This document shows positions 1 to 50,385 of a DNA stretch of 50,385 nucleotides, in pieces. The position numbers were made by a program, and so were the translations under genes. The stretch lies in the NCBI GenBank assembly GCA_017479085.1, contig JAFVCQ010000233.1, positions 1-50,385 of the forward strand, read 5' to 3'. Every line of letters starts with the position of its first letter. Within the stretch, counting starts at the first letter, position 1. This DNA is from Lachnospiraceae bacterium. Its GTDB lineage: Bacteria > Bacillota > Clostridia > Lachnospirales > Lachnospiraceae. Under the pieces are notes generated by a model, which made no database searches, was not told the origin of the DNA, and saw only the letters and a list, made by a program, of their open reading frames with translations.

Positions 1-39
1 GTATATAGACAGTTTGCCGAATGGAAAAAGGGGGCCGTC

Positions 40-380
40 ATGATACACATGCACAACGTCAGCAAGACACTTGGGAATTTCCAACTGGACAATATCTCGA
101 TGGAATTACCGGAAGGCTACATCATGGGACTGATCGGTCCGAATGGTGCAGGAAAAACCAGCCTGTTACATATCCTGCTCGGTCTGTATCAGCCGGAAGA
201 GGGATGTTAGATTCCTTATTCAGTCCGGCTCTCTCCCTTTTACAGAATGCACAGATGTATGGGAAGTATTATGCAGATTTCGAAGGGGCCGTATTTTCCG
301 ATTACTGCACACAGTTTGGATTAAATCCCACACAACAGCTGCGCCGGTTATCAAAGGGAGAACAGTTGAAATTCCGCCTG
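40..380 (+). pseudogene. ABC transporter ATP-binding protein, N-terminal remnant (frameshifted and internally deleted)
   Basis: The frame from ATG 40 reads [14 protein letters not shown]...[19 protein letters not shown] (Walker A) and stops at TAG 208-210. A different frame (inside track ORF 21..434) continues LLQNAQMYGKYY...RRLSKGEQLKFRL (ABC signature) to about 380. The roughly 25-30 aa normally between Walker A and the Q-loop are absent. Confidence 0.7.
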
Positions 381-417
381 ACCTATTATCAACCAGTTAT
401 GGAGCGTGCGATCCGAT

Positions 418-786
418 ATGAAAATAATAATTAACCAGAATGGAACCCTTGCAATTTATGAACAGATCGTCAATCAGCTAAGAAATGCCATCATCACCGG
501 CGAGTTGTCCGCAGGCGAAGCGCTCCCCTCCATCCGGATGCTGGCGAGCGAATTAGAGATCAGTGTCATCACCACCAAACGAGCCTATGAGGAATTAGAG
601 AAAGAAAATCTGATCCGCTCCGTCGCCGGAAAAGGCTTTTATGTCTGTGAGAGCAATACCGATTACCTGCGGGAGAAAAACTATGTCATGCTGGAAAAGA
701 GAATGGCAGAGCTGCTCGACGACTGTAAACGGGCGGGCATGTCAAAGGAAGAAGTCAATGCCATGACAGAGGAGCTCTGGGGGTAA
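418..786 (+). CDS. GntR-family transcriptional regulator (YtrA-like, short C-terminus)
   Basis: Track ORF 406..786. The ATG at 418 gives MKIIINQNGTLAIYEQIVNQLRNAIITGELSAGEALPSIRMLASELEISVITTKRAYEELEKENLI, a typical GntR winged-helix N-domain. Its small size (about 122 aa) fits the YtrA subfamily. Confidence 0.8.
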   Translation: MKIIINQNGTLAIYEQIVNQLRNAIITGELSAGEALPSIRMLASELEISVITTKRAYEELEKENLIRSVAGKGFYVCESNTDYLREKNYVMLEKRMAELLDDCKRAGMSKEEVNAMTEELWG

Positions 787-789
787 GAC

Positions 790-1262
790 ATCATCAGGCA
801 CATGACACCCGGTTATTTCTGTTAGACGAAGCCACTGCCGGAATGGATCCCATCTTCCGAAAGGAATTCTTTCACATGCTTCATGAGGTAATCGCAATGG
901 AGGATACTGCTATTTTAATGAGTACCCATATCGAGGAAGAAATCGCCACCCATATGGACTACGTGGCAAGAATGGAACACGGAACCCTGATATCTTTTGA
1001 GGAGGCAGGTGAGGCATTATCTGACCGAACCGGTCGTGACTGTGTTATGTATATGGTTTCTGAAATTTGCAGCCATTTATTTTTCCATCTACAAAAGCTG
1101 ACTGTTCCGTCGCCGGAATTTTTCAGAAAATGTCCTGATAAAAAAAGATATGACGATGTTCTAAGCTCATCCCCGCATGGTAATGTATTGCATTTTCAAA
1201 AAGCGCCATCTGCCGGAGCAACCTTCACCAGACAGTCCTTTCCAAAAAAGGCAATCCCATAA
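790..1262 (+). pseudogene. ABC transporter ATP-binding protein, C-terminal remnant (Walker B onward)
   Basis: Upstream of track ORF 843..1262 the same frame reads HDTRLFLLDEATAGMDP (Walker B/D-loop), then AILMSTHIEEE (H-loop). There is no start codon and no Walker A/Q-loop in this frame. The 3' limit is uncertain because the frame stays open to 1262, overlapping the converging gene. Confidence 0.65.
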
Positions 1263-2779
1263 TGGACGATCTTCTTATACAGGTCATTTCTGCCGTTGCC
1301 GCCCTCTCTATTCGATCGCACCACATAATCCTTCGTTCCGGATAAAATCCCGGTCAAAACCCCATGATAGAAATTCTCGTAATAATCGTGATAGCTGATA
1401 CACTCCTTCAACACCCGGTCAAGCTCCCTCTGGAAGGTCTCCCCATCACTGCCAAAGAACGCCCGAAGCAGCACTGTCCGGTCTCCATTCACCACCTCTT
1501 CATGGAACCAGTCCCGGATCTTGCTCTCAAAAATGTACCGCACCTCTTCATTCGGAATGGAAAGCGTCACATATCTTTGTCTTTTCTCTATCCGCATGCT
1601 CTCCATCTTGAAATAGCCGGTAAAGAACATAAAATTCCAGAGATTCTCTATTTTTTCATAAATCTCCCCATATGTGATATCCTCATGCACCGGTTTCTCC
1701 AACTGCATCCCATGAATCATCTGTTCAATCTCATCCTTTGTGTCCCGGTCTGCCCGGTTGATCATCTCCCGCACAATGCTGTTGGAGCTGCTGTTTGCCC
1801 AGTGGGCTTCCGGAAAGGCTTCCAGATCCGATAAATATTCATCGACCTGAAGGATCACGCTCCATGGATTATATACATTGGTATCTCCAAACCGGTAGCC
1901 ATTGTACCATTCCTTAATGCGCTCATAATGTTTATCCAGTCCATAGTATTCGCACATCGCCAAAACTTCCTGATCCGTAAAGCCAAAATACCCGGAATAC
2001 TGTTCATTTAAAATCGAATAAATTTTCAGATTTTTCATTCCGGTGAAAATACTCTCTTTCGAAACCCTGAGACATCCGGTCAGCACCGCAAATTCCAGAT
2101 ACGGATTCGTCTTTAACGCCGACTCAAACAGAGAGCGGATAAAACCGACCATACGGTCATAAAAGCCATTCAAATAAGCCGTCTCCAAAGGCACATCGTA
2201 CTCATCGATCAATAGGATGACCTTTTTTCCGTAACAGGTGTACAGACATTTCACCAAAAATGCGAGGGCGTCATTATACCCGGATTTGTCCTCCTCACAC
2301 ATCATAATCCGTTCAAACCGTTTTTTATATCTTTCAAGACGACCATTCTCCAGAATATATGCATGACGGTCATATTCGGATGCAAGCTGCTTCTTTATGG
2401 CATCAAAGGACTCCTCCCACGTATCCTGTTTTGCCCCCTTAAGCGTCAGGAAAATGACCGGATACTGTCCCTGATGCTTCATATATTCTTCCCCACAGGA
2501 GGCAATCTCCAAGCCGTCAAACAGATGCCGGTATTCCATCTTCTTCCCCGCAATATCCCAGCCATCCTCAAAGAAATACTGCAGCATGCTCATATTCAGC
2601 GTCTTACCAAACCGTCTCGGTCTGGTAAAAAGATTCACCTTCGCCCCTTGCTTTATCAAATCCCGGATCATAAATGTCTTATCTACATAGTACAGATTCT
2701 TTTCAATCACCTCACTAAAGTCATCATATCCCACCGGTAATGCTTTCATCACCTTCGGATCAAAAATACTCTCTGCCAT
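1196..2779 (-). CDS. AAA-ATPase-like protein (PF09820-type) with truncated PDDEXK_9 nuclease domain
   Basis: 527-aa ORF. YYVDKTFMIRDLI...LFTRPRRFGKTLNMSMLQYFF and LLIDEYDVP match the 'predicted AAA-ATPase' family. SD GAAGGTGGAG lies upstream. It is a paralog of 41490..43199, but about 50-55 aa of the C-terminal nuclease core are missing relative to that copy. Confidence 0.8.
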   Translation of the reverse strand: MAESIFDPKVMKALPVGYDDFSEVIEKNLYYVDKTFMIRDLIKQGAKVNLFTRPRRFGKTLNMSMLQYFFEDGWDIAGKKMEYRHLFDGLEIASCGEEYMKHQGQYPVIFLTLKGAKQDTWEESFDAIKKQLASEYDRHAYILENGRLERYKKRFERIMMCEEDKSGYNDALAFLVKCLYTCYGKKVILLIDEYDVPLETAYLNGFYDRMVGFIRSLFESALKTNPYLEFAVLTGCLRVSKESIFTGMKNLKIYSILNEQYSGYFGFTDQEVLAMCEYYGLDKHYERIKEWYNGYRFGDTNVYNPWSVILQVDEYLSDLEAFPEAHWANSSSNSIVREMINRADRDTKDEIEQMIHGMQLEKPVHEDITYGEIYEKIENLWNFMFFTGYFKMESMRIEKRQRYVTLSIPNEEVRYIFESKIRDWFHEEVVNGDRTVLLRAFFGSDGETFQRELDRVLKECISYHDYYENFYHGVLTGILSGTKDYVVRSNREGGNGRNDLYKKIVHYGIAFFGKDCLVKVAPADGAF

Positions 2780-2973
2780 ACAATTTCTCCACCTTCTTAG
2801 CGTTTTCCTAATGCTCGCAAACGAATTTAACTACCGAATCCAATCTCTCTCCGCCATATAAGACGATCATAGCATATCCGCGGGAATTTATCCACACATT
2901 CTTTTCAGCCTGTCATATACGAAAGACATATCATCCTTTTGAACGCATCGGCTGGTCCCAGTCAATTATTGTG

Positions 2974-3495
2974 TCAAAATTGGATATTCCCCTGATACAC
3001 ATCATCGAATTTCACAAAGGAAAACATACACTCGCCAATTGTGATAACATCCCTGTCCGCAAGAACCTCCACACCCTGAACCTCCCGGCCATTCACCAGA
3101 ACCTGTCTGTCCTGCTTTACCGGCATAATCTCAAAGCATCCCTTTTCATATAATATCTCCGCATGACCATTTCTTGAAACTGTATCCTCTCCCGGCAGGG
3201 ATACCTCCATATTGCCGGCGCGTCCAATGCGGTTCCTTCCCTCATACAAAATAAATGACCTTCCCACATCACGTCCCGATATCTCTACCAACACGCCCAC
3301 ATTTACCCGCATATTACGATCCTGCGCATTGGTATAGATTCTGCTTGCAGCTATCTCTGTCGGCACATCGGTCTGCCCCTGTCCGTATGTGTTCGGTTCC
3401 TGCTCCAGATTTCTCACGTTTCCCTGACAGTGCGGACAGCTTTTTAATTTATCTGCATCATATATATGACCATTTTTACATTTTATCATCTGCAT
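2974..3495 (-). CDS. Zinc-ribbon plus FHA domain protein
   Basis: Start moved to M47 of track ORF 2974..3633 (MQMIKCKNGHIYDADKLKSCPHCQ, a CxxH...CxxC ribbon; purine-rich SD upstream). The C-terminus has FHA hallmarks GRNRIGRA...VSRNGHAEI...VNGREV. Confidence 0.75.
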   Translation of the reverse strand: MQMIKCKNGHIYDADKLKSCPHCQGNVRNLEQEPNTYGQGQTDVPTEIAASRIYTNAQDRNMRVNVGVLVEISGRDVGRSFILYEGRNRIGRAGNMEVSLPGEDTVSRNGHAEILYEKGCFEIMPVKQDRQVLVNGREVQGVEVLADRDVITIGECMFSFVKFDDVYQGNIQF

Positions 3496-3647
3496 AGGAA
3501 AAGCTCTCTTTCTATATATTTTATAGCAAACGGTGGTGTGCCAGAAACTTAGCCAATCAGTCATTGCCCTTTGGACTCGACACTCTTGGGTTCGAGTCTC
3601 AAATAGACAAACCGGCTTGTCCGCCCGAAGCACGATATCAGAAATGG

Positions 3648-4355
3648 TTACATCAGCTTAAATGTCGTCACATCACCCGCAAGCTGCACCGTTTCTCCCA
3701 TCTCGACTTCATACCGCACATTCTGCTCTAACCGAATCTCTCCATTAATATAGGTACCATTCGTTGAAAAATCCGTAATCTCATAGCAGTCCTTGTCCTT
3801 ATGATAGATTATGCGCAAATGCCTGCGCGACACCCTCGGAAGATTGATCACAATATCGGCAAGCGTTCCATCCCGCCCAATAATAACCTCCTGCTCCGGT
3901 ATCAGATCAAACTGCTTTCCGGCATACAGTCCGCCGATGCATAACAGTCGTCCCATACTCTGCTCATTTTCTTCCGACAGATATGCTTTTTTTCCATTGT
4001 CCGGCTCATCCCGCCCGACAAGAATTTTCTTAGCCTTGTCCTTATATTTTCTGCTGATTCGAACCTCTTTCCCTGCCACAGTGAGCTTGTCCGACTGCAC
4101 AATGGAAACCTCAGACAGCTTTACAAGATAGCTCTGGTGACATCGTAAAAAACCTTTCGGTTCCAGCAGTTCCGCCACATGATCCATCTTGTCATTGTAT
4201 TCATACACCTCATCCCCCGTGTGAATGTACAGTTTATGCGCTCCGCTCTCTATATATGTAATCTCACTAACCGGTATCCGTAAAGTCTTCCCGCGCTTGA
4301 CCACACAAAACATCTGATCGCTATTATTATAACTGACCGCCATAATCTGTTCCAT
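3648..4355 (-). CDS. LytTR DNA-binding domain fused to a C-terminal FHA domain
   Basis: The N-terminal half RIPVSEITYIESGAHKLYIHTGDEVYEYNDKMDHVAELLEPKGFLRCHQSYLVKL is LytTR-like. The C-terminal half has VIIGRD...VSRRHLRI...STNGTYINGE, which is FHA-like. SD GGGGGAGAGG lies 7 nt upstream. The start is 17 nt after the kinase stop. Confidence 0.8.
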   Translation of the reverse strand: MEQIMAVSYNNSDQMFCVVKRGKTLRIPVSEITYIESGAHKLYIHTGDEVYEYNDKMDHVAELLEPKGFLRCHQSYLVKLSEVSIVQSDKLTVAGKEVRISRKYKDKAKKILVGRDEPDNGKKAYLSEENEQSMGRLLCIGGLYAGKQFDLIPEQEVIIGRDGTLADIVINLPRVSRRHLRIIYHKDKDCYEITDFSTNGTYINGEIRLEQNVRYEVEMGETVQLAGDVTTFKLM

Positions 4356-4372
4356 GATAGACCTCTCCCCCT

Positions 4373-5827
4373 CTAATATAACTCGTCATCATCATCGACC
4401 GTACTACCCCCGGTAGATGTTCCGCCCGAATTTCCGGCTGTGCTGTTTTTCGATTGCGCTTCTGTTCCGACAGGCACTCCACTTCCATTATTTTTTACAG
4501 AAGCGCCTTCCTCTCTCTCTTGTACACCTGTTTCTGTGTCAGCCGACGATCCGCTTTCGCTGTTCCCCGCGGAGGTGTTGTCCGCACCTTCCGTTACTCT
4601 GTCTCCTACACTGTCTGATGCGTTCTTTGCCTTTTCGCTTTGCTCACTGTCCGCCTCCATCTGCCCGTCTGTGGTATCATTTCCCACACCCTCTGAACCA
4701 GTCCATATACCGCTTGTTTCCTGTTCATCCGTCATCCAGATGCCACGCAGCAGGTAACTCATCCCAAAGCTCAGCAAAAGCAGGAGCAGACATGCTGTCA
4801 AAATATAAAACGTCGAATTTCTCTGCGATTGATTCCGGTCTGCCGGCTGACCGGAATACAGAACTCTCGTCCTGTCATCCATATATTCCGGCGCAAATGT
4901 AACCGCCTCCAGAAATTCATCCATTGCCGCATAGCGTTCAGACTTGTGAACCGCCATTCCCTTCAGCAATGCGTCTGTCTGCCACGTCTCCAATATATCC
5001 TCAAGGAGCTTTCTCTCATCATATACCAAATCCCCGCCTTGTACACTGTCTTCTCCTGCATCAGCCTTTCGAACTGTTCCGGCGCCACCTTTTCCATCTC
5101 TCATCCTGCGACTGTCGGCAAGTTCCCTCCCGTCCGCCTTCAGCCGTTCCACTGCATTGTGTGGTTTCTCTCCGGTCAGTGCCATAAACATTGTCGCTGC
5201 CAACGCATACACATCCGTCCATGCACCCAGCCTGCCGTCAAATGCACTTCCATCCGAATAATACTGCTCAATCGGCGCAAATCCCTGCTTCAGGATCACC
5301 GTCCGGTCACGATTTCTGTTCACAGACTGCGTTGCTCCAAAATCGATCAGACACAGGCGGTTATCCATGCCAATCATCAGATTATCCGGAGATATGTCAC
5401 AATGAATGACATTCCTTCGATGAATCTTGGTGAGCGACTTCATGATCGGCGTAACCATCCGGACCAGCTCATCCCATGAAAACGTACCATACTGCTTCAC
5501 ATATTCCCTCAATGTGATACCCTCAATAAAATCCATCACAATATAGGCCGTATCTCGTTCCTCAAACACATCCCGCACGGACACAATACCCTCAAGATAA
5601 TCGAACTCCCGCAGGATCTTTGCTTCGCGGATAAACCGCACTTTCTCATGTGCAACGTCCGTAGAGCCTCCAAGCGGAAAAAGTTCCTTAATCGCAACCG
5701 CCACATCCGTTTTCGTATCTCTTCCTCTATATGTAATTGCAAATCCGCCAGATCCAATCTCTCCTTCAATCCGATACCGGTCATGCAGCAGTGCATCTGA
5801 CTTCAGTTTTCTTCTCTTTTCACCCAT
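4373..5827 (-). CDS. Hanks-type Ser/Thr protein kinase, single TM helix, low-complexity extracytoplasmic tail
   Basis: Kinase motifs: GSGGFAITY (G-loop), VAIKEL (VAIK), HCDISPDNL (catalytic loop, non-RD), DFGAT (DFG), APIEQY (APE-like). A TM helix FYILTACLLLLLLSFGMSYLL is followed by a Ser/Gly/Thr/Glu-rich tail with no PASTA repeats. Confidence 0.9.
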   Translation of the reverse strand: MGEKRRKLKSDALLHDRYRIEGEIGSGGFAITYRGRDTKTDVAVAIKELFPLGGSTDVAHEKVRFIREAKILREFDYLEGIVSVRDVFEERDTAYIVMDFIEGITLREYVKQYGTFSWDELVRMVTPIMKSLTKIHRRNVIHCDISPDNLMIGMDNRLCLIDFGATQSVNRNRDRTVILKQGFAPIEQYYSDGSAFDGRLGAWTDVYALAATMFMALTGEKPHNAVERLKADGRELADSRRMRDGKGGAGTVRKADAGEDSVQGGDLVYDERKLLEDILETWQTDALLKGMAVHKSERYAAMDEFLEAVTFAPEYMDDRTRVLYSGQPADRNQSQRNSTFYILTACLLLLLLSFGMSYLLRGIWMTDEQETSGIWTGSEGVGNDTTDGQMEADSEQSEKAKNASDSVGDRVTEGADNTSAGNSESGSSADTETGVQEREEGASVKNNGSGVPVGTEAQSKNSTAGNSGGTSTGGSTVDDDDELY

Positions 5828-5941
5828 AATATATTCGTTTCGTAAAGGAAAATCACATTCGCAATAAAATGATTCTTATTCACCATGAATTCCGTCCGGC
5901 ATATAACAAAGACAAAGCACATGTGAGCCCAGAAAAACAAC

Positions 5942-8392
5942 TTAATATGTTACCTTCACTCCGGAATTTTTAAGGTATTGAATCATTTTTTTCTTCGATG
6001 TCTGCTTCTTCTTTAAATTTGCATCCGCCTTTTTTGTGCGAAGATAAAATGCCGCTGTCTCCACACTTTTTAAGTTCTTGATTTTCTTGAATGTAATCTT
6101 TGAAAGTTTTTTATCTCCATAAAATGCAAGTTTGCCGATCTCCTCCACATTTTTCCCAATCGTAAGTGTCTTAAGATTCGGACAATTATAAAATGCCTTT
6201 TCCCCAATCGAATTAACATTTGCGCCGATTGTGACAGTCTTCAGTTTCTTCATTCCCTTACAGGCGCCCTTCGCAACCACTGTCACCTTCAGTGTTTTTT
6301 CCCCATAAGGCACATTCTTTGGAATGGACACGGATGTCTTATCGTTTCTTACCGGCGCAACAAACGTAACCGATGTTTCATTTGCATTGACCTGATACTT
6401 CAGATTCCGATACGCGAACACCTTGCCGGCGATACTGTCATCCACAGAGCCATCCGAACCACCACCTGTCGTATTGGTGATACTCGTTTCATGAACCGAG
6501 TTGTCAACCACCACTATCGTGTTGGTAAAATGATCCATCACGGTTGCGTTGTTGGAATTGTCAACCACCGTCCTATCATCTGCACTGTCAGCCATCTCCT
6601 TGTCATCCGGACTGCCAGCTACCTCCTTGTCATCTGGACTGTCAGCTACCTCCTTGTCATCTGGACTGTCAGCTACCTCCTTGTCATCCGGATCATCGTT
6701 ACCTGTCGTATCGTCGGAACCGCCAATCACTGTCGTATTGGTGGAGTTGTCAATCACCGTTGTATTAGTGGAATTGTCAATCACTGTCGTATTAGTGGAG
6801 TTGTCAATCACCGTTGTATTAGTGGAATTGTCAATCACTGTCGTATTAGTGGAATTGTCAATCACTGTTGTGTTGATATTGTTCGTGATGCTGACCGTTC
6901 CCTCATAGATATCCTGCATCCCCTTCATATATGTCTGATAGGAGGGTACTTCATTCTCATCTAAATAATTCTGCACGTCACCTCCCGCAAGTACGCGCAG
7001 AGTCACATACTCAAGCTCCAGCAGGCCAAAGCCTGATATATCCGTCATCTTCTCCGGCACGGTAAGCACAATCTTATCTCCGCTTGAATCACTGTTGATC
7101 ATAAATGCATCCTGCCCTATTGTCGTTAAATTCTCTGGAAGAATGACACGGTCAAGTCCTTTTGCATACTTAAATGCACGATCTCCGATCGTAGTAACCG
7201 ACTTCGGTATATTGATCTCCGTCAGTGCCGGACAGGAATGAAAACAATGCTTTTCCAGTGTTTCTAACGTGTCCGGCAGTGCAACACTTGACAACCGGGG
7301 ACATTCCTGAAACGCTGCAATCCCAATCGTCTTTGCACCTGTGATCGTTACGCTTTCCAACTGCGAACATTTGCAACAGACACCATATGGTATTTCCTTT
7401 AACGAAGATGGAAAATAGATCGTCTTTATCGCAGTTGTAAAAAATGCCTGATTTCCAAGACGGACAAGTCCTGTTCCCTGAATATCCACTTTCGTCAGAT
7501 TGCTGCAAAGCGCAAAGGCGCATTCTCCAATCTGCGTCACACTGGATGGAATACTGACCGATGTCAGTTTCGACGATGTGTCATCGCCTCCGGTTGCATT
7601 TCCACAAAATGCCCAGTCTGCAATGGCATCCACCGACTGTGGGATCGTTACGTCTCCCTCTGCCGTTATACCATCAATCAGAATCCGGTTCACAATAACA
7701 AGTCCCTGTGACGCCTGCTCCCGTTTTGCCGCCAGCCACGGAGTACGTCGAAACGCTCTGTTCCCGATTGACACAACCGACTTCGGTATATTGATCTCTT
7801 CAAGCTGCACATCGTTGTAAAACGCACTCTCCCCGATTGTGGTAAGCGTATCCGGCAGACTGACACCTTTGAACCCTGATGTATAGAAGCACCTCTGATA
7901 AATGGTGTCAACCCCTTCCGGCACAACAACAAGATCATACGCACCAAGATTGTTCAATCCGCACTGCGATTCCTCAAACTCATCTGCGTTCAAATTCACA
8001 TACTGTTCCTCATACGGATTGCCGATTCCCGTCACCTTATGCCCGTCAATCTTGGAAGGGATGTTGAAGTTTATCTTCTCCGTTCCATCCTCTGTTGTCC
8101 ATGTCTCAAGTCCCTCCGGTGCATCACCCGTCCAGTCCATGGCACGTCCCACGATTACAATGTCCCCTCCATCCTCTATCCCGCTGTCGATCCAACTGCG
8201 GTATGCATAGTACCAGAAACGGTTCTCACTTCTGTATATCCCCTGTGGGAGTTCATTCTCCTCACTCTCTGCGGCATATGTCACAGGTATCCCTGACAGA
8301 TTGCACACATATAAAGCGGCAAGCAACATCAAGACAGCCATCACAAAAAACCGGCCTCCCACACTCCGTTTTCCCGTTTGTTCCACCCTCAT
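5942..8392 (-). CDS. Secreted BspA-type leucine-rich-repeat (LRR_5-like) surface protein with internal tandem repeats
   Basis: 816 aa. Signal-like N-terminus FFVMAVLMLLAALYV. There are many units of the type IP.SV..IG..AF..C..L. A central low-complexity block holds NSTNTTVID x5-6 and DSPDDKEVA x4. SD GGAGGATACGGATATG. Confidence 0.85.
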   Translation of the reverse strand: MRVEQTGKRSVGGRFFVMAVLMLLAALYVCNLSGIPVTYAAESEENELPQGIYRSENRFWYYAYRSWIDSGIEDGGDIVIVGRAMDWTGDAPEGLETWTTEDGTEKINFNIPSKIDGHKVTGIGNPYEEQYVNLNADEFEESQCGLNNLGAYDLVVVPEGVDTIYQRCFYTSGFKGVSLPDTLTTIGESAFYNDVQLEEINIPKSVVSIGNRAFRRTPWLAAKREQASQGLVIVNRILIDGITAEGDVTIPQSVDAIADWAFCGNATGGDDTSSKLTSVSIPSSVTQIGECAFALCSNLTKVDIQGTGLVRLGNQAFFTTAIKTIYFPSSLKEIPYGVCCKCSQLESVTITGAKTIGIAAFQECPRLSSVALPDTLETLEKHCFHSCPALTEINIPKSVTTIGDRAFKYAKGLDRVILPENLTTIGQDAFMINSDSSGDKIVLTVPEKMTDISGFGLLELEYVTLRVLAGGDVQNYLDENEVPSYQTYMKGMQDIYEGTVSITNNINTTVIDNSTNTTVIDNSTNTTVIDNSTNTTVIDNSTNTTVIDNSTNTTVIGGSDDTTGNDDPDDKEVADSPDDKEVADSPDDKEVAGSPDDKEMADSADDRTVVDNSNNATVMDHFTNTIVVVDNSVHETSITNTTGGGSDGSVDDSIAGKVFAYRNLKYQVNANETSVTFVAPVRNDKTSVSIPKNVPYGEKTLKVTVVAKGACKGMKKLKTVTIGANVNSIGEKAFYNCPNLKTLTIGKNVEEIGKLAFYGDKKLSKITFKKIKNLKSVETAAFYLRTKKADANLKKKQTSKKKMIQYLKNSGVKVTY
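6585..6692. repeat. Four in-frame 27-nt tandem repeats (encode DSPDDKEVA on the minus strand)
   Basis: The unit ctgtcagctacctccttgtcatctgga is repeated head-to-tail four times with 1-3 substitutions per unit. Confidence 0.95.
6724..6885. repeat. About six in-frame 27-nt tandem repeats (encode NSTNTTVID on the minus strand)
   Basis: The unit caatcac(c/t)gt(t/c)gtattagtgga(a/g)ttgt is repeated head-to-tail. The last unit is degenerate, and more diverged copies continue at about 6490-6580. Confidence 0.9.
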
Positions 8393-8442
8393 ATCCGTAT
8401 CCTCCGATCGTAATCACTGTGTAAATTGACTCTTTTTGGGAA

Positions 8443-8470
8443 AGTATACCACAACTACGGATAAAGTCAA
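8443..8470 (-). promoter_or_regulatory. Sigma-70-type promoter for the LRR / kinase / FHA gene string
   Basis: The minus strand reads TTGACT-16 nt-TATACT, with TG one nt upstream of the -10 (extended -10). It lies about 50 nt upstream of the LRR start codon. Confidence 0.55.
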
Positions 8471-8485
8471 TAACCTCGCTACAAG

Positions 8486-8553
8486 CTGTGGAATCTGTTC
8501 ACCCTGCCAGCCAATCTCTCTGGCAAACTCCACAATATCCTCTGCCATTCCGC
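8486..8553. repeat. 68-bp direct repeat, copy 1 (partner at 18044..18111)
   Basis: ctgtggaatctgttcAccctgccagccaatctctcTggcaaactccacaatatcctctgccattccgc matches the second copy at 66 of 68 positions, in the same orientation. Confidence 0.9.
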
Positions 8554-8727
8554 CTCTTCCTCATTCTCTGGGATGTCAATACGCTCAATCTTGAAAATGA
8601 CCGGGCGCGTCCCGTCGTTGCAGCAGGCTATCATCATCCGGTCATCATTTGTCCATCCTTGCATGATGGAGCCGCCCTGCAATGCCGTATATACATATCG
8701 GCTGACAGCGTCCCATGCTTCACCGCC

Positions 8728-9453
8728 TCATAAATCTTCACTTTTCATTACGCTATGCATAGCCACGCCCTCTGGTCTGAAATCCATCTGCACTTCCCAG
8801 AACTCAACGCCTCCCTCTGACGCTTCTCTAATGGTACGGGAAACCTCCTCAAAATGGGTTGAGCGCAGACGTTCCTTTCTCTCCGTAATGCAGTACTGGT
8901 AGACCTGCAGAAAAACTGCCCGTTCATGCTCTTTCAATGACTCCGCCAGCTCATTCACATGCTTTACCATGCGATCCGTGGATGAGAACGGTTTAGGCGG
9001 AAGCGTCCTGATGTTGGCTCCGTATTTCACATTGATGGTCGTCAACGGAGTCTTGACCTCAAGATAGGTGTCGCCCACCTTGAAATCAAGTTTCGATATT
9101 CCCAGCTTTACTTCCCGCTGTATGTCATCGAAGTCAGATACGATCTGATCCAGTTCATGCTCCCGGAAGAAGTGCTCTACGAGGCGGTTGGAAAGAATCT
9201 GGTTTATTCCTATCCAGTTATCATCATCCGACAGAAGCACCGCCTCGATGTCATATTTTAGTTTGCGCTTCGGATCATCATGGAAGGACAAAAGGCATGG
9301 CAGATTCTTGTTCTCAACATCACCAATGCGGTTCGTGGTTGGGATGTGCGCCACAAACTGCTGTCCATCTACTTCCACAGTCGCTGTGAACTGGGAGTTT
9401 CTTTTTATCATCACGCCTCTGATCAAGGGACTTTCAAACCTGTATATACTCAT
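8728..9453 (-). CDS. sfsA: SfsA-family protein (sugar fermentation stimulation / nuclease-like)
   Basis: 241 aa. IKRNSQFTATVEVDGQQFVAHIPTTNRIG...WIGINQILSNRLV...SKLDFKVGDTYLEVKT follows the SfsA pattern (KRF.A.V...G....aHc.NTG...; SR.DF....y.EVK). Confidence 0.7.
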   Translation of the reverse strand: MSIYRFESPLIRGVMIKRNSQFTATVEVDGQQFVAHIPTTNRIGDVENKNLPCLLSFHDDPKRKLKYDIEAVLLSDDDNWIGINQILSNRLVEHFFREHELDQIVSDFDDIQREVKLGISKLDFKVGDTYLEVKTPLTTINVKYGANIRTLPPKPFSSTDRMVKHVNELAESLKEHERAVFLQVYQYCITERKERLRSTHFEEVSRTIREASEGGVEFWEVQMDFRPEGVAMHSVMKSEDL

Positions 9454-9480
9454 TACCCTGACCTCCTGATTAAATTCCCG

Positions 9481-10017
9481 TCAGATACTTTTGCCCAGAT
9501 CATAGGCTTTCTCAACAAACCCGCTGCTCTTTGTCATGGACGGTGTCCCGCACCCGCCGCCGAGCACCATGCCTCTATCCTCAAACTGCATATACTCGCA
9601 GATGCGGCGATAATACGCCTCAACAACGGAGAATACCGTGTTCGTATCGTCCCATGCCACCGTCAACAACACAGCCTTCTTGTGCATATTGGTAAGCTCC
9701 GTTGTGAAGCTGTAGAAGCGATCTATGACCGTTTTCAGCTGTGCAGGCCAATTGTAGTAATACACCGGCATAACGAAAACGAGCATATCTGTTTCCTTGA
9801 TCATGCTTTTGAGCTTTGTCTCATAATCGTCCTTCTGTACACAGGAACCGTTCATCCCACAGTGATTACAGCCGAGGCAGGCACGAATATCCGCACGGAT
9901 CACATCAAACTCCGTGATTTCATGTCCGTTCTCTTTCGCCCCTCGAATGAAAGCCTCTGCCAGAAGATTAGAAGAACCACGCTTGTTACCGCTGCTTTCC
10001 AAAACAAGTATCTTCAT
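9481..10017 (-). CDS. Flavodoxin-like fold FMN reductase / iron-sulfur flavoprotein family
   Basis: MKILVLESSGNKRGSSNLLAEAF...CLGCNHCGMNGSCVQKDD...DMLVFVMPVYYYNWPAQLKTVIDRF is typical of NADPH-dependent FMN reductase-like flavoproteins. Confidence 0.65.
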   Translation of the reverse strand: MKILVLESSGNKRGSSNLLAEAFIRGAKENGHEITEFDVIRADIRACLGCNHCGMNGSCVQKDDYETKLKSMIKETDMLVFVMPVYYYNWPAQLKTVIDRFYSFTTELTNMHKKAVLLTVAWDDTNTVFSVVEAYYRRICEYMQFEDRGMVLGGGCGTPSMTKSSGFVEKAYDLGKSI

Positions 10018-10019
10018 GT

Positions 10020-10394
10020 TCAGTTACCCCCTTTTTTATGAGCCGCCGAAAACTCAATCACGAGACAGATCATCGCAACAAATACGGCAATCGTTACAAT
10101 CGGCGGCCAGAAGATCATGCCGAGTATAATACCGACTGTCTTTACGCACAGATCAATAGCTATTCCTTTACGCAGTGTCTTTACCATCGGCTCCAGCACA
10201 GGATTTAAAGTTTTCAGAATTTCTGCGCTGATCTGGTTGCAGATCGTATTGATGTTGATCCACATCATTCCGAGCCAGAAGAAGGACAGCGCATATACAA
10301 TCACCTGGGAACCCAGTTCCTTCATATCACTCCAGTTCGTTCCGCCCGGAACTGCAAATTCAAGCACAACGATGGTCATGATAATCGCCATCAC
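10020..10394 (-). CDS. DUF1211/TMEM175-like membrane protein, short and possibly 5'-damaged
   Basis: The frame is open upstream of M1 and reads TKKERFVAFFDAVMAIIMTIVVLE, a DUF1211 signature, but it has no in-frame ATG/GTG/TTG. An out-of-frame ATGAAGGTGGTATAG lies just upstream, next to a T6/A6 run (10421-10426). The product is much shorter than typical family members. Confidence 0.4.
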   Translation of the reverse strand: MMAIIMTIVVLEFAVPGGTNWSDMKELGSQVIVYALSFFWLGMMWININTICNQISAEILKTLNPVLEPMVKTLRKGIAIDLCVKTVGIILGMIFWPPIVTIAVFVAMICLVIEFSAAHKKGGN

Positions 10395-10454
10395 TGCGTC
10401 AAAGAATGCAACAAATCGTTCTTTTTTCGTCGCTATACCACCTTCATAAGTATT

Positions 10455-10793
10455 TCATCTTGCTACGACCACGGTTAGCATAATCAAATCTTCCGTTCCG
10501 GTATTGATAATGCTGTGTTCCGAATCCTTCGGACATATATGCATAACTCCCGGCTTTAGCGCTTCCTCGATACCATCACAGACGGCAATGCCCACCCCTG
10601 ATAGGATATAGTTCATGTCATCACCTGAATTCTGTGTATGGATACCAATGCTGCCGCCGGGATATATAGTGGTCGGGATGATTCGGTACTTCTCATCGTT
10701 ATACATCCTTGCCGTCATGGTGCCTGTTCCACCGTTCATTCCAGGAATGGTCACCGCAGCTATTTCATTGAAATCAATCAGCATGATTGTCAC
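10455..10793 (-). CDS. Cupin domain protein
   Basis: 112 aa. IYPGGSIGIHTQNSGDDMNYILSGVGIAVCDG....PGVMHICPKDSEHSIINTG is a two-motif cupin barrel. Confidence 0.7.
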   Translation of the reverse strand: MTIMLIDFNEIAAVTIPGMNGGTGTMTARMYNDEKYRIIPTTIYPGGSIGIHTQNSGDDMNYILSGVGIAVCDGIEEALKPGVMHICPKDSEHSIINTGTEDLIMLTVVVAR

Positions 10794-10957
10794 GCTCCTT
10801 CTTCACATAGGTAAGCTGGATATCGTACCCCAACTTGTCCATCATCTTCATAGGTTTGATACAATATAACGATGCAACCCCTTTTCGCCTTATGGGGTTG
10901 CACCCGATAACGATTGCGTCAAAGGCTGCATTTGTGGGGCAGTAATGCAATCATCCT

Positions 10958-11819
10958 TCAATCCCCCTCTTCCTTGCTCTTATCTTCGAGTGCCGGCAGC
11001 CTCTCTAATGATAGTTCCGAAATTGTCTTCATTTGCTTTATCGCCATGCTTCTCAGAAGTTGTAGCCTTTCCGACATGATTTTTCCCTGTTCAATAAGTG
11101 CTGCATTATAGCTCTCCAAATTTGAGAGCACGAGAAGCTGCTGAAGTGAAGCATAATCCCTTATATTCCCCTTCTTGTCAGGATTATCATCTCTCCATTT
11201 CTTAGCGGTTATACCGAATAATGCTACATTGAGAAGATCCGCCTCATTGGCATACTTATATGTAATCTGCTCTGGTGTCAGTTCAGGCGGAATGAGGTAT
11301 TCCTTCACCGCATCCGTATGAATGCGATAGTTGATCTTCGAAATTTCTCTATGCAGATTCCAATCAAGGGAGAGACGGCTGTTTTCATCTACCTTCAGAC
11401 GCTGATAATCCTTGATGATATACAATTTGAATTCCGATGAAATCCAGGACGCAAATTCAAACGCAATATCAGAATGTGCAAAAGTACCACCGTATCTGCC
11501 GGATTTGGAAACAATGCCGATGGCGTTTGTTGCCTCAATCCATTTCTTCGGAGACATGGTAAAAGCATTGGCACCAGCCTGATTTCTAAACCCCTCGAAT
11601 TCGAGGGGTTTAAAGTCCTGATTATGTAGCCCTTCCCAAAGCCCAAGAAACTCTATTACATCTCTGTTTCTCATCCAGTTCTGAATCACAGCAGTCGGAT
11701 CATCACTTATACTTGGCAATATCTGTCAGAGATATGAATTCATTCTGAAAGTCCGTTGTGTATATTCCTATGTCCAAGCCCTTGGCATGGATCGTTTCCT
11801 TCACGATTTTCTCTGCCAC
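10958..11819 (-). pseudogene. KilA-N domain protein, frameshifted near codon 38
   Basis: GTG 11819 has SD GGAGAA and lies 2 nt after the XRE stop. It opens VAEKIVKETIHAKGLDIGIYTTDFQNEFISLTDIAKYK and stops at 11703. Track ORF 10958..11719 continues in another frame with SDDPTAVIQNWMRNRDVIEFLGLWE. Joined, the two parts give a normal KilA-N protein. The shift lies in a short A-run. Confidence 0.65.
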
Positions 11820-11821
11820 GA

Positions 11822-12034
11822 TTATTCTCCTTTTTTCACATAGTGAAGTTCTATGTCATAACCCAATGAATCATAAAGTTCTATAAAAACCTTGTTCACA
11901 AGCTTTTCCGGATGATTGATCAGTCTGCTCACATAAGATGCCGATGTTCCTGTTTTGTCGGCAAGTTCTGCCTGTGTTGTTCCTTCTTCAAGACACTTTA
12001 TTTTCAAATCAACTGCAAGATTATTCTTTACCAT
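11822..12034 (-). CDS. XRE-family helix-turn-helix regulator
   Basis: LKIKCLEEGTTQAELADKTGTSASYVSRLIN is an HTH_XRE motif. ATG 12034 is preferred over the upstream TTG (SD TGAGG 7 nt upstream). Confidence 0.8.
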   Translation of the reverse strand: MVKNNLAVDLKIKCLEEGTTQAELADKTGTSASYVSRLINHPEKLVNKVFIELYDSLGYDIELHYVKKGE

Positions 12035-12173
12035 GTCAAACCTCAAAATTAAATGTAATTGAACAATTAGGTAAATATGATTATATCAATAATCCTTTGG
12101 TTTGTAAAGATATAGTACAAAGAGGGCTCATCATCATTTCTGATGAAGAACCCTCCTGTTCATTAACAGCTCA

Positions 12174-12805
12174 TCAACACGATCCCAACCTTTTATAAAA
12201 TGCATCCAATAATTCTCCCAACGCTTCCGGTGCATCTATATTTACCTCATGCCCGGAACCCTTGATTTCTTTTAACATCCCTCTTTTCAGGCGTTTCGCC
12301 ATTTCCACCGATGCCTTCTTATTCGCAATATCTTTCTCGCCATATACAACCAAAACCGGGCAGTATATATTACGGATGCTTTTGCTGAAATCCAGTTTTG
12401 CCATGGATCCGCATAGCTTAATATAGACATTCTTCTGGAAGTCTGACTCCACAAACTTTGAATCGGGCATAAATCTGAAAATAAGATTTTGCAGCTTCAA
12501 TAACATCCCTGGCATTTTATATTGAGTCGCTATAAGTACCAGCGTCCTCACTTTTTTGGATTATCAATGGCATAATTCAGCGCCAGAACCCCTCCAAGCG
12601 ATAGCCCACACAAATCGATTTGCTCCGACTGTTTATCGCACACCTCGGAAAAAGCCCTGTACATATTATCATAAGTGACATTTCTATCCTTAATCAAATC
12701 CGCCAAATCCACGCATAACGACTTTTCATTGTCATCGAGGATGCATAGTACTTTATCCCAACTCGTGTATGTCTGACCTAATCCATGCAAAAATATCCTC
12801 TTCAT
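12174..12805 (-). pseudogene. Alpha/beta hydrolase split by a -1 frameshift in a homopolymer
   Basis: Track ORFs 12548..12805 (IFLHGLGQT...CGLSLGGVLALNYAIDNPKK, a GxSxG elbow) and 12174..12551 (VRTLVLIATQYKMP...GSGHEVNIDAPEAL, the catalytic His region) abut at the T6 run 12552-12557. One extra base would fuse them in frame. Confidence 0.75.
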
Positions 12806-12815
12806 TCTATCATCC

Positions 12816-13784
12816 TCACGGTTCTTGTTTTCGTTCTACTGTGATCCTGATATTCCCGGTGTCGGTGGTTATCTCACAGCGACCTCCGGTAATTGTCTTT
12901 GGCACATCAACACTGCCTGTATCAGTTTCAACAATAAACACTTTGTCAGTAAGCAATGTTCCTGTCACAGTTCCCGTGTCTGTACTAACATATATTGTTC
13001 CTGCATCACAGTGGTTAAATTCTATGTTGCCGGTATCTCTTTCAAGGTTAAACTCATCGGAAGCAATAACGTTTGTCATGTTCAAACTACCGGTATCACC
13101 ATCCGAAGCAAAATTCCTGCACGAAACATTATTCATGACCACTCTGCCAGTGCCTTCGGTAATACTAATATTCTCCTCAAGCTCAACATCAGATATATCC
13201 ATTCCCCCGGTATCCGATATGAGAATCATGCCAGACGCCGACAATTCAGCTATTGCTATATGCCCAGTATCTGTACTCACAGAAATATCTCCGGATACGG
13301 ATGCCTTACAGCTGATATTTCCGGTATCAAGCTTTACATCAATGCCCTCAAACGAGAAGTCGCCCGGTATCAAAACGCTTCCTGTATCACCATCTACGGT
13401 TAGGGTTCCATAATGACTATTTGGCAAATACACCGTAATCTCCGGGCTGTCCATGATAATACCCACGTTCCATTTCCATTTTTTTGACCTGACAATAGAC
13501 AAGGTATCACCCTGTATCTTGACTTCGTGCGGATCGCCTTCCTCTTCATAGCACACCACCCTGCACTTCCCATCCTCTGACAGGACAAAAGTGATATCCT
13601 CAATATCGGCACTAATGGCAATGTCTTTAAAGTCATCTCCGACATCATATGTGTTTGTTACATACTGTACCGTACTGAGTCTTTTAAAATCAAAGCCCAA
13701 AACGGCAACTGTAATAAAGCAAACAAGCACTCCTGATCCAAGCAGTATGAATGCAGCCGTAATCCATTTCTTACCCCTGCTCAT
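12816..13784 (-). CDS. DUF4097-family beta-strand repeat protein with N-terminal TM anchor
   Basis: TM helix ITAAFILLGSGVLVCFITVAVLGF, followed by many repeats of the type (S/T)DTG(N/S/H)I.... Confidence 0.8.
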   Translation of the reverse strand: MSRGKKWITAAFILLGSGVLVCFITVAVLGFDFKRLSTVQYVTNTYDVGDDFKDIAISADIEDITFVLSEDGKCRVVCYEEEGDPHEVKIQGDTLSIVRSKKWKWNVGIIMDSPEITVYLPNSHYGTLTVDGDTGSVLIPGDFSFEGIDVKLDTGNISCKASVSGDISVSTDTGHIAIAELSASGMILISDTGGMDISDVELEENISITEGTGRVVMNNVSCRNFASDGDTGSLNMTNVIASDEFNLERDTGNIEFNHCDAGTIYVSTDTGTVTGTLLTDKVFIVETDTGSVDVPKTITGGRCEITTDTGNIRITVERKQEP

Positions 13785-13787
13785 TGT

Positions 13788-14384
13788 TTATGCCTCCCTT
13801 CCGACAAGCGAAGATTTTATACCCAAAAGTATCCTCTTCGACAATTTCAAAATCGCTTTTGTAATCCATTTGCTCGCAAAAAACAATAGTATTGCGCCAC
13901 CGCCACAGGCTAAAACCATTCCAATTGCAAAAAAAATGCCAGCAAAGTTTCCTGCTCCACAATAAAGCATAATACTTATCACGCCAGATATGATCCCGAC
14001 CATCATTGACAAGTCCGCCACATAGACACAGATCACCGCTGTCCAAATCACAATATAAATAGCAATAACAACTATCACTGCCGCCAAAGCCAACGGAATC
14101 CAAACAGGCGAACCAATCACCAACAGCACGATCTCCCACGCTCTCAGGTTTCTCTTAGGCTTTACTTTCTCCTTTACGAGCTTGGCAAGAGGCGTTTCTG
14201 ACATTATTTGTTCAATGACAGAATCAACAGAACCGATCTCCGCAACAGCCTCTTCTTCCGTAATACCATCTTCCATTCGATCAACGATCATTTCCTCATA
14301 AAATGAGAGTCGTTCATCTATATCTTCCTGAGGTAATCCTGACAGACGTTTTCCCAATCCTGTCAAAAACTCTTCTCTATTCAT
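13788..14384 (-). CDS. DUF1700-family membrane protein
   Basis: Start set at MNREEFLTGLGKRLSGLPQEDIDERLSFYEEMI, the canonical DUF1700 N-terminus, which overlaps the PadR stop. The C-terminal half is multi-TM. Confidence 0.8.
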   Translation of the reverse strand: MNREEFLTGLGKRLSGLPQEDIDERLSFYEEMIVDRMEDGITEEEAVAEIGSVDSVIEQIMSETPLAKLVKEKVKPKRNLRAWEIVLLVIGSPVWIPLALAAVIVVIAIYIVIWTAVICVYVADLSMMVGIISGVISIMLYCGAGNFAGIFFAIGMVLACGGGAILLFFASKWITKAILKLSKRILLGIKSSLVGREA

Positions 14385-14697
14385 GGCCTGCATCCTCCCT
14401 TGTGATAAAGTTGTATATGGAAAGAATCTCTTTCCAGTCCTCTCTAAATTCCTCGATACGGTCCAGTCCTCGATCTGTGATGTGATAATATTTCCGAAGC
14501 CTTCCATTATGTTCGACGGATTTGACCACAAGCATCTCTGCTGTTTCAAGGCGTTTAAGGATGGTATATAGCGTAGATTCCGACAATTCCAGATATGGCT
14601 TCATATCCTTAATGATCTGATATCCATAGGAATCTTCATTTTTTATTGCAGCCAGAACACACACATCTAGTAGTCCGCGCTTTAACTGAATATCCAT
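14377..14697 (-). CDS. PadR-family transcriptional regulator
   Basis: LLDVCVLAAIKNEDSYGYQIIKDM...SESTLYTILKRLETAEMLV...RKYYHITDRG is a PadR winged helix. Confidence 0.9.
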   Translation of the reverse strand: MDIQLKRGLLDVCVLAAIKNEDSYGYQIIKDMKPYLELSESTLYTILKRLETAEMLVVKSVEHNGRLRKYYHITDRGLDRIEEFREDWKEILSIYNFITREDAGHE

Positions 14698-14710
14698 GAT
14701 TACCTCCTTT

Positions 14711-14743
14711 CATGTTATACATCGTATCACGAAGTATAACATG
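14711..14743. promoter_or_regulatory. Perfect 10-bp inverted repeat, candidate PadR operator
   Basis: catgttatac (14711-14720) and gtataacatg (14734-14743) are separated by 13 nt, and the first arm is 14 nt upstream of the PadR start. The repeat contains the ATGT...ACAT half-sites typical of PadR boxes. Confidence 0.5.
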
Positions 14744-14917
14744 ATGTCAAGTATTGATTTGTGATTTTTACTCAATAACGCAAAAAAGGCACCCAAGCCG
14801 TTAAGCCCGGATGCCGTAGTCGCTCATTCTCATTACTTCACAGTTATCTCCGCCCCGCCTTTGAATCGGACGGTTGCTGAGCCGTCATCGTGTCCACCAT
14901 GCCAAAGGAGAAAAGCA

Positions 14918-15184
14918 ATGCAGGGATACAAAGACAGACACTACGGACTGACCGGCCAGACGGTCAAAGTAAAGCTGAAGAAGGGAAACTCGGACGCATA
15001 CCCCTGGGAGGGCATGGAAGTACCGGTAAGGATCACGGCGGAGTACCCGACCTACCTTTGCGGTACGGTGCTGCCTCACAGGAACCTCAAAGGACTCGGT
15101 TCCTCCCGTGAGTACCCGATCACCATCAGCAAGCACGACATTTTCACTGGGGAAATGATAGTAAACGGAGGTGCAATCGTATGA
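14918..15184 (+). CDS. Small hypothetical protein (mobile-element-type context)
   Basis: ATG 14918 is preceded by AAAGGAGAAAAGCA. The product starts MQGYKDRHYGLTGQTVKVKLKK. The stop overlaps the next start (ATGA). I do not recognise the family. Confidence 0.45.
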   Translation: MQGYKDRHYGLTGQTVKVKLKKGNSDAYPWEGMEVPVRITAEYPTYLCGTVLPHRNLKGLGSSREYPITISKHDIFTGEMIVNGGAIV

Positions 15185-15432
15185 GCAAGATGAGCGAGCT
15201 GTCCATGATGCTGGACAGCCTGATCGACTGCGGCGAGAAGCTCACGGAAACAGCGAAGGCTCTGAAAGCCTTTTACTCCGGCACGGAAACGGAGGATGAG
15301 AAAAAGACCGATGAAGCAAAGCCAAAGCAGTCAACAAAGAAAAAGCCCACGGAGCCTGAACCGAAGCCCACTCTTAAGAAGGAAGACGTGAGGCTTCTTT
15401 TATCGAAGAAGGCTTCCGAGGATGACGGCAGG
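15181..15432 (+). pseudogene. 3'-truncated hypothetical gene with Lys/Pro/Glu-rich linker
   Basis: SD GGAGGT. MSKMSELSMMLDSLIDCGEKLTETAKALKAFY...KKEDVRLLLSKKASEDDGRY looks protein-like up to about 15432. Beyond that, the frame reads the antisense of the hsdR remnant. Confidence 0.4.
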
Positions 15433-15945
15433 TACTCATGCCATACATCCATGACATCATCGATATCATTTACTCCGGCGATAAAGGATTCGATCAGGGC
15501 TTTCTTGCTGCGTAGTTCAGGGCTGGCATCCACAGCCTTGCGTATGGTCACAAGCAGTTCCTTGTCCTCGCCGTGGCTGTCATGATATTTCTTCACAAGC
15601 ATAAGAATATAATCGATGTTAATCTCAATCTGCTTGATCAGCTCAATCTCGAATACAATATCATCGGTAATATCTGTGCTTTCCCCGCTCTCACGCTTTT
15701 TCTTCCACTCATCGCGCAAATCCTGATATTTACCAAGATAATCCTGCAAATCCCTCTCGCTGATGATTTCTTTACCAAATCATCAAATGACAGGAGCAGG
15801 TTTCTCATTCTTAAGATGGCTCCAAACAGCGCAATAAGGTCTTTTGATTCTGTTCCCCTATGACCTGCGGCTCGTCCACAGGGAACTTTGAAAGCAGATC
15901 GCGGGTCATATCCACATATCCGGATCTGCCGTAGCAAATCGGTAC
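15433..15945 (-). pseudogene. hsdR: Type I restriction enzyme R subunit (HsdR), C-terminal remnant with at least two frameshifts
   Basis: Three minus-strand frames in succession read GYVDMTRDLLSKFPVDEPQVIGEQNQK / DLIALFGAILRMRNLLLSFDD / (EIISER)DLQDYLGKYQDLRDEWKKKRE...DDIVFEIELIKQIEINIDYILMLV...ELRSKKALIESFIAGVNDIDDVMDVWHEY. This is the conserved C-terminal region of EcoR124-type HsdR. About 800 N-terminal aa and the extreme C-terminus are absent. Confidence 0.7.
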
Positions 15946-15966
15946 TCTATCTTATCCATATAATCC

Positions 15967-16422
15967 TTATTTCTCCAATCTCATCACATCGTAACAGAGA
16001 AAATCTCCGTTATCCGTATCGATGATGTTATATTCGATCTCTTTATATCCACGCTTTATGTACAGCTTTTTTGCGGGAAGCGAAGCATCTATCTGAACAT
16101 ATTCATGCGTGTTCAATATCTCCTTCTCCGCAAAATCGAGGAGAGCTTTCCCATATCCCTTATGCTGATATTCCGGCAACACGAATAACCTATGGATGTT
16201 GTCATTGGAGACAGTTACTGTTCCCACAGAAGCACCCTCGACCTCAAGGATATATACGTTTCCTTCAAGAACATCCGACAGTATATGTTCATCAGAATGA
16301 TGTGCCAAAAAGAAATCCACCGCACCGGCCGGATAATACTTTGGGTATATCGCTTTTATCGTTGTCTGGGTGATTTCCTTGATTACATCCAGATCACCCG
16401 CCTGTGCTTTAACTATTTTCAT
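15967..16422 (-). CDS. GNAT-family N-acetyltransferase
   Basis: RLFVLPEYQHKGYGKALLDFAEK is acetyl-CoA binding motif A. Size 151 aa. Confidence 0.85.
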   Translation of the reverse strand: MKIVKAQAGDLDVIKEITQTTIKAIYPKYYPAGAVDFFLAHHSDEHILSDVLEGNVYILEVEGASVGTVTVSNDNIHRLFVLPEYQHKGYGKALLDFAEKEILNTHEYVQIDASLPAKKLYIKRGYKEIEYNIIDTDNGDFLCYDVMRLEK

Positions 16423-16507
16423 TTAATGCCTCCTCTTTCTCAGCACTGCAAGAGCTGCATAATGTAACACCTCAAACTGCTCCGGAGCGATCTTATCAAT
16501 CAGTTTT

Positions 16508-16849
16508 TTATGTCTTCTTGCTTAGCGAACCAAGCACGATCTCATACGCCTTATCCAACAAATCCTTTAGGAGATCACCCGGCACTTCTCCGTCCGCCCT
16601 TATCGAATTCCAATGTGTCTTGTTCATATAGTAACCGGGAATGATATCCTCATACTGCTTTCGCAGGAAATCTCCCTCCATCGGATCAAGCTTCAAAGTG
16701 ATGTAATATGGATTACCGTCAGAGTCCATACAGACAGCAGCAAACATTTTCGCGCCTACCTGATAGCGCATCCAGTTCCAGTCTTTTTGCAAATCCTTAG
16801 TAACACCCGGCTTTCCTTTCAAGTATTCATCAATCCCAGCATATTTCAT
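16508..16849 (-). CDS. MmcQ/YjbR-family DNA-binding protein
   Basis: KPGVTKDLQKDWNWMRYQVGAKMFAAV...YITLKLDPMEGDFL...PGYYMNKTHWNSI matches the YjbR pattern. Confidence 0.75.
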   Translation of the reverse strand: MKYAGIDEYLKGKPGVTKDLQKDWNWMRYQVGAKMFAAVCMDSDGNPYYITLKLDPMEGDFLRKQYEDIIPGYYMNKTHWNSIRADGEVPGDLLKDLLDKAYEIVLGSLSKKT

Positions 16850-17262
16850 TTGTCCTTTCCTCCATAGGTTATTCTCATGGTCTCAGCTACTTTCAACAGA
16901 TTTTCTCGAACCTCTTTCGGTTCCAACACCTCCACCTTTTCTCCAAAGGTAAGTATCCAGACGAGCAGATTCTCCATGTCAGTATAATCAGCGGAAAATA
17001 AAAGCTTTCCTTCCTCTGTCTCCACATAGCAATGTGGTCCAAATTCTTCCACCAGCCTCCACTTCACTTCCGGAGCAAACAGGGCTTTGACCATGATACC
17101 GTCTGGAAATATCCTCTCATTTGACAAATCCGGCATCGGAACTTCACGACATTCAAATTCCGTATCCAGGACAGCCACCTTATCCATCCGGTTCAGCTTG
17201 AACAGACGGAAAGTCATGACCACTGGCTCTGCCGGTGGTTTGCGGAAGCCCCTCCGGGGCAT
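16846..17262 (-). pseudogene. C-terminal fragment of a WYL-domain (YafY-like) transcriptional regulator
   Basis: TFRLFKLNRMDKVAVLDTEF resembles the R.FRL.RI end of a WYL domain. It is followed by a WCX-like C-terminal domain (LLVWILTFGEKVEVLEPKEVRE). The HTH and most of the WYL domain are missing. The ORF begins exactly at the IS200 end. Confidence 0.55.
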
Positions 17263-17950
17263 TTTTCGGTTCCGCCTATAGGCGGGGGCTAAACAACCAT
17301 TTTTTTCGGTACTGCCTATAGGCAGTGTGACTATTTAACCTCTGGTACTTGACCGCCTCTTAAAAGAGGCTCTTCATTAACCTTCAATTCTACTACACTC
17401 TTCTTGCTCTTCAATATACTTCTTGATTGTTTCCTCATTTACCTGTCCAATAGTTTCGACATAATATCCTCTTGCCCAGAAATGCCTTCCATATTTGTCA
17501 CGATACTCTGGATGTCGATCAAAAATCATTAATGCGCTTTTTCCTTTCAATTTTGACATCACTGTTGAAATACTCATTTTAGGCGGGACAGATATGTATA
17601 AATGTACATTATACATGGTCCGAGCATACGCCTCCCTTAATTAATTCAACACCTATGATTTTACACACTTTTGAAAGAATCTCACCAATTTCTTTTCCTA
17701 GAACCCCATACATTGCTTTTCTACGATATTTAGGAATAAATACAATATGGTACGTGCAATTATACTTTGTATGTGCTAAACTTTGATTGTCCATTATGGA
17801 TCCTCCGTATTCTATAGATTTTGGTTGCCTAGACCGCTATCTATTATAATACGGAGGTTTTTCTTTTGGTACTCTGGGTAACGCTACTGCTTACTCCGTT
17901 CTCCCCGTCTCTGACGGGGGCTTAATGGACAATCAGTTAAGATTTTTATC
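17263..17950 (-). mobile_element. IS200/IS605-family insertion sequence (IS200 group, tnpA only), boundaries approximate
   Basis: A Y1-transposase gene is flanked by structured ends with no terminal inverted repeats. On one side: perfect palindromes ccgcctataggcgg (17272-17285) and actgcctataggcagt (17311-17326), plus hairpin gcctcttaaaagaggc (17355-17370). On the other: ctccgtatt...aatacggag and ccccgtctctgacgggg (about 17905-17922). Confidence 0.7.
17377..17794 (-). pseudogene. tnpA: IS200-type Y1 transposase TnpA, disrupted by a 7-nt insertion
   Basis: MDNQSLAHTKYNCTYHIVFIPKYRRK...GGVCSDHV stops, and MYNVHLYISVPPKMS...FWARGYYVETIG...IKKYIEEQ continues in another frame. The minus strand reads GACCATGTATAATGTACATTTATAC. 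Removing 7 nt (TATAATG) restores D-H-V-H-L-Y, the HUH motif region. Confidence 0.85.
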
Positions 17951-18043
17951 ACTATTCGCAGTCGCTTTGTATCCAACTGCCAATAATAAAAAGCATTCTC
18001 TTTGCACCAGTCACGTCGTGAGAGACCGCTCTCATTGACCAAC

Positions 18044-18111
18044 CTGTGGAATCTGTTCGCCCTGCCAGCCAATCTCTCCGGCAAACTCCACAATATCCTC
18101 TGCCATTCCGC
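18044..18111. repeat. 68-bp direct repeat, copy 2 (partner at 8486..8553)
   Basis: 66 of 68 identical to copy 1, same orientation. It sits between the IS200 end and the DUF6273 gene terminator. Confidence 0.9.
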
Positions 18112-18144
18112 GCCCAATTCCACACTCTCTGCCAATACAAATCA

Positions 18145-18174
18145 GTCCGTTCCAGATGAATCCTTGGAACGGAC
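18145..18174 (-). terminator. Hairpin terminator of the DUF6273 gene
   Basis: gtccgttcca-N10-tggaacggac is a perfect 10-bp stem, 15 nt downstream of the stop at 18189. On the minus strand it is followed by a moderately T-rich tract (tgatttgtatt). Confidence 0.6.
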
Positions 18175-18188
18175 TGCCTCCATTATAC

Positions 18189-20300
18189 TTATTTCTGAAT
18201 CTTAACCGTCTTTACCTTACTCCACGTTCCATAGACCTTCTTGCCCGTCGAATCCCCGGTATATGCCCGCACTCTCACATAGTACGTCCTACCTTTTTTC
18301 AGATTCTTCACGGTCAGGGTAAGCTTGTCTGTGGTCTTTGTCTTCTTGCTCTTGGTGAACTTCCTGTTAAGTGCATACTGCACTTCGTATCCCCCCGCTT
18401 TCTTTACCTTCTTCCATCTGATAACGATTGCTTTTTTCTTGCTGTTCTTCGCGGAGCTTATTGTTACCTTGGCTGGTTTGGTAACCGTCTGTTCAGTCGT
18501 GCCTGTCTGTTCAACTACAGCGGTCTGTCCGGCAGCAGGCGTCTGTCCGGCAGCAGAGGCATCTGCGTTACCGTTGGAATGATTGGCTCCGGCATCACCG
18601 TTGGCATTGTTATTTGCTTCGTCAGAATTGTTATCCTGGCTGCTGTCATTGTCACCGGAGGTATTATTGTCACCGTCCTCTTCCTTTATCGAAAGCGGAT
18701 CAGATACCTGAAAGCTTTCCAAATTCTGTGCCACGGACAGATCAATATGTAAAGCCGGACGCACGGCATGAATTCCTTTACAGTAAGCATTTTCTCCACC
18801 GACATCTACATTACCTTCAGCGAACACATTCGCCGCCTTATAACTGTTAGAACCGGGTGATCTCAGCCACCATGAGCTGTTATTGTTCTCCTCCCGTTTT
18901 GCATCGTTCATATATGCATAATCCGTTGCCTTCACCTCTCTTGTCACGCTATGATCTCCTAACTTTACCTCAAATCCATATGCGCTGTCAGATACTTCCG
19001 CTAAGGATAACAGATACACCTTATCACTGGTGATATTTCCGCCTTCCGTATGAGTGTAGGGATTGTTATCATTTACAACACTCGTTGTCTTAATTGCAGC
19101 CTGTTCCGCATCGGTAAAGGCAGTATTGATAAATGATTCACTATCCCCTGTATCATTTAGCCATGTACGCAGTGTACTCGTCTCCCATGTCACATCCGTA
19201 TCAGTATCATTATACGGCTTGCAATCCAGCACTTGATCCGCAAGCAGAAAGGCGTCATCCCCATCCACAGAAAGAACCCTCCACGTAATCGGTTTTTCCC
19301 TGTAAGAAACATTATTCTGTTTGTAGTTTCCAAAGTATACACAGTCCCATGTGGTAACATCCCCGTTCGCAACGGGATTTCCATATTCACTTGTGGAAGT
19401 CCTTGGTGCTTCCGCTTTGTCAGCCTTCCCATTCGATGTTATCGTTCCCGCATCCGTGAGAATTCCAGAGGACAGTAATTCATCGGAGAATTTGACATGC
19501 AGAGCAGGGCGCACAGCACTACATAAATTGAAATTAGACATATTCAGACCATCGTATAACACTACCTCCACACAATAATTGTCGGCACCGGGAGAACGCA
19601 GCAGCCAACAGCAACTTGTCTCGATTCCCCCTCCCCAACCTGAACCACGGACCGTACCATTCATATGTGCATAATCCGTTGCTGCTGCCATTCTTGTCGC
19701 CCATGGATAGGCAGAATACTTATTAAATCCATATGCTTCGCTTGACGCTTCCTCTATGGACAACAGATATACCTTGTCTTTCGTGTCATTCCCTCCCTCC
19801 GTATCATACTCGGGGTTGTTGTTATTTACAACGGTTGTCTCTATGATTGCAGACTGTTCATCCTGAGTAAATGCAGTATTGATAAATGATTCACTATCCT
19901 CTGTGTCATTCAGCCATGTGCGCAGTGTACTCGTCTCCCATGTGCAGGAATAAGAATCCCTAATGAGATTCTCATCTTCATCCCACTCCTCTACTCCGTT
20001 CGTGTTATATGGCTTGTTGTCGAGTGCCTCATCTGCGAGCAAAAAAACATCATCTCCATCAATCGACAGAATCCTCCACTTAATCGGTTCCGTCTTAAAT
20101 TCTTCCACATCCTGATAATACCTCCCAAACTGCACCATATCCCACGTCACCGTTCCATCTCCGGCAATCCGGGGACTGCTGATGTTATTGGATGCCGCTT
20201 GGACTTTCAGCGTGCTTCCCGCCACTCCCGAAAATGCCGTCAATGCCATGACAGCCGCCGACAGCATCGCAAATCCCTGCTTCCAATTCTTTTTCCTCAT
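18189..20300 (-). CDS. Secreted protein with two DUF6273-like domains, a low-complexity linker and a C-terminal fibronectin type III-like domain
   Basis: Signal peptide MRKKNWKQGFAMLSAAVMALTAFSGVAGS...AAS. There are two copies of the pattern I(K/T)WR(I/V)LS(I/V)DGDD.FLLAD..LD.KPYN...TWETSTLRTWLND...FINTAFT..EQ.AI...V...DKVYLLS..E...WLLRSPG...VRPALH. The C-terminus ends in GYEVQYALNRKF...YYVRVRAYT. Confidence 0.75.
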   Translation of the reverse strand: MRKKNWKQGFAMLSAAVMALTAFSGVAGSTLKVQAASNNISSPRIAGDGTVTWDMVQFGRYYQDVEEFKTEPIKWRILSIDGDDVFLLADEALDNKPYNTNGVEEWDEDENLIRDSYSCTWETSTLRTWLNDTEDSESFINTAFTQDEQSAIIETTVVNNNNPEYDTEGGNDTKDKVYLLSIEEASSEAYGFNKYSAYPWATRMAAATDYAHMNGTVRGSGWGGGIETSCCWLLRSPGADNYCVEVVLYDGLNMSNFNLCSAVRPALHVKFSDELLSSGILTDAGTITSNGKADKAEAPRTSTSEYGNPVANGDVTTWDCVYFGNYKQNNVSYREKPITWRVLSVDGDDAFLLADQVLDCKPYNDTDTDVTWETSTLRTWLNDTGDSESFINTAFTDAEQAAIKTTSVVNDNNPYTHTEGGNITSDKVYLLSLAEVSDSAYGFEVKLGDHSVTREVKATDYAYMNDAKREENNNSSWWLRSPGSNSYKAANVFAEGNVDVGGENAYCKGIHAVRPALHIDLSVAQNLESFQVSDPLSIKEEDGDNNTSGDNDSSQDNNSDEANNNANGDAGANHSNGNADASAAGQTPAAGQTAVVEQTGTTEQTVTKPAKVTISSAKNSKKKAIVIRWKKVKKAGGYEVQYALNRKFTKSKKTKTTDKLTLTVKNLKKGRTYYVRVRAYTGDSTGKKVYGTWSKVKTVKIQK

Positions 20301-20426
20301 TTTCTTATCCTCCTCTAAACACTTTTAAATGAATACCCCCTTGATATAACCAGACTCTGCCAAAAGAATTCCGGTAATCATAAGAGATTGTATCAAAGCT
20401 CCATTTCATATTACCACTTTTTTCAC

Positions 20427-20475
20427 ACAAAAAAAGCCGCTAACCAAAAATAACACAGTTAGCGACAAAATTAAC
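20427..20475. repeat. Imperfect direct repeat flanking the TIR operon, promoter-distal copy (partner 27693..27741)
   Basis: acaaaaaaagCcgCtaaccaaaaataacacAGttagcgacaaaattaac matches the partner at 45 of 49 positions. Weaker similarity extends to 20401. It contains the hairpin cgctaac-N13-gttagcg. Confidence 0.85.
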
Positions 20476-20565
20476 CAAATTTTCTCAAGCTTTTTTGAAA
20501 AACCTTCTCTATTGCAGCTTTGCCGGTCCCCGCTTTCCGCAGCAGAGCTGCGGAAAATGGGATTC

Positions 20566-22740
20566 TCATTCAGCTCTTTTTTCATCTAACCGGTAGATTC
20601 GAAGACCATCATACAGCTTCAGAAGCTCCAGCATACACTCTAACGGTTCCTTATCCTTGCCTTGTTCACCTTTTGGAAGATTATAATAATTTTCTTCTGC
20701 CTCCTCCTGACTGATGACACCATCCTGCACGACCATGTTCCATTTGTCCTTCGGAATCATACAGAAATGCTGTCTTTTTCTTTCCCGTTCATCCCCTTTG
20801 AGCTTCTCATACTTTTTCTTTGTCCTTCCGTCCTCCGTCACAGTCTCACCGGTATAGCCGGTTCCGCACCATCCCATCTCATACTGCCGCTCAAGCCACC
20901 GGTAATGCTCTGCCGGAGCCATGGTTTCTATGTCATCGGAAGTGAATTCCTTTACAATATCATAATCGACCGAACGATCCGTATAAAAACACCCGATCTC
21001 ATTCAAAAGCTTTGCAAACCCCTTCGCCTGCGCAATATTAGACAGCTTATATTCTAGCGACAGCTTCTCGAATTCTGTTTCAAACTCCCTCTCATGCTGC
21101 TGTGCATATTCTACAATCCGATTCTCCTTTTTTGCTCTCTCCCATTCCGTATCATTCCGGGTATATTTCTCAAAATCCTTGCTATACAGAAGTCCCCACC
21201 GGGCATTTAGCACAACCGCAAAGTTATACAGATGAATGAAATTGCTGTCTGACAGATATGTCCGCTTTCTGCTGTTGTTCCGCTTTCTGCATTCCGTCTC
21301 TACCTGCAGGCAGATTCTGTCACCGCTCTTCTTTTGTGTATCAATGTCAATAATGCGTGCGATGTCCTTCTCAAAATCCCCGCTGCGAAAATCCCCATAT
21401 GCTTTTAGTCTTGGTTTCTCTGCCTTCTTCCCATCTTTACTCCGTTCCTGTGAAACTGCCTTTTGATACTCCGCATCAAATTCGTCCATCTTATGCTTTT
21501 CTTCCTGGTCAAACATATAGGTCGCATATATCACACTGCCCTCAAATACGAACTCGCAATCCATCGGGTGCAGCTCCGTACGGGAATTTCTTCCATAGCT
21601 CGTTCTGTCCCATACCTGCAGCTCATCGCACAGCATTAGCATATATGCCAACGGGTGCAGCTCCGGCTTCAACGGAATATTAACTGCGTCCTTATAAAAT
21701 GCTACACAGAATTTGTACAGGCTGTTATGCAGTATGATCGCTGTCAAAGCATCCACCGTAGCGCAGTCTACTTCAAGATTCAATTCCTCAAACAGCTTCT
21801 TGAACAGAATGGTCGCACTGAAATAGCCATGATCCATAAAATTGCCAAATGCATCCGGATGCACCGGTTTGCGCATCAGGATATCCCGCATGGACTCTCT
21901 TGAAAAGCAGTATGTTTCGGAAAGCTTATTGGCCAGATCGAATGCAAACAGATCATTGGTATCGTGAAAGATAACCTCCTGCATGCGATAGCGTCCATCC
22001 TTCGCATACAGTCTTGCCAGCCTGCGCTTTAAATCCTCATCAATACGGATATAATCCTCCAACTGCCGATATGCGAGGAACGGCTTGCCTGCACGCTTTT
22101 GCTTATCCACTTCAAAATAAGACGCTACCTGCTCAAACGGAAGCTCAAACGGATATCCGATATCATGAAACAGAGAAGCAAGGCCCCAGTAATGCAGAAA
22201 ATGGTGTGCTGCTTCTTCTCCCGCCTTTCTCTGTCCCTCATAGAATCTCTGATAAACCTTGCGGTATGCCGCATTCGATTCATAGATCGCAAGCCCAAGC
22301 AAAAATACATAGACCGAATGGGAGTAATGATCCCTGTGCTTCATCAAAAGGGAACTTCCGTTATTCTCAAATTCCGAGAGAAGCTCCACCATACGCCTGC
22401 TTTGCTCATAGCCGCCAAGGAACATCTCCATAAAACAGAAATACACATCAAAGGCATCCTCCCTTGTACCGGATTCCAGAAAATGTCTTGCTGCATTTTC
22501 CAGACAAAGCCGGTCTATATCCATCTCCATATTGTACGGAATCTGATTCTGCCTGATACTGCTGCCAAGCATTTTTCCATCTGTGTTTTCCTTGATCATC
22601 TTATCTGTATCATAGCGCAGATTTTCACATGTCTTATACAGGAAGCGGAGTGCTGCCCCCTGTAAACCGTTCTGTTTCTCTGTCGCCGGACTATGCTCTA
22701 ATATATGTCCGTCAGCATCCTTCAACATATTGTATGCCAT
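20566..22740 (-). CDS. HD-domain phosphohydrolase fused to C-terminal RyR-like repeat(s)
   Basis: Start set at MAYNMLKD (SD GGGAGGATAACAGG), 19 nt after the upstream stop. HD motifs: KHRDHYSHSVYVFLLGLAIY, LASLFHDIGYPFELPFE, ILHNSLYKF, MLMLCDELQVWDR. The C-terminus APAEHYRWLERQYEMGW...RKRQHFCMIP...YYNLPKGEQGKDKEPLECMLELLK fits the RyR-domain pattern. A weaker copy precedes it (NFAVVLNARWG...LSLEYKLSNIAQAKGFAKLLNEIG). Confidence 0.6.
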   Translation of the reverse strand: MAYNMLKDADGHILEHSPATEKQNGLQGAALRFLYKTCENLRYDTDKMIKENTDGKMLGSSIRQNQIPYNMEMDIDRLCLENAARHFLESGTREDAFDVYFCFMEMFLGGYEQSRRMVELLSEFENNGSSLLMKHRDHYSHSVYVFLLGLAIYESNAAYRKVYQRFYEGQRKAGEEAAHHFLHYWGLASLFHDIGYPFELPFEQVASYFEVDKQKRAGKPFLAYRQLEDYIRIDEDLKRRLARLYAKDGRYRMQEVIFHDTNDLFAFDLANKLSETYCFSRESMRDILMRKPVHPDAFGNFMDHGYFSATILFKKLFEELNLEVDCATVDALTAIILHNSLYKFCVAFYKDAVNIPLKPELHPLAYMLMLCDELQVWDRTSYGRNSRTELHPMDCEFVFEGSVIYATYMFDQEEKHKMDEFDAEYQKAVSQERSKDGKKAEKPRLKAYGDFRSGDFEKDIARIIDIDTQKKSGDRICLQVETECRKRNNSRKRTYLSDSNFIHLYNFAVVLNARWGLLYSKDFEKYTRNDTEWERAKKENRIVEYAQQHEREFETEFEKLSLEYKLSNIAQAKGFAKLLNEIGCFYTDRSVDYDIVKEFTSDDIETMAPAEHYRWLERQYEMGWCGTGYTGETVTEDGRTKKKYEKLKGDERERKRQHFCMIPKDKWNMVVQDGVISQEEAEENYYNLPKGEQGKDKEPLECMLELLKLYDGLRIYRLDEKRAE

Positions 22741-22759
22741 CCTGTTATCCTCCCGATTC

Positions 22760-24235
22760 TTAATTTTCACCGCATACTTCCCTTAATTTTCGAAGCACCA
22801 TCACCATTGCATAGGTATCCAGACCGCAGTATTTCAACAGATGTGTGCGCATAACAGCAATTTCATCCGCAGAGTGATTCCCCATATCTGCATAATATGC
22901 CGATGCCTCTGCGCCATTGTGCACCCCCTCCAGCCTGTGATAATCAAGCTCCGATTCCTCCGGCCACAGAGCAGGCAGCACATACTTGATGGAATACGAG
23001 CCCTGCATCGCTGCACTGTAGTAATACTGTTTCTGAAACGGCACCATCAAGTCAACGATATGGTCATGTATATGGAGCAAATGCTCTCCAATATCCGGAA
23101 ATGTAGCTGCAAGATGCCTGATCACTGTCTTTTCAAAAGACATATTGTATGCTGTCACACACGCATTTTCCGGAATATCTGCGATCAGGTGCTGTGCCAG
23201 TGTTCTTCTGGGATCCTTCCCCTCCTCTGCCAGAAATTCCAGATGCCGAAGCCCGCCATGTCCGTCCTCCACATGAATCGAGTACTGAAATGGAATCTGC
23301 TCATACGGATGGATGCCGTCAAACTCCGGAACCGCCTGCTGAAAGGTCTCAAAATCCAGATGATAGACCGGATAGGAAAGCGTATCCAGAAATGTCCGGA
23401 TCTCCTCCTTATCGCATACATCCGGCCGATCCCCACAGACGCTTTCCACCTGCCGCCGCTGATTATCGTTCATCACCTCCGGATGCTCCATCAGATCCGC
23501 ATAGCTGATAATGCCCTGATGGTAGAGTGTGTACTTTTTCTTCGTCTGCATGCGTACCAGGTCAAAGACCGAATGCTCCGGTATATGTCTGCCACAATAC
23601 GAACGATACACGCATGGATATGGCTTTTCACAATAACAGTCAAGTTCCCGCTCCGGCTCCGTATCTGTATCTATGTACGTCTGTATCTCCCGAATGCGTT
23701 TCTCCATTCCGTCTGCCTGTTCTTTCACAGACTCCGTGCAGTCCTCTAAAGCGAACAGCCGCCTGATGTCCAGTTCCCCCATGCGCACATAGGTGGAATC
23801 GATATGCATACAGTATATATGCCCCACAGGCACACCGCACTGACGCAGAACATGATATTGGAATGCCATGTCCTCTATATGCTCTTCCTTTACCCTGGTC
23901 GAGCTCTTGACCTCAACAATATCCCATCCACTGTTATTTTTGTGCAGCAGATCCACGGCACAGTACAGTCCGTCATGGGTAAATGCTGCCTCTGCGATAC
24001 ATTCCGTTCCCTGCTCCATAAGCGTTCTTGTAGCAGAAACCATCTCCTCCCTGCAAAAGGAAACATTTACAACCACACAATCACCAAAATACTGTCTTGC
24101 CAGTTCCCCCACCTTTACTCCGGTTTCCAGAACAGCGTCCGAAGCCGCCCCGTCTGCCTTCTCCGGCATATACCGGTCCATCCAGAGAATTTTGGGACAC
24201 TGAATGCCCTTACAATATCGGGATTTACTCATTTC
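22760..24235 (-). CDS. DUF2779-family protein: Cas4-like PD-(D/E)XK nuclease domain plus DEDD-type (RNase H-fold) exonuclease domain
   Basis: Start set at MSKSRYCKGIQCPKILW, the typical DUF2779 N-terminus (SD AAAGGA). Nuclease motifs: DLLHK...WDIVEVKSS. Cys cluster: C...CYCEKPYPCVYRSYC. The C-terminal half has YHLDFETF (Exo I), AYNMSFEK (Exo II) and YCGLDTYAM (Exo III). Confidence 0.7.
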   Translation of the reverse strand, partial: EMSKSRYCKGIQCPKILWMDRYMPEKADGAASDAVLETGVKVGELARQYFGDCVVVNVSFCREEMVSATRTLMEQGTECIAEAAFTHDGLYCAVDLLHKNNSGWDIVEVKSSTRVKEEHIEDMAFQYHVLRQCGVPVGHIYCMHIDSTYVRMGELDIRRLFALEDCTESVKEQADGMEKRIREIQTYIDTDTEPERELDCYCEKPYPCVYRSYCGRHIPEHSVFDLVRMQTKKKYTLYHQGIISYADLMEHPEVMNDNQRRQVESVCGDRPDVCDKEEIRTFLDTLSYPVYHLDFETFQQAVPEFDGIHPYEQIPFQYSIHVEDGHGGLRHLEFLAEEGKDPRRTLAQHLIADIPENACVTAYNMSFEKTVIRHLAATFPDIGEHLLHIHDHIVDLMVPFQKQYYYSAAMQGSYSIKYVLPALWPEESELDYHRLEGVHNGAEASAYYADMGNHSADEIAVMRTHLLKYCGLDTYAMVMVLRKLREVCGEN

Positions 24236-24356
24236 GTCCTTTTTTTCCAAACGGTTTTCCCTCCCCAATCCACATAACGTTCCTGCCACAGATCCGATCT
24301 GCGGTATCATGCATACCGGCATCCCACCAGTGTCAGCCTCCGTTGCGCCAACACAT

Positions 24357-25580
24357 TTACATATCATCCATCAGCTCCTTGATCGTCTTGCCTTCCTCAT
24401 TCACCCAGTAGGTCGTCCCCCGAAGCGTCTTGACTAACGGTGTGATTCCATGCTGCTTCCGGTAATAATTGATTGCATCTATACCGGCAGAAGATGAGCT
24501 TTCATAGATACCCACAATCTCGCCCTGTTCATTCCGAAAAGGCTTCTCATTTTCGTCCAAAATCTGTAAATAGCAGTCCTTCCTATTTTCCGCAAGCACG
24601 ATCCTTGCATGATATTCCACTCCATCATACTTCATGGTAAAGCGCATGCCGTCTGCCACTTTCCCCCTCCGGTACAGCTCGGTAAAACGGATCACCTGTC
24701 TCTCAATTGCAGACTTCGGGCTTCTCCCATATCTCTCGTCCACAGACAGATAGATCTCGTCAAACACACCCTGATATCTTTCATAGACAAGGCTTTCCGG
24801 ACTTCCCCCCGCTTGCAAGGTATAGCTGCCATCCACTGCATGGAAGATCGCATCCAACACTTCCGTATGCGCATCATAGATATTCTTGCAAAGCTCAATA
24901 TTCGTAAGCGCCATCGGCGCTTTAGAGCCCCTTGCCACCTCTTTGAGATTGGCCGCATACTGCTCTAACAGATACCTTGCATCGCCGGAAAGCTGCGGAT
25001 GCTCCAGACACTTTGCGATCACGTTATCATATAGCTCCTGATAGGTGATCCGTTCGTACATATCCGCATAGGATTTCTGCCGCGGATCCGGTGTGATGAA
25101 GAAATAGCATGCTTTCTGCCGCTCCGTTTTATGCGCCTGCACATAATCATAATAATCCTGTGTCTGCCCCACATCCGAATGGTTGAAATTCTCATGTGCA
25201 TTTACCTTATTCTCTATAACGATAATCAACTCGTCACTCTCACCGTACACATCGATCGACCGCTTCTTCCCCTGCATCGAAGCATCCTTCTCGGTCTGAA
25301 ATCTCACGGTATCCAGGTTCCACCGGTACAGGTCGGCGAGGTCATAGCCGCACTCCGGATTCTTCACCATATACAGAGTGAGCAGTCTGGCGAGCGGGTA
25401 GTGTCCCAGACGCAGGGAGGAATGCGCATCTAAGAGCCAGCTGATAAAGGCACTGTGCCAATGCTCCTTATGCGTCTGTCCCACGATGGAAAACAGATTG
25501 GACTTCTCCTGTTTGTACTTCAGTTCCTGAAATCCGGAATCCGTCACCAGGGATTCAATCTGTGTATATGTCACTGCCAT
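24357..25580 (-). CDS. PD-(D/E)XK nuclease (PDDEXK_4-like) with an extra C-terminal domain
   Basis: SD AGGAGAG lies 6 nt upstream; the start is 15 nt after the TIR gene stop. NLFSIVGQTHKEHWHSAFISWLLDAHSSLRLGH plus SIDVYGES..LIIVIENKVNAHE....GQTQDYYDY gives the D...E.K core. The C-terminal ~110 aa end ...IYESSSSAGIDAINYY...RGTTYWVNEEGKTIKEL. Confidence 0.65.
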   Translation of the reverse strand: MAVTYTQIESLVTDSGFQELKYKQEKSNLFSIVGQTHKEHWHSAFISWLLDAHSSLRLGHYPLARLLTLYMVKNPECGYDLADLYRWNLDTVRFQTEKDASMQGKKRSIDVYGESDELIIVIENKVNAHENFNHSDVGQTQDYYDYVQAHKTERQKACYFFITPDPRQKSYADMYERITYQELYDNVIAKCLEHPQLSGDARYLLEQYAANLKEVARGSKAPMALTNIELCKNIYDAHTEVLDAIFHAVDGSYTLQAGGSPESLVYERYQGVFDEIYLSVDERYGRSPKSAIERQVIRFTELYRRGKVADGMRFTMKYDGVEYHARIVLAENRKDCYLQILDENEKPFRNEQGEIVGIYESSSSAGIDAINYYRKQHGITPLVKTLRGTTYWVNEEGKTIKELMDDM

Positions 25581-25595
25581 ACTGTACTCTCCTGA

Positions 25596-27395
25596 CTAAA
25601 ATAAACTTCTGGGTCTGATGATGTCACCGGAACCCTCTACATCTGTGTCATCACCCGCAGAAAAACCGCCATCTGCCGAAGTGTTTCCCGCATTCTCGAC
25701 TGAAGTATTTGGTGTCTCAGACCCGGACGTTTCCAGATACAGATTCCCGCTTCCCATTTCTCTCCGCCTACTCTGTGAGCCACCGGCAATAACATTGATG
25801 ATTGTAGCAATTCCGTTATATTGGAAGTCCTGCGTGAACACATCATCTACAATCACACCCTGTCGTTCTAATTCCTTCTTTAGCCCATACCCCTGTACAT
25901 TCCGGAACTTATCCGATTCCTTTGCGGTCCTGGAACCGGCTAAGACGACACACTCCCTGCCTTCTCCATCCCATTGAATATGCGCATCCCCGTTTTTCAC
26001 CTGGTACCGCCAGATGCCTTTGGAAGCGTTTTCGGAACCGTCCTTATCACCGGACATATCTTCTGAATATGGATTTGCCGGGATCTTTCCTGCAGCGCTT
26101 TCCTGCCCCGACGGTATCAAAAGATCATCTGACTTTGGCTGTACCGCGTCTGTTTCAGATTCCGGATTTGCCAAGATCCGCGTAACCGAAACTCTCAAAA
26201 GATTTTTCTCAGACAACAGCTCACTTCCATTTGTACTCACAGCCTCAATGAACTTTGCCGCAGCCGACATGGTATCAAAAGCCACATCCTCCATCAATAT
26301 CCCATCGGCAGATATTTTGTCCAAATACTCCCTGTACCTTTGGGAAACCCATTGATTGTCCCTCTGTAACCGGCTTCCACGCAACACGGTATAGATATCA
26401 TTTTCAATCCGGTACAGCGCATCGTATTTTGCGTTTCTTCCCGATCTCTGATATGTCTTTCCATCCGGAAAGTATGTGATACTGTTGTCTCCGCTCTCCC
26501 GAACTGACTCTGGCTGATTCACAGAAGTTGTAAGGAGAGCCTTCTCCGGCGGAACCGATGCGGCAACTTCCTTCTCCACAGTTTGCGCGGCCTCGAATGG
26601 AGACTGCTGTGCATCTGCTTTTGTTTCCGGCTTTGATGAAACTTGTGCAGCGGAAACTTTGCCAAACGAAGGGGTTGCGTGTTCTCCCTTTGAGGATTCC
26701 TTCAAATTAGGATCGAAAACATCCTTACTTACACTTTTGATTGTTTCATACAGGCTATCTAGCGATCTAGGACCAGTTAAATAATTATCTTGAAATCCAG
26801 CTTCATTCAAAATTTTCATAAATGCCTTATACAATTGTTGCCTGGTTATAGCGTTGTCTTTCAACGAGATCGCAATGTCATTATAAGAGTGAGCTGCACT
26901 CTTCATGGCTGCACCGCTCCCATCAGCTTCTCTATCTATAGTTTTACCAATTAGAGATAAACATTCTTTTTCAGTGGTTGTCATTTTTACTTTCGAAGAA
27001 GCCAAATCACCAGTTGGTTTTTCTAAATTCTTTTTTTCTGACAGATAAACCGGAATTATATCCTTTCCTTCTTTAATGCCTTCTAGCAACTCTATGCAAG
27101 CTGCATAGCTGGCAATATAATCCTCACTAACAAACAACATAATGCCTGCTGCATCTTTTATATTGTCGAGCACCTGGGTAATCCAGTTCTCATTCCTATT
27201 ATTTAGTTCCTTATCTGCATATACACGCAGACCATACTTCTGTTGAAGAGGAATAACGATCTCTTGGAATACACGCTTCCAGTTATTACTTACATAACTT
27301 ACAAAAATATATCTCGAACTATCTGTATAATTGGTAGTTATTAAATTTCTCAGTGCCTCTTCGCGTTCCCTCTTCTCATCTCCACTAAGTCCCAT
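25596..27395 (-). CDS. TIR-domain protein with helical region, low-complexity linker and two DUF4357-like C-terminal modules
   Basis: Start set at ATG 27395 (SD AGGAGA, 6-nt spacer); the track ORF starts at an upstream GTG. RYIFVSYVSNNWKRVFQEIVIPLQQKYGLRVYADKEL...ENWITQVLDNIKDAAGIMLFVSEDYIASYAACIELL follows the bacterial TIR pattern, including the conserved Glu (E102, codon 27090-27092). Two later modules carry V(L)xGS...G(I/V)(L/I)...F...(SAAA)...NG-type motifs. Confidence 0.7.
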   Translation of the reverse strand: MGLSGDEKREREEALRNLITTNYTDSSRYIFVSYVSNNWKRVFQEIVIPLQQKYGLRVYADKELNNRNENWITQVLDNIKDAAGIMLFVSEDYIASYAACIELLEGIKEGKDIIPVYLSEKKNLEKPTGDLASSKVKMTTTEKECLSLIGKTIDREADGSGAAMKSAAHSYNDIAISLKDNAITRQQLYKAFMKILNEAGFQDNYLTGPRSLDSLYETIKSVSKDVFDPNLKESSKGEHATPSFGKVSAAQVSSKPETKADAQQSPFEAAQTVEKEVAASVPPEKALLTTSVNQPESVRESGDNSITYFPDGKTYQRSGRNAKYDALYRIENDIYTVLRGSRLQRDNQWVSQRYREYLDKISADGILMEDVAFDTMSAAAKFIEAVSTNGSELLSEKNLLRVSVTRILANPESETDAVQPKSDDLLIPSGQESAAGKIPANPYSEDMSGDKDGSENASKGIWRYQVKNGDAHIQWDGEGRECVVLAGSRTAKESDKFRNVQGYGLKKELERQGVIVDDVFTQDFQYNGIATIINVIAGGSQSRRREMGSGNLYLETSGSETPNTSVENAGNTSADGGFSAGDDTDVEGSGDIIRPRSLF

Positions 27396-27692
27396 TTTCT
27401 GTCTCCTTTCTTTTACCACATTCGTGATGATTATCTCTTCCTTAATTCATTGCTCTGAGTCTCATCCATTTCTAAAGTCAAAAACACAATCCCACTACAG
27501 ATTCCCAGTCCATAGGTAGCACCAAAGGTGTCAAACCATATATTATAAAATGCCCTTGCGAGTTGTCCCTTCTTCGCATATTTTAAACAGCTAAATAATA
27601 TGTGCACAACCTAACCATTTAAAATACTGTGTGGCTATAACTCTGTCTTCTCCTTACATCATATGGTTACTCCATTTTACCATCTTTTTCAT

Positions 27693-27741
27693 ACAAAAAA
27701 AGACGTTAACCAAAAATAACACGATTAGCGACAAAATTAAC
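27693..27741. repeat. Imperfect direct repeat flanking the TIR operon, promoter-proximal copy (partner 20427..20475)
   Basis: acaaaaaaagAcgTtaaccaaaaataacacGAttagcgacaaaattaac is followed by an extra partial unit, acagttagcggcaaaatcaac, to about 27767. Weaker similarity extends back to 27672. Confidence 0.85.
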
Positions 27742-27974
27742 ACAGTTAGCGGCAAAATCAACCAATTTATGACCGTTCAACCGGATTCTGCCGCCATCAT
27801 GCTCATTGTCGCATGTGTTTAAAACCCGGCGCCACAAAGATTGCAGACTCTGCCGGTATAGGTGTGCAGCGATACTAAGTATTTTCAGACAAAACAGGCA
27901 GAACAGCCTTAACTGCTTTGCCTGTCACATCATTCTTATATATTCGAAAAAACAACTCCAAAAGTTTGATTCAT

Positions 27975-29282
27975 TCATCTCCTTTTTCCTGCAAAATAAA
28001 AGAGTGCCGATATGCACACAACCGCCTCTGTCACCGGAAATGCCAGCCACACTCCGGTAAGACCGGCCAGTGCAGAGAGCACAAATGCCATCGGTATGAT
28101 CAGAAACAGTCCCCTTGCCAGAGCGATCCACTGTGCCGGAACCGCTCTCTCCACCGAGGTAAAATAGGATGCGATCACGATGTTAAAGCCCACGAACGGA
28201 ACAGCCAGGAAATACCATCTAAGACCGGACACTGCGATCTGACGAAGCTTTGCATTTCCCTCACTGTTAAATATGCCGGTCACTTCGTCTGCAAATACGA
28301 ACAACAGCAGATAAATTATGACCGACAGGACAAGCATCGTTGTCATTCCGTAGCGAAGCGTCTTTCGAATCCTTATGTGATCTCCCTTTCCATACTCCCT
28401 GCTTATGATCGGCTGTATTCCCTGCGCGATTCCTGTATAGATAGAGACCACTACCAGAGAAAGATTGGCGACCACACCGTAAGCAGCCACTCCGACATTG
28501 CCATCCAGCTTCAGAATCAGGTTATTAAAAACAAGAATCACGATGCCTGAGGATACCTCTGTGACCAGAGAGGGGACTCCCAACGATAGGATGTTTCCGA
28601 TCACTGCCAACTGTGGTGTCTCTTTTTTCAGATGAAATGCATTCCGCTTTTTCAGAAAATGTCCTGATAAAATAAGCATACTGATAAACGGCGCCAGACC
28701 GGTTGCCAGAACCGCACCAAATATTCCCATGTGTAAGGGAAAGATAAAGATATAATCCAGCAGGATATTGGAAAAGCTTCCTCCCAGCATTGCCAGCATG
28801 GAACGCTTTGGACCTCCATCATTCCGGACAAAACAGATCAGGATATTATTCATCAAAAACGCAGGGGAAAACATCAGGATCACCTTCAAATAGGTATTCG
28901 TCATGTCTGCCACCTCTGCATCTGCTCCGAGCAGGCCAGTGATCGTGTGCGACAGAAAAATCCCTGCACAGACAAACAGAACTGCCAAAACAGCCGCAAA
29001 GCACACTGCATTTGTAAATATCCGGTCGGATGCACTGACGTCACGCTGCCCCTTATAGATCGAATATTTGGTCGAACCACCCATCCCCAGCATCAGACCG
29101 CAGCCATGAAGAAAACTGTAAACCGGGATTGCCAGATTCAGCGCTGTCAGACCATTCACCCCCAATCCTTTTGAAATAAAAAAAGTATCTGCCAGAATAT
29201 AACAGGATAATCCGATCATACCCATGATATTCAGGGATGCATACTTCACATATTCCTTCCAGACAGACTGCTGTTCTCTCAT
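27975..29282 (-). CDS. MATE-family efflux transporter
   Basis: 435 aa, about 12 TM. The N-terminus WKEYVKYASLNIMGMIGLSCYILADTFFISKGLGVNGLTALNLAIPVYSF is typical of MATE/NorM-like proteins. Confidence 0.85.
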   Translation of the reverse strand: MREQQSVWKEYVKYASLNIMGMIGLSCYILADTFFISKGLGVNGLTALNLAIPVYSFLHGCGLMLGMGGSTKYSIYKGQRDVSASDRIFTNAVCFAAVLAVLFVCAGIFLSHTITGLLGADAEVADMTNTYLKVILMFSPAFLMNNILICFVRNDGGPKRSMLAMLGGSFSNILLDYIFIFPLHMGIFGAVLATGLAPFISMLILSGHFLKKRNAFHLKKETPQLAVIGNILSLGVPSLVTEVSSGIVILVFNNLILKLDGNVGVAAYGVVANLSLVVVSIYTGIAQGIQPIISREYGKGDHIRIRKTLRYGMTTMLVLSVIIYLLLFVFADEVTGIFNSEGNAKLRQIAVSGLRWYFLAVPFVGFNIVIASYFTSVERAVPAQWIALARGLFLIIPMAFVLSALAGLTGVWLAFPVTEAVVCISALFYFAGKRR

Positions 29283-29400
29283 AACCTCTCCTCCTCGTTC
29301 TGATCACAAAAAGTGATCGTAAAATTGACTAACTGCTTATATAATGTCATTTGGTTAAGCCGGACGCTGTCGGCTTATCAGCCGGCTCATTGTCCCCGGA

Positions 29401-29461
29401 AATAAAGAAAGCATCAGCGCTTTCTATCTTCAAAGACCTAACGATAGAAAGCCTGACGCTT
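29401..29461 (-). terminator. Strong intrinsic-terminator-like hairpin inside the long region upstream of the MATE gene
   Basis: The minus strand reads aagcgtcag-g-ctttctatc...(14-nt loop)...gatagaaagc-g-ctgatgctt. The stem is about 19 bp with one bulge and one G-U pair, followed by TTTCTTTATTT. It lies about 120 nt upstream of the MATE start codon. Confidence 0.5.
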
Positions 29462-29842
29462 TGAATCCTTACCCGGTGGCAGGGAAACCGCTCTTTTCTT
29501 ATTCTTATAAAGATTGTACCATACAGGGTTTCTTTTGTCCAGAGAAGCCTTCGATGTGGCGCACGCCCCGCGACTGCCCGGCAGTCCCTTGCTGCTTCTG
29601 AAAGTTATGTTTCAGTGTTCCGCCGTCTCTGCTTTTGTTGCCGGACTGTTTTTTAATCCAGTCTTACAAATTTTACTTCCATAAATGCATTTTCTCCTTT
29701 TCGTTTTGTATTTTGTTACTCCACGGAACGCCTCTGGCTTATGTTAGTCCCCCCAGCTACTGCTTGGGGATTTATATCTATTTCATTAAAAGAGCGATGT
29801 ATTATGGTCTTTGCAAAATCCTTTATTTTGCCAAATACGAAA

Positions 29843-30184
29843 TTATTGTTCCACTTCTCTTAATAAATCCTCTGGGCTTATTCCATATAATTTTGCAAGC
29901 GCCATAAGATTTGTTGTATTTGGATCGGACAATCCACTTTCCCATTTTGAAACAGCCTGGCGACTTACACCGATTGCTTCCGCAACAAATTCCTGTGTCA
30001 TCTTGCATTCATTTCGATGCTGTTTTAATACTTCAGCAAGAGACCTCGCCATTTTGGCTTTTTCCTGCCTGACCTCCTGGGATCGTATATAGGTTCTTAG
30101 CGCTTTGATTACAAGTATCAGCAGATAAACACCGATCCCAACGATAGCGATTGAGATAATAATCATCGGTAAAGCTATTGCCAT
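29843..30184 (-). CDS. Membrane-anchored XRE-family HTH protein
   Basis: N-terminal TM helix IALPMIIISIAIVGIGVYLLILVI, then MTQEFVAEAIGVSRQAVSKWESGLSDPNTTNLMALAKLYG (HTH_XRE). Confidence 0.75.
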   Translation of the reverse strand: MAIALPMIIISIAIVGIGVYLLILVIKALRTYIRSQEVRQEKAKMARSLAEVLKQHRNECKMTQEFVAEAIGVSRQAVSKWESGLSDPNTTNLMALAKLYGISPEDLLREVEQ

Positions 30185-30306
30185 TCCTGCAACCTCCTTT
30201 CATTTTTATTGGTATATATTACCTAAGAATCGTAGGTTGCCTCCACCAACTATCTCGCAACTTTGCGGTTGCTCTCAAAAAAATCCCGATTTGCTAATTA
30301 GAATTA

Positions 30307-30440
30307 ACAGCAGATACGTGGCATCCCCTTTTACAAGCGAAAGCTCCGGCAGATTTTCAGACAGATACTCCCTCACCGTCCGCCGGTTTTCCGACAGATA
30401 TACACGAAGCGCATGCAGCCACTCTTCCCCGTTTTGATAA
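30307..30440 (-). repeat. 134-bp duplicated internal fragment of the MalY/PatB-type lyase gene (partner 31522..31655)
   Basis: The two copies are identical except for 2 substitutions (c/g at 30316, g/c at 30415), in the same orientation. Flanking sequence is unrelated on both sides. Confidence 0.9.
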
Positions 30441-30591
30441 TTTTCCTCCTAAAACACTACATTCAAACAAAGAAATATTTTTTGTTGCATAATTTTGTGA
30501 AATGTGTTATAAAATAATCGAAGAGATCATTCTCGAACTCCATATCCTATTCACTTTGTGGATAGTTGATTAGTTCTATGGATGATCTCTT

Positions 30592-31179
30592 TTAATTATG
30601 TCTTTGCAATACTTTTATTACTTTACCATCTTTTATAAAAACAATTGTATTTAAAAAGGATGTTCTCGGTGATCGGAATAAATCATTTACTTGTCGTTCA
30701 AGTTCACTCATATCCAAAGGACATTCTGTTATATCGATCACAAAATTATGTGATTGCAGTTGCTTTTTTGCAATCAGTCCCTGGAGAAGATATTTTCCTT
30801 TTCCTGTTGGTGCTTTCAAATCATAACGTTCACCATCAATCAGATAATCAGGTGTTTGTTTACCAAGTGGATACATGATCTGAGGTACAAGTTCTACTAA
30901 TTTGCCGTATTGTTCGGAAAGTGCCACCGCTATTCTCCTTTCCTGTTCCGATGGCTGTAATATAACATGTTTTCCATCTACCACATAAGTCACATTATCC
31001 ACTATGTAAGACAGTTTTTCCACAACCGACCCTGCTTTGTTCTTTTTTGTCCATTCCTTTGTAATATCCATGTGATTGATTGTATCACTTGGATTTGCTT
31101 CTTTCAAGCCTGATTTTTTACCGTCAACAAAAGCTTTCTTCCAATCCTTGTATGTCATGGTTGACGGTACATAATACAC
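30592..31179 (-). pseudogene. 5'-truncated MuF(SPP1 gp7)-type polymorphic-toxin remnant: end of the MuF domain plus a PD-(D/E)xK-like toxin domain
   Basis: (ENGD)VYYVPSTMTYKDWKKAFVDG resembles the conserved C-terminal end of phage head-morphogenesis (MuF) domains. The following ~170 aa contain TPDYLIDGERYDLKAP (PD...D.K), consistent with a restriction-endonuclease fold. The rest of the MuF domain is absent (stop codon a few codons upstream). The DNA is AT-rich relative to its neighbours. Confidence 0.45.
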
Positions 31180-31324
31180 ATCACCGTTTTCACTATGCGG
31201 GCTATTTGTTTATTCCTATGCTATAAAATCTGACAACCACCCTTGACAAACTCTGTCCGAGGCCAGAATTTCCGGTGTACTACAACAATGTAGGGAACCT
31301 TCCTGTCCCTCTTTCACTTTCCCC

Positions 31325-32482
31325 CTACCGCTCATAGGCTCTTATCCCTGTCTGTAGTCTCTCCAGTCCATCCAGTACGACAGAACGAGGGCATGCAATA
31401 TTCATCCGTAAAAAGCCGGGTGCGCCAAACGGTTCCCCATCCGAGAGATACAGCCCTGTTTCCCTGCGGATAAACTGTGTCATCTGCTTTCCGCTTCCCT
31501 TGATCTTTCCGGCATCCAGCCACAGCAGATAGGTGGCATCCCCTTTTACAAGCGAAAGCTCCGGCAGATTTTCAGACAGATACTCCCTCACCGTCCGCCG
31601 GTTTTCCGACAGATATACACGAAGCGCATCCAGCCACTCTTCCCCGTTTTGATAAGCAGCCACGACACTGGACACGGCAAATGCATTCGGCTCTGCAACC
31701 TCATCCGTATTCAATGCCCGCCAGACCTTGTGCCGGAGCGTCTTATTCGGTATACAGACAGCAGCACTCTGCATCCCTGCCAGATTAAATGTCTTAGACG
31801 GCGACATACAGGTGATACTGATATCCCGACAGATATCCGAAACCGATGCAAACGGAATATAATCCGTCCCCGGCTCTGTGAGATCACAGTGAATCTCGTC
31901 TGACAACACCGTCACCTGATATTTCTCACATAATTCGCCAATTCCCGCAAGGGTCTCCCTGTCCCATATCTTTCCGGAGGGATTCTGTGGATTACATAGG
32001 ATCATCAAAGAGGTCTGCGGATTCTTCAGCTTTTCTTCCAGATCTTCAAAATCCACCCGGTACTCTCCATCCGTTAGCAGCAATGAATTCTCCAATACAT
32101 TCCGCCCGTTATTCCGGATGGAGTGAAAGAAAATGTTATATACCGGCGTCTGGACCAGCACATTCTCCCCGGGCGTTGTCAGCTTCCGCACCGCACTGGA
32201 AATCGCAGGCACCACGCCGGTGCAGAAGACCAGCCATTCTTTCCGTATCTCAAACCCATGGCGTTTCCTCCACCAATCCATGTATGCCGTATACCACTCA
32301 TCGGGAATGATCTGATATCCGAAAATGCCAGACTCAGTCTTTTTTTGAATCGCCTCTATGATTGCCGGCGCCGTCTGAAAATCCATGTCCGCCACCCACA
32401 TCGGAAGCTCCTTCTCCCCCACATTCCATTTCAGGGAACCACTTCCCCTTCTGTCTATGATCTGGTCAAAATTATATTGCAT
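31325..32482 (-). CDS. MalY/PatB-family PLP-dependent C-S lyase (aminotransferase class I/II fold)
   Basis: MQYNFDQIIDRRGSGSLKWN...LPMWVADMDF...PVYNIFF...LCNPQNPSGK...SPSKTFNLAG (PLP lysine). Confidence 0.9.
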   Translation of the reverse strand: MQYNFDQIIDRRGSGSLKWNVGEKELPMWVADMDFQTAPAIIEAIQKKTESGIFGYQIIPDEWYTAYMDWWRKRHGFEIRKEWLVFCTGVVPAISSAVRKLTTPGENVLVQTPVYNIFFHSIRNNGRNVLENSLLLTDGEYRVDFEDLEEKLKNPQTSLMILCNPQNPSGKIWDRETLAGIGELCEKYQVTVLSDEIHCDLTEPGTDYIPFASVSDICRDISITCMSPSKTFNLAGMQSAAVCIPNKTLRHKVWRALNTDEVAEPNAFAVSSVVAAYQNGEEWLDALRVYLSENRRTVREYLSENLPELSLVKGDATYLLWLDAGKIKGSGKQMTQFIRRETGLYLSDGEPFGAPGFLRMNIACPRSVVLDGLERLQTGIRAYER

Positions 32483-32671
32483 ACTATTCTTTCTCCTTTC
32501 TGCTACAACACGCTCCGCGCCCCGGCTGATCCCGGCACAGCTGTGGAGAATGATCCTCTCCTTTTCATGAGACCGCTCCCCACAGCAACGCTTCAGGGTA
32601 TCAGACTCAGTCTGCTGCGCTGCTGAGAAGCTCCCCTCCTTTTGATTCAGTATCTATGCTTCCTTCCGGTT

Positions 32672-33550
32672 CTATACCGATTTTTCTGGAAATGACGACT
32701 CCCCTCTACAGAGGATCTGTGTCTTAGACGAATCCACCCGGTCTTTTTCCATGATCAGCTTGTCAATGTACTCTGCGCGAATCGTACCACCGGCCGGATT
32801 CATCACACTGTCGATCTTGGTCGTGATATCCGCATCTACTGTGGAATATTCAAAGGCCAGCGTCGTATTGACCAGCCTGCATTCTTTCATGACAAGATGG
32901 TCAATGTAACACATCCCCTGAAGGCTCTCTATCGTGCAGTTTACAAGGGTGACATTCTTTGCATTCCACGCAAGATATTCTCCGGAAATAAACGAGTCAT
33001 AGATTGTGATATCCTCTGCATTCCAAAAGCAGTCCTTGGAGAGAAATTTTGCATTGTGCACCTCTACCTCTCTTGCCCCGTCAAAACAGTAATCACCATA
33101 AAGCGTGAGGCCATCCACCCGGACATTTTCACAATTCATGCCGAAATACTCCCCCTTCGCAGTCACATTTTCGATATGGACATTCCGGCAATGCCATAGG
33201 GTTTCCTCCGCATTTGGAATGGATACATTTCTTAACCGCACATCGTTGCAGCGGCGAAATGCCTTCGGGGCTTCCATCAGAGTATCCTCCACGGTAATGT
33301 CATCCGTATACCAGATCCCTGCCCGCGCCATTTCAAACAGCGCACAGTCCTTCATGGTAATATGTCTGCTGTACCAGAGCGGATACTTCCACTTGAACAT
33401 ACTTCCGACAAGTTCAATGTCTTCACTGTGCTTTAACGGAGACTCCCCATCCGCAAAGATTGTATTCACAATGCGGAGTTTCCTGCCCTGAAACAAAGCC
33501 CTCTCTCCGGTCAGATACTCCTGATTGAGTTCTCTTATGTCTGATTCCAT
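32672..33550 (-). CDS. DUF3737-family (beta-helix) protein
   Basis: Start set at MESDIRELNQEYLTGERALF (SD GGAGGA, 6-nt spacer). ESPLKHSEDIELVGSMFKWKYPLWYSRHITMKDC...AGIWYTDDI...EAPKAFRRC is characteristic of DUF3737. Confidence 0.75.
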   Translation of the reverse strand: MESDIRELNQEYLTGERALFQGRKLRIVNTIFADGESPLKHSEDIELVGSMFKWKYPLWYSRHITMKDCALFEMARAGIWYTDDITVEDTLMEAPKAFRRCNDVRLRNVSIPNAEETLWHCRNVHIENVTAKGEYFGMNCENVRVDGLTLYGDYCFDGAREVEVHNAKFLSKDCFWNAEDITIYDSFISGEYLAWNAKNVTLVNCTIESLQGMCYIDHLVMKECRLVNTTLAFEYSTVDADITTKIDSVMNPAGGTIRAEYIDKLIMEKDRVDSSKTQILCRGESSFPEKSV

Positions 33551-33657
33551 ATCCGTTCCTCCATCTGTTGATGTTTTTCTAATGTATCCTGCCATATGGC
33601 CTTTTTCATCCTTATGGCCTAATCAGACCTTATTTTATCATAAATGATTGATTTTGA

Positions 33658-34872
33658 CTACAATACATCTGCCCCTCCTGTCTTTTTCCTGCTTATCCTT
33701 CCATGCATCACCATCATGACTGCCAGAATCCCACCGAGGTACACCGGCAAAATACCGGTTCCAAGCCACCTTGTAAGCAGACCGAACAGCGGAGGCATTA
33801 CCGATGTTCCGATATAGGCACTGGCCATCTGAATCCCGATCACCGCCTGTGACTGTTCCTTTCCAAAATGATCCGGTGTTGCGTGCAGCATACTCGGATA
33901 AATCGGTGCACAGCCAAGTCCAATCAAAACAAACCCGGCAAGCGATATTCCACCCCCAACAGGAAGCAGGACACATGCGATTCCAAAGAGTATGATGCAC
34001 TCTCCCAACCGTACCATCTGATCGTCCTTCAAACGGAATGTGATAAATCCACTGACCGCTCTCCCCAATGTAATGCCGACAAAAAACAGACTGGCAAACT
34101 TTGCAGCCGTAATCTCCGGCACACTGCGCTCCATTACCAGATAGCTGCTCGCCCATAGTCCGGTTGTCTGCTCCAACGCGCAATAGCAGAAAAAACAGAT
34201 CATGGTCTCTTTCGCTCCGGACAACCTCAGAATCCCGGCAATCGTAAGCGGCCTGTCCTCTGCTTTCTGTGATACCTGAGAATCAGAATCCTCACACCTG
34301 CCCTTACCCGGCTGCTGTTCCATTTTTTCCCTGTTCCAGAGTGAAAGACTCAGACACAGAATCAAAGCTAAGACAAACTGCATCAGAGAAATGGTTCGAT
34401 ACCCGGTATTCCACGTCTTTCCATTTGCTAAAACCATGCCCATGATATACGGGCCAATCGATGCACCAATCCCCCACATACAGTGCAGCCAGCTCATATG
34501 TCTGCTCTCATAGTGCAGTGCCACATAATTATTCAGGGCAGCATCCACACTACCCGCTCCCAGTCCATAGGGAATCGCCCACAGACAGAGCAGAACAAAA
34601 GAATGTGTGATGGAAAAACCCAGCATGGCCATTGCGGTCATCAGCACACTCACAAATGTCACCCACCCGGTTCCCCACCTTCGGATCAGACGGTCACTGC
34701 ACAGACTGGATATCACCGTACCCACTGCAGTGATCATGAAAATGATTCCGGAATATGACAATGGCACAACAAGCTCCTGATACATGACCGGCCATGCGGA
34801 CCCCAAAAGTGCATCCGGAAGTCCCAGACTGATAAAGGATAAATAGATAATAATCAGTAAAACAGGTATCAT
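33658..34872 (-). CDS. MFS transporter
   Basis: Start set at MIPVLLIIIYLSFISLGLPDALLGSAWP (SD AAGGAGGAG, 6-nt spacer). About 12 TM segments with a central hydrophilic loop. Confidence 0.85.
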   Translation of the reverse strand: MIPVLLIIIYLSFISLGLPDALLGSAWPVMYQELVVPLSYSGIIFMITAVGTVISSLCSDRLIRRWGTGWVTFVSVLMTAMAMLGFSITHSFVLLCLWAIPYGLGAGSVDAALNNYVALHYESRHMSWLHCMWGIGASIGPYIMGMVLANGKTWNTGYRTISLMQFVLALILCLSLSLWNREKMEQQPGKGRCEDSDSQVSQKAEDRPLTIAGILRLSGAKETMICFFCYCALEQTTGLWASSYLVMERSVPEITAAKFASLFFVGITLGRAVSGFITFRLKDDQMVRLGECIILFGIACVLLPVGGGISLAGFVLIGLGCAPIYPSMLHATPDHFGKEQSQAVIGIQMASAYIGTSVMPPLFGLLTRWLGTGILPVYLGGILAVMMVMHGRISRKKTGGADVL

Positions 34873-35056
34873 AGCGTTCTCCTCCTTCATACTGCAGACA
34901 AAGGGCAACTGTACAAAATATCCTTTGTCTGCTATAATTCTATAATGCAATTATAGCAGCATGAAGGGATTTCTGCTAGAATAATTCCCGCTGTTTTATA
35001 CAACAAAACCGTCAATTGTTATCATTCGGACATGAGACAGAAAGGAGATGTCAGAA

Positions 35057-35959
35057 ATGGCAATATCAGACTGTAACACGAACACAGACCATACCGGCAA
35101 AGAGCTTGTAGAGCATGGCACGACTGCATTTCCGGTTGCATGTTACCATGATAATTTTCGAGAGGGCAGCGTCCCGTGGCACTGGCACGATGAATTAGAA
35201 GCTGTCGTGGCCATCCGGGGAGATACGTTTGTAAAGACAAGCATCGGAACCATACGGGTGCCCGAGGGAGATGGTTTTTTCTTAAATACCGGAGTCCTCC
35301 ATGCATGTATTCCCATAGAAAGCAGCTCTGCCTGTGAATACCACTCTATTGTATTCCATGCAAGGTTGGTGGGAGGCAGCACAGACAGCGTGTTCTGGCA
35401 GAAATATCTGTCCCCGCTGCTCAAAGGCTGTACACATGCCCCACTTTTACTCACACAATCTGTCCCGTGGCAGAACAATTGTCTCTCTGCCATAGAAGCC
35501 GCCTGGACATTATGCCACAGGGAACCGGCCGGCTATGAATTTGAGATTCGGAATCAATTATCCCAGCTGATCTTCCTCCTTGCTCAGAATCTCGAGTTGT
35601 CTGAAGGCATGATGTCTAACACTGACCGCCGGAAGGAAGACCGAATCAAAACCATGATCGGATTCATACAGGAACACTACAAAGAAGACATCCGAACCAT
35701 TCACATAGCAGACAGCGTCGCCATAAGTGAGAGCGAATGTCTCCGTTGCTTTCAAAAGCTGATCGGCACAACTCCAAACCGGTATCTGAAGGAATACCGG
35801 CTCAGCCGTGCCGAGGAGCTGTTATCGACGACCGGACTGAAGATCACAGAGATCGGAGAACGCTGCGGTTTTCAGGAGATGAGTTATTTTGCCAAAGCAT
35901 TCCGCGAAAAATATGGGGTCACTCCGTCTGCATATCGCCGGGAAGAGAGCATACCGTGA
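35057..35959 (+). CDS. AraC-family transcriptional regulator (cupin-like sensor plus HTH_18)
   Basis: The C-terminus IADSVAISESECLRCFQKLIGTTPNRYLKEYRLSRAEELL..TGLKITEIGERCGFQEMSYFAKAFREKYGVTPSAYR is an AraC double HTH. It is divergent from the MFS gene. Confidence 0.9.
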   Translation: MAISDCNTNTDHTGKELVEHGTTAFPVACYHDNFREGSVPWHWHDELEAVVAIRGDTFVKTSIGTIRVPEGDGFFLNTGVLHACIPIESSSACEYHSIVFHARLVGGSTDSVFWQKYLSPLLKGCTHAPLLLTQSVPWQNNCLSAIEAAWTLCHREPAGYEFEIRNQLSQLIFLLAQNLELSEGMMSNTDRRKEDRIKTMIGFIQEHYKEDIRTIHIADSVAISESECLRCFQKLIGTTPNRYLKEYRLSRAEELLSTTGLKITEIGERCGFQEMSYFAKAFREKYGVTPSAYRREESIP

Positions 35960-35966
35960 CCGATGA

Positions 35967-36653
35967 TCATACATCCTGACCGGTCAATCGATAGCCTCTC
36001 CCAATCACTGTGTGAATCTGCGCTCCTGCCATACCCAGAGATTTTCTGAGATTTTTGATATGATTGTCGATCACCCTCTCATTTCCCTCATAGTCATATC
36101 CCCAGATTTTCAAGAGCAACTGCTCCCGACTGAATACCTGATCCGGCCGCTCCATAAAGGACTTCAGCAGAAGATACTCCTTCGTCGGCAGCTCCACCTC
36201 CTGACCATCTACGCACACAATCATGGAACAGGTATCGAGTGAAATTCTGCCACAGACAAGCGTATCTGAATATGCCATTTTTCCGGAACGCCGGAGCAGC
36301 GCCTTGCTCTTTGCAAACAGTTCCTCCACCATAAATGGTTTGATCACACAGTCATCTGCGCCCAGCTCATATCCGTACAGAATATTCTCTTTCGAATCCG
36401 GAGTGGTAAGGAAGATCACCGGACAGTCACTTCTCTTTCGAAGCTCTCTGCATATCTGGAATCCGGAATACTTGGGCAGTACCATATTCAGCAATACCAG
36501 GTCATAATCCTTTTCATAGATCTTTTCCATCCCCATTTTGCCATCCTCTGCGAGATCTATCCTGATCTCCCCATTTCCTTTCTTCATAAAATAATTCCAG
36601 ATCAATTCTCTCCCCTCACTGGTATCATCCACCAGCAATATCTGATGTGCCAT
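35967..36653 (-). CDS. OmpR-family response regulator
   Basis: Start at MAHQILLVDD (SD GGAGGG). Receiver motif DLVLLNMVLPKYSG. Winged helix ...REQLLLKIWGYDYEGNERVIDNHIKNLRKSL. Confidence 0.9.
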   Translation of the reverse strand: MAHQILLVDDTSEGRELIWNYFMKKGNGEIRIDLAEDGKMGMEKIYEKDYDLVLLNMVLPKYSGFQICRELRKRSDCPVIFLTTPDSKENILYGYELGADDCVIKPFMVEELFAKSKALLRRSGKMAYSDTLVCGRISLDTCSMIVCVDGQEVELPTKEYLLLKSFMERPDQVFSREQLLLKIWGYDYEGNERVIDNHIKNLRKSLGMAGAQIHTVIGRGYRLTGQDV

Positions 36654-37932
36654 TCTTCTTCCCTCCATCCAACTTATGTCCAAAATATACTGTCACTTCT
36701 GTTCCGACTCCACATTCACTCGATATGCTAAGAACCGCCTGATGATCATCCAAAATCTGTTTCGCAATCGAAAGTCCAAGTCCACTTCCACCCAACTCCC
36801 TCGAACGGGATTTGTTCACACAGTAAAACGGTTCCAGTATTTTATCTAAATCCTTTTCCGGAATACCAACACCTGTATCCTTCACGATCAGGGAATCCTC
36901 ATTCAAAAGCACCTTCACGCTTCCCTCTTTGCGATTATAACGAAATGCATTTGCGATCAGATTGGATACCGCTCTTTCCAATAACAACGGATCTCCGGAC
37001 ACATTTAATTCTCCCTCTACTTCAGATGTGATCCGCTTGTCATCCTGTTTCAAACAGACCTCACCCGATTTTTCACACATTTCTCTCAAATCGCAGGTCT
37101 CGTTCTTATGTTCACATCCATTCGAATACGCCCGCAATAAATCCTGAATCAGATTCTCCATTCGCAAAGCATTATCCCTGACAACCGAAATGGTTTCCAG
37201 ACATTCATCATAGTCCGGTATGTCATCCAGCTCCAGCACTTCTACATTCGATATGATTGCCGCTAACGGCGTCTTTAACTCATGTGCCGCTGTTGCTGAA
37301 AATCGTTTCTGTGCCTCAAACGAACCGTTGAGTCGCATCAGCATGTGGTTAAAGGAATTCGTCAGTTCTGCAATCTCATCCTTTGAATCCGGAATCGGCA
37401 GCAGGGTATCTAACGATTTCTCGTCAATCTCTGCAATATCCCGGCTGAGTTTTGCCACGGGCTGCAATCCTTTCCTGATTGCAAACCAGATTCCGGCCAG
37501 ACCGACTACAACCAAAGCTGTCATTAATATTAAAGATTTTACCAATACGACACGCACTATCTGACTCGCATTTGCTACCATAACATCTCCTGCGGCAGGA
37601 TCTATATTTTCCGTGTCATCATCCTCCACACCGTATTCTTCCATTCCTTGCAGATCAGAGTTACCTTCTCTCTCGACCCTGATCGGCATCGATTCCACAA
37701 TCATATTGATCCCATCTGTATCCTCTTCCAGGTCATGTGATTCTGTATCCGTCATCTCATCCGGCAATTGAACACCGGCCAACTGCATCTCATCCTCATC
37801 ATATTTTACAAAGGTAATCCACTCTCCTCTGGAAACCCATAAAACACCGATCGTGATACTTGCACAGATAATAACCATAATAATGGCTGACAACAGCATG
37901 ATCCTTGTCCGGATCGACAGTTTCCTAAACAT
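36625..37932 (-). CDS. Sensor histidine kinase (TM-HAMP-HisKA-HATPase)
   Basis: H-box FSATAAHELKTPLAAI, N-box LIANAFRYN, G-boxes DTGVGIP and GGSGLGLSIAK, and two TM segments. The ATG 37932 start overlaps the upstream response regulator stop. Confidence 0.9.
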   Translation of the reverse strand: MFRKLSIRTRIMLLSAIIMVIICASITIGVLWVSRGEWITFVKYDEDEMQLAGVQLPDEMTDTESHDLEEDTDGINMIVESMPIRVEREGNSDLQGMEEYGVEDDDTENIDPAAGDVMVANASQIVRVVLVKSLILMTALVVVGLAGIWFAIRKGLQPVAKLSRDIAEIDEKSLDTLLPIPDSKDEIAELTNSFNHMLMRLNGSFEAQKRFSATAAHELKTPLAAIISNVEVLELDDIPDYDECLETISVVRDNALRMENLIQDLLRAYSNGCEHKNETCDLREMCEKSGEVCLKQDDKRITSEVEGELNVSGDPLLLERAVSNLIANAFRYNRKEGSVKVLLNEDSLIVKDTGVGIPEKDLDKILEPFYCVNKSRSRELGGSGLGLSIAKQILDDHQAVLSISSECGVGTEVTVYFGHKLDGGKKNGTSDIAGG

Positions 37933-38575
37933 AGTAACCACTTCCCTTAACCGTTTTAATCGTATCCTCCGGCAGCTTTTTTCTAAGATTATTGATATGA
38001 ACCTTGACTGCAGCGGTCAGCTCATTCACTTCTTCATTCCACACATGCTCGATCAGCTCTTCACTGCTGACCGGACATCCCCGGTGCAGAGCCAGATATT
38101 CCAGAATTCCAAACTCCTTTGCGGTAAGCGGAATCTCTTCCCCATGACAGAATACCTTTCGTTTGTCTGTATGCACTTCCAAATCTCCAATGCGGATCGC
38201 AGCAGGTGTACTGTCATAATCCCTTCGGATCAGCGCCCGCACCCTTGCCTCCACCTCCAGAAAATGAAACGGCTTACCGACATAATCATCTGCCCCCAGA
38301 TCCAGACCGGCAATCTTATCCTCAATTTCTGTCCGGGCAGAGAGGATCAAAACCCTCTGCCGTGCATTTTCCCTCCGTATCTCCTTCAAGACGTCCAATC
38401 CGTCCATGACAGGCAGATTCAGATCTAACAGCACTACATCATAGCTGGCACTGTAATAACGCTCCAGTGCCATTGCTCCATCCGCTGCACAGTCCACTGC
38501 ATACCCCATTTTTTGAAACCCTTTTTGCAAAGCCGTACAAATTCCTTTATCATCCTCCACGATCAACAGTCTCAT
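37925..38575 (-). CDS. OmpR-family response regulator (second copy in locus)
   Basis: MRLLIVEDD...DVVLLDLNLPVMDG...; the C-terminus LTAKEFGILEYLALHRG.PVSSEELIEHVWNEE is Trans_reg_C-like. Confidence 0.9.
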   Translation of the reverse strand: MRLLIVEDDKGICTALQKGFQKMGYAVDCAADGAMALERYYSASYDVVLLDLNLPVMDGLDVLKEIRRENARQRVLILSARTEIEDKIAGLDLGADDYVGKPFHFLEVEARVRALIRRDYDSTPAAIRIGDLEVHTDKRKVFCHGEEIPLTAKEFGILEYLALHRGCPVSSEELIEHVWNEEVNELTAAVKVHINNLRKKLPEDTIKTVKGSGYYV

Positions 38576-38593
38576 GGCACCATACTCCTAGCT

Positions 38594-38926
38594 CTATTTG
38601 TTTTTCAAAGTCAGCCGCCCCTCCGCTATCTGATAGATCTCATCCGCAAATGCAGCGACGTCTTTTGAATGTGTAACCATTATAACACATCGGTTTTCTT
38701 TATGTGCCAGTTTCAACAAAATATCGGAGGGATACAGATCCAGATCATCCTCAGTTGCCTCATAATACACCGAACCGTCAATGTAGGTCACCTGTCGATC
38801 TGCGGCCTGTCGTATCATGGCGCAGATTGTGATTATCATCATCGCTGCCAGCAGTATGAGAAAAACCAGAATGTTACGTCCCCTGTTTCGCACAAGGTTT
38901 TTCATTGCATTTTTGAAAATATACAT
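38594..38926 (-). pseudogene. Chimeric ABC-transporter remnant (FtsX-type permease N-terminus joined to ATPase C-terminus)
   Basis: MYIFKNAMKNLVRNRGRNILVFLILLAAMMI is a typical MacB/FtsX permease start. ...ILLKLAHKENRCVIMVTHSKDVAAFADEIYQIAEGRL is an ABC ATPase H-loop/C-terminus. Neither protein is complete. Confidence 0.65.
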
Positions 38927-39134
38927 GATAATTGCCCCTTTGCTCGATTAGTTTTCCATATCGGATGTGAGCATATTATCACATTCAAGGTTAAGATAAG
39001 GTAAATTTTTTGCAGCGGTTTCGAATCCATCGAAACCGCTGCAGATTTCCCAGAAATATGAGAGAAGTACCCGTGTCAACTCTCTCATGTTATAGACTAA
39101 AGAATGATCGTATTCTTCCATCAGGCCTGCTTTC

Positions 39135-40289
39135 TTATTGTGCCTGATATTCCACACCATTTACCACGATCAGATCAATGGCATCCGTATCTACCAGCCG
39201 GTTAAATGCAATTCGCACCTGCTCATCCAGTCCACCACACAAATATCCCGTGTTATTTATATAGTTCTCCTTATCATAGACCAGATAGCTTGTTCCATCT
39301 TTGTAGCGAATCTCAACCGATCTCAGATTGTCTACACTGCAATTCTCCGGCAGATCAGTACCCAGATCAATACTCATGTCAATTGCAGAGATTTCCAGTG
39401 ATCCTTCATTTGGGGCAGCATATGGATATACGTCCAATGGCTGCTTATCCGTAATGGAAATGGTTTCTTCCGTCGTATTGGTATCATATTCCTTTATCTC
39501 TTCTTCTGTCATGTCCCCGTCTCTCCATTGAAATGGAAAATGCCAAATCGTCAGTTCCGGAACGATCCGTTTTGAGGAATCTCCCCATGCAACCTGATAT
39601 ACGCAGCAATATAATTTATCTCTGGTGCTCTTCTCCAAGTCAATATAGGTTAGCTCACATCCTCCAAACTGAAAATATTCCGTCGACTCCTCCGAAAAAT
39701 ATGCTCCCTTTGACTGGTTCGTGGAATCGTCACCCACCAGCATCGTGACGCCCCCCTCCCGTTCCAGCGTATAATATATGACCGCACCATTTTTGTCATA
39801 GACCACTGACTGGATTGTGAGCGTATGATCCCCAATCTGTTTTACAATGGGTGTATCCATAATCCTGTCTTCTAACACTTGATCCGCCTTCTCCGGATCC
39901 ACGGATACATATTCCATTGACGGAACCGTTACCATGACAGATCCCTCATTGCCTTCCACTTCCACTTCATGTACCGGTATATTCTTCTTGGTAGAATTCC
40001 CCCATAAGCTGTCAAAAATATCCCGATGATCGGCGGATACCGCATATACCGTTGTGGAACCAATTACACAAATCAATGCCAAAGCCGCTGCTGCTTTATA
40101 CATCTTCTTTCTGCTGCCTGTCCTCTTCCCCTTTTTCAAGTCCTCTAATAGCTTCTGCTTTTTTCTCTCATAATCGTCTGAAAAAATGTGTTTCCCCTCT
40201 AACGCATCAAATTCCTCTACACGAATCTCCATCCGCTCTGAATTCCAACACCGGTTTCCATCAAATAATTTTATACGCATACTGTTCAT
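39135..40289 (-). CDS. Anti-sigma-factor-like membrane protein (DUF4179-like), start uncertain
   Basis: It lies immediately downstream of, and overlaps, the ECF sigma gene. It has a single TM helix, AAAALALICVIGSTTVYAV, after a charged N-terminal segment, then a large extracytoplasmic domain. Confidence 0.6.
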   Translation of the reverse strand: MNSMRIKLFDGNRCWNSERMEIRVEEFDALEGKHIFSDDYERKKQKLLEDLKKGKRTGSRKKMYKAAAALALICVIGSTTVYAVSADHRDIFDSLWGNSTKKNIPVHEVEVEGNEGSVMVTVPSMEYVSVDPEKADQVLEDRIMDTPIVKQIGDHTLTIQSVVYDKNGAVIYYTLEREGGVTMLVGDDSTNQSKGAYFSEESTEYFQFGGCELTYIDLEKSTRDKLYCCVYQVAWGDSSKRIVPELTIWHFPFQWRDGDMTEEEIKEYDTNTTEETISITDKQPLDVYPYAAPNEGSLEISAIDMSIDLGTDLPENCSVDNLRSVEIRYKDGTSYLVYDKENYINNTGYLCGGLDEQVRIAFNRLVDTDAIDLIVVNGVEYQAQ

Positions 40290-40818
40290 CTCCTAACTTT
40301 TTTGCCAGCATATTCCTTGCCCGCTCATACCGTTTACGCACCAGATTCTCACTGATTTCCAGTACTGCCGCTGTCTCCCGCACCGAAAATTCATGCATGC
40401 ACCGATACATAAATACCTCGCGATACATCTGTGGTAAATATGCAAGAATCTGCTCTACCTCCTGTTCGCTTCCTACTTTTCTTAACATATCCTCTATGTC
40501 ATCTTTGTTATCAGGAAATGCAACATTCTCTTCCTGCTCCGCATTGACATGTGTTAGCTTTACCCGTTCCCTCTGATTTTTCCGATACTGGTCAATGGCA
40601 GTACTCTGAATCATCCGAATGACAAATCGTTTGGTCTGTTTTGAATCTACATCCTTTATCTTTGAAAGATTCTGAATCAGTTTTATAAATGCTTCTGATA
40701 CCACATCCTCGGCCTGCCATTCATCATGCAAAATAGAATATGCTACATCGTACATTTTGTGCTCATACCGTTCATAGAGCTTTGCTGCCTTATCATGGTC
40801 ACTCTGCCCACGTTTCAT
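40261..40818 (-). CDS. ECF-type sigma-70 family RNA polymerase sigma factor
   Basis: Region 2: AEDVVSEAFIKLIQNL. Region 4 HTH: VFMYRCMHEFSVRETAAVLEISENLVRKRYERARNML. Confidence 0.9.
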   Translation of the reverse strand: MKRGQSDHDKAAKLYERYEHKMYDVAYSILHDEWQAEDVVSEAFIKLIQNLSKIKDVDSKQTKRFVIRMIQSTAIDQYRKNQRERVKLTHVNAEQEENVAFPDNKDDIEDMLRKVGSEQEVEQILAYLPQMYREVFMYRCMHEFSVRETAAVLEISENLVRKRYERARNMLAKKLGDEQYAYKII

Positions 40819-41044
40819 GTTTTCACCCCTTTCGCTCGCTGTCTATCCTGACATCCGGTATACCGATCTTTTTTGAACGTTCTAATAATTATAACGAATC
40901 AGACAACAAAAATGTGACACTTTTCTTGCATTTTTCCTCCATCCACTATGATATATCAATCGGCAGCGCCTATAACTTCCTCATTGCTTCACCGCCTCTC
41001 CTCTGTATCGTAATTGCAATGTACATCCTGCTTCCATAAAAAAT

Positions 41045-41070
41045 AACCGGAGGCAAATTACCCTCCGGTT
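41045..41070 (-). terminator. Intrinsic terminator ending the AAA-ATPase-like transcription unit
   Basis: aaccggagg-N8-cctccggtt is a 9-bp stem. On the minus strand it is followed by TATTTTTTA. Confidence 0.65.
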
Positions 41071-41224
41071 ATCTCTTTCTTTAACGCAGTAATTGTATTC
41101 TCCGCTGCTTCAGGGGCCAAAAATATATCTTTTAAGTCCTTAATTTCACACAGATGTTCTTTCGCCTGTTGAAGACCAATCTCCATCATTTTATACCCTC
41201 TATCCCAGCCTTACCCGCTTCATT

Positions 41225-41470
41225 TTATTCCCGATACATACAGTAACCTTTACTTTGTTTTCCACCTCGAGTATATAATCCATGCTGATGCCAAAACTGC
41301 CATAACTCTGTACATGAAAGGATGCAATCTTTATCTTTCTTCATTGCCACAACAGCCAATTCTTCACTCATACCGGCTGACGAAGTATTCTTTCTGTTTG
41401 TCAAAAGATGAAACAGCAAACCTACACTTGACATTCCAGAGATATCACGAACAAATGTATCCATCTCCAC
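41225..41470 (-). CDS. Hypothetical 81-aa ORF (coding status uncertain)
   Basis: An ORF in operon position between the AAA-ATPase-like gene and the terminator. It is followed by an unlisted 43-aa ORF (41058..41189, MMEIGLQQAKEHLCEIKDLKD...). I recognise no motif. Confidence 0.25.
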   Translation of the reverse strand: MEMDTFVRDISGMSSVGLLFHLLTNRKNTSSAGMSEELAVVAMKKDKDCILSCTELWQFWHQHGLYTRGGKQSKGYCMYRE

Positions 41471-41489
41471 CTGCCCTTGCCCTAAACAT

Positions 41490-43199
41490 TCATTTTTTCG
41501 CTATCAGACACTTCTTGCCCTCAAAAGCAAATCCATATTTGAGTATTCTGTCCCCAGAAACTCCTTTTGCAATCAGATCTGCCGCATACTGCTTCTCTTC
41601 GATCTGTGAAAGGGCATTCTCAGCCGTATCCGCTAATTCCTTCTCCCCATCATAGTCATCAAACACCTTAAATTCCATGATGACTGCCACATCATTCACA
41701 TTCTTCGGCTCCATCACCACATCATAGCGTCCGAAGCCGCTTTCTCTGTTGGACTTCACCACATAATCCGCCGCCTTATCAACCAGAAGTCCCAGCACAA
41801 ATCCATGATAGAACTTCTCCGGCTCACTCTCATCCGATGGTTTCTTCCCCGCATCAAAATAACTGAAGGTATTCAGTGCCACCCTGTTCATGTAATGGTT
41901 CATTCCTCTGACGTCCCCGGCAAACATAGATTTCATAAAATCATTGAATGAATTATCTTTTTCAAACCATCCGGCGATCATCCCCTCAAACATCATACGA
42001 ACTTCCATATTCGTTAACGTCATAAGGTACTTTGGTCTTTTCCCACGTCTTTTATTTACCTCAAGATAAGACTCATGCGCAAGCACCTTAAGATATCCGC
42101 TTGCAAGCAGCAGACTCCACACTGCATTATGGTTTGTATCTAACTGGTTAAATATGATCTGCTCGTCAATCTCTGCCTCAATGCGTTCCCCATTAAGCAA
42201 GTTCTCGAAATCTTCCTTGATTCCCTTATCACCCTCTCTGATCACCTTACCGGCCAATCCGTTGCCACTGGTATTCGCCCAATAGGTGCCATACTCTCTT
42301 TTATCAAGATACATTGTTACCGACCACGGATTATAGATATCCGTAACCGTTCCAAATGTAAAGCCGTCATACCAGTACTTTACCTCTTCCTTTTCGCTAT
42401 CTGGTACTCCCTGTGTATCCATGGCAGCAAATACCTCTTCTTCGGTAAAGCCAAATGAAGTGGCATATTCATTGGATGTAGTGGCAACTACATTCAGATT
42501 ATTCAGGTCAGAAAAGACGGATTCCTTGCTCACCCTTGTAATCCCCGTCATAATACCTCGCTCCATAGATGGATTAGTCTTGAATGTATTATTAAAAAGT
42601 GCTCTTGTGTATGTGACAAGCTCATCCCAAAATCCCTTAATATACGCCTCCTGCAAAGGAGTGTCATACTCATCCAGAATGATGATACATTTCTTTCCGT
42701 AATAATTACACAGCCATTCGCAAAGATAATTCAATGAAATCGCTGCTGTCGGATCATTCATCCGTGCATTCACTCTGTCCCAATATTCTCTGTCTGAATC
42801 CGTAAATATCTCTGTATCCTTTAACCACGAGTACTGCTTATAAATCTTTGCGATCAACTCATTGATACTCTCCCTCGTCTTTTCATAAGTATTCTGCTTG
42901 ATCCCTGCAAATGACAAAAAGATCACGGGATATGTTCCCTGAAGCTTTTGAAATTTCTCATCTTTCCATATATCAAGTCCCTCAAACAGATCACTCCTTC
43001 CCTCATACTTATTGGAGAAGAAATAATCGAGCATACTCAGGTTGAGGGTCTTACCGAACCGGCGTGGACGGGTGATCAGAGTCACATCATCATAGCTTTC
43101 CCACCACTCCTTAATGAATAATGTCTTGTCAATATAGAAAAGCCCATTCTCTCTTATTTTCGCAAAATCCTGTATTCCCACCGCAACCTCTCTTGCCAT
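41490..43199 (-). CDS. AAA-ATPase-like protein (PF09820-type) with complete PDDEXK_9 nuclease domain
   Basis: Start set at MAREVAVGIQDFAKIRENGLFYIDKTLFIKEW...LITRPRRFGKTLNLSMLDYFF, with ILDEYD. The C-terminus SNRESGFGRYDVVMEP...AVIMEFKV...ILKYGFAFEGKKC carries the D...E.K core. Confidence 0.85.
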   Translation of the reverse strand: MAREVAVGIQDFAKIRENGLFYIDKTLFIKEWWESYDDVTLITRPRRFGKTLNLSMLDYFFSNKYEGRSDLFEGLDIWKDEKFQKLQGTYPVIFLSFAGIKQNTYEKTRESINELIAKIYKQYSWLKDTEIFTDSDREYWDRVNARMNDPTAAISLNYLCEWLCNYYGKKCIIILDEYDTPLQEAYIKGFWDELVTYTRALFNNTFKTNPSMERGIMTGITRVSKESVFSDLNNLNVVATTSNEYATSFGFTEEEVFAAMDTQGVPDSEKEEVKYWYDGFTFGTVTDIYNPWSVTMYLDKREYGTYWANTSGNGLAGKVIREGDKGIKEDFENLLNGERIEAEIDEQIIFNQLDTNHNAVWSLLLASGYLKVLAHESYLEVNKRRGKRPKYLMTLTNMEVRMMFEGMIAGWFEKDNSFNDFMKSMFAGDVRGMNHYMNRVALNTFSYFDAGKKPSDESEPEKFYHGFVLGLLVDKAADYVVKSNRESGFGRYDVVMEPKNVNDVAVIMEFKVFDDYDGEKELADTAENALSQIEEKQYAADLIAKGVSGDRILKYGFAFEGKKCLIAKK

Positions 43200-43362
43200 G
43201 CTGTACCTCCATCTATACTCGCAAACGCAATTGTTTTCCAAATAAACATTTACATCGTGGTATATACCGTTAACCTAACCATTTGCTGCCTGCAAATGCT
43301 AAGGAACTGCTAAAATAAATATCAGCAATAAATAATACCAGTAAGAGTGTTATCTTTCCTGT

Positions 43363-44256
43363 TCATAGTGAGATCAACTCATACTCCGTCACACCAATTC
43401 CCAGAGCCGCTGCTGCCTCTATCGTGTGCTCTCCATTTCTGCTGGTGACACGCTCCATAAAATGCTCTCTTCCGACATCCGTACTCTGCTTTACCAAATC
43501 GATACAGGCACGGTCGATCGCAACCGGATCCGTCGAGATCAGAATACCAATATCCTTCAGACATGGGTCTTCTGCCACTGCACAGCAGTCACAATCCACT
43601 GACATATTAGCCATGACATTGATATAGACGATATTCCCGGCAAAGTGATCCGTGACCGCAGAGGCCGCCTCTGCCATAGATTCCAAAAACGCATCCTGCT
43701 CCGGCAGATCCGTCCAGACCACCGACTGCTCCTCTGCCTTACGGTATTTCCCGGCAGAATGAATGTTGACCTTTCCTGCAGTGGAAGCGCAACCGATCGA
43801 TAGCTGCTTCAGCGCTCCACCGTAGCCCCCCATAGGATGCCCTTTGAAATGTGACAGCACAAGCATGGAATCATAATTGAGAAAATTCTTTCCCATGATA
43901 TCTGACGCGAGATGCCTGCCATTGCGAATCGGTATCTCAACATCCGGGCCTTCCCGATCCATCAGATCCACCTTAAAATACGCATTCCATCCGTGTCTCT
44001 CAATCAAACGGACATGCTTCTCTGTGGAATTGCGCTCACCCTCATAAGCGGTATTACATTCCACAATCGTACCTCCAACACGCTCTACAATCGGTTTCCA
44101 GAATTCAGGACGCAGAAAATTCTGATTCCCCTGTTCTCCGGAATGTACCTTGATTGCAATGTTCCCCTCAAGCTTTTTCCCTAGTTTGTCATACAACTCC
44201 ACCACCTTTTCCGGTGTCATCTCATTCGTAAAGTATACCTTTGATACGGATCCCAT
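43363..44256 (-). CDS. DUF362 domain protein
   Basis: Start at MGSVSKVYFT (SD AAAGGAG). IAIKVHSGEQGN...ECNTAYEG...VLSHFKGHPMGGYGGALKQLSIG fits DUF362. Confidence 0.7.
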   Translation of the reverse strand: MGSVSKVYFTNEMTPEKVVELYDKLGKKLEGNIAIKVHSGEQGNQNFLRPEFWKPIVERVGGTIVECNTAYEGERNSTEKHVRLIERHGWNAYFKVDLMDREGPDVEIPIRNGRHLASDIMGKNFLNYDSMLVLSHFKGHPMGGYGGALKQLSIGCASTAGKVNIHSAGKYRKAEEQSVVWTDLPEQDAFLESMAEAASAVTDHFAGNIVYINVMANMSVDCDCCAVAEDPCLKDIGILISTDPVAIDRACIDLVKQSTDVGREHFMERVTSRNGEHTIEAAAALGIGVTEYELISL

Positions 44257-44369
44257 ACGCTCACTCCTTTTCACATAACTCTTTGTATATTTTAGGTTGT
44301 ATTCCGTGTTCCTATTCTCATGCGTTTGCAATGCCCTTTATTCTCTGTCTTTCCAAAGATTTGATTTTT

Positions 44370-45392
44370 TCATACCTCTACTCTTCCCTCAAGGATTCCT
44401 TTATAATCCTCAAGGTTCTTGCGAAGCAATTCCGGAATCGGAAGCTCATACGGACAACGTCTTAGGCAAGCTCCACAATTCACACACTGCTCTACCTTCA
44501 GCATCTCAGCTTTCCATTCATCCGAGAGCCAGTTTGCGGAAGGAGAACGGCGAATCATCTGAGACATTCTCGCACACTGGTTAATAATGATTCCCACCGT
44601 ACAAGGCGCACAATAACCACAGCCCCTGCAAAACTCCCCAAGAAGTTCCTCCCTGTCTTTGTCAATCAGCTCCTGTATTTCTGTCGTCATTTCCGGCTCA
44701 GCATCGAAGAAACGCAGCCACTCATCCAGTTCGCTTTCTCTCTGTATCCCCCAGATTGGCAAAACCGGATACTGACTCATAAATGCCATACAGGCATCGG
44801 AATGATTGAGCAGGCCTCCGGAAAGCCCCTTCATTGCAATAAAGCCCATCCCTGCTGTCTCACATGACTTCACAAGTTCAATATCACGGTCACTTGCAAG
44901 ATATGAGAACGGAAACTGCAACGTTTCATAAAGTCCGCTCTGCACAATCTCCTCTGCAATGCCGATCTTGTGTGCGGTGATTCCAATATGACGAATCTTT
45001 CCCTGCGCCTTTGCATCCAGCATGGCTTCATACATACCGGTTCCATCACCAGGTGCATAGCACTGCTTTACACAATGGAACTGGTAGATGTCAATGTAAT
45101 CTGTTCGCAGACTTCTAAGAGAGGTTTCCAGATCCTCCCAAAACTTTTCCGGTGTAACTGCCATCGTTTTTGATGCAATATAGATCTTGTCACGCATCCC
45201 TTCAAACGCAGCTCCAAGCTTCTCTTCACTGTCGGAATACGCTCTGGCCGTATCAAAAAATGTCATGCCGCCATCATATGCTTTATGTAAGAGCCTAACC
45301 GCTTCCGATCGATCCACCCGCTGTATTGGCAATGCGCCAAATGCATTCTTTGGTGTAGTGATTCCTGTTTTTCCCAATGTAATTTTTTTCAT
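44370..45392 (-). CDS. Aldo/keto reductase with C-terminal 4Fe-4S ferredoxin-type motifs
   Basis: Start at MKKITLGKTGITTPKNAFGALPIQR. FFDTARAYSDSE and DIYQFH are AKR motifs. CRGCGYCAPC and CVNCGACLRRCP are Fe-S motifs. Confidence 0.85.
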   Translation of the reverse strand: MKKITLGKTGITTPKNAFGALPIQRVDRSEAVRLLHKAYDGGMTFFDTARAYSDSEEKLGAAFEGMRDKIYIASKTMAVTPEKFWEDLETSLRSLRTDYIDIYQFHCVKQCYAPGDGTGMYEAMLDAKAQGKIRHIGITAHKIGIAEEIVQSGLYETLQFPFSYLASDRDIELVKSCETAGMGFIAMKGLSGGLLNHSDACMAFMSQYPVLPIWGIQRESELDEWLRFFDAEPEMTTEIQELIDKDREELLGEFCRGCGYCAPCTVGIIINQCARMSQMIRRSPSANWLSDEWKAEMLKVEQCVNCGACLRRCPYELPIPELLRKNLEDYKGILEGRVEV

Positions 45393-45610
45393 TAGACACA
45401 CCTCTTTTTCCGACTCAGTGACATAGATGTACCAGAAATCCTGCATCTCCATAAAGAAAAAATTCCCCACAGCAAAACCGCAGGGAATTTATCACATATG
45501 CTTCCTATACACACTTATCCTCATCACTGCTTACAAAAAGAATACCATGTTCCATCCTTGATGACAAGTGATTCTATATAAATCAATTGATTTTTCTTCT
45601 GATTCAAAAA

Positions 45611-45651
45611 GGATGCCCGCAGGATGAAGTATTCTCATCCTGTGGACATCC
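45611..45651 (-). terminator. Intrinsic terminator of the sugar ABC operon
   Basis: The minus strand reads ggatgtccacaggatga-N7-tcatcctgcgggcatcc, a ~17-bp stem with 2 G-U/mismatch positions, followed by TTTTTG. It lies 62 nt after the permease stop. Confidence 0.65.
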
Positions 45652-45712
45652 TGTAAAATGTGTATGAAACGGTCTGAAGATATCTCCAGACTGATCTATA
45701 CGATTCCCAACA

Positions 45713-46576
45713 TCATCCTTTGACAGCTCCGGCTGCAACACCTCTGATGATGTATTTCTGGCAAGACAAGTAGAATACAACAATCGGAACGATTGCCAAT
45801 ACCAACATACCCATCATTGCTCCCATATCAATAGATCCATATCCACCCTTCAGATACTGTACAGCGATTGGAATGGTCTTGTAATCACTGTTCAATACCA
45901 AATAAGGCAGAAGATAATCATTCCAGATCCACATAGCCTGCAAAATAGCTACCGTGATCGTTGTCGGCTTCAAAACCGGGAACACAACCAAGAAGAAGGT
46001 CTGAATTGGTGTACAACCATCTAACATAGCAGCTTCTTCCAGGGAAATCGGAATCGATTTGACAAATCCCGCGAACATAAACACTGCCTGACCGGCTCCA
46101 AATCCGATATATACCAGGATAATTCCAACCGGATTACTCAAATGCAACATATCTGCTACCTTTGACAGTGTAAACATAACCATCTGGAATGGCACGATCA
46201 TAGCAAATACAAATACAAAATAGGTCAATGTGGAAAACAGACACTTCACTCTGGTAATCCACCATGCTGTCATCGAGGTTACAAGAATAATCAGGATAAC
46301 AGAAAATACCGTAATAAATACTGAATTCACAGCAGCACTCATGAAATCTGTCTTTGCAATACCATCTACATAATTGCTCATTCCCACAAAGGTCTCACCG
46401 CTCGGAAAAGAGAATGGCTGATCGCTGATATAAAGCTTACTCTTAAACGAATTCAGCAAAACCAGAAAAATAGGATAAAGAAATGCTACCGACAAGACCG
46501 TAAACAGAATTGTCAAAATAAGCCCGGTTGTCTGTGACACATCCATGTCGCTGCTTCTTCCGCCTCTTCTTGCCAT
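45713..46576 (-). CDS. Carbohydrate ABC transporter permease (MalG-like)
   Basis: 6 TM. EAA loop: SLEEAAMLDGCTPIQTFFLVVFPVLKP. The start overlaps the upstream stop (TAATG). Confidence 0.9.
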   Translation of the reverse strand: MARRGGRSSDMDVSQTTGLILTILFTVLSVAFLYPIFLVLLNSFKSKLYISDQPFSFPSGETFVGMSNYVDGIAKTDFMSAAVNSVFITVFSVILIILVTSMTAWWITRVKCLFSTLTYFVFVFAMIVPFQMVMFTLSKVADMLHLSNPVGIILVYIGFGAGQAVFMFAGFVKSIPISLEEAAMLDGCTPIQTFFLVVFPVLKPTTITVAILQAMWIWNDYLLPYLVLNSDYKTIPIAVQYLKGGYGSIDMGAMMGMLVLAIVPIVVFYLSCQKYIIRGVAAGAVKG

Positions 46577-47418
46577 TAGCTCTCCACCTCCTTATTCCGT
46601 GTAAAGTAAAGCTGTGTCAATGAAATCAAACCTACAATTAAAAAGAATATAACTGCTTTTGCCTGACCAACACCCTCCCATCCATTCCGGTTATAGAATG
46701 TTGTATAGATATCCAAAGCCAACATGGATGTCTTTCTGGCCGGTGCGCCGGCAGTCAATGCAAGGTTCTGATCGAACAGCTTAAAGGAATTGGTCAAAGT
46801 TAAGAAGATACAAATTGTGATGGATGACATTACCATCGGAATGGTAATATTAAACAATGCCTGCGCTTTAGATGCACCATCAATCTTTGCTGCTTCAATC
46901 AACTCTAAAGGAATATTCTGAATTCCTGCAATATAGATAATCATCATATAACCGATCATCTGCCAGTTCATCAAAATGATCAAACCCCAGAAACCATACT
47001 TCGGGTCAGATGTAATCGTCACATTCCAATGTGCCAATACCGCGTTGATCATCAGCTGCCAGATATAACCCAGCACGATACCACCGATCAGGTTTGGCAT
47101 AAAGAATACCGTTCTAAAAATACTGGTTCCTTTGATTCCCCTTGTCAAAGCGTATGCAAATGCAAATGCAATCACATTGACAAAGATAACAGACACGACA
47201 GTAAATTTAGTTGTAAACCACAATGCATTTAAGAAATCCTTGTTTGAGAATGCCTTAGCATAGTTTTCAAGTCCAATAAAATGTGCATTGGTAACTGTCG
47301 TAAACTTACAAAACGACAATACAATCCCCAATATGAACGGAACTAAAAAAAACATAACAAAAGCAAGCAGTGTGGGAAGTACAAATATTGGAAAATACTT
47401 CTTATACGCTTTTTGCAT
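46576..47418 (-). CDS. Carbohydrate ABC transporter permease (MalF-like)
   Basis: 6 TM. EAA loop: LIEAAKIDGASKAQALFNITIPMV. Confidence 0.9.
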   Translation of the reverse strand: MQKAYKKYFPIFVLPTLLAFVMFFLVPFILGIVLSFCKFTTVTNAHFIGLENYAKAFSNKDFLNALWFTTKFTVVSVIFVNVIAFAFAYALTRGIKGTSIFRTVFFMPNLIGGIVLGYIWQLMINAVLAHWNVTITSDPKYGFWGLIILMNWQMIGYMMIIYIAGIQNIPLELIEAAKIDGASKAQALFNITIPMVMSSITICIFLTLTNSFKLFDQNLALTAGAPARKTSMLALDIYTTFYNRNGWEGVGQAKAVIFFLIVGLISLTQLYFTRNKEVES

Positions 47419-47543
47419 GGTAACCTCCTTCTAAACAGAAGGTGAACACAGAATGCCTTCTGGATCACCTTCTACCTCTACTCTTTCATACGACAATACA
47501 CTGTCCCCAAACAAGAACCCCGTATCGTCTTTGTACACCCGTA

Positions 47544-48950
47544 TTATTCAGCAATTGCTTCCTTCTCTGTCTTCCACTCTTCAATTGTCTCAGACACAAG
47601 CGCATCCCACTCTTTCTGACCAGTTGCATAATCTAATAACGCATATCCAAGATCATCCTTGAAAGTCTGGCTTGGGAAGCTTGTAAAGTTCCATGAAACA
47701 GATGTCAGACTGGTATCGTTCAGATAACGTGTAATCTCCTTTGCCAATGGATCTGTAGGACCCTCATCATCACCAAATGTTGTGAACGGTGCAATAAATC
47801 CAAGATCATTAGTAACTGCATTCTTACCTTCATCTGAGTTAAATAACCATTCAATAAATGCGATGGTTGCCTTCTGATCCGCCTCAGAAGCCTCAGAGTT
47901 CACAGCGAAGAAGTTCTCTGTACCAACGCAAAGTCCCTGACTCTCTTCTCCGGATACACCAGTATAGATTGGAAGGAACTTCACCTTATCCTCTTTTACA
48001 ACATTACCTTCCACATCGCCTACCTGGCCCCAGCCCCAGTTACCATTCTGAATCATAGCAACCTGACCAAGTGCAAACTCAGACATAGAATCCTGCACTG
48101 TCTTTGAACCTAACATAGATGGTTCTGTACATGAGTTGTTAATATACAGATCAAAAATATTCTTGTACTGCTCATTATAAGAGAATGTAATCTCTTCTTC
48201 ATCTGATACACCTGCATCCTTATACTCATAGTAAATCGGAAGATTCATCAAGTGTGTCTGCCATCTCCAATCCTCTCCAGGTGAGAATGAGGTGGATCCG
48301 AATACACCGTCAATACCAAGATCACCCTTCTTAGCCGTCATATCTTCAACCACTTCTTTGAGCTTGTCAAAGTTGTTGATCTCGTCCATAGAAGTTGCCT
48401 TTGCACCATCTAATGCAAAATACTTCTCCATGATCTCTTCATTATAAATGATACCATAGCCTTCTACTACATAAGGAATACCGTATACGCCGTCTCCATC
48501 TGTAACTGCAAGGCTCTTATCACTCAACCATGAATATAAGTCTGTTCCTGACAGATCCAGACAATAATCCTTCCAGTTCTGATATCCGATCGGGCCATTG
48601 ATCTGGAATAAGGTAGGAGCATCTGACTTTGCAATCTCAGACTTCAATGTCTGCTCATAGGTTCCGGAAGCTGCTGTCACAACCTTAACAGGAACACCTG
48701 TCTCCTCTGTGTACTTCGCTGCAATTGCCTCCCACTGCTCAGCCTGCTCCGGCTTGAAACTCAGATAATAAACAGATCCGTCACCACTGTCTGCACTGCT
48801 TGATGAATCATCTGAGTCAGAACTTGCGTCAGAACTGCTACTGTCAGAACTGCCTGTGCTGCCGGTATCAGAGCTTCCGCCACCACAACCAACCAATCCT
48901 GCAACCATGGAAGCTGCCAGTAAAGCTGCTACTAATTTTTTCTTTCTCAT
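47544..48950 (-). CDS. ABC transporter extracellular solute-binding lipoprotein (family 1, sugar-type)
   Basis: Lipoprotein signal MRKKKLVAALLAASMVAGLVGC, then a Ser/Asp-rich linker and an SBP_bac_1-like body. No ATPase gene is in the operon, as is common for MsmK-type shared ATPases. Confidence 0.85.
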   Translation of the reverse strand: MRKKKLVAALLAASMVAGLVGCGGGSSDTGSTGSSDSSSSDASSDSDDSSSSADSGDGSVYYLSFKPEQAEQWEAIAAKYTEETGVPVKVVTAASGTYEQTLKSEIAKSDAPTLFQINGPIGYQNWKDYCLDLSGTDLYSWLSDKSLAVTDGDGVYGIPYVVEGYGIIYNEEIMEKYFALDGAKATSMDEINNFDKLKEVVEDMTAKKGDLGIDGVFGSTSFSPGEDWRWQTHLMNLPIYYEYKDAGVSDEEEITFSYNEQYKNIFDLYINNSCTEPSMLGSKTVQDSMSEFALGQVAMIQNGNWGWGQVGDVEGNVVKEDKVKFLPIYTGVSGEESQGLCVGTENFFAVNSEASEADQKATIAFIEWLFNSDEGKNAVTNDLGFIAPFTTFGDDEGPTDPLAKEITRYLNDTSLTSVSWNFTSFPSQTFKDDLGYALLDYATGQKEWDALVSETIEEWKTEKEAIAE

Positions 48951-49200
48951 GTTTCATTTCTCCTTTTCTTCATATATTGCTATACGTTACTCACATCAGG
49001 AATGATCACCTTGCCACTGCCAAGGATTTTCCCAAAATGCTAGTACAATTATAACCCCATTTACTATAAAATGCAATCTTTTTTTTGCGTTTTTTGTGCA
49101 AAAATACCAACAACTGGTCGATCTACCATCTTGCACTCTTATGTAATTCATGCTAAACTACTCAAAAGTCACATATTTCAACACAGGAGGAATCTTCAAC

Positions 49201-49701
49201 ATGCAGACCATAGAAATCTTAGATATCAAACCCTTTATGCAGTTACTCCTTCAGACCGATGAACTCGATGCATATGAACTGGTATCTGCACAGCTTCGTA
49301 CCGATATGTTCTATACATTAGACGGTCATATTCAACCGGAATTCTTTTCACCACAGGAAAAAGATGAACTCCAGCTCACCGATCTGGTCTATCTTCCATG
49401 GCAGTTTGCCAAAGAGCGGATGTTTGCTCTGATTCGCGGGAAGAAAACCCCATCCCTTCTCAGGATTATACTCAAATCGAACAACCGGCACATCCATTCT
49501 CTGCTGTGTGCTACTCATTCATCCCTACAACCGCAGGATATTGATGGTATGTTCCTAAACATCCTGTTTCAGGACAAGCACCTGCATATCACCTGTGGAA
49601 TCTCCTACCACATTTTTACACAAGACAAAACATTAGAGGACGAATTCACCCAACAGACTCTTGCATTGTTACGCTCCCGCCAAATTACCTTTCTCTCGTA
49701 A
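49201..49701 (+). CDS. Hypothetical protein upstream of htpG
   Basis: ATG 49201 is preceded by AGGAGG (10-nt spacer). 166 aa. I recognise no motif. Confidence 0.5.
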   Translation: MQTIEILDIKPFMQLLLQTDELDAYELVSAQLRTDMFYTLDGHIQPEFFSPQEKDELQLTDLVYLPWQFAKERMFALIRGKKTPSLLRIILKSNNRHIHSLLCATHSSLQPQDIDGMFLNILFQDKHLHITCGISYHIFTQDKTLEDEFTQQTLALLRSRQITFLS

Positions 49702-49755
49702 TTCAGAAGGAATTGCCAGTAGACAATTGTCGGAATAATTGCGAACAACAATTTG

Positions 49756-49782
49756 TTAGCACTCATTTTAGATGAGTGCTAA
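49756..49782. promoter_or_regulatory. CIRCE element (HrcA operator), perfect consensus
   Basis: TTAGCACTC-attttagat-GAGTGCTAA equals the CIRCE consensus TTAGCACTC-N9-GAGTGCTAA with no mismatch. It is followed by a T-run, so it may also terminate the upstream gene. Confidence 0.85.
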
Positions 49783-49789
49783 TTTTTTC

Positions 49790-49818
49790 TTGACATTTTT
49801 TTTCCTATATACTATGAT
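49790..49818 (+). promoter_or_regulatory. Sigma-70-type promoter of htpG
   Basis: TTGACA (49790-49795), a 17-nt spacer, then TATGAT (49813-49818), about 60 nt upstream of the htpG ATG. Confidence 0.6.
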
Positions 49819-49878
49819 AATATCCATATCAGAAATTGATACTTTAAAATACAGCATTTATAAAAGGAGATGTTTTTT

Positions 49879-50385
49879 ATGGCAACAGAACAAAAAGGCA
49901 ACTTATCCATTAACAGTGAGAATATCTTTCCAATCATTAAAAAATGGTTATATTCCGATCACGATATCTTCATCCGTGAGGTGGTATCCAATGCCTGCGA
50001 TGCAGTTACAAAGCTTCGCAAGCTGGCACTGATTGGTGAATTCGAGGAAAGCAATGACACTCCATACCGCATTGACGTCATTGCCAGCGCAAAGGACAAG
50101 ACTCTTACCTTTATTGATAACGGAATCGGTATGACTGCCGATGAGGTCAACGAGTATATCAATCAGATTGCATTTTCCGGTGCCTCTGATTTTTTGGAGA
50201 AATACAAGGATAAGGCAACAGATGATCAGATCATCGGACATTTTGGATTGGGCTTTTACTCTACCTTCATGGTGGCAGACAAGGTAACCATCAACACCCT
50301 GTCCTATCAGGAGGGAGCAGAACCGGTATTCTGGGAATGTGATGGCGGTACGGAATACAGTATGTCTGTTGGCGACCGCAGTGTA
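49879..50385 (+). CDS. htpG: Molecular chaperone HtpG (Hsp90), N-terminal part, runs off the window
   Basis: Not in the ORF track because there is no stop within the window. SD AAAGGAGA. MATEQKGNLSINSENIFPIIKKWLYSDHDIFIREVVSNACDAVTKLRKLA...FIDNGIGMTADEV...IGHFGLGFYSTFMVADKV is the Hsp90 GHKL ATPase domain. Confidence 0.9.
   Translation, partial: MATEQKGNLSINSENIFPIIKKWLYSDHDIFIREVVSNACDAVTKLRKLALIGEFEESNDTPYRIDVIASAKDKTLTFIDNGIGMTADEVNEYINQIAFSGASDFLEKYKDKATDDQIIGHFGLGFYSTFMVADKVTINTLSYQEGAEPVFWECDGGTEYSMSVGDRSV

Follow-up and report, generated by a model that had tools for sequence, protein, structure and literature searches.

Four adjoining genes on the minus strand of a 50-kb stretch of Lachnospiraceae DNA (the window) may well encode a dedicated phosphothreonine (pThr) signalling module found in Lachnospiraceae of gut and rumen. 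This reading, to which a probability of roughly 55% was assigned, combines an LRR protein, a PpkA-like kinase, a LytTR-FHA activator and a small Zn-motif FHA protein. Very few bacterial cases of transcription control by Hanks kinases via FHA domains are known, with EmbR as the textbook one, and the known inputs of LytTR regulators are receivers or membrane inhibitors. The module would join FHA-coupled control with a LytTR output and would be a further form of FHA-coupled transcription control. No paper mentioning a LytTR-FHA protein was found in the literature, and the module looks like an undescribed way of pThr-driven gene switching. Its potential interest lies in the occurrence of a dedicated set of kinase, reader and adaptor with a LytTR output and predictable operators in abundant, poorly studied gut and rumen Lachnospiraceae. 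Commensals might possess here a route for regulating candidate adhesins, the BspA-type surface proteins, and the compact pThr-responsive parts could be of use in synthetic biology.

Gene organization and conservation of the locus

The coordinates and intergenic gaps of an earlier sequence-only reading were all reproduced (Table 1). Seventeen nucleotides separate the kinase stop codon from the LytTR-FHA gene, which is preceded by AGGGGGAG. The open reading frame of the small FHA protein spans 2974-3633, and the ATG at 3495 (MQMIKCKNGH...) is the start kept in all orthologues, which yields a protein of 173 aa and an upstream gap of 152 nt. The predicted folding of this unusually long gap was no stronger than that of shuffled sequences (z -0.19), and an Rfam scan of 2700-8800 gave no match. 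The minus strand showed no terminator from the LRR gene down to the end of the small FHA gene (2974). The sigma-70-like promoter before the LRR gene is likely to be that of a four-gene unit in this genome, and the earlier suggestion that the kinase and FHA genes share it is plausible. This promoter, from which the module is apparently transcribed, looks constitutive.

Table 1. Coordinates of the module genes, their promoter and the predicted operators in the window
Feature	Position	Strand	Evidence or description
Small Zn-motif FHA protein, 173 aa	2974..3495	-	Orthologue-conserved start, FHA match
LytTR-FHA fusion, 235 aa	3648..4355	-	Pfam, AlphaFold, Foldseek
Single-pass membrane Hanks Ser/Thr kinase (predicted), PpkA-like, 484 aa	4373..5827	-	Pkinase match
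BspA-type LRR surface/secreted protein, 816 aa, signal peptide	5942..8392	-	LRR_5, E 9e-69
Sigma-70-like promoter, LRR gene	8443..8470	-	TTGACT-16-TATACT with TG; 10/12 matches, best in 2600-8800
Predicted LytTR operator	20447..20476	-	Two half-sites GGTTAATTT, TGTTATTTT, 21-bp period; 50 bits
Predicted LytTR operator	27713..27763	-	Three 9-bp half-sites GGTTGATTT, TGTTAATTT, TGTTATTTT, 21-bp period; 44 bits

A scan of species-representative genomes yielded 56 with a fused LytTR-FHA gene (56 fused loci), and linkage was analyzed in these. A gene for this kinase lies within 4 kb of the LytTR-FHA gene in 51 of these loci and a small FHA gene is present at 45; three gene orders (LsK, 38; LKs, 5; KLs, 2) and unrelated flanks were observed. 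The linkage of the fusion to a dedicated Ser/Thr kinase, for which the earlier reading had proposed a check, is strong in other genomes, and conservation in more than 50 of them excludes a chance adjacency. At L001, a close relative, the LytTR-FHA and small FHA genes are present with no kinase at the locus. Some genomes contain three or four module copies. An exhaustive profile search returned 53 LytTR-FHA clusters at E<=1e-30 out of 1.84 billion; together with the genome scan, it overturned the notion of an extremely rare fusion that was based on a word-index search (about 30 clusters). An LRR_5-like (BspA-type) gene lay no more than 1 kb from the module at 41 of the 56 loci versus 1 of 24 control loci, and the LRR protein of the window is 39-48% identical to those of L004, L006 and L018. 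Being conserved at the locus, the LRR gene counts as a fourth component. The position of the other genes downstream of an LRR surface-protein gene was correctly described before, but the LRR gene is more than a mere neighbour. A PP2C phosphatase gene had been reported missing from the locus, which holds, as all frames of the 50-kb window lacked a PP2C motif. PP2C genes occur at 2 of the 56 loci, where an approximate B. subtilis PrpC sequence served as probe and negatives are less certain than those of a Pfam scan. The probe did recover PP2C genes in distant clusters and is thus functional.

Domain architecture and conserved residues

For the LytTR-FHA fusion, profile and fold searches both agreed with the domains first assigned from sequence. 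Pfam placed LytTR (PF04397) at residues 23-112 (E 1e-18, 67.7 bits vs a cut-off of 22.6; domain at 4014-4313) and FHA (PF00498) at residues 157-225 (E 1.6e-13, 51.3 bits vs 20.7; domain at 3651-3953). The AlphaFold model (mean pLDDT 82) consists of domains 15-114, with the beta-rich LytTR fold and a pLDDT of 85-92 over these residues, and 135-235, connected by a disordered linker (residues 114-132). Profile matches of the LytTR part included AgrA 3bs1 (5e-10), ComE and 3d6w, and Foldseek retrieved 3d6w (target TM 0.76) and ComE 4cbv; the FHA part retrieved CT664, OdhI, GarA and EmbR (2ff4), with a target TM of up to 0.89 (3gqs). AgrA contacts DNA through its FFRCHNS segment, a case of the LytTR motif FhRhHRS, via R198, N201 and S202 (PMC4227749). 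This segment aligns to FLRCHQS of the fusion (RCHQS encoded at 4131-4145), and R71, C72, H73, Q74 and S75 were invariant among 30 LytTR-FHA sequences. The pThr-binding residues G160, R161, S176, H179, N199 and G200 were likewise invariant in this set; the FHA domain of the fusion, which keeps the canonical pThr-binding residues, is predicted to be a pThr reader. A conserved Thr was not found outside the folded domains in the 30 sequences, and without one of its own the LytTR-FHA protein may never be a substrate.

The sequence-only reading had placed the FHA domain where a receiver (REC) normally sits and taken it to replace His-Asp phosphotransfer. This was contradicted by the relatives, most of which are REC-LytTR-FHA proteins with the FHA domain added C-terminally. 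Among 56 fused relatives including the window protein, REC is strong in 32, degenerate in 9 and missing in 15. The window protein belongs to the last group: it gave no REC match, and only about 14 residues precede its LytTR domain. All 31 distinct sequences of the strong-REC set have the acceptor Asp, T/S and Lys. Judged by these architectures, the FHA domain is an extra C-terminal input and the REC loss in the window's clade is secondary. In more distant genomes, REC-LytTR and an FHA protein of about 130 aa are encoded by separate adjoining genes inside kinase/FHA/PP2C clusters, which is evidence of fusion or fission. With REC intact in most relatives, His-Asp input may still dominate there. 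The natural series of intact, degenerate and lost REC could illustrate the capture of a two-component regulator by Ser/Thr signalling.

The small FHA protein carries the motif C-x3-H-x9-C-P-x-C (3427-3480), with C6, H10, C20, P21 and C23 invariant in 53 orthologues. An N-terminal zinc ribbon had been proposed for it; the invariant CHCC motif supports this in part, but the curated Pfam zinc-ribbon profiles matched below threshold (DUF7129, 1e-3; Zn_ribbon_8 and Zn_ribbon_9, 0.03) and AlphaFold gave a poor model with two short hairpins over this region. Its divergent FHA domain (3004-3306) was matched with E 1e-7, or 6e-8 from the 3495 start (33.4 bits vs 20.7). Among the 53 orthologues, G91-R92 is kept in 100%, S107, R108 and H111 in 96%, and 94% have N135. 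The usual S-x-x-H loop is extended by one residue to S-R-x-x-H, and conservation does not extend to the Gly that follows the Asn. Given the extra loop residue, this FHA domain may not bind pThr. T46 (codon 3358-3360) is kept in 98% of the 53 sequences, with Q41 also near-invariant, and sits in a disordered linker (AlphaFold pLDDT <50); it is the only near-invariant Thr in a disordered region among the module proteins. With its putative zinc ribbon, the small protein resembles in layout ArnA of Sulfolobales, which consists of an N-terminal zinc ribbon, a flexible loop and a C-terminal FHA domain and controls transcription with a phosphorylated partner (ArnA / ArnB / ArnC-D, PMC10470591). ArnA is, however, archaeal with a vWA-protein partner, and the sequence similarity is in the FHA domain only (5a8i against the LytTR-FHA profile, E 2e-5). 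GarA and OdhI also are small FHA proteins, with an acceptor Thr in a disordered N-terminal segment comparable to the candidate T46, and there is a fold match and a weak OdhI NCBIfam match; they differ in the family score (22.6 vs a cut-off of 200 bits), the absence of a Zn motif and their metabolic-enzyme targets.

The kinase had been described as a membrane Hanks kinase of the non-RD type (HCD) with no PASTA repeats and a low-complexity outer tail, and Pfam, transmembrane and residue analyses bore this out. The Pkinase profile covers residues 18-230 (E 9e-31, 107.7 bits vs a cut-off of 31.7), and the protein retains GSGGFA, VAIK with K47, D144, the catalytic Asn N149 and DFG (D162-F-G), features that identify it as a predicted Hanks-type Ser/Thr kinase. 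HCD (residues 142-144) is part of the catalytic loop HCDISPDN (5381-5404), and the activation-loop Thr176 (codon 5300-5302), in the context T-V-I-L (pT-x-x-L), is kept in 98% of the kinase orthologues (n=51). A single transmembrane helix (residues 340-360; 4748-4810) is followed by 124 low-complexity residues ending in DDDDELY (4376-4396), and nearly all orthologues have such an acidic-aromatic C-terminal tail. The PASTA search was negative for the window kinase and its clade, and 32 of the 51 orthologues have one PASTA-like repeat. Classification as a PASTA kinase of the PknB/PrkC/Stk1 type (NF033483) was rejected (152.5 bits vs a cut-off of 450, no repeats in the window kinase). The PADLOC matches PD-T4-6 and mad6 were discounted as evidence of a defence role, since they cover the generic kinase domain only; PADLOC gave no match for the LytTR-FHA, small FHA and LRR proteins. 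The nearest solved structure is PpkA 5hnv (1.4e-29), with HRDISxDN and GFAPIEQY in common. H[RCY]DISP[DEG]N and the GFAPIEQY signature are each found in 50 of the 51 orthologues, and the catalytic-loop Lys-to-Ser change is common to the T6SS kinase PpkA and 50 of the 51. These motifs place the kinase in the PpkA-like subfamily (HxDISPxN).

In the PpkA-Fha pair of type VI secretion, a kinase of the same subfamily works with an FHA protein (e.g. PMC3953482). The output there is the assembly of a secretion machine in Gram-negatives, with PppA as phosphatase, unlike the module with its predicted DNA-binding output, rare PP2C genes and lack of T6SS genes. By analogy, the kinase and FHA proteins could mainly govern export, anchoring or assembly of the LRR protein post-translationally, with the LytTR domain only autoregulating. 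Such a function would agree with PpkA as closest solved relative, the additional Pfam matches of both FHA domains to Yop-YscD_cpl, the frequently adjoining LRR gene and the conserved extracellular C-terminal peptide of the kinase. It is nevertheless regarded as highly improbable: the related neighbourhoods read contained no T6SS genes and secretion-apparatus genes are not linked, more than 50 species have the canonical FHA domain and a DNA-binding domain in one polypeptide, and operators before LRR genes indicate transcriptional control.

Predicted operators and candidate target genes

LytTR operators are 9-bp direct repeats 12 bp apart, located some 10 bp 5' of the -35 element (PMC6193735). 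The two operator hits in the window were followed by a next best PWM score of 10 bits. The repeats at 27713-27763 lie upstream of a TIR_2 / PDDEXK_4 / DUF2779 / 734-aa operon (20566-27419) and those at 20447-20476 upstream of a gene for a secreted DUF6273+fn3 protein (18189-20300). TG-extended -10 elements, TAAAAT (27674-27679) and TAATAT (20408-20413), follow 33 nt beyond the respective repeats, and the geometry is last half-site, about 10 nt, -35 position, 17 nt and -10. Direct repeats (>=9/10 match) 5' of the LytTR-FHA gene were detected at period 21 in 10 of 54 loci, compared with 0-3 loci for each of the other periods from 11 to 40 and 0.67 for shuffles. In relatives, neighbouring LRR genes are preceded by the same locus-specific repeat. 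The GGTTAATTT operator type was confined to the window's clade, where all six members have it; the TGTACA type was seen in five of eight members of one clade and at one locus elsewhere, and the operator type follows the LytTR-FHA tree. A shared 18-mer heads the module operon in five other clade members (L001, L004, L018, L020 and, weakly, L006). From the repeat enrichment and clade specificity, the repeats with a 21-bp period are predicted to be LytTR-type operators.

The PWM scan found no operator at the module itself in the window. A degenerate copy at the start of the gap between LRR and kinase genes (GTTGTTTTTCTGGGCTCAC) scores below the listed PWM hits and is not claimed. The predicted targets are 15-22 kb away from the module and could belong to another regulator. 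In that case a different protein would bind both repeat arrays and LytTR-FHA would have other targets here or none, as might be expected from the lack of an operator at the module, from the presence of two OmpR-type regulators, an AraC and a GntR in the window, and from a LytTR assignment that derives from co-occurrence and architecture only. This is judged quite unlikely, as 9-bp repeats with a 21-bp period 10 nt from the -35 position are a LytTR signature, LytTR-FHA is the sole LytTR protein encoded in the window, the 18-mer stands before the module operon in the clade members named above, and operator type tracks LytTR-FHA phylogeny. A metagenome scan with an operator 17-mer hit at least 120 environmental contigs, apparently by chance, and was uninformative; among the matches listed, six passed a loose 6-of-9 second half-site test and none had a tandem GGTTAATT.

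A possible phosphothreonine relay and comparison with known systems

A one-step pathway from kinase to transcription factor had been suggested originally. A kinase-LytTR pathway read through pThr is still the best reading in view of the linkage in 51 of 56 loci, but the single step is doubtful because LytTR-FHA has no conserved Thr outside its folded domains, whereas the small FHA protein and the kinase have the near-invariant T46 and T176, respectively. On this pattern, a two-step relay appears more likely. The domains, residue conservation, linkage and operator-like repeats with their clade specificity are observed; from these we infer all phosphorylation and binding steps, the direction of activation and the signal. 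An envelope or surface signal would activate the kinase, sensed through the single PASTA repeat in most relatives and, in the window's clade, through some input to the low-complexity outer tail with its conserved acidic-aromatic end. The kinase would then autophosphorylate Thr176, FHA domains would dock onto pThr176, and the docked small FHA protein would be phosphorylated at linker Thr46. The canonical FHA domain of LytTR-FHA would read pThr, most likely pT46 and otherwise pT176, upon which LytTR units could assemble on 9-bp direct repeats 12 bp apart and switch on promoters with an extended -10 that lack a good -35 element. In relatives, the targets would be the operon of the module, in a positive feedback, together with adjoining LRR or other surface-protein genes; those in the window would be the TIR/nuclease operon, which could be a defence-like TIR operon controlled by an inducible activator, and the DUF6273-fn3 gene. 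Further points count against the relay, besides the lack of a conserved Thr in LytTR-FHA, the extra FHA loop residue of the small protein, the kinase-less L001 locus, the absent module operator and distant targets in the window, and the intact REC of most relatives. Phosphatase linkage in only 2 of 56 loci leaves reversal unexplained, and the kinase of the window is non-RD. In other kinases, the non-RD (HCD) type goes with independence from activation-loop phosphorylation.

The same components could also work by sequestration, with the kinase pThr tethering LytTR-FHA at the membrane, off DNA, until the small FHA protein competes and frees the regulator. Membrane partners such as HdrM and BrsM hold REC-less LytTR regulators in a known co-transcribed class (PMC6193735), two FHA proteins and one conserved pThr site of the kinase (T176) fit a competition, and the module promoter in the window looks constitutive. 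Sequestration is still judged unlikely, since it gives no role to the near-invariant T46, autoregulatory operators in relatives suggest a feed-forward activating signal, and L001 works without a linked kinase. HdrRM and BrsRM, in which a REC-less LytTR regulator is co-transcribed with a membrane protein and autoregulates via 9-bp repeats (PMC6193735), resemble the predicted organization of the module, but their partner is a small membrane inhibitor instead of a 484-aa kinase and there is no FHA domain. A further difference from the HdrRM type is that most relatives of the window protein keep REC, and the predicted operator at the module is absent in the window and present in relatives.

An extension of the relay is a split receptor-kinase pathway, in which the LRR protein would sense the outside and engage the acidic-aromatic C-terminal peptide of the kinase, and the FHA relay would switch on surface-protein genes and, in this genome, the defence-like TIR/nuclease operon. 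This proposal, which is considered very unlikely, would if true bring LRR, Ser/Thr kinase and TIR components of a bacterium together in one circuit under inducible transcription control. Among known systems, EmbR/PknH of Mycobacterium tuberculosis likewise has a C-terminal FHA domain on a transcription factor under a membrane Hanks kinase, in line with the fold match to 2ff4. EmbR differs in its SARP/OmpR-type winged helix and BTAD in place of LytTR, has no small FHA partner or linked LRR gene, and belongs to another phylum. In Streptococcus pneumoniae, a Hanks kinase acts on a LytTR regulator via Thr phosphorylation: phosphorylation of ComE at Thr128 by StkP enhances its dimerisation and DNA binding (PMC6010298). 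ComE lacks an FHA domain; its receiver is the direct substrate of a housekeeping PASTA kinase whose gene lies elsewhere, whereas in the Lachnospiraceae module the kinase is dedicated and adjoining and the regulator itself carries the predicted pThr reader.

Gene order and conservation of the module

The module lies on the minus strand of the window, a sequence of gut metagenome origin, and its genes are listed in the table together with the other features discussed. Gaps of 114, 17 and 152 nt separate the LRR gene from the kinase gene, the kinase gene from the LytTR-FHA gene and the latter from the small FHA gene, so that the three co-oriented genes of the sequence-only reading, with gaps of 17 nt and about 150 nt, were recovered by measurement. 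A ribosome-binding site (AGGGGGAG) precedes the LytTR-FHA gene, and the small FHA protein begins with MQMIKCKNGH, the start common to all orthologues. On the minus strand, no terminator-like sites were found between these genes; no Rfam family matched the module region, no unusual RNA structure was found in the 152-nt gap, and a search of RNA runs returned none that contains the window sequence. Judged from the sequence, expression of the module appears constitutive and driven by the LRR promoter. The tandem repeats within the LRR gene form two arrays of 27-nt units that encode DNSTNTTVI and DSPDDKEVA; comparable 21-nt repeats were seen in the LRR gene of comparison locus L019 and near the module of L001.

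Features of the window and of comparison loci (L numbers)
Feature	Position	Strand	Details
BspA-type LRR protein gene	5942-8392	minus	816 aa, signal peptide; LRR_5 E 9e-69 (Pfam)
Tandem repeats in LRR gene	6576-6871		
Ser/Thr kinase gene	4373-5827	minus	484 aa; Pkinase 9e-31 (Pfam)
Kinase extracellular C-terminus	4376-4396		
LytTR-FHA gene	3648-4355	minus	235 aa; LytTR 1e-18, FHA 1.6e-13 (Pfam)
Small FHA protein gene	2974-3495	minus	173 aa; FHA 1e-7 (Pfam)
Top-scoring sigma-70-like promoter of module region	8470-8443		
Predicted operator	27713-27763		three half-sites
Predicted operator	20447-20476		two half-sites
TIR_2 gene	25596-27419	minus	607 aa
PDDEXK_4 gene	24357-25580	minus	PADLOC candidate PDC-S26, 3e-32
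DUF2779 gene	22760-24367	minus	Cas4-like nuclease
734-aa protein gene	20566-22770	minus	weak HD and RyR matches
Secreted DUF6273+fn3 protein gene	18189-20300	minus	
PF09820 gene	1196-2779	minus	
PF09820 gene	41490-43241	minus	also PDDEXK_9 nuclease domain
CdiA C-terminal toxin domain ORF	30592-31179	minus	195 aa; E 1e-18
HAAS-domain and toastrack (DUF4097) pair	12816-14549	minus	
Short WCX-domain ORF	16846-17262	minus	
Stand-alone LytTR gene	L015 7870-8400		
Stand-alone LytTR gene	L056 7229-7624		
Stand-alone LytTR gene	L069 14548-15126		
Stand-alone LytTR gene	L070 3109-3645		
Stand-alone LytTR gene	L073 15395-16003		
Large serine recombinase gene	L003 2817-4739		

Linkage of the fusion to Ser/Thr kinases, proposed from the window, holds in other genomes. 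In 10 of 11 neighbourhoods of LytTR-FHA homologues (30-65% identity), the kinase and small FHA genes adjoin the fusion amid unrelated flanks. When a single genome was scanned for each species, 56 loci with a fused LytTR and FHA reading frame were obtained, nearly all from Lachnospiraceae and related Clostridia of gut and rumen, and neighbouring genes were called by local HMM searches. A kinase gene was located within 4 kb at 51 of these loci, and two of the exceptions are at contig ends. The small FHA gene was present at 45/56 loci and PP2C within 10 kb at only 2/56. The order regulator-FHA-kinase prevails (38 loci), followed by regulator-kinase-FHA (5) and the window's kinase-regulator-FHA (2). 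At 41/56 loci the module has a BspA-type LRR gene no more than 1 kb away, compared to 1 of 24 control loci with a plain LytTR regulator. Out of 1.84 billion representatives, an exhaustive profile search retrieved 53 clusters at E<=1e-30, and both domains are covered in about 48 of these clusters; the family is real but small. Some genomes carry three or four paralogous modules on separate contigs (L022/L028/L047/L059, L020/L036/L062, L026/L041/L043 and L029/L052/L070), and an extra stand-alone LytTR protein of 130-200 aa, devoid of both a receiver domain (REC) and FHA, is encoded beside several modules.

Module proteins and origin of the fusion

The presence of a LytTR and an FHA domain in one protein was supported by Pfam and by Foldseek matches for both. 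The AlphaFold model (mean pLDDT 82) contains folded domains at 15-114 and 135-235 and a disordered linker, and does not fix the inter-domain orientation (pTM 0.46). Its FHA matches include CT664 (target TM 0.89), OdhI, GarA, EmbR and DgcB, and its LytTR matches 3d6w (0.76) and ComE. In AgrA, the R, N and S of the LytTR signature FhRhHRS touch DNA (PMC4227749). The window protein reads FLRCHQS where AgrA has FFRCHNS, and R71, C72, H73, Q74 and S75 are invariant across the family, as are the phospho-threonine-binding residues G160, R161, S176, H179, N199 and G200 of the fused FHA domain.

The suggestion that FHA stands in place of the receiver domain had to be abandoned. Thirty-two of the 56 loci encode REC-LytTR-FHA proteins with a strong REC match, whose 31 distinct sequences retain the acceptor Asp, T/S and Lys, and FHA was added at the C-terminus. 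Nine further loci, including all five with the order regulator-kinase-FHA, encode a REC that has lost the acidic pair, T/S and Lys, and 15, the window included, have no REC. More distant genomes (L066, L071, L076, L078, L081-L084, L087 and L089, the last being cultured Butyribacter intestini TF01-11) encode REC-LytTR and an FHA protein of about 130 aa as separate adjacent genes, in clusters that also encode two to four kinases, further FHA proteins and PP2C phosphatases. Given the REC-LytTR-FHA and the split forms, FHA is an added C-terminal input. The loss of the receiver, with a parallel loss of PASTA (the extracellular repeat of PknB-type kinases), is secondary in the window's lineage.

The kinase has a complete set of catalytic residues and was rightly described as non-RD, with HCD in the window and HRD in most orthologues. 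In 50/51 kinase orthologues, Ser takes the place of the catalytic-loop Lys (H-x-D-I-S-P-x-N). Among solved structures, PpkA of type VI secretion (5hnv, 1.4e-29) is nearest, and it shares the motifs HRDISxDN, GFAPIEQY and WTD[IV]YALGA with the window kinase. As PpkA and nearly all orthologues have this change, it marks a subfamily and does not imply an inactive enzyme. The window kinase scores far short of the PASTA-kinase equivalog cut-off, and the reported lack of PASTA extends to its whole clade (the window and five REC-less relatives); 32/51 orthologues have one PASTA-like repeat in the outer segment. Thr176 of the activation loop (T-V-I-L-K) is conserved in 98% of orthologues. A single transmembrane helix (340-360) precedes the low-complexity outer segment noted in the sequence-only reading. 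Almost all family kinases end in an acidic-aromatic peptide, DDDDELY in the window and DDGYTTIHLD or DFYLDD elsewhere, which could be a docking peptide. In L019-L077, as in the window, nearly every such extracellular C-terminus consists of a stretch of acidic residues with an aromatic and aliphatic motif behind it.

The small protein was presented as a zinc ribbon-FHA protein. Its FHA domain was recognised by Pfam, and C6, H10, C20, P21 and C23 (C-x3-H-x9-C-P-x-C) are invariant in 53 distinct orthologues; no Pfam zinc-ribbon model scored above threshold, so the label rests on this CHCC motif. In the same 53 sequences, Q41 (96%) and T46 (98%) of the linker are conserved amid variable residues, and G91-R92, S107-R108, H111 and N135 of the FHA domain are conserved, with an S-x-x-H loop one residue longer than the canonical form. 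AlphaFold models the FHA domain (64-164) with confidence and the N-terminus poorly; the linker between them (24-63), which includes T46, is disordered. With its putative zinc ribbon, loop and FHA, the protein has the layout of archaeal ArnA (PMC10470591).

A putative phospho-threonine relay

These sequence features and linkages are best explained by a phospho-threonine relay. The kinase would be activated and phosphorylated on T176, the FHA domains would dock at this phospho-threonine, and T46 of the small FHA protein would receive a phosphate. A phospho-threonine would then be read by the regulator's canonical FHA domain, leading to cooperative LytTR binding to direct repeats and to activation. 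Alternatives to such a relay are membrane sequestration and post-translational control of the LRR protein. Precedents for the relay are provided by EmbR and PknH as well as by PpkA and Fha; GarA docks on the PknB activation loop (6i2p, itself among the fold matches of the LytTR-FHA model), and the FHA domain of DgcB reads a phosphorylated tail. A further precedent is StkP and ComE (PMC6010298).

Control of an FHA-bearing transcription factor by a Hanks kinase is a known principle. What is new in this module is its LytTR output, together with an obligatory small Zn-motif FHA partner, a linked LRR gene and predicted operators. The literature search returned no paper with both LytTR and FHA, and the single database name for family members is the generic 'LytTR family transcriptional regulator DNA-binding domain-containing protein'.

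Predicted operators and candidate target genes

All members of the window's clade share a direct repeat of 9-bp half-sites at 21-bp period, GGTTAATTTTGTCGCTAAC-T-GGTTAATT. It heads the module-containing operon in L020 (order: 268 aa, LRR, LRR, kinase, regulator, FHA), L001 and, weakly, L006, and lies directly upstream of the kinase gene in L004 and L018, with a second copy downstream of the module in L004. A TG-extended -10 is found at a constant spacing behind each of these copies. The window contains exactly two sites (50 and 44 bits; next best 10 bits), and no operator was found at its module. At both, about 10 nt separate the last half-site from a poor -35 position, and 17 nt lie between that position and the -10; this arrangement matches the known LytTR operator layout (PMC6193735).

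Family-wide, 54 loci were searched for repeats matching at >=9/10 positions within 350 nt ahead of the regulator gene. Period-21 direct repeats were present at 10 loci, compared to 0-3 loci for other periods from 11 to 40 and 0.67 for shuffles. Half-sites are ATGTAAGAATTA-like or, at period 20, TTGTACAAGT, and the same repeat precedes neighbouring LRR genes in L022, L077, L030, L034, L062 and L064. The repeats could belong to another regulator; since operator type tracks the LytTR-FHA tree and the window encodes only one LytTR protein, they are assigned to LytTR-FHA as its predicted operators.

The triple repeat is located upstream of four tightly packed genes (20566-27419, minus strand), predicted targets that look like a defence island. 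At 40-42% identity, the 734-aa protein resembles proteins encoded beside TIR_2 genes, within or adjoining the module, in L001 and L018. L003 is a variant form of the L001 contig in which a truncated copy of a 719-aa gene has a large serine recombinase gene directly upstream, and the spot beside the module therefore appears variable. The double repeat is located upstream of the DUF6273+fn3 gene, likewise a predicted target; DUF6273/fn3 proteins also adjoin the module in L087, L068, L073, L031 and L021.

Elsewhere in the window, one of two paralogous PF09820 'predicted AAA-ATPase' genes is directly downstream of the module, and the CdiA toxin domain is encoded without a large CdiA body. A HAAS-domain and toastrack protein pair was also observed, as was a separate short reading frame for a WCX domain, which forms the C-terminal portion of regulators of the WYL type.

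Follow-up and report, generated by a model that had tools for sequence, protein, structure and literature searches.

Four minus-strand genes at positions 20566–27395 of a 50,385-nt stretch of Lachnospiraceae DNA (hereafter the window) encode, in order of transcription, a TIR-domain protein, a PDDEXK_4 nuclease, a DUF2779 protein and an HD-RyR protein, and homologs of these genes are linked in hundreds of gut Clostridia. We give about an even chance to the reading that the four genes form a clostridial TIR signalling system resembling Thoeris, in which an RyR domain would serve as receptor, an HD enzyme as effector and the nucleases as accessories. The core of the set is the HD-RyR and TIR pair. 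If this reading is true, a host-encoded RyR domain reads an alarm molecule made by a TIR enzyme; to our knowledge, a ryanodine-receptor-type domain has so far been found in this setting only in phage counter-defence proteins.

The four ORFs were recovered intact and co-oriented, as the first-pass annotation had described, and a purine-rich stretch resembling a Shine-Dalgarno site lies ahead of every start codon. Co-orientation itself says little, because the minus strand holds nearly every gene of the 50-kb window. The genes are separated by 15, 124 and 19 nt; the outer two values agree with the earlier values, and the middle one differs trivially from the 121 nt given before.

The HD-RyR protein (724 aa; 20566–22740, minus strand) is the anchor and most conserved member of the gene set. 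Neither Pfam nor PADLOC assigned its more than 2400 homologs. The HD-type metal-binding region (residues ~130–380; 21601–22353, minus strand) contains a set of His and Asp residues invariant in 61 homologs: H135/H138/H141, H192-D193, D303-H304, H338-N339 and D372. The Pfam HD profile scored the window protein below threshold (13.8 bits versus 22) and matched 11 of the 61 relatives, also below threshold (best 0.0023). The AF2 model had pLDDT 84.6 and pTM 0.91. Searches of PDB and BFVD with the whole model gave no significant fold match, a point against the Thoeris-like reading; the best Foldseek matches were to the HD-like domain of PPX/GppA (E 0.06).

The C-terminal RyR/Repeat12-like domain (residues ~560–716; 20593–21063, minus strand) was recognized by comparing the family profile with RyR structures. 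The profile matched Repeat12 of RyR1/RyR3 (6uhi, E 8.6e-5) and the bacterial RyR structures 3nrt and 6uag; Pfam RyR did not match the window protein itself, which carries a window-specific 21-aa insertion in this domain. The earlier call of an HD phosphohydrolase with a C-terminal RyR repeat held at family level, both assignments being below Pfam thresholds for the single protein, which counts against the Thoeris-like reading. Conservation reaches 90% or more at H612, W615, H658 and K695-D696, which match the H/W, H and K/D positions that contact cADPR in RyDEP and RyR Tad. The cADPR signals of Thoeris are bound or cleaved by RyR/Repeat12 domains, and phage versions of the domain either cleave 2′/3′cADPR or bind it at nM affinity (PMC13232231; 10.64898/2026.06.04.730250). 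Both RyR domains of the operon family keep the residues with which these two phage proteins, reported in 2026, bind 2′/3′cADPR. The system would therefore be Thoeris-like in its logic, despite having no SLOG or Macro domain. The first-pass annotation rightly noticed the RyR repeat and treated it as decoration, whereas it is probably the key to the system.

The second of these domains belongs to a membrane protein of ~450 aa (RyR-450) that is encoded in the usual operon and is not in the window block. An RyR domain and a Rossmann domain accompany its two TM helices, and its profile matched RyR Repeat12 structures (E 1.7e-13). The RyR-450 and HD-RyR families alike conserve the ligand residues H-x-x-W, H and K-D. 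RyR-450 could be a channel-type effector, given its TM helices, the RCK-like Rossmann region with a GxGxxG motif and a weak match to K channels. That most full operons carry this gene and the window does not is a further point against the Thoeris-like reading of the block.

The TIR protein (599 aa; 25596–27395, minus strand) matched Pfam TIR_2 above the cutoff (2.5e-9, 38.1 bits versus 28). It consists of a TIR plus helical domain (residues 1–235) and small modules at 301–410 and 457–558, joined by disordered linkers. Within the catalytic domain (26691–27314, minus strand), all 58 relatives compared share F31, S33, Y34, D61, W71, F88 and E102; E102, the catalytic-type Glu noted earlier, is at least 90% conserved among the 58 operon-linked TIR ORFs. 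TIR_2 matched 55 of these 58, and ThsB_TIR matched 11 as well. The AF2 model had pLDDT >90 across the TIR region, and Foldseek aligned it with plant NLR TIR domains, among them RPP1, RPS4 and RUN1, at probability 1.0, as well as with ThsB, AbTir and SPARTA. The matched plant domains are signal-producing. The middle module matched PADLOC PDC-S14 (2.6e-10) and, weakly, DUF4357. The C-termini of operon TIRs are hypervariable, bearing LRR, TPR, Sel1, NACHT, MrcB_N, WD40 or DUF4357-like domains, and mean identity is 23% for TIR versus 57–67% for HD. LRR, TPR, WD40 and NACHT domains are typical of immune sensors.

These features suggest how the system might work. The TIR protein, with its retained catalytic Glu and its fast-evolving, exchangeable C-terminal half, would act as infection sensor and signal synthase, converting NAD+ into a messenger derived from ADP-ribose (most likely a cADPR isomer). 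The messenger would be read by the C-terminal RyR/Repeat12 domain of the HD protein and, in most other genomes, by the membrane-anchored RyR protein as a second reader. Ligand binding would then turn on the HD phosphohydrolase, whose substrate could be nucleic acid or nucleotides, and the PDDEXK_4 and DUF2779 nucleases would be facultative accessory effectors.

Both nuclease assignments were upheld by profile HMM searches, as was the TIR assignment by HMM and Foldseek. The PDDEXK_4 protein (407 aa; 24357–25580, minus strand) exceeded the Pfam cutoff (1.2e-12, 48.6 bits versus 22.3), and its D110 and E123-N124-K125 are invariant in the family. It is 54–55% identical to operon copies in two other loci (L009 and L011). 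Its C-terminal half is conserved, and a sequence search against PDB found no relative. The DUF2779 protein (22760–24232, minus strand; Pfam DUF2779 3.9e-46, 156.9 bits versus 23.3) is 490 aa long from the Met favoured by homologs, or 535 aa if translation began further upstream, at the ATG at 24367. Its Cas4/RecB-like Fe-S nuclease half is fused to an exonuclease half resembling RNase H, and the protein falls below threshold for Cas4 (18.1 bits versus 22.7) and RNase_H_2. The Cas4-like D...EVK, Cys cluster and DFET motifs pointed out previously are family-conserved: D94, E107-V108-K109, C7/C12/C201/C207/C213 and D293-F-E-T are invariant, and the N363..F366-E367 motif is conserved. The nearest homologs (64–65% identical) occupy the 3′ end of the same operon in other genomes.

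HD-RyR relatives were found in 513 of 185,579 GTDB species genomes, mostly in Lachnospiraceae and Oscillospiraceae and patchily even inside families; only 1 of 2.9 million viral contigs carried the HD gene. Linkage was counted in the best 80 HD-RyR loci; the sequence after HD extends for 2 kb or more in 65 of them and for 6 kb or more in 53. The gene immediately following HD-RyR encodes a TIR protein in 35/65 loci, and a TIR gene is present within 10 kb in 44/65. PDDEXK_4 (21/53, 40%), membrane RyR (19/53, 36%) and DUF2779 (4/53, 8%) are facultative, as these frequencies indicate. The usual order is HD-RyR, TIR, PDDEXK_4, membrane RyR and then sometimes DUF2779, with gaps typically of 10–50 nt. 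Nine loci have the two genes HD and TIR, which fits a sensor-plus-effector minimum. Homologs of the four window genes do co-occur elsewhere: the same set is present in L052 and L100, and a fifth gene accompanies it in L009–L012, L020, L022, L032 and L093–L095. The proposal of a single four-gene operon therefore stands as a conserved, linked set and needs amending in that the window has its genes in a permuted order and lacks membrane RyR, and only HD-RyR and TIR form the core. Supporting linkage, pairwise identities of HD correlated with those of PDDEXK_4 (Mantel r 0.60), RyR-450 (0.57) and TIR (0.37), each with p <=0.001. Counting against the Thoeris-like reading, the ORF scan found no TIR, PDDEXK_4, RyR-450 or DUF2779 partner in 14/53 loci. 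HD was alone in 24/80 loci by the same scan; among these, L080 has an overlooked TIR-WD40 gene, and in the others, as in the P0006 group (L002–L007; neighbours DUF4321, ArsC, PPK2 and SpoVT), the HD gene sits amid housekeeping genes, again contrary to that reading.

Like Thoeris, whose types I–XI combine a ThsB TIR with ThsA/C-L effectors in a preprint (Yirmiya et al. 2025, 10.64898/2025.12.03.692087), the set places a catalytic-Glu TIR with a variable sensor region beside an effector with a small-molecule-binding domain, and effectors are swapped modularly in both. It differs in that the putative receptor is RyR/Repeat12 rather than SLOG, Macro or others, the effector is an HD phosphohydrolase, and up to three extra genes (PDDEXK_4, membrane RyR protein, DUF2779) are present. 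None of the eleven validated Thoeris effector types occurs in the block, a comparison that covers those eleven, next to which stand 18 unvalidated types. Type X, which pairs a TIR with an ion-channel effector, may resemble RyR-450; its TIR domains in Table S1 of that preprint are of a different TIR type, and RyR-450 is absent from the window. RyDEP (PMC13232231) and RyR Tad (10.64898/2026.06.04.730250) share the PF02026/Repeat12 family and the H-x-x-W, His and Lys/Asp ligand positions. They are small phage proteins, sponges or glycosidases that defeat Thoeris, whereas the RyR domains here are host-encoded, fused to an HD enzyme or membrane protein, and TIR-linked. The window PDDEXK_4 matched 11 models of PADLOC PDC-S26 (best 3.4e-32); the match is limited to the N-terminal nuclease half (residues 6–249), and the gene stands in a conserved multi-gene operon rather than alone. 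DUF2779 shares its N-terminal D...EVK and Cys cluster with Cas4/AddB-type RecB-family Fe-S nucleases and the TM0106/UU173 families but is below the Cas4 threshold and is fused to the exonuclease half; no CRISPR array or cas genes were found near it.

Of the multi-gene systems described in PADLOC v2, none covers the gene set, in line with the earlier statement that no named TIR system matches, although the PDDEXK_4 gene is already a single-gene candidate (PDC-S26) there. The domain calls being right and the set linked, "candidate undescribed defence system" is a fair label, with defence predicted from sequence. The argument from a defence island was weak, because the flanks of the window block and of 22 other loci consist mostly of housekeeping genes. 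No enrichment of known defence genes was seen in these flanks apart from WYL regulators, which adjoin the operon in 7/22 loci.

The TIR protein might itself act as the effector by depleting NAD+, in the manner of SPARTA, AVAST or some CBASS systems, with HD-RyR as a regulator or off-switch that binds or hydrolyses ADPR/cADPR, limiting self-toxicity or recycling NAD+. RyDEP-type RyR domains can be cADPR-cleaving glycosidases, and with their catalytic His and Asp positions kept in the HD-RyR family, the RyR domain could be there to destroy the signal instead of sensing it, contrary to the Thoeris-like reading; many HD enzymes are phosphodiesterases, and the TIR model also resembles the NADase TIRs of SPARTA and AbTir. 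We nonetheless consider an off-switch unlikely, since TIR and HD-RyR form the minimal conserved unit, the second RyR protein with its TM helices looks effector-like rather than hydrolase-like, and no other member is as conserved or as frequent as HD-RyR, which is found also without a TIR gene.

It is likewise improbable that independent single-gene defence or nuclease genes simply gathered in a small islet without signalling. Their modular membership (HD is alone in about a quarter of assessable loci), the large size of the DUF2779 (>6000 matches) and HD families, and the resemblance of PDDEXK_4 to PDC-S26 and of the TIR middle module to the single-gene candidates PDC-S14 and PDC-S57 would suit such a gathering. 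Against it, gene order and tight spacing are fixed across genomes whose proteins are just 50–60% identical, divergence among members is correlated, the same rare cADPR-binding domain occurs in two different cluster proteins beside a TIR gene, and flanks vary by genome while the cluster holds together. A non-immune role in the cell, for example in stress signalling linked to NAD/ADP-ribose or in the DNA repair of sporulating Clostridia, where the nucleases would process DNA of the host, seems to us quite doubtful. It would agree with the housekeeping flanks, the lack of defence-gene enrichment nearby and the often solitary HD-RyR in conserved chromosomal neighbourhoods, but not with the rarity and patchiness of the cluster, the hypervariable, sensor-like TIR C-termini, the adjoining WYL regulators or the recovery of the PDDEXK_4 family by a defence-island screen.

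Around the block, the neighbouring genes encode a MATE pump (MatE) and a DUF6273 protein, as originally reported. The best sigma-70-like promoter match 5′ of the TIR gene (GGGACA-16-TATAAT; 27542–27569, minus strand) agrees with the consensus, and with the consensus only, at 10/12 positions; the total of such hits in the region was not above shuffled expectation. The bracketing direct repeats were confirmed as a 69-nt pair, 61/69 identical (88%), at 27673–27741 upstream and 20407–20475 downstream. The repeat was not found in the other loci compared, save L008, which is the same scaffold. Within the downstream copy lies a terminator-like hairpin (20429–20463, minus strand; 8-bp stem then U7) whose fold z-score of −1.6 is not significant. 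An extra partial copy of the repeat, offset by 21 nt, is present at 27694–27762.

Four intact open reading frames (ORFs) make up the block at 20566–27395 on the minus strand. In transcription order they encode a TIR protein of 599 aa (25596–27395), a PDDEXK_4 nuclease of 407 aa (24357–25580), a DUF2779 protein of 490 aa (22760–24232) and an HD protein of 724 aa (20566–22740), the last hereafter named HD-RyR for its HD-type region and C-terminal RyR/Repeat12 domain. The start codons of the DUF2779 and HD genes were set by full-length homologs beginning MSKSRYCKG... and MAYxML..., respectively. This confirmed the four-gene block of the first-pass annotation, with TIR_2, PDDEXK_4 and DUF2779 all scoring above Pfam curated cut-offs. 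The intergenic gaps are 15, 124 and 19 nt, the middle one having been put at 121 nt before, and a Shine-Dalgarno-like stretch was indeed present before every one of the four starts. The shared orientation is uninformative alone, because almost the entire 50-kb window is read from the minus strand.

The TIR domain and its catalytic-type Glu were verified by profile, alignment and predicted structure. The window protein matched TIR_2 at 38.1 bits (Pfam cutoff 28), and E102 is invariant among its relatives, as are F31, S33, Y34, D61, W71 and F88. The AF2 model, confident over residues 1–235, matched the TIR domains of the plant NLRs RPP1, RPS4, SNC1, RUN1 and ROQ1 with a Foldseek probability of 1.0, and also matched ThsB, AbTir and SPARTA. 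A word-index search with this protein returned the query only, whereas an exhaustive HMMER search recovered 382 relatives. The C-terminal part that follows varies across relatives as a mosaic of LRR, TPR, Sel1, NACHT, MrcB_N and WD40 domains. The window protein has two small modules there, the first resembling PADLOC PDC-S14/S57 and, weakly, DUF4357, a domain fused elsewhere to GmrSD, McrB and GIY-YIG restriction proteins. The two modules share no detectable similarity (BLASTP, E 0.62), and an internal duplication was rejected. Mean identity is 23% in the TIR region versus 57–67% in HD, as would be expected if diversifying pressure acts on a sensor.

More than 2400 full-length proteins are related to HD-RyR, none of them annotated. 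Residues H135, H138, H141, H192-D193, D303-H304, H338-N339 and D372 are invariant in 61 of them and make up the H...HD...D signature, a predicted metal-binding motif. HD and RyR are the two commonest Pfam families among these 61 proteins, all matches being sub-threshold (HD in 11, RyR in 13); the window protein itself scored 13.8 bits against Pfam HD (cutoff 22) and gave no match to Pfam RyR at E up to 0.1. The HD-RyR family profile matched the Repeat12 crystal structures of RyR1/RyR3 (E 8.6e-5) and the bacterial RyR domain structures 3nrt and 6uag. Together with the conservation of ligand positions, where H612, W615, H658 and K695-D696 are kept in the segment EH-x-RW...GW...R-x-H...KD, this profile supports membership of the RyR/Repeat12 family (PF02026). 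The whole HD-RyR model is confident (pLDDT 84.6, pTM 0.91), and Foldseek found no significant PDB or BFVD match for it, the best being a PPX/GppA HD-like domain at only E 0.06. The multi-domain query missed even the RyR domain, so this negative is weak evidence. Profile and structure searches, which the first pass had proposed as a check, thus bore out the TIR, PDDEXK_4 and DUF2779 assignments and left HD below threshold.

A second RyR protein, absent from the window, is encoded in related operons. This ~450-aa membrane protein (RyR-450) combines a pair of hydrophobic helices at its N terminus with a GxGxxG Rossmann region and, at the C terminus, an RyR domain whose profile match to Repeat12 reached E 1.7e-13. 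It keeps the His/Trp, His and Lys-Asp positions seen in HD-RyR. Two 2026 preprints describe phage RyR/Repeat12 proteins that defeat Thoeris (PMC13232231; 10.64898/2026.06.04.730250). The ligand contacts of one, RyDEP, are H75, W78, H100 and D117 (PMC13232231); the other, RyR Tad, sequesters 3'cADPR at 43 nM via H129/W132, K147/H154 and K170/D171 (10.64898/2026.06.04.730250). The ligand residue pattern of RyDEP and RyR Tad is conserved in both HD-RyR and RyR-450.

For the nuclease gene between the TIR and DUF2779 genes, the PDDEXK_4-like assignment stood: D110 and E123-N124-K125 are invariant, and the C-terminal half, which has no family assignment, is conserved as well. PADLOC matched this protein only as the single-gene candidate PDC-S26 (3.4e-32, nuclease half only); unlike that candidate, the window gene is embedded in a conserved operon. 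The DUF2779 protein matched its family (PF11074) at 156.9 bits (cutoff 23.3), with D94, E107-V-K109, five Cys and the DFET and N..FE motifs invariant. The proposed fusion of a Cas4-like nuclease to an exonuclease held for the family and the motifs, while Cas4 (18.1 bits, cutoff 22.7) and RNase_H_2 stayed sub-threshold and NCBIfam added only weak UU173/TM0106 RecB-like matches. PDB sequence searches with the two nucleases found no relative. A CRISPR-associated Cas4 was rejected, given the below-threshold score and the lack of cas genes in the annotated neighbourhood.

When one genome per GTDB species was scanned, HD-RyR relatives turned up in 513 genomes, mostly of Lachnospiraceae, Oscillospiraceae and Ruminococcus, with a few Erysipelotrichaceae. 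Four loci (L009–L012) share a recurrent order: a 96-aa gene, HD, a 559–694-aa protein, PDDEXK_4, a ~453-aa protein carrying an RyR domain, and DUF2779. The 559–694-aa product is the TIR protein (27% identity to the window TIR protein over 459 aa, E 4e-32). The 96-aa ORF is conserved and lies directly upstream of HD in this six-gene form (L009:9686–9976 and L011:9677–9967, also L020 and L022) and matched no family.

All ORFs of the best 80 loci were scanned with HMMs built iteratively from cluster members. Where HD is followed by 2 kb or more of sequence (65 of these loci), a TIR gene lies immediately downstream in 35 and within the locus in 44. TIR_2 was matched by 55 of 58 operon-linked partner ORFs, 11 of which also matched ThsB_TIR. 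Where at least 6 kb was available (53 loci), the partners were TIR (37), PDDEXK_4 (21), RyR-450 (19) and DUF2779 (4), and HD stood alone in 14. These counts are underestimates, since one locus scored as HD alone (L080) has a TIR-WD40 gene that the HMM missed. Two-gene loci of HD-RyR and TIR also exist, and the cultured [Clostridium] aminophilum DSM 10710 carries HD-RyR, TIR and RyR-450. The three closest DUF2779 homologs looked up (64–65% identical) all lie at the 3' end of this same operon (L093–L095, L100). The window block lacks RyR-450 and the 96-aa gene. Exactly its four genes recur in L052 and L100, which bears out the co-occurrence, though not the gene order, that the first pass proposed to test: both loci run HD, TIR, PDDEXK_4, DUF2779. 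The window arrangement, in which HD comes last, is thus a permutation. Across loci, the pairwise identity of HD tracks that of PDDEXK_4 (r 0.60), RyR-450 (0.57) and the TIR domain (0.37; Mantel p ≤0.001 each), as would fit genes inherited together, although shared species phylogeny contributes to the signal.

Genes of other kinds adjoin some HD genes. The metagenomic loci whose HD gene is closest to that of the window (L099:3932–7067, L001:5463–6080) have toxin-type genes alongside. In L099 the HD gene is frameshifted (565 + 124 aa) and lies between genes for a barnase-family ribonuclease and barstar; in L001 the neighbours are a YdjM gene and two large TIR proteins. One identical HD-RyR protein occurs in six contigs (L002–L007) with the same downstream genes (DUF4321, ArsC, acylphosphatase, PPK2 and others) and a different upstream gene in each, a sign of either a rearrangement hot spot or an assembly junction immediately before the HD-RyR gene.

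To place the block among known systems, we compared it with Thoeris, in which a TIR synthase signals to an effector. The window TIR protein has the catalytic Glu of Thoeris TIR proteins, and the signal-binding domain of the effector would here be RyR/Repeat12 with its conserved ligand-contact residues. In its main text, a TIR survey reports eleven validated and 29 putative Thoeris types and makes no mention of RyR, HD domain, PDDEXK or DUF2779 (Yirmiya et al., 10.64898/2025.12.03.692087). None of the validated effector types (SIR2-SLOG, Macro-TM, SLOG, caspase, DUF2270, DUF6650, SLATT, CMP hydrolase, TIR, ion channel, HIT) serves as an effector among the four window proteins, in line with the first-pass view that the gene set lies outside named TIR systems, as far as that main text covers them. 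None of HD-RyR, RyR-450, DUF2779 and the 96-aa protein has a model in PADLOC v2.0.0. Also as claimed before, the block and its annotated neighbours encode no CD-NTase/cyclase or Argonaute partner, and we rejected membership of CBASS, Pycsar and SPARTA. We file the system as one that works like Thoeris and belongs to none of the types described in the survey text.

We propose, at roughly even odds, a Thoeris-like model in which the TIR protein is the synthase and HD-RyR an effector with a predicted signal-binding domain. The TIR protein would make a cADPR-type signal, the RyR domain would bind it, and binding would activate HD, with phage defence as the outcome. HD-RyR and TIR would form a minimal sensor-plus-effector pair, which the two-gene loci fit, with HD-RyR as the effector. 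The Thoeris logic derives from the RyR ligand pattern in both RyR proteins and from the location of their genes beside a TIR gene. The earlier interpretation as an undescribed anti-phage system is thus partly supported, its function being predicted rather than demonstrated. The RyDEP catalytic residues are conserved in HD-RyR, which would also allow cleavage in place of sensing; the TIR protein could be an NADase effector and HD-RyR a regulator that clears its signal or product, a reading we consider unlikely. It is similarly improbable that these are independent single-gene defence genes co-localised by chance: the modular membership of the cluster and the listing of PDDEXK_4 by PADLOC as a single-gene candidate speak for it, but the fixed order and tight spacing, the correlated divergence and the double RyR–TIR link oppose it.

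A non-immune role for the cluster, which we regard as quite doubtful, would fit flanks that consist mostly of housekeeping genes and HD-RyR genes that in some cases stand alone in conserved chromosomal contexts. Among 139 proteins from the flanks of 22 loci, PADLOC recognised little except WYL, so defence-island enrichment, on which the first pass had leaned, is unsupported beyond WYL.

Returning to the Thoeris-like model, we tentatively extend it to the view that host RyR/Repeat12 domains are native receptors of TIR-made cADPR-type signals in an unrecognised Thoeris type, whose outputs would be an HD phosphohydrolase and, where the operon is full, a channel-like membrane protein as well. The phage proteins RyDEP and RyR Tad, which act as sponges or glycosidases, would then be captured copies of the host receptor. 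The interest lies in the link between a TIR gene and RyR domains encoded by the host, from which comes a specific prediction of a new Thoeris-type receptor. If correct, it would add a new receptor domain and a new effector class to TIR-based bacterial immunity, explain the source of the phage anti-Thoeris RyR proteins and provide a bacterial precedent for the action of cADPR on an RyR Repeat12 domain, which has long been debated for calcium signalling in animals. The system is restricted to gut and rumen Clostridia, which defence screens based on E. coli and Bacillus have under-sampled.

The direct repeats said to bracket the block were found as a 69-nt pair (20407–20475 and 27673–27741, 61/69 identical). 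Only the downstream copy folds into a terminator-like hairpin with a U-run (20429–20463), which could terminate the operon; the fold z-scores of the downstream and upstream copies (-1.6 and -1.2 for the pair) are not statistically unusual, and Rfam gave no family at gathering score anywhere in the window. The upstream copy precedes the TIR start by ~280 nt, with the best promoter-like match (27542–27569) between the two. Apart from a metagenome scaffold carrying the same block (L008), no other locus compared has the repeat, and the block contains no integrase, transposase or recombinase; for now we reject a shared mobile-element end. The repeat may mark assembly or insertion of the permuted cassette. 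Searches with flanking genes recovered no empty site, the HTH protein being found only on the same scaffold, and flank synteny with the loci of the closest HD relatives is limited to the DUF6273 gene, which neighbours HD in L001 too. A phage origin was also rejected: a single viral contig carries an HD relative, and among the block proteins PHROGs matched the TIR middle module only.

In at least 6 of the 22 loci, the HD-TIR operon has as immediate neighbours, on one side or the other, a WYL-domain protein (~410 aa) and, after it, an AAA + AAA_lid_6 ATPase (~660 aa; weak PADLOC TRIP13 match) (L018, L020, L032, L034, L035, L038; e.g. L020:18434–19684 and 19807–21798). These two genes may serve the system as a regulator module or may form a neighbouring system of their own; their window counterpart is only a 138-aa WCX ORF (16846–17262) ~3.3 kb downstream. 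A MatE gene adjoins the cluster in the window (27975–29282) and in at least two unrelated loci (L011:17853–19196, L026:12171–13544); it is intact in the window (435 aa) and called as two pieces in L008 (129 + 309 aa).

The wider window is ordinary accessory chromosome. Besides the MATE pump and a CdiA_C toxin accompanied by an HTH gene, it encodes surface proteins of the DUF6273 and BspA-LRR kinds, a Ser/Thr kinase and KilA-N; IS200-type transposase fragments and the WYL-C-terminal (WCX) remnant are present too. The CdiA_C gene (30592–31179) is a second direct-repeat-bracketed cassette, flanked by 134-nt copies (30307–30440 and 31522–31655, 99% identical), one inside the 3' part of an aminotransferase gene (31325–32482). 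A 72-nt repeat (8482–8553 and 18040–18111, 96% identical, 9.6 kb apart) adjoins, at its second copy, fragmented IS200/Y1-type transposase ORFs (~17374–17794). The secreted DUF6273/fn3 protein (18189–20300) contains a 219-nt duplication (18972–19190 and 19725–19943, 78% identical) that reflects two DUF6273 units, and the gene for an 816-aa BspA-type LRR surface protein (5942–8392) carries 27-nt (9-aa) tandem repeat arrays (6487–6891). Two paralogous AAA-ATPase_like (PF09820) genes lie at 1196–2779 and 41490–43241, the second with a C-terminal PDDEXK_9 nuclease domain.
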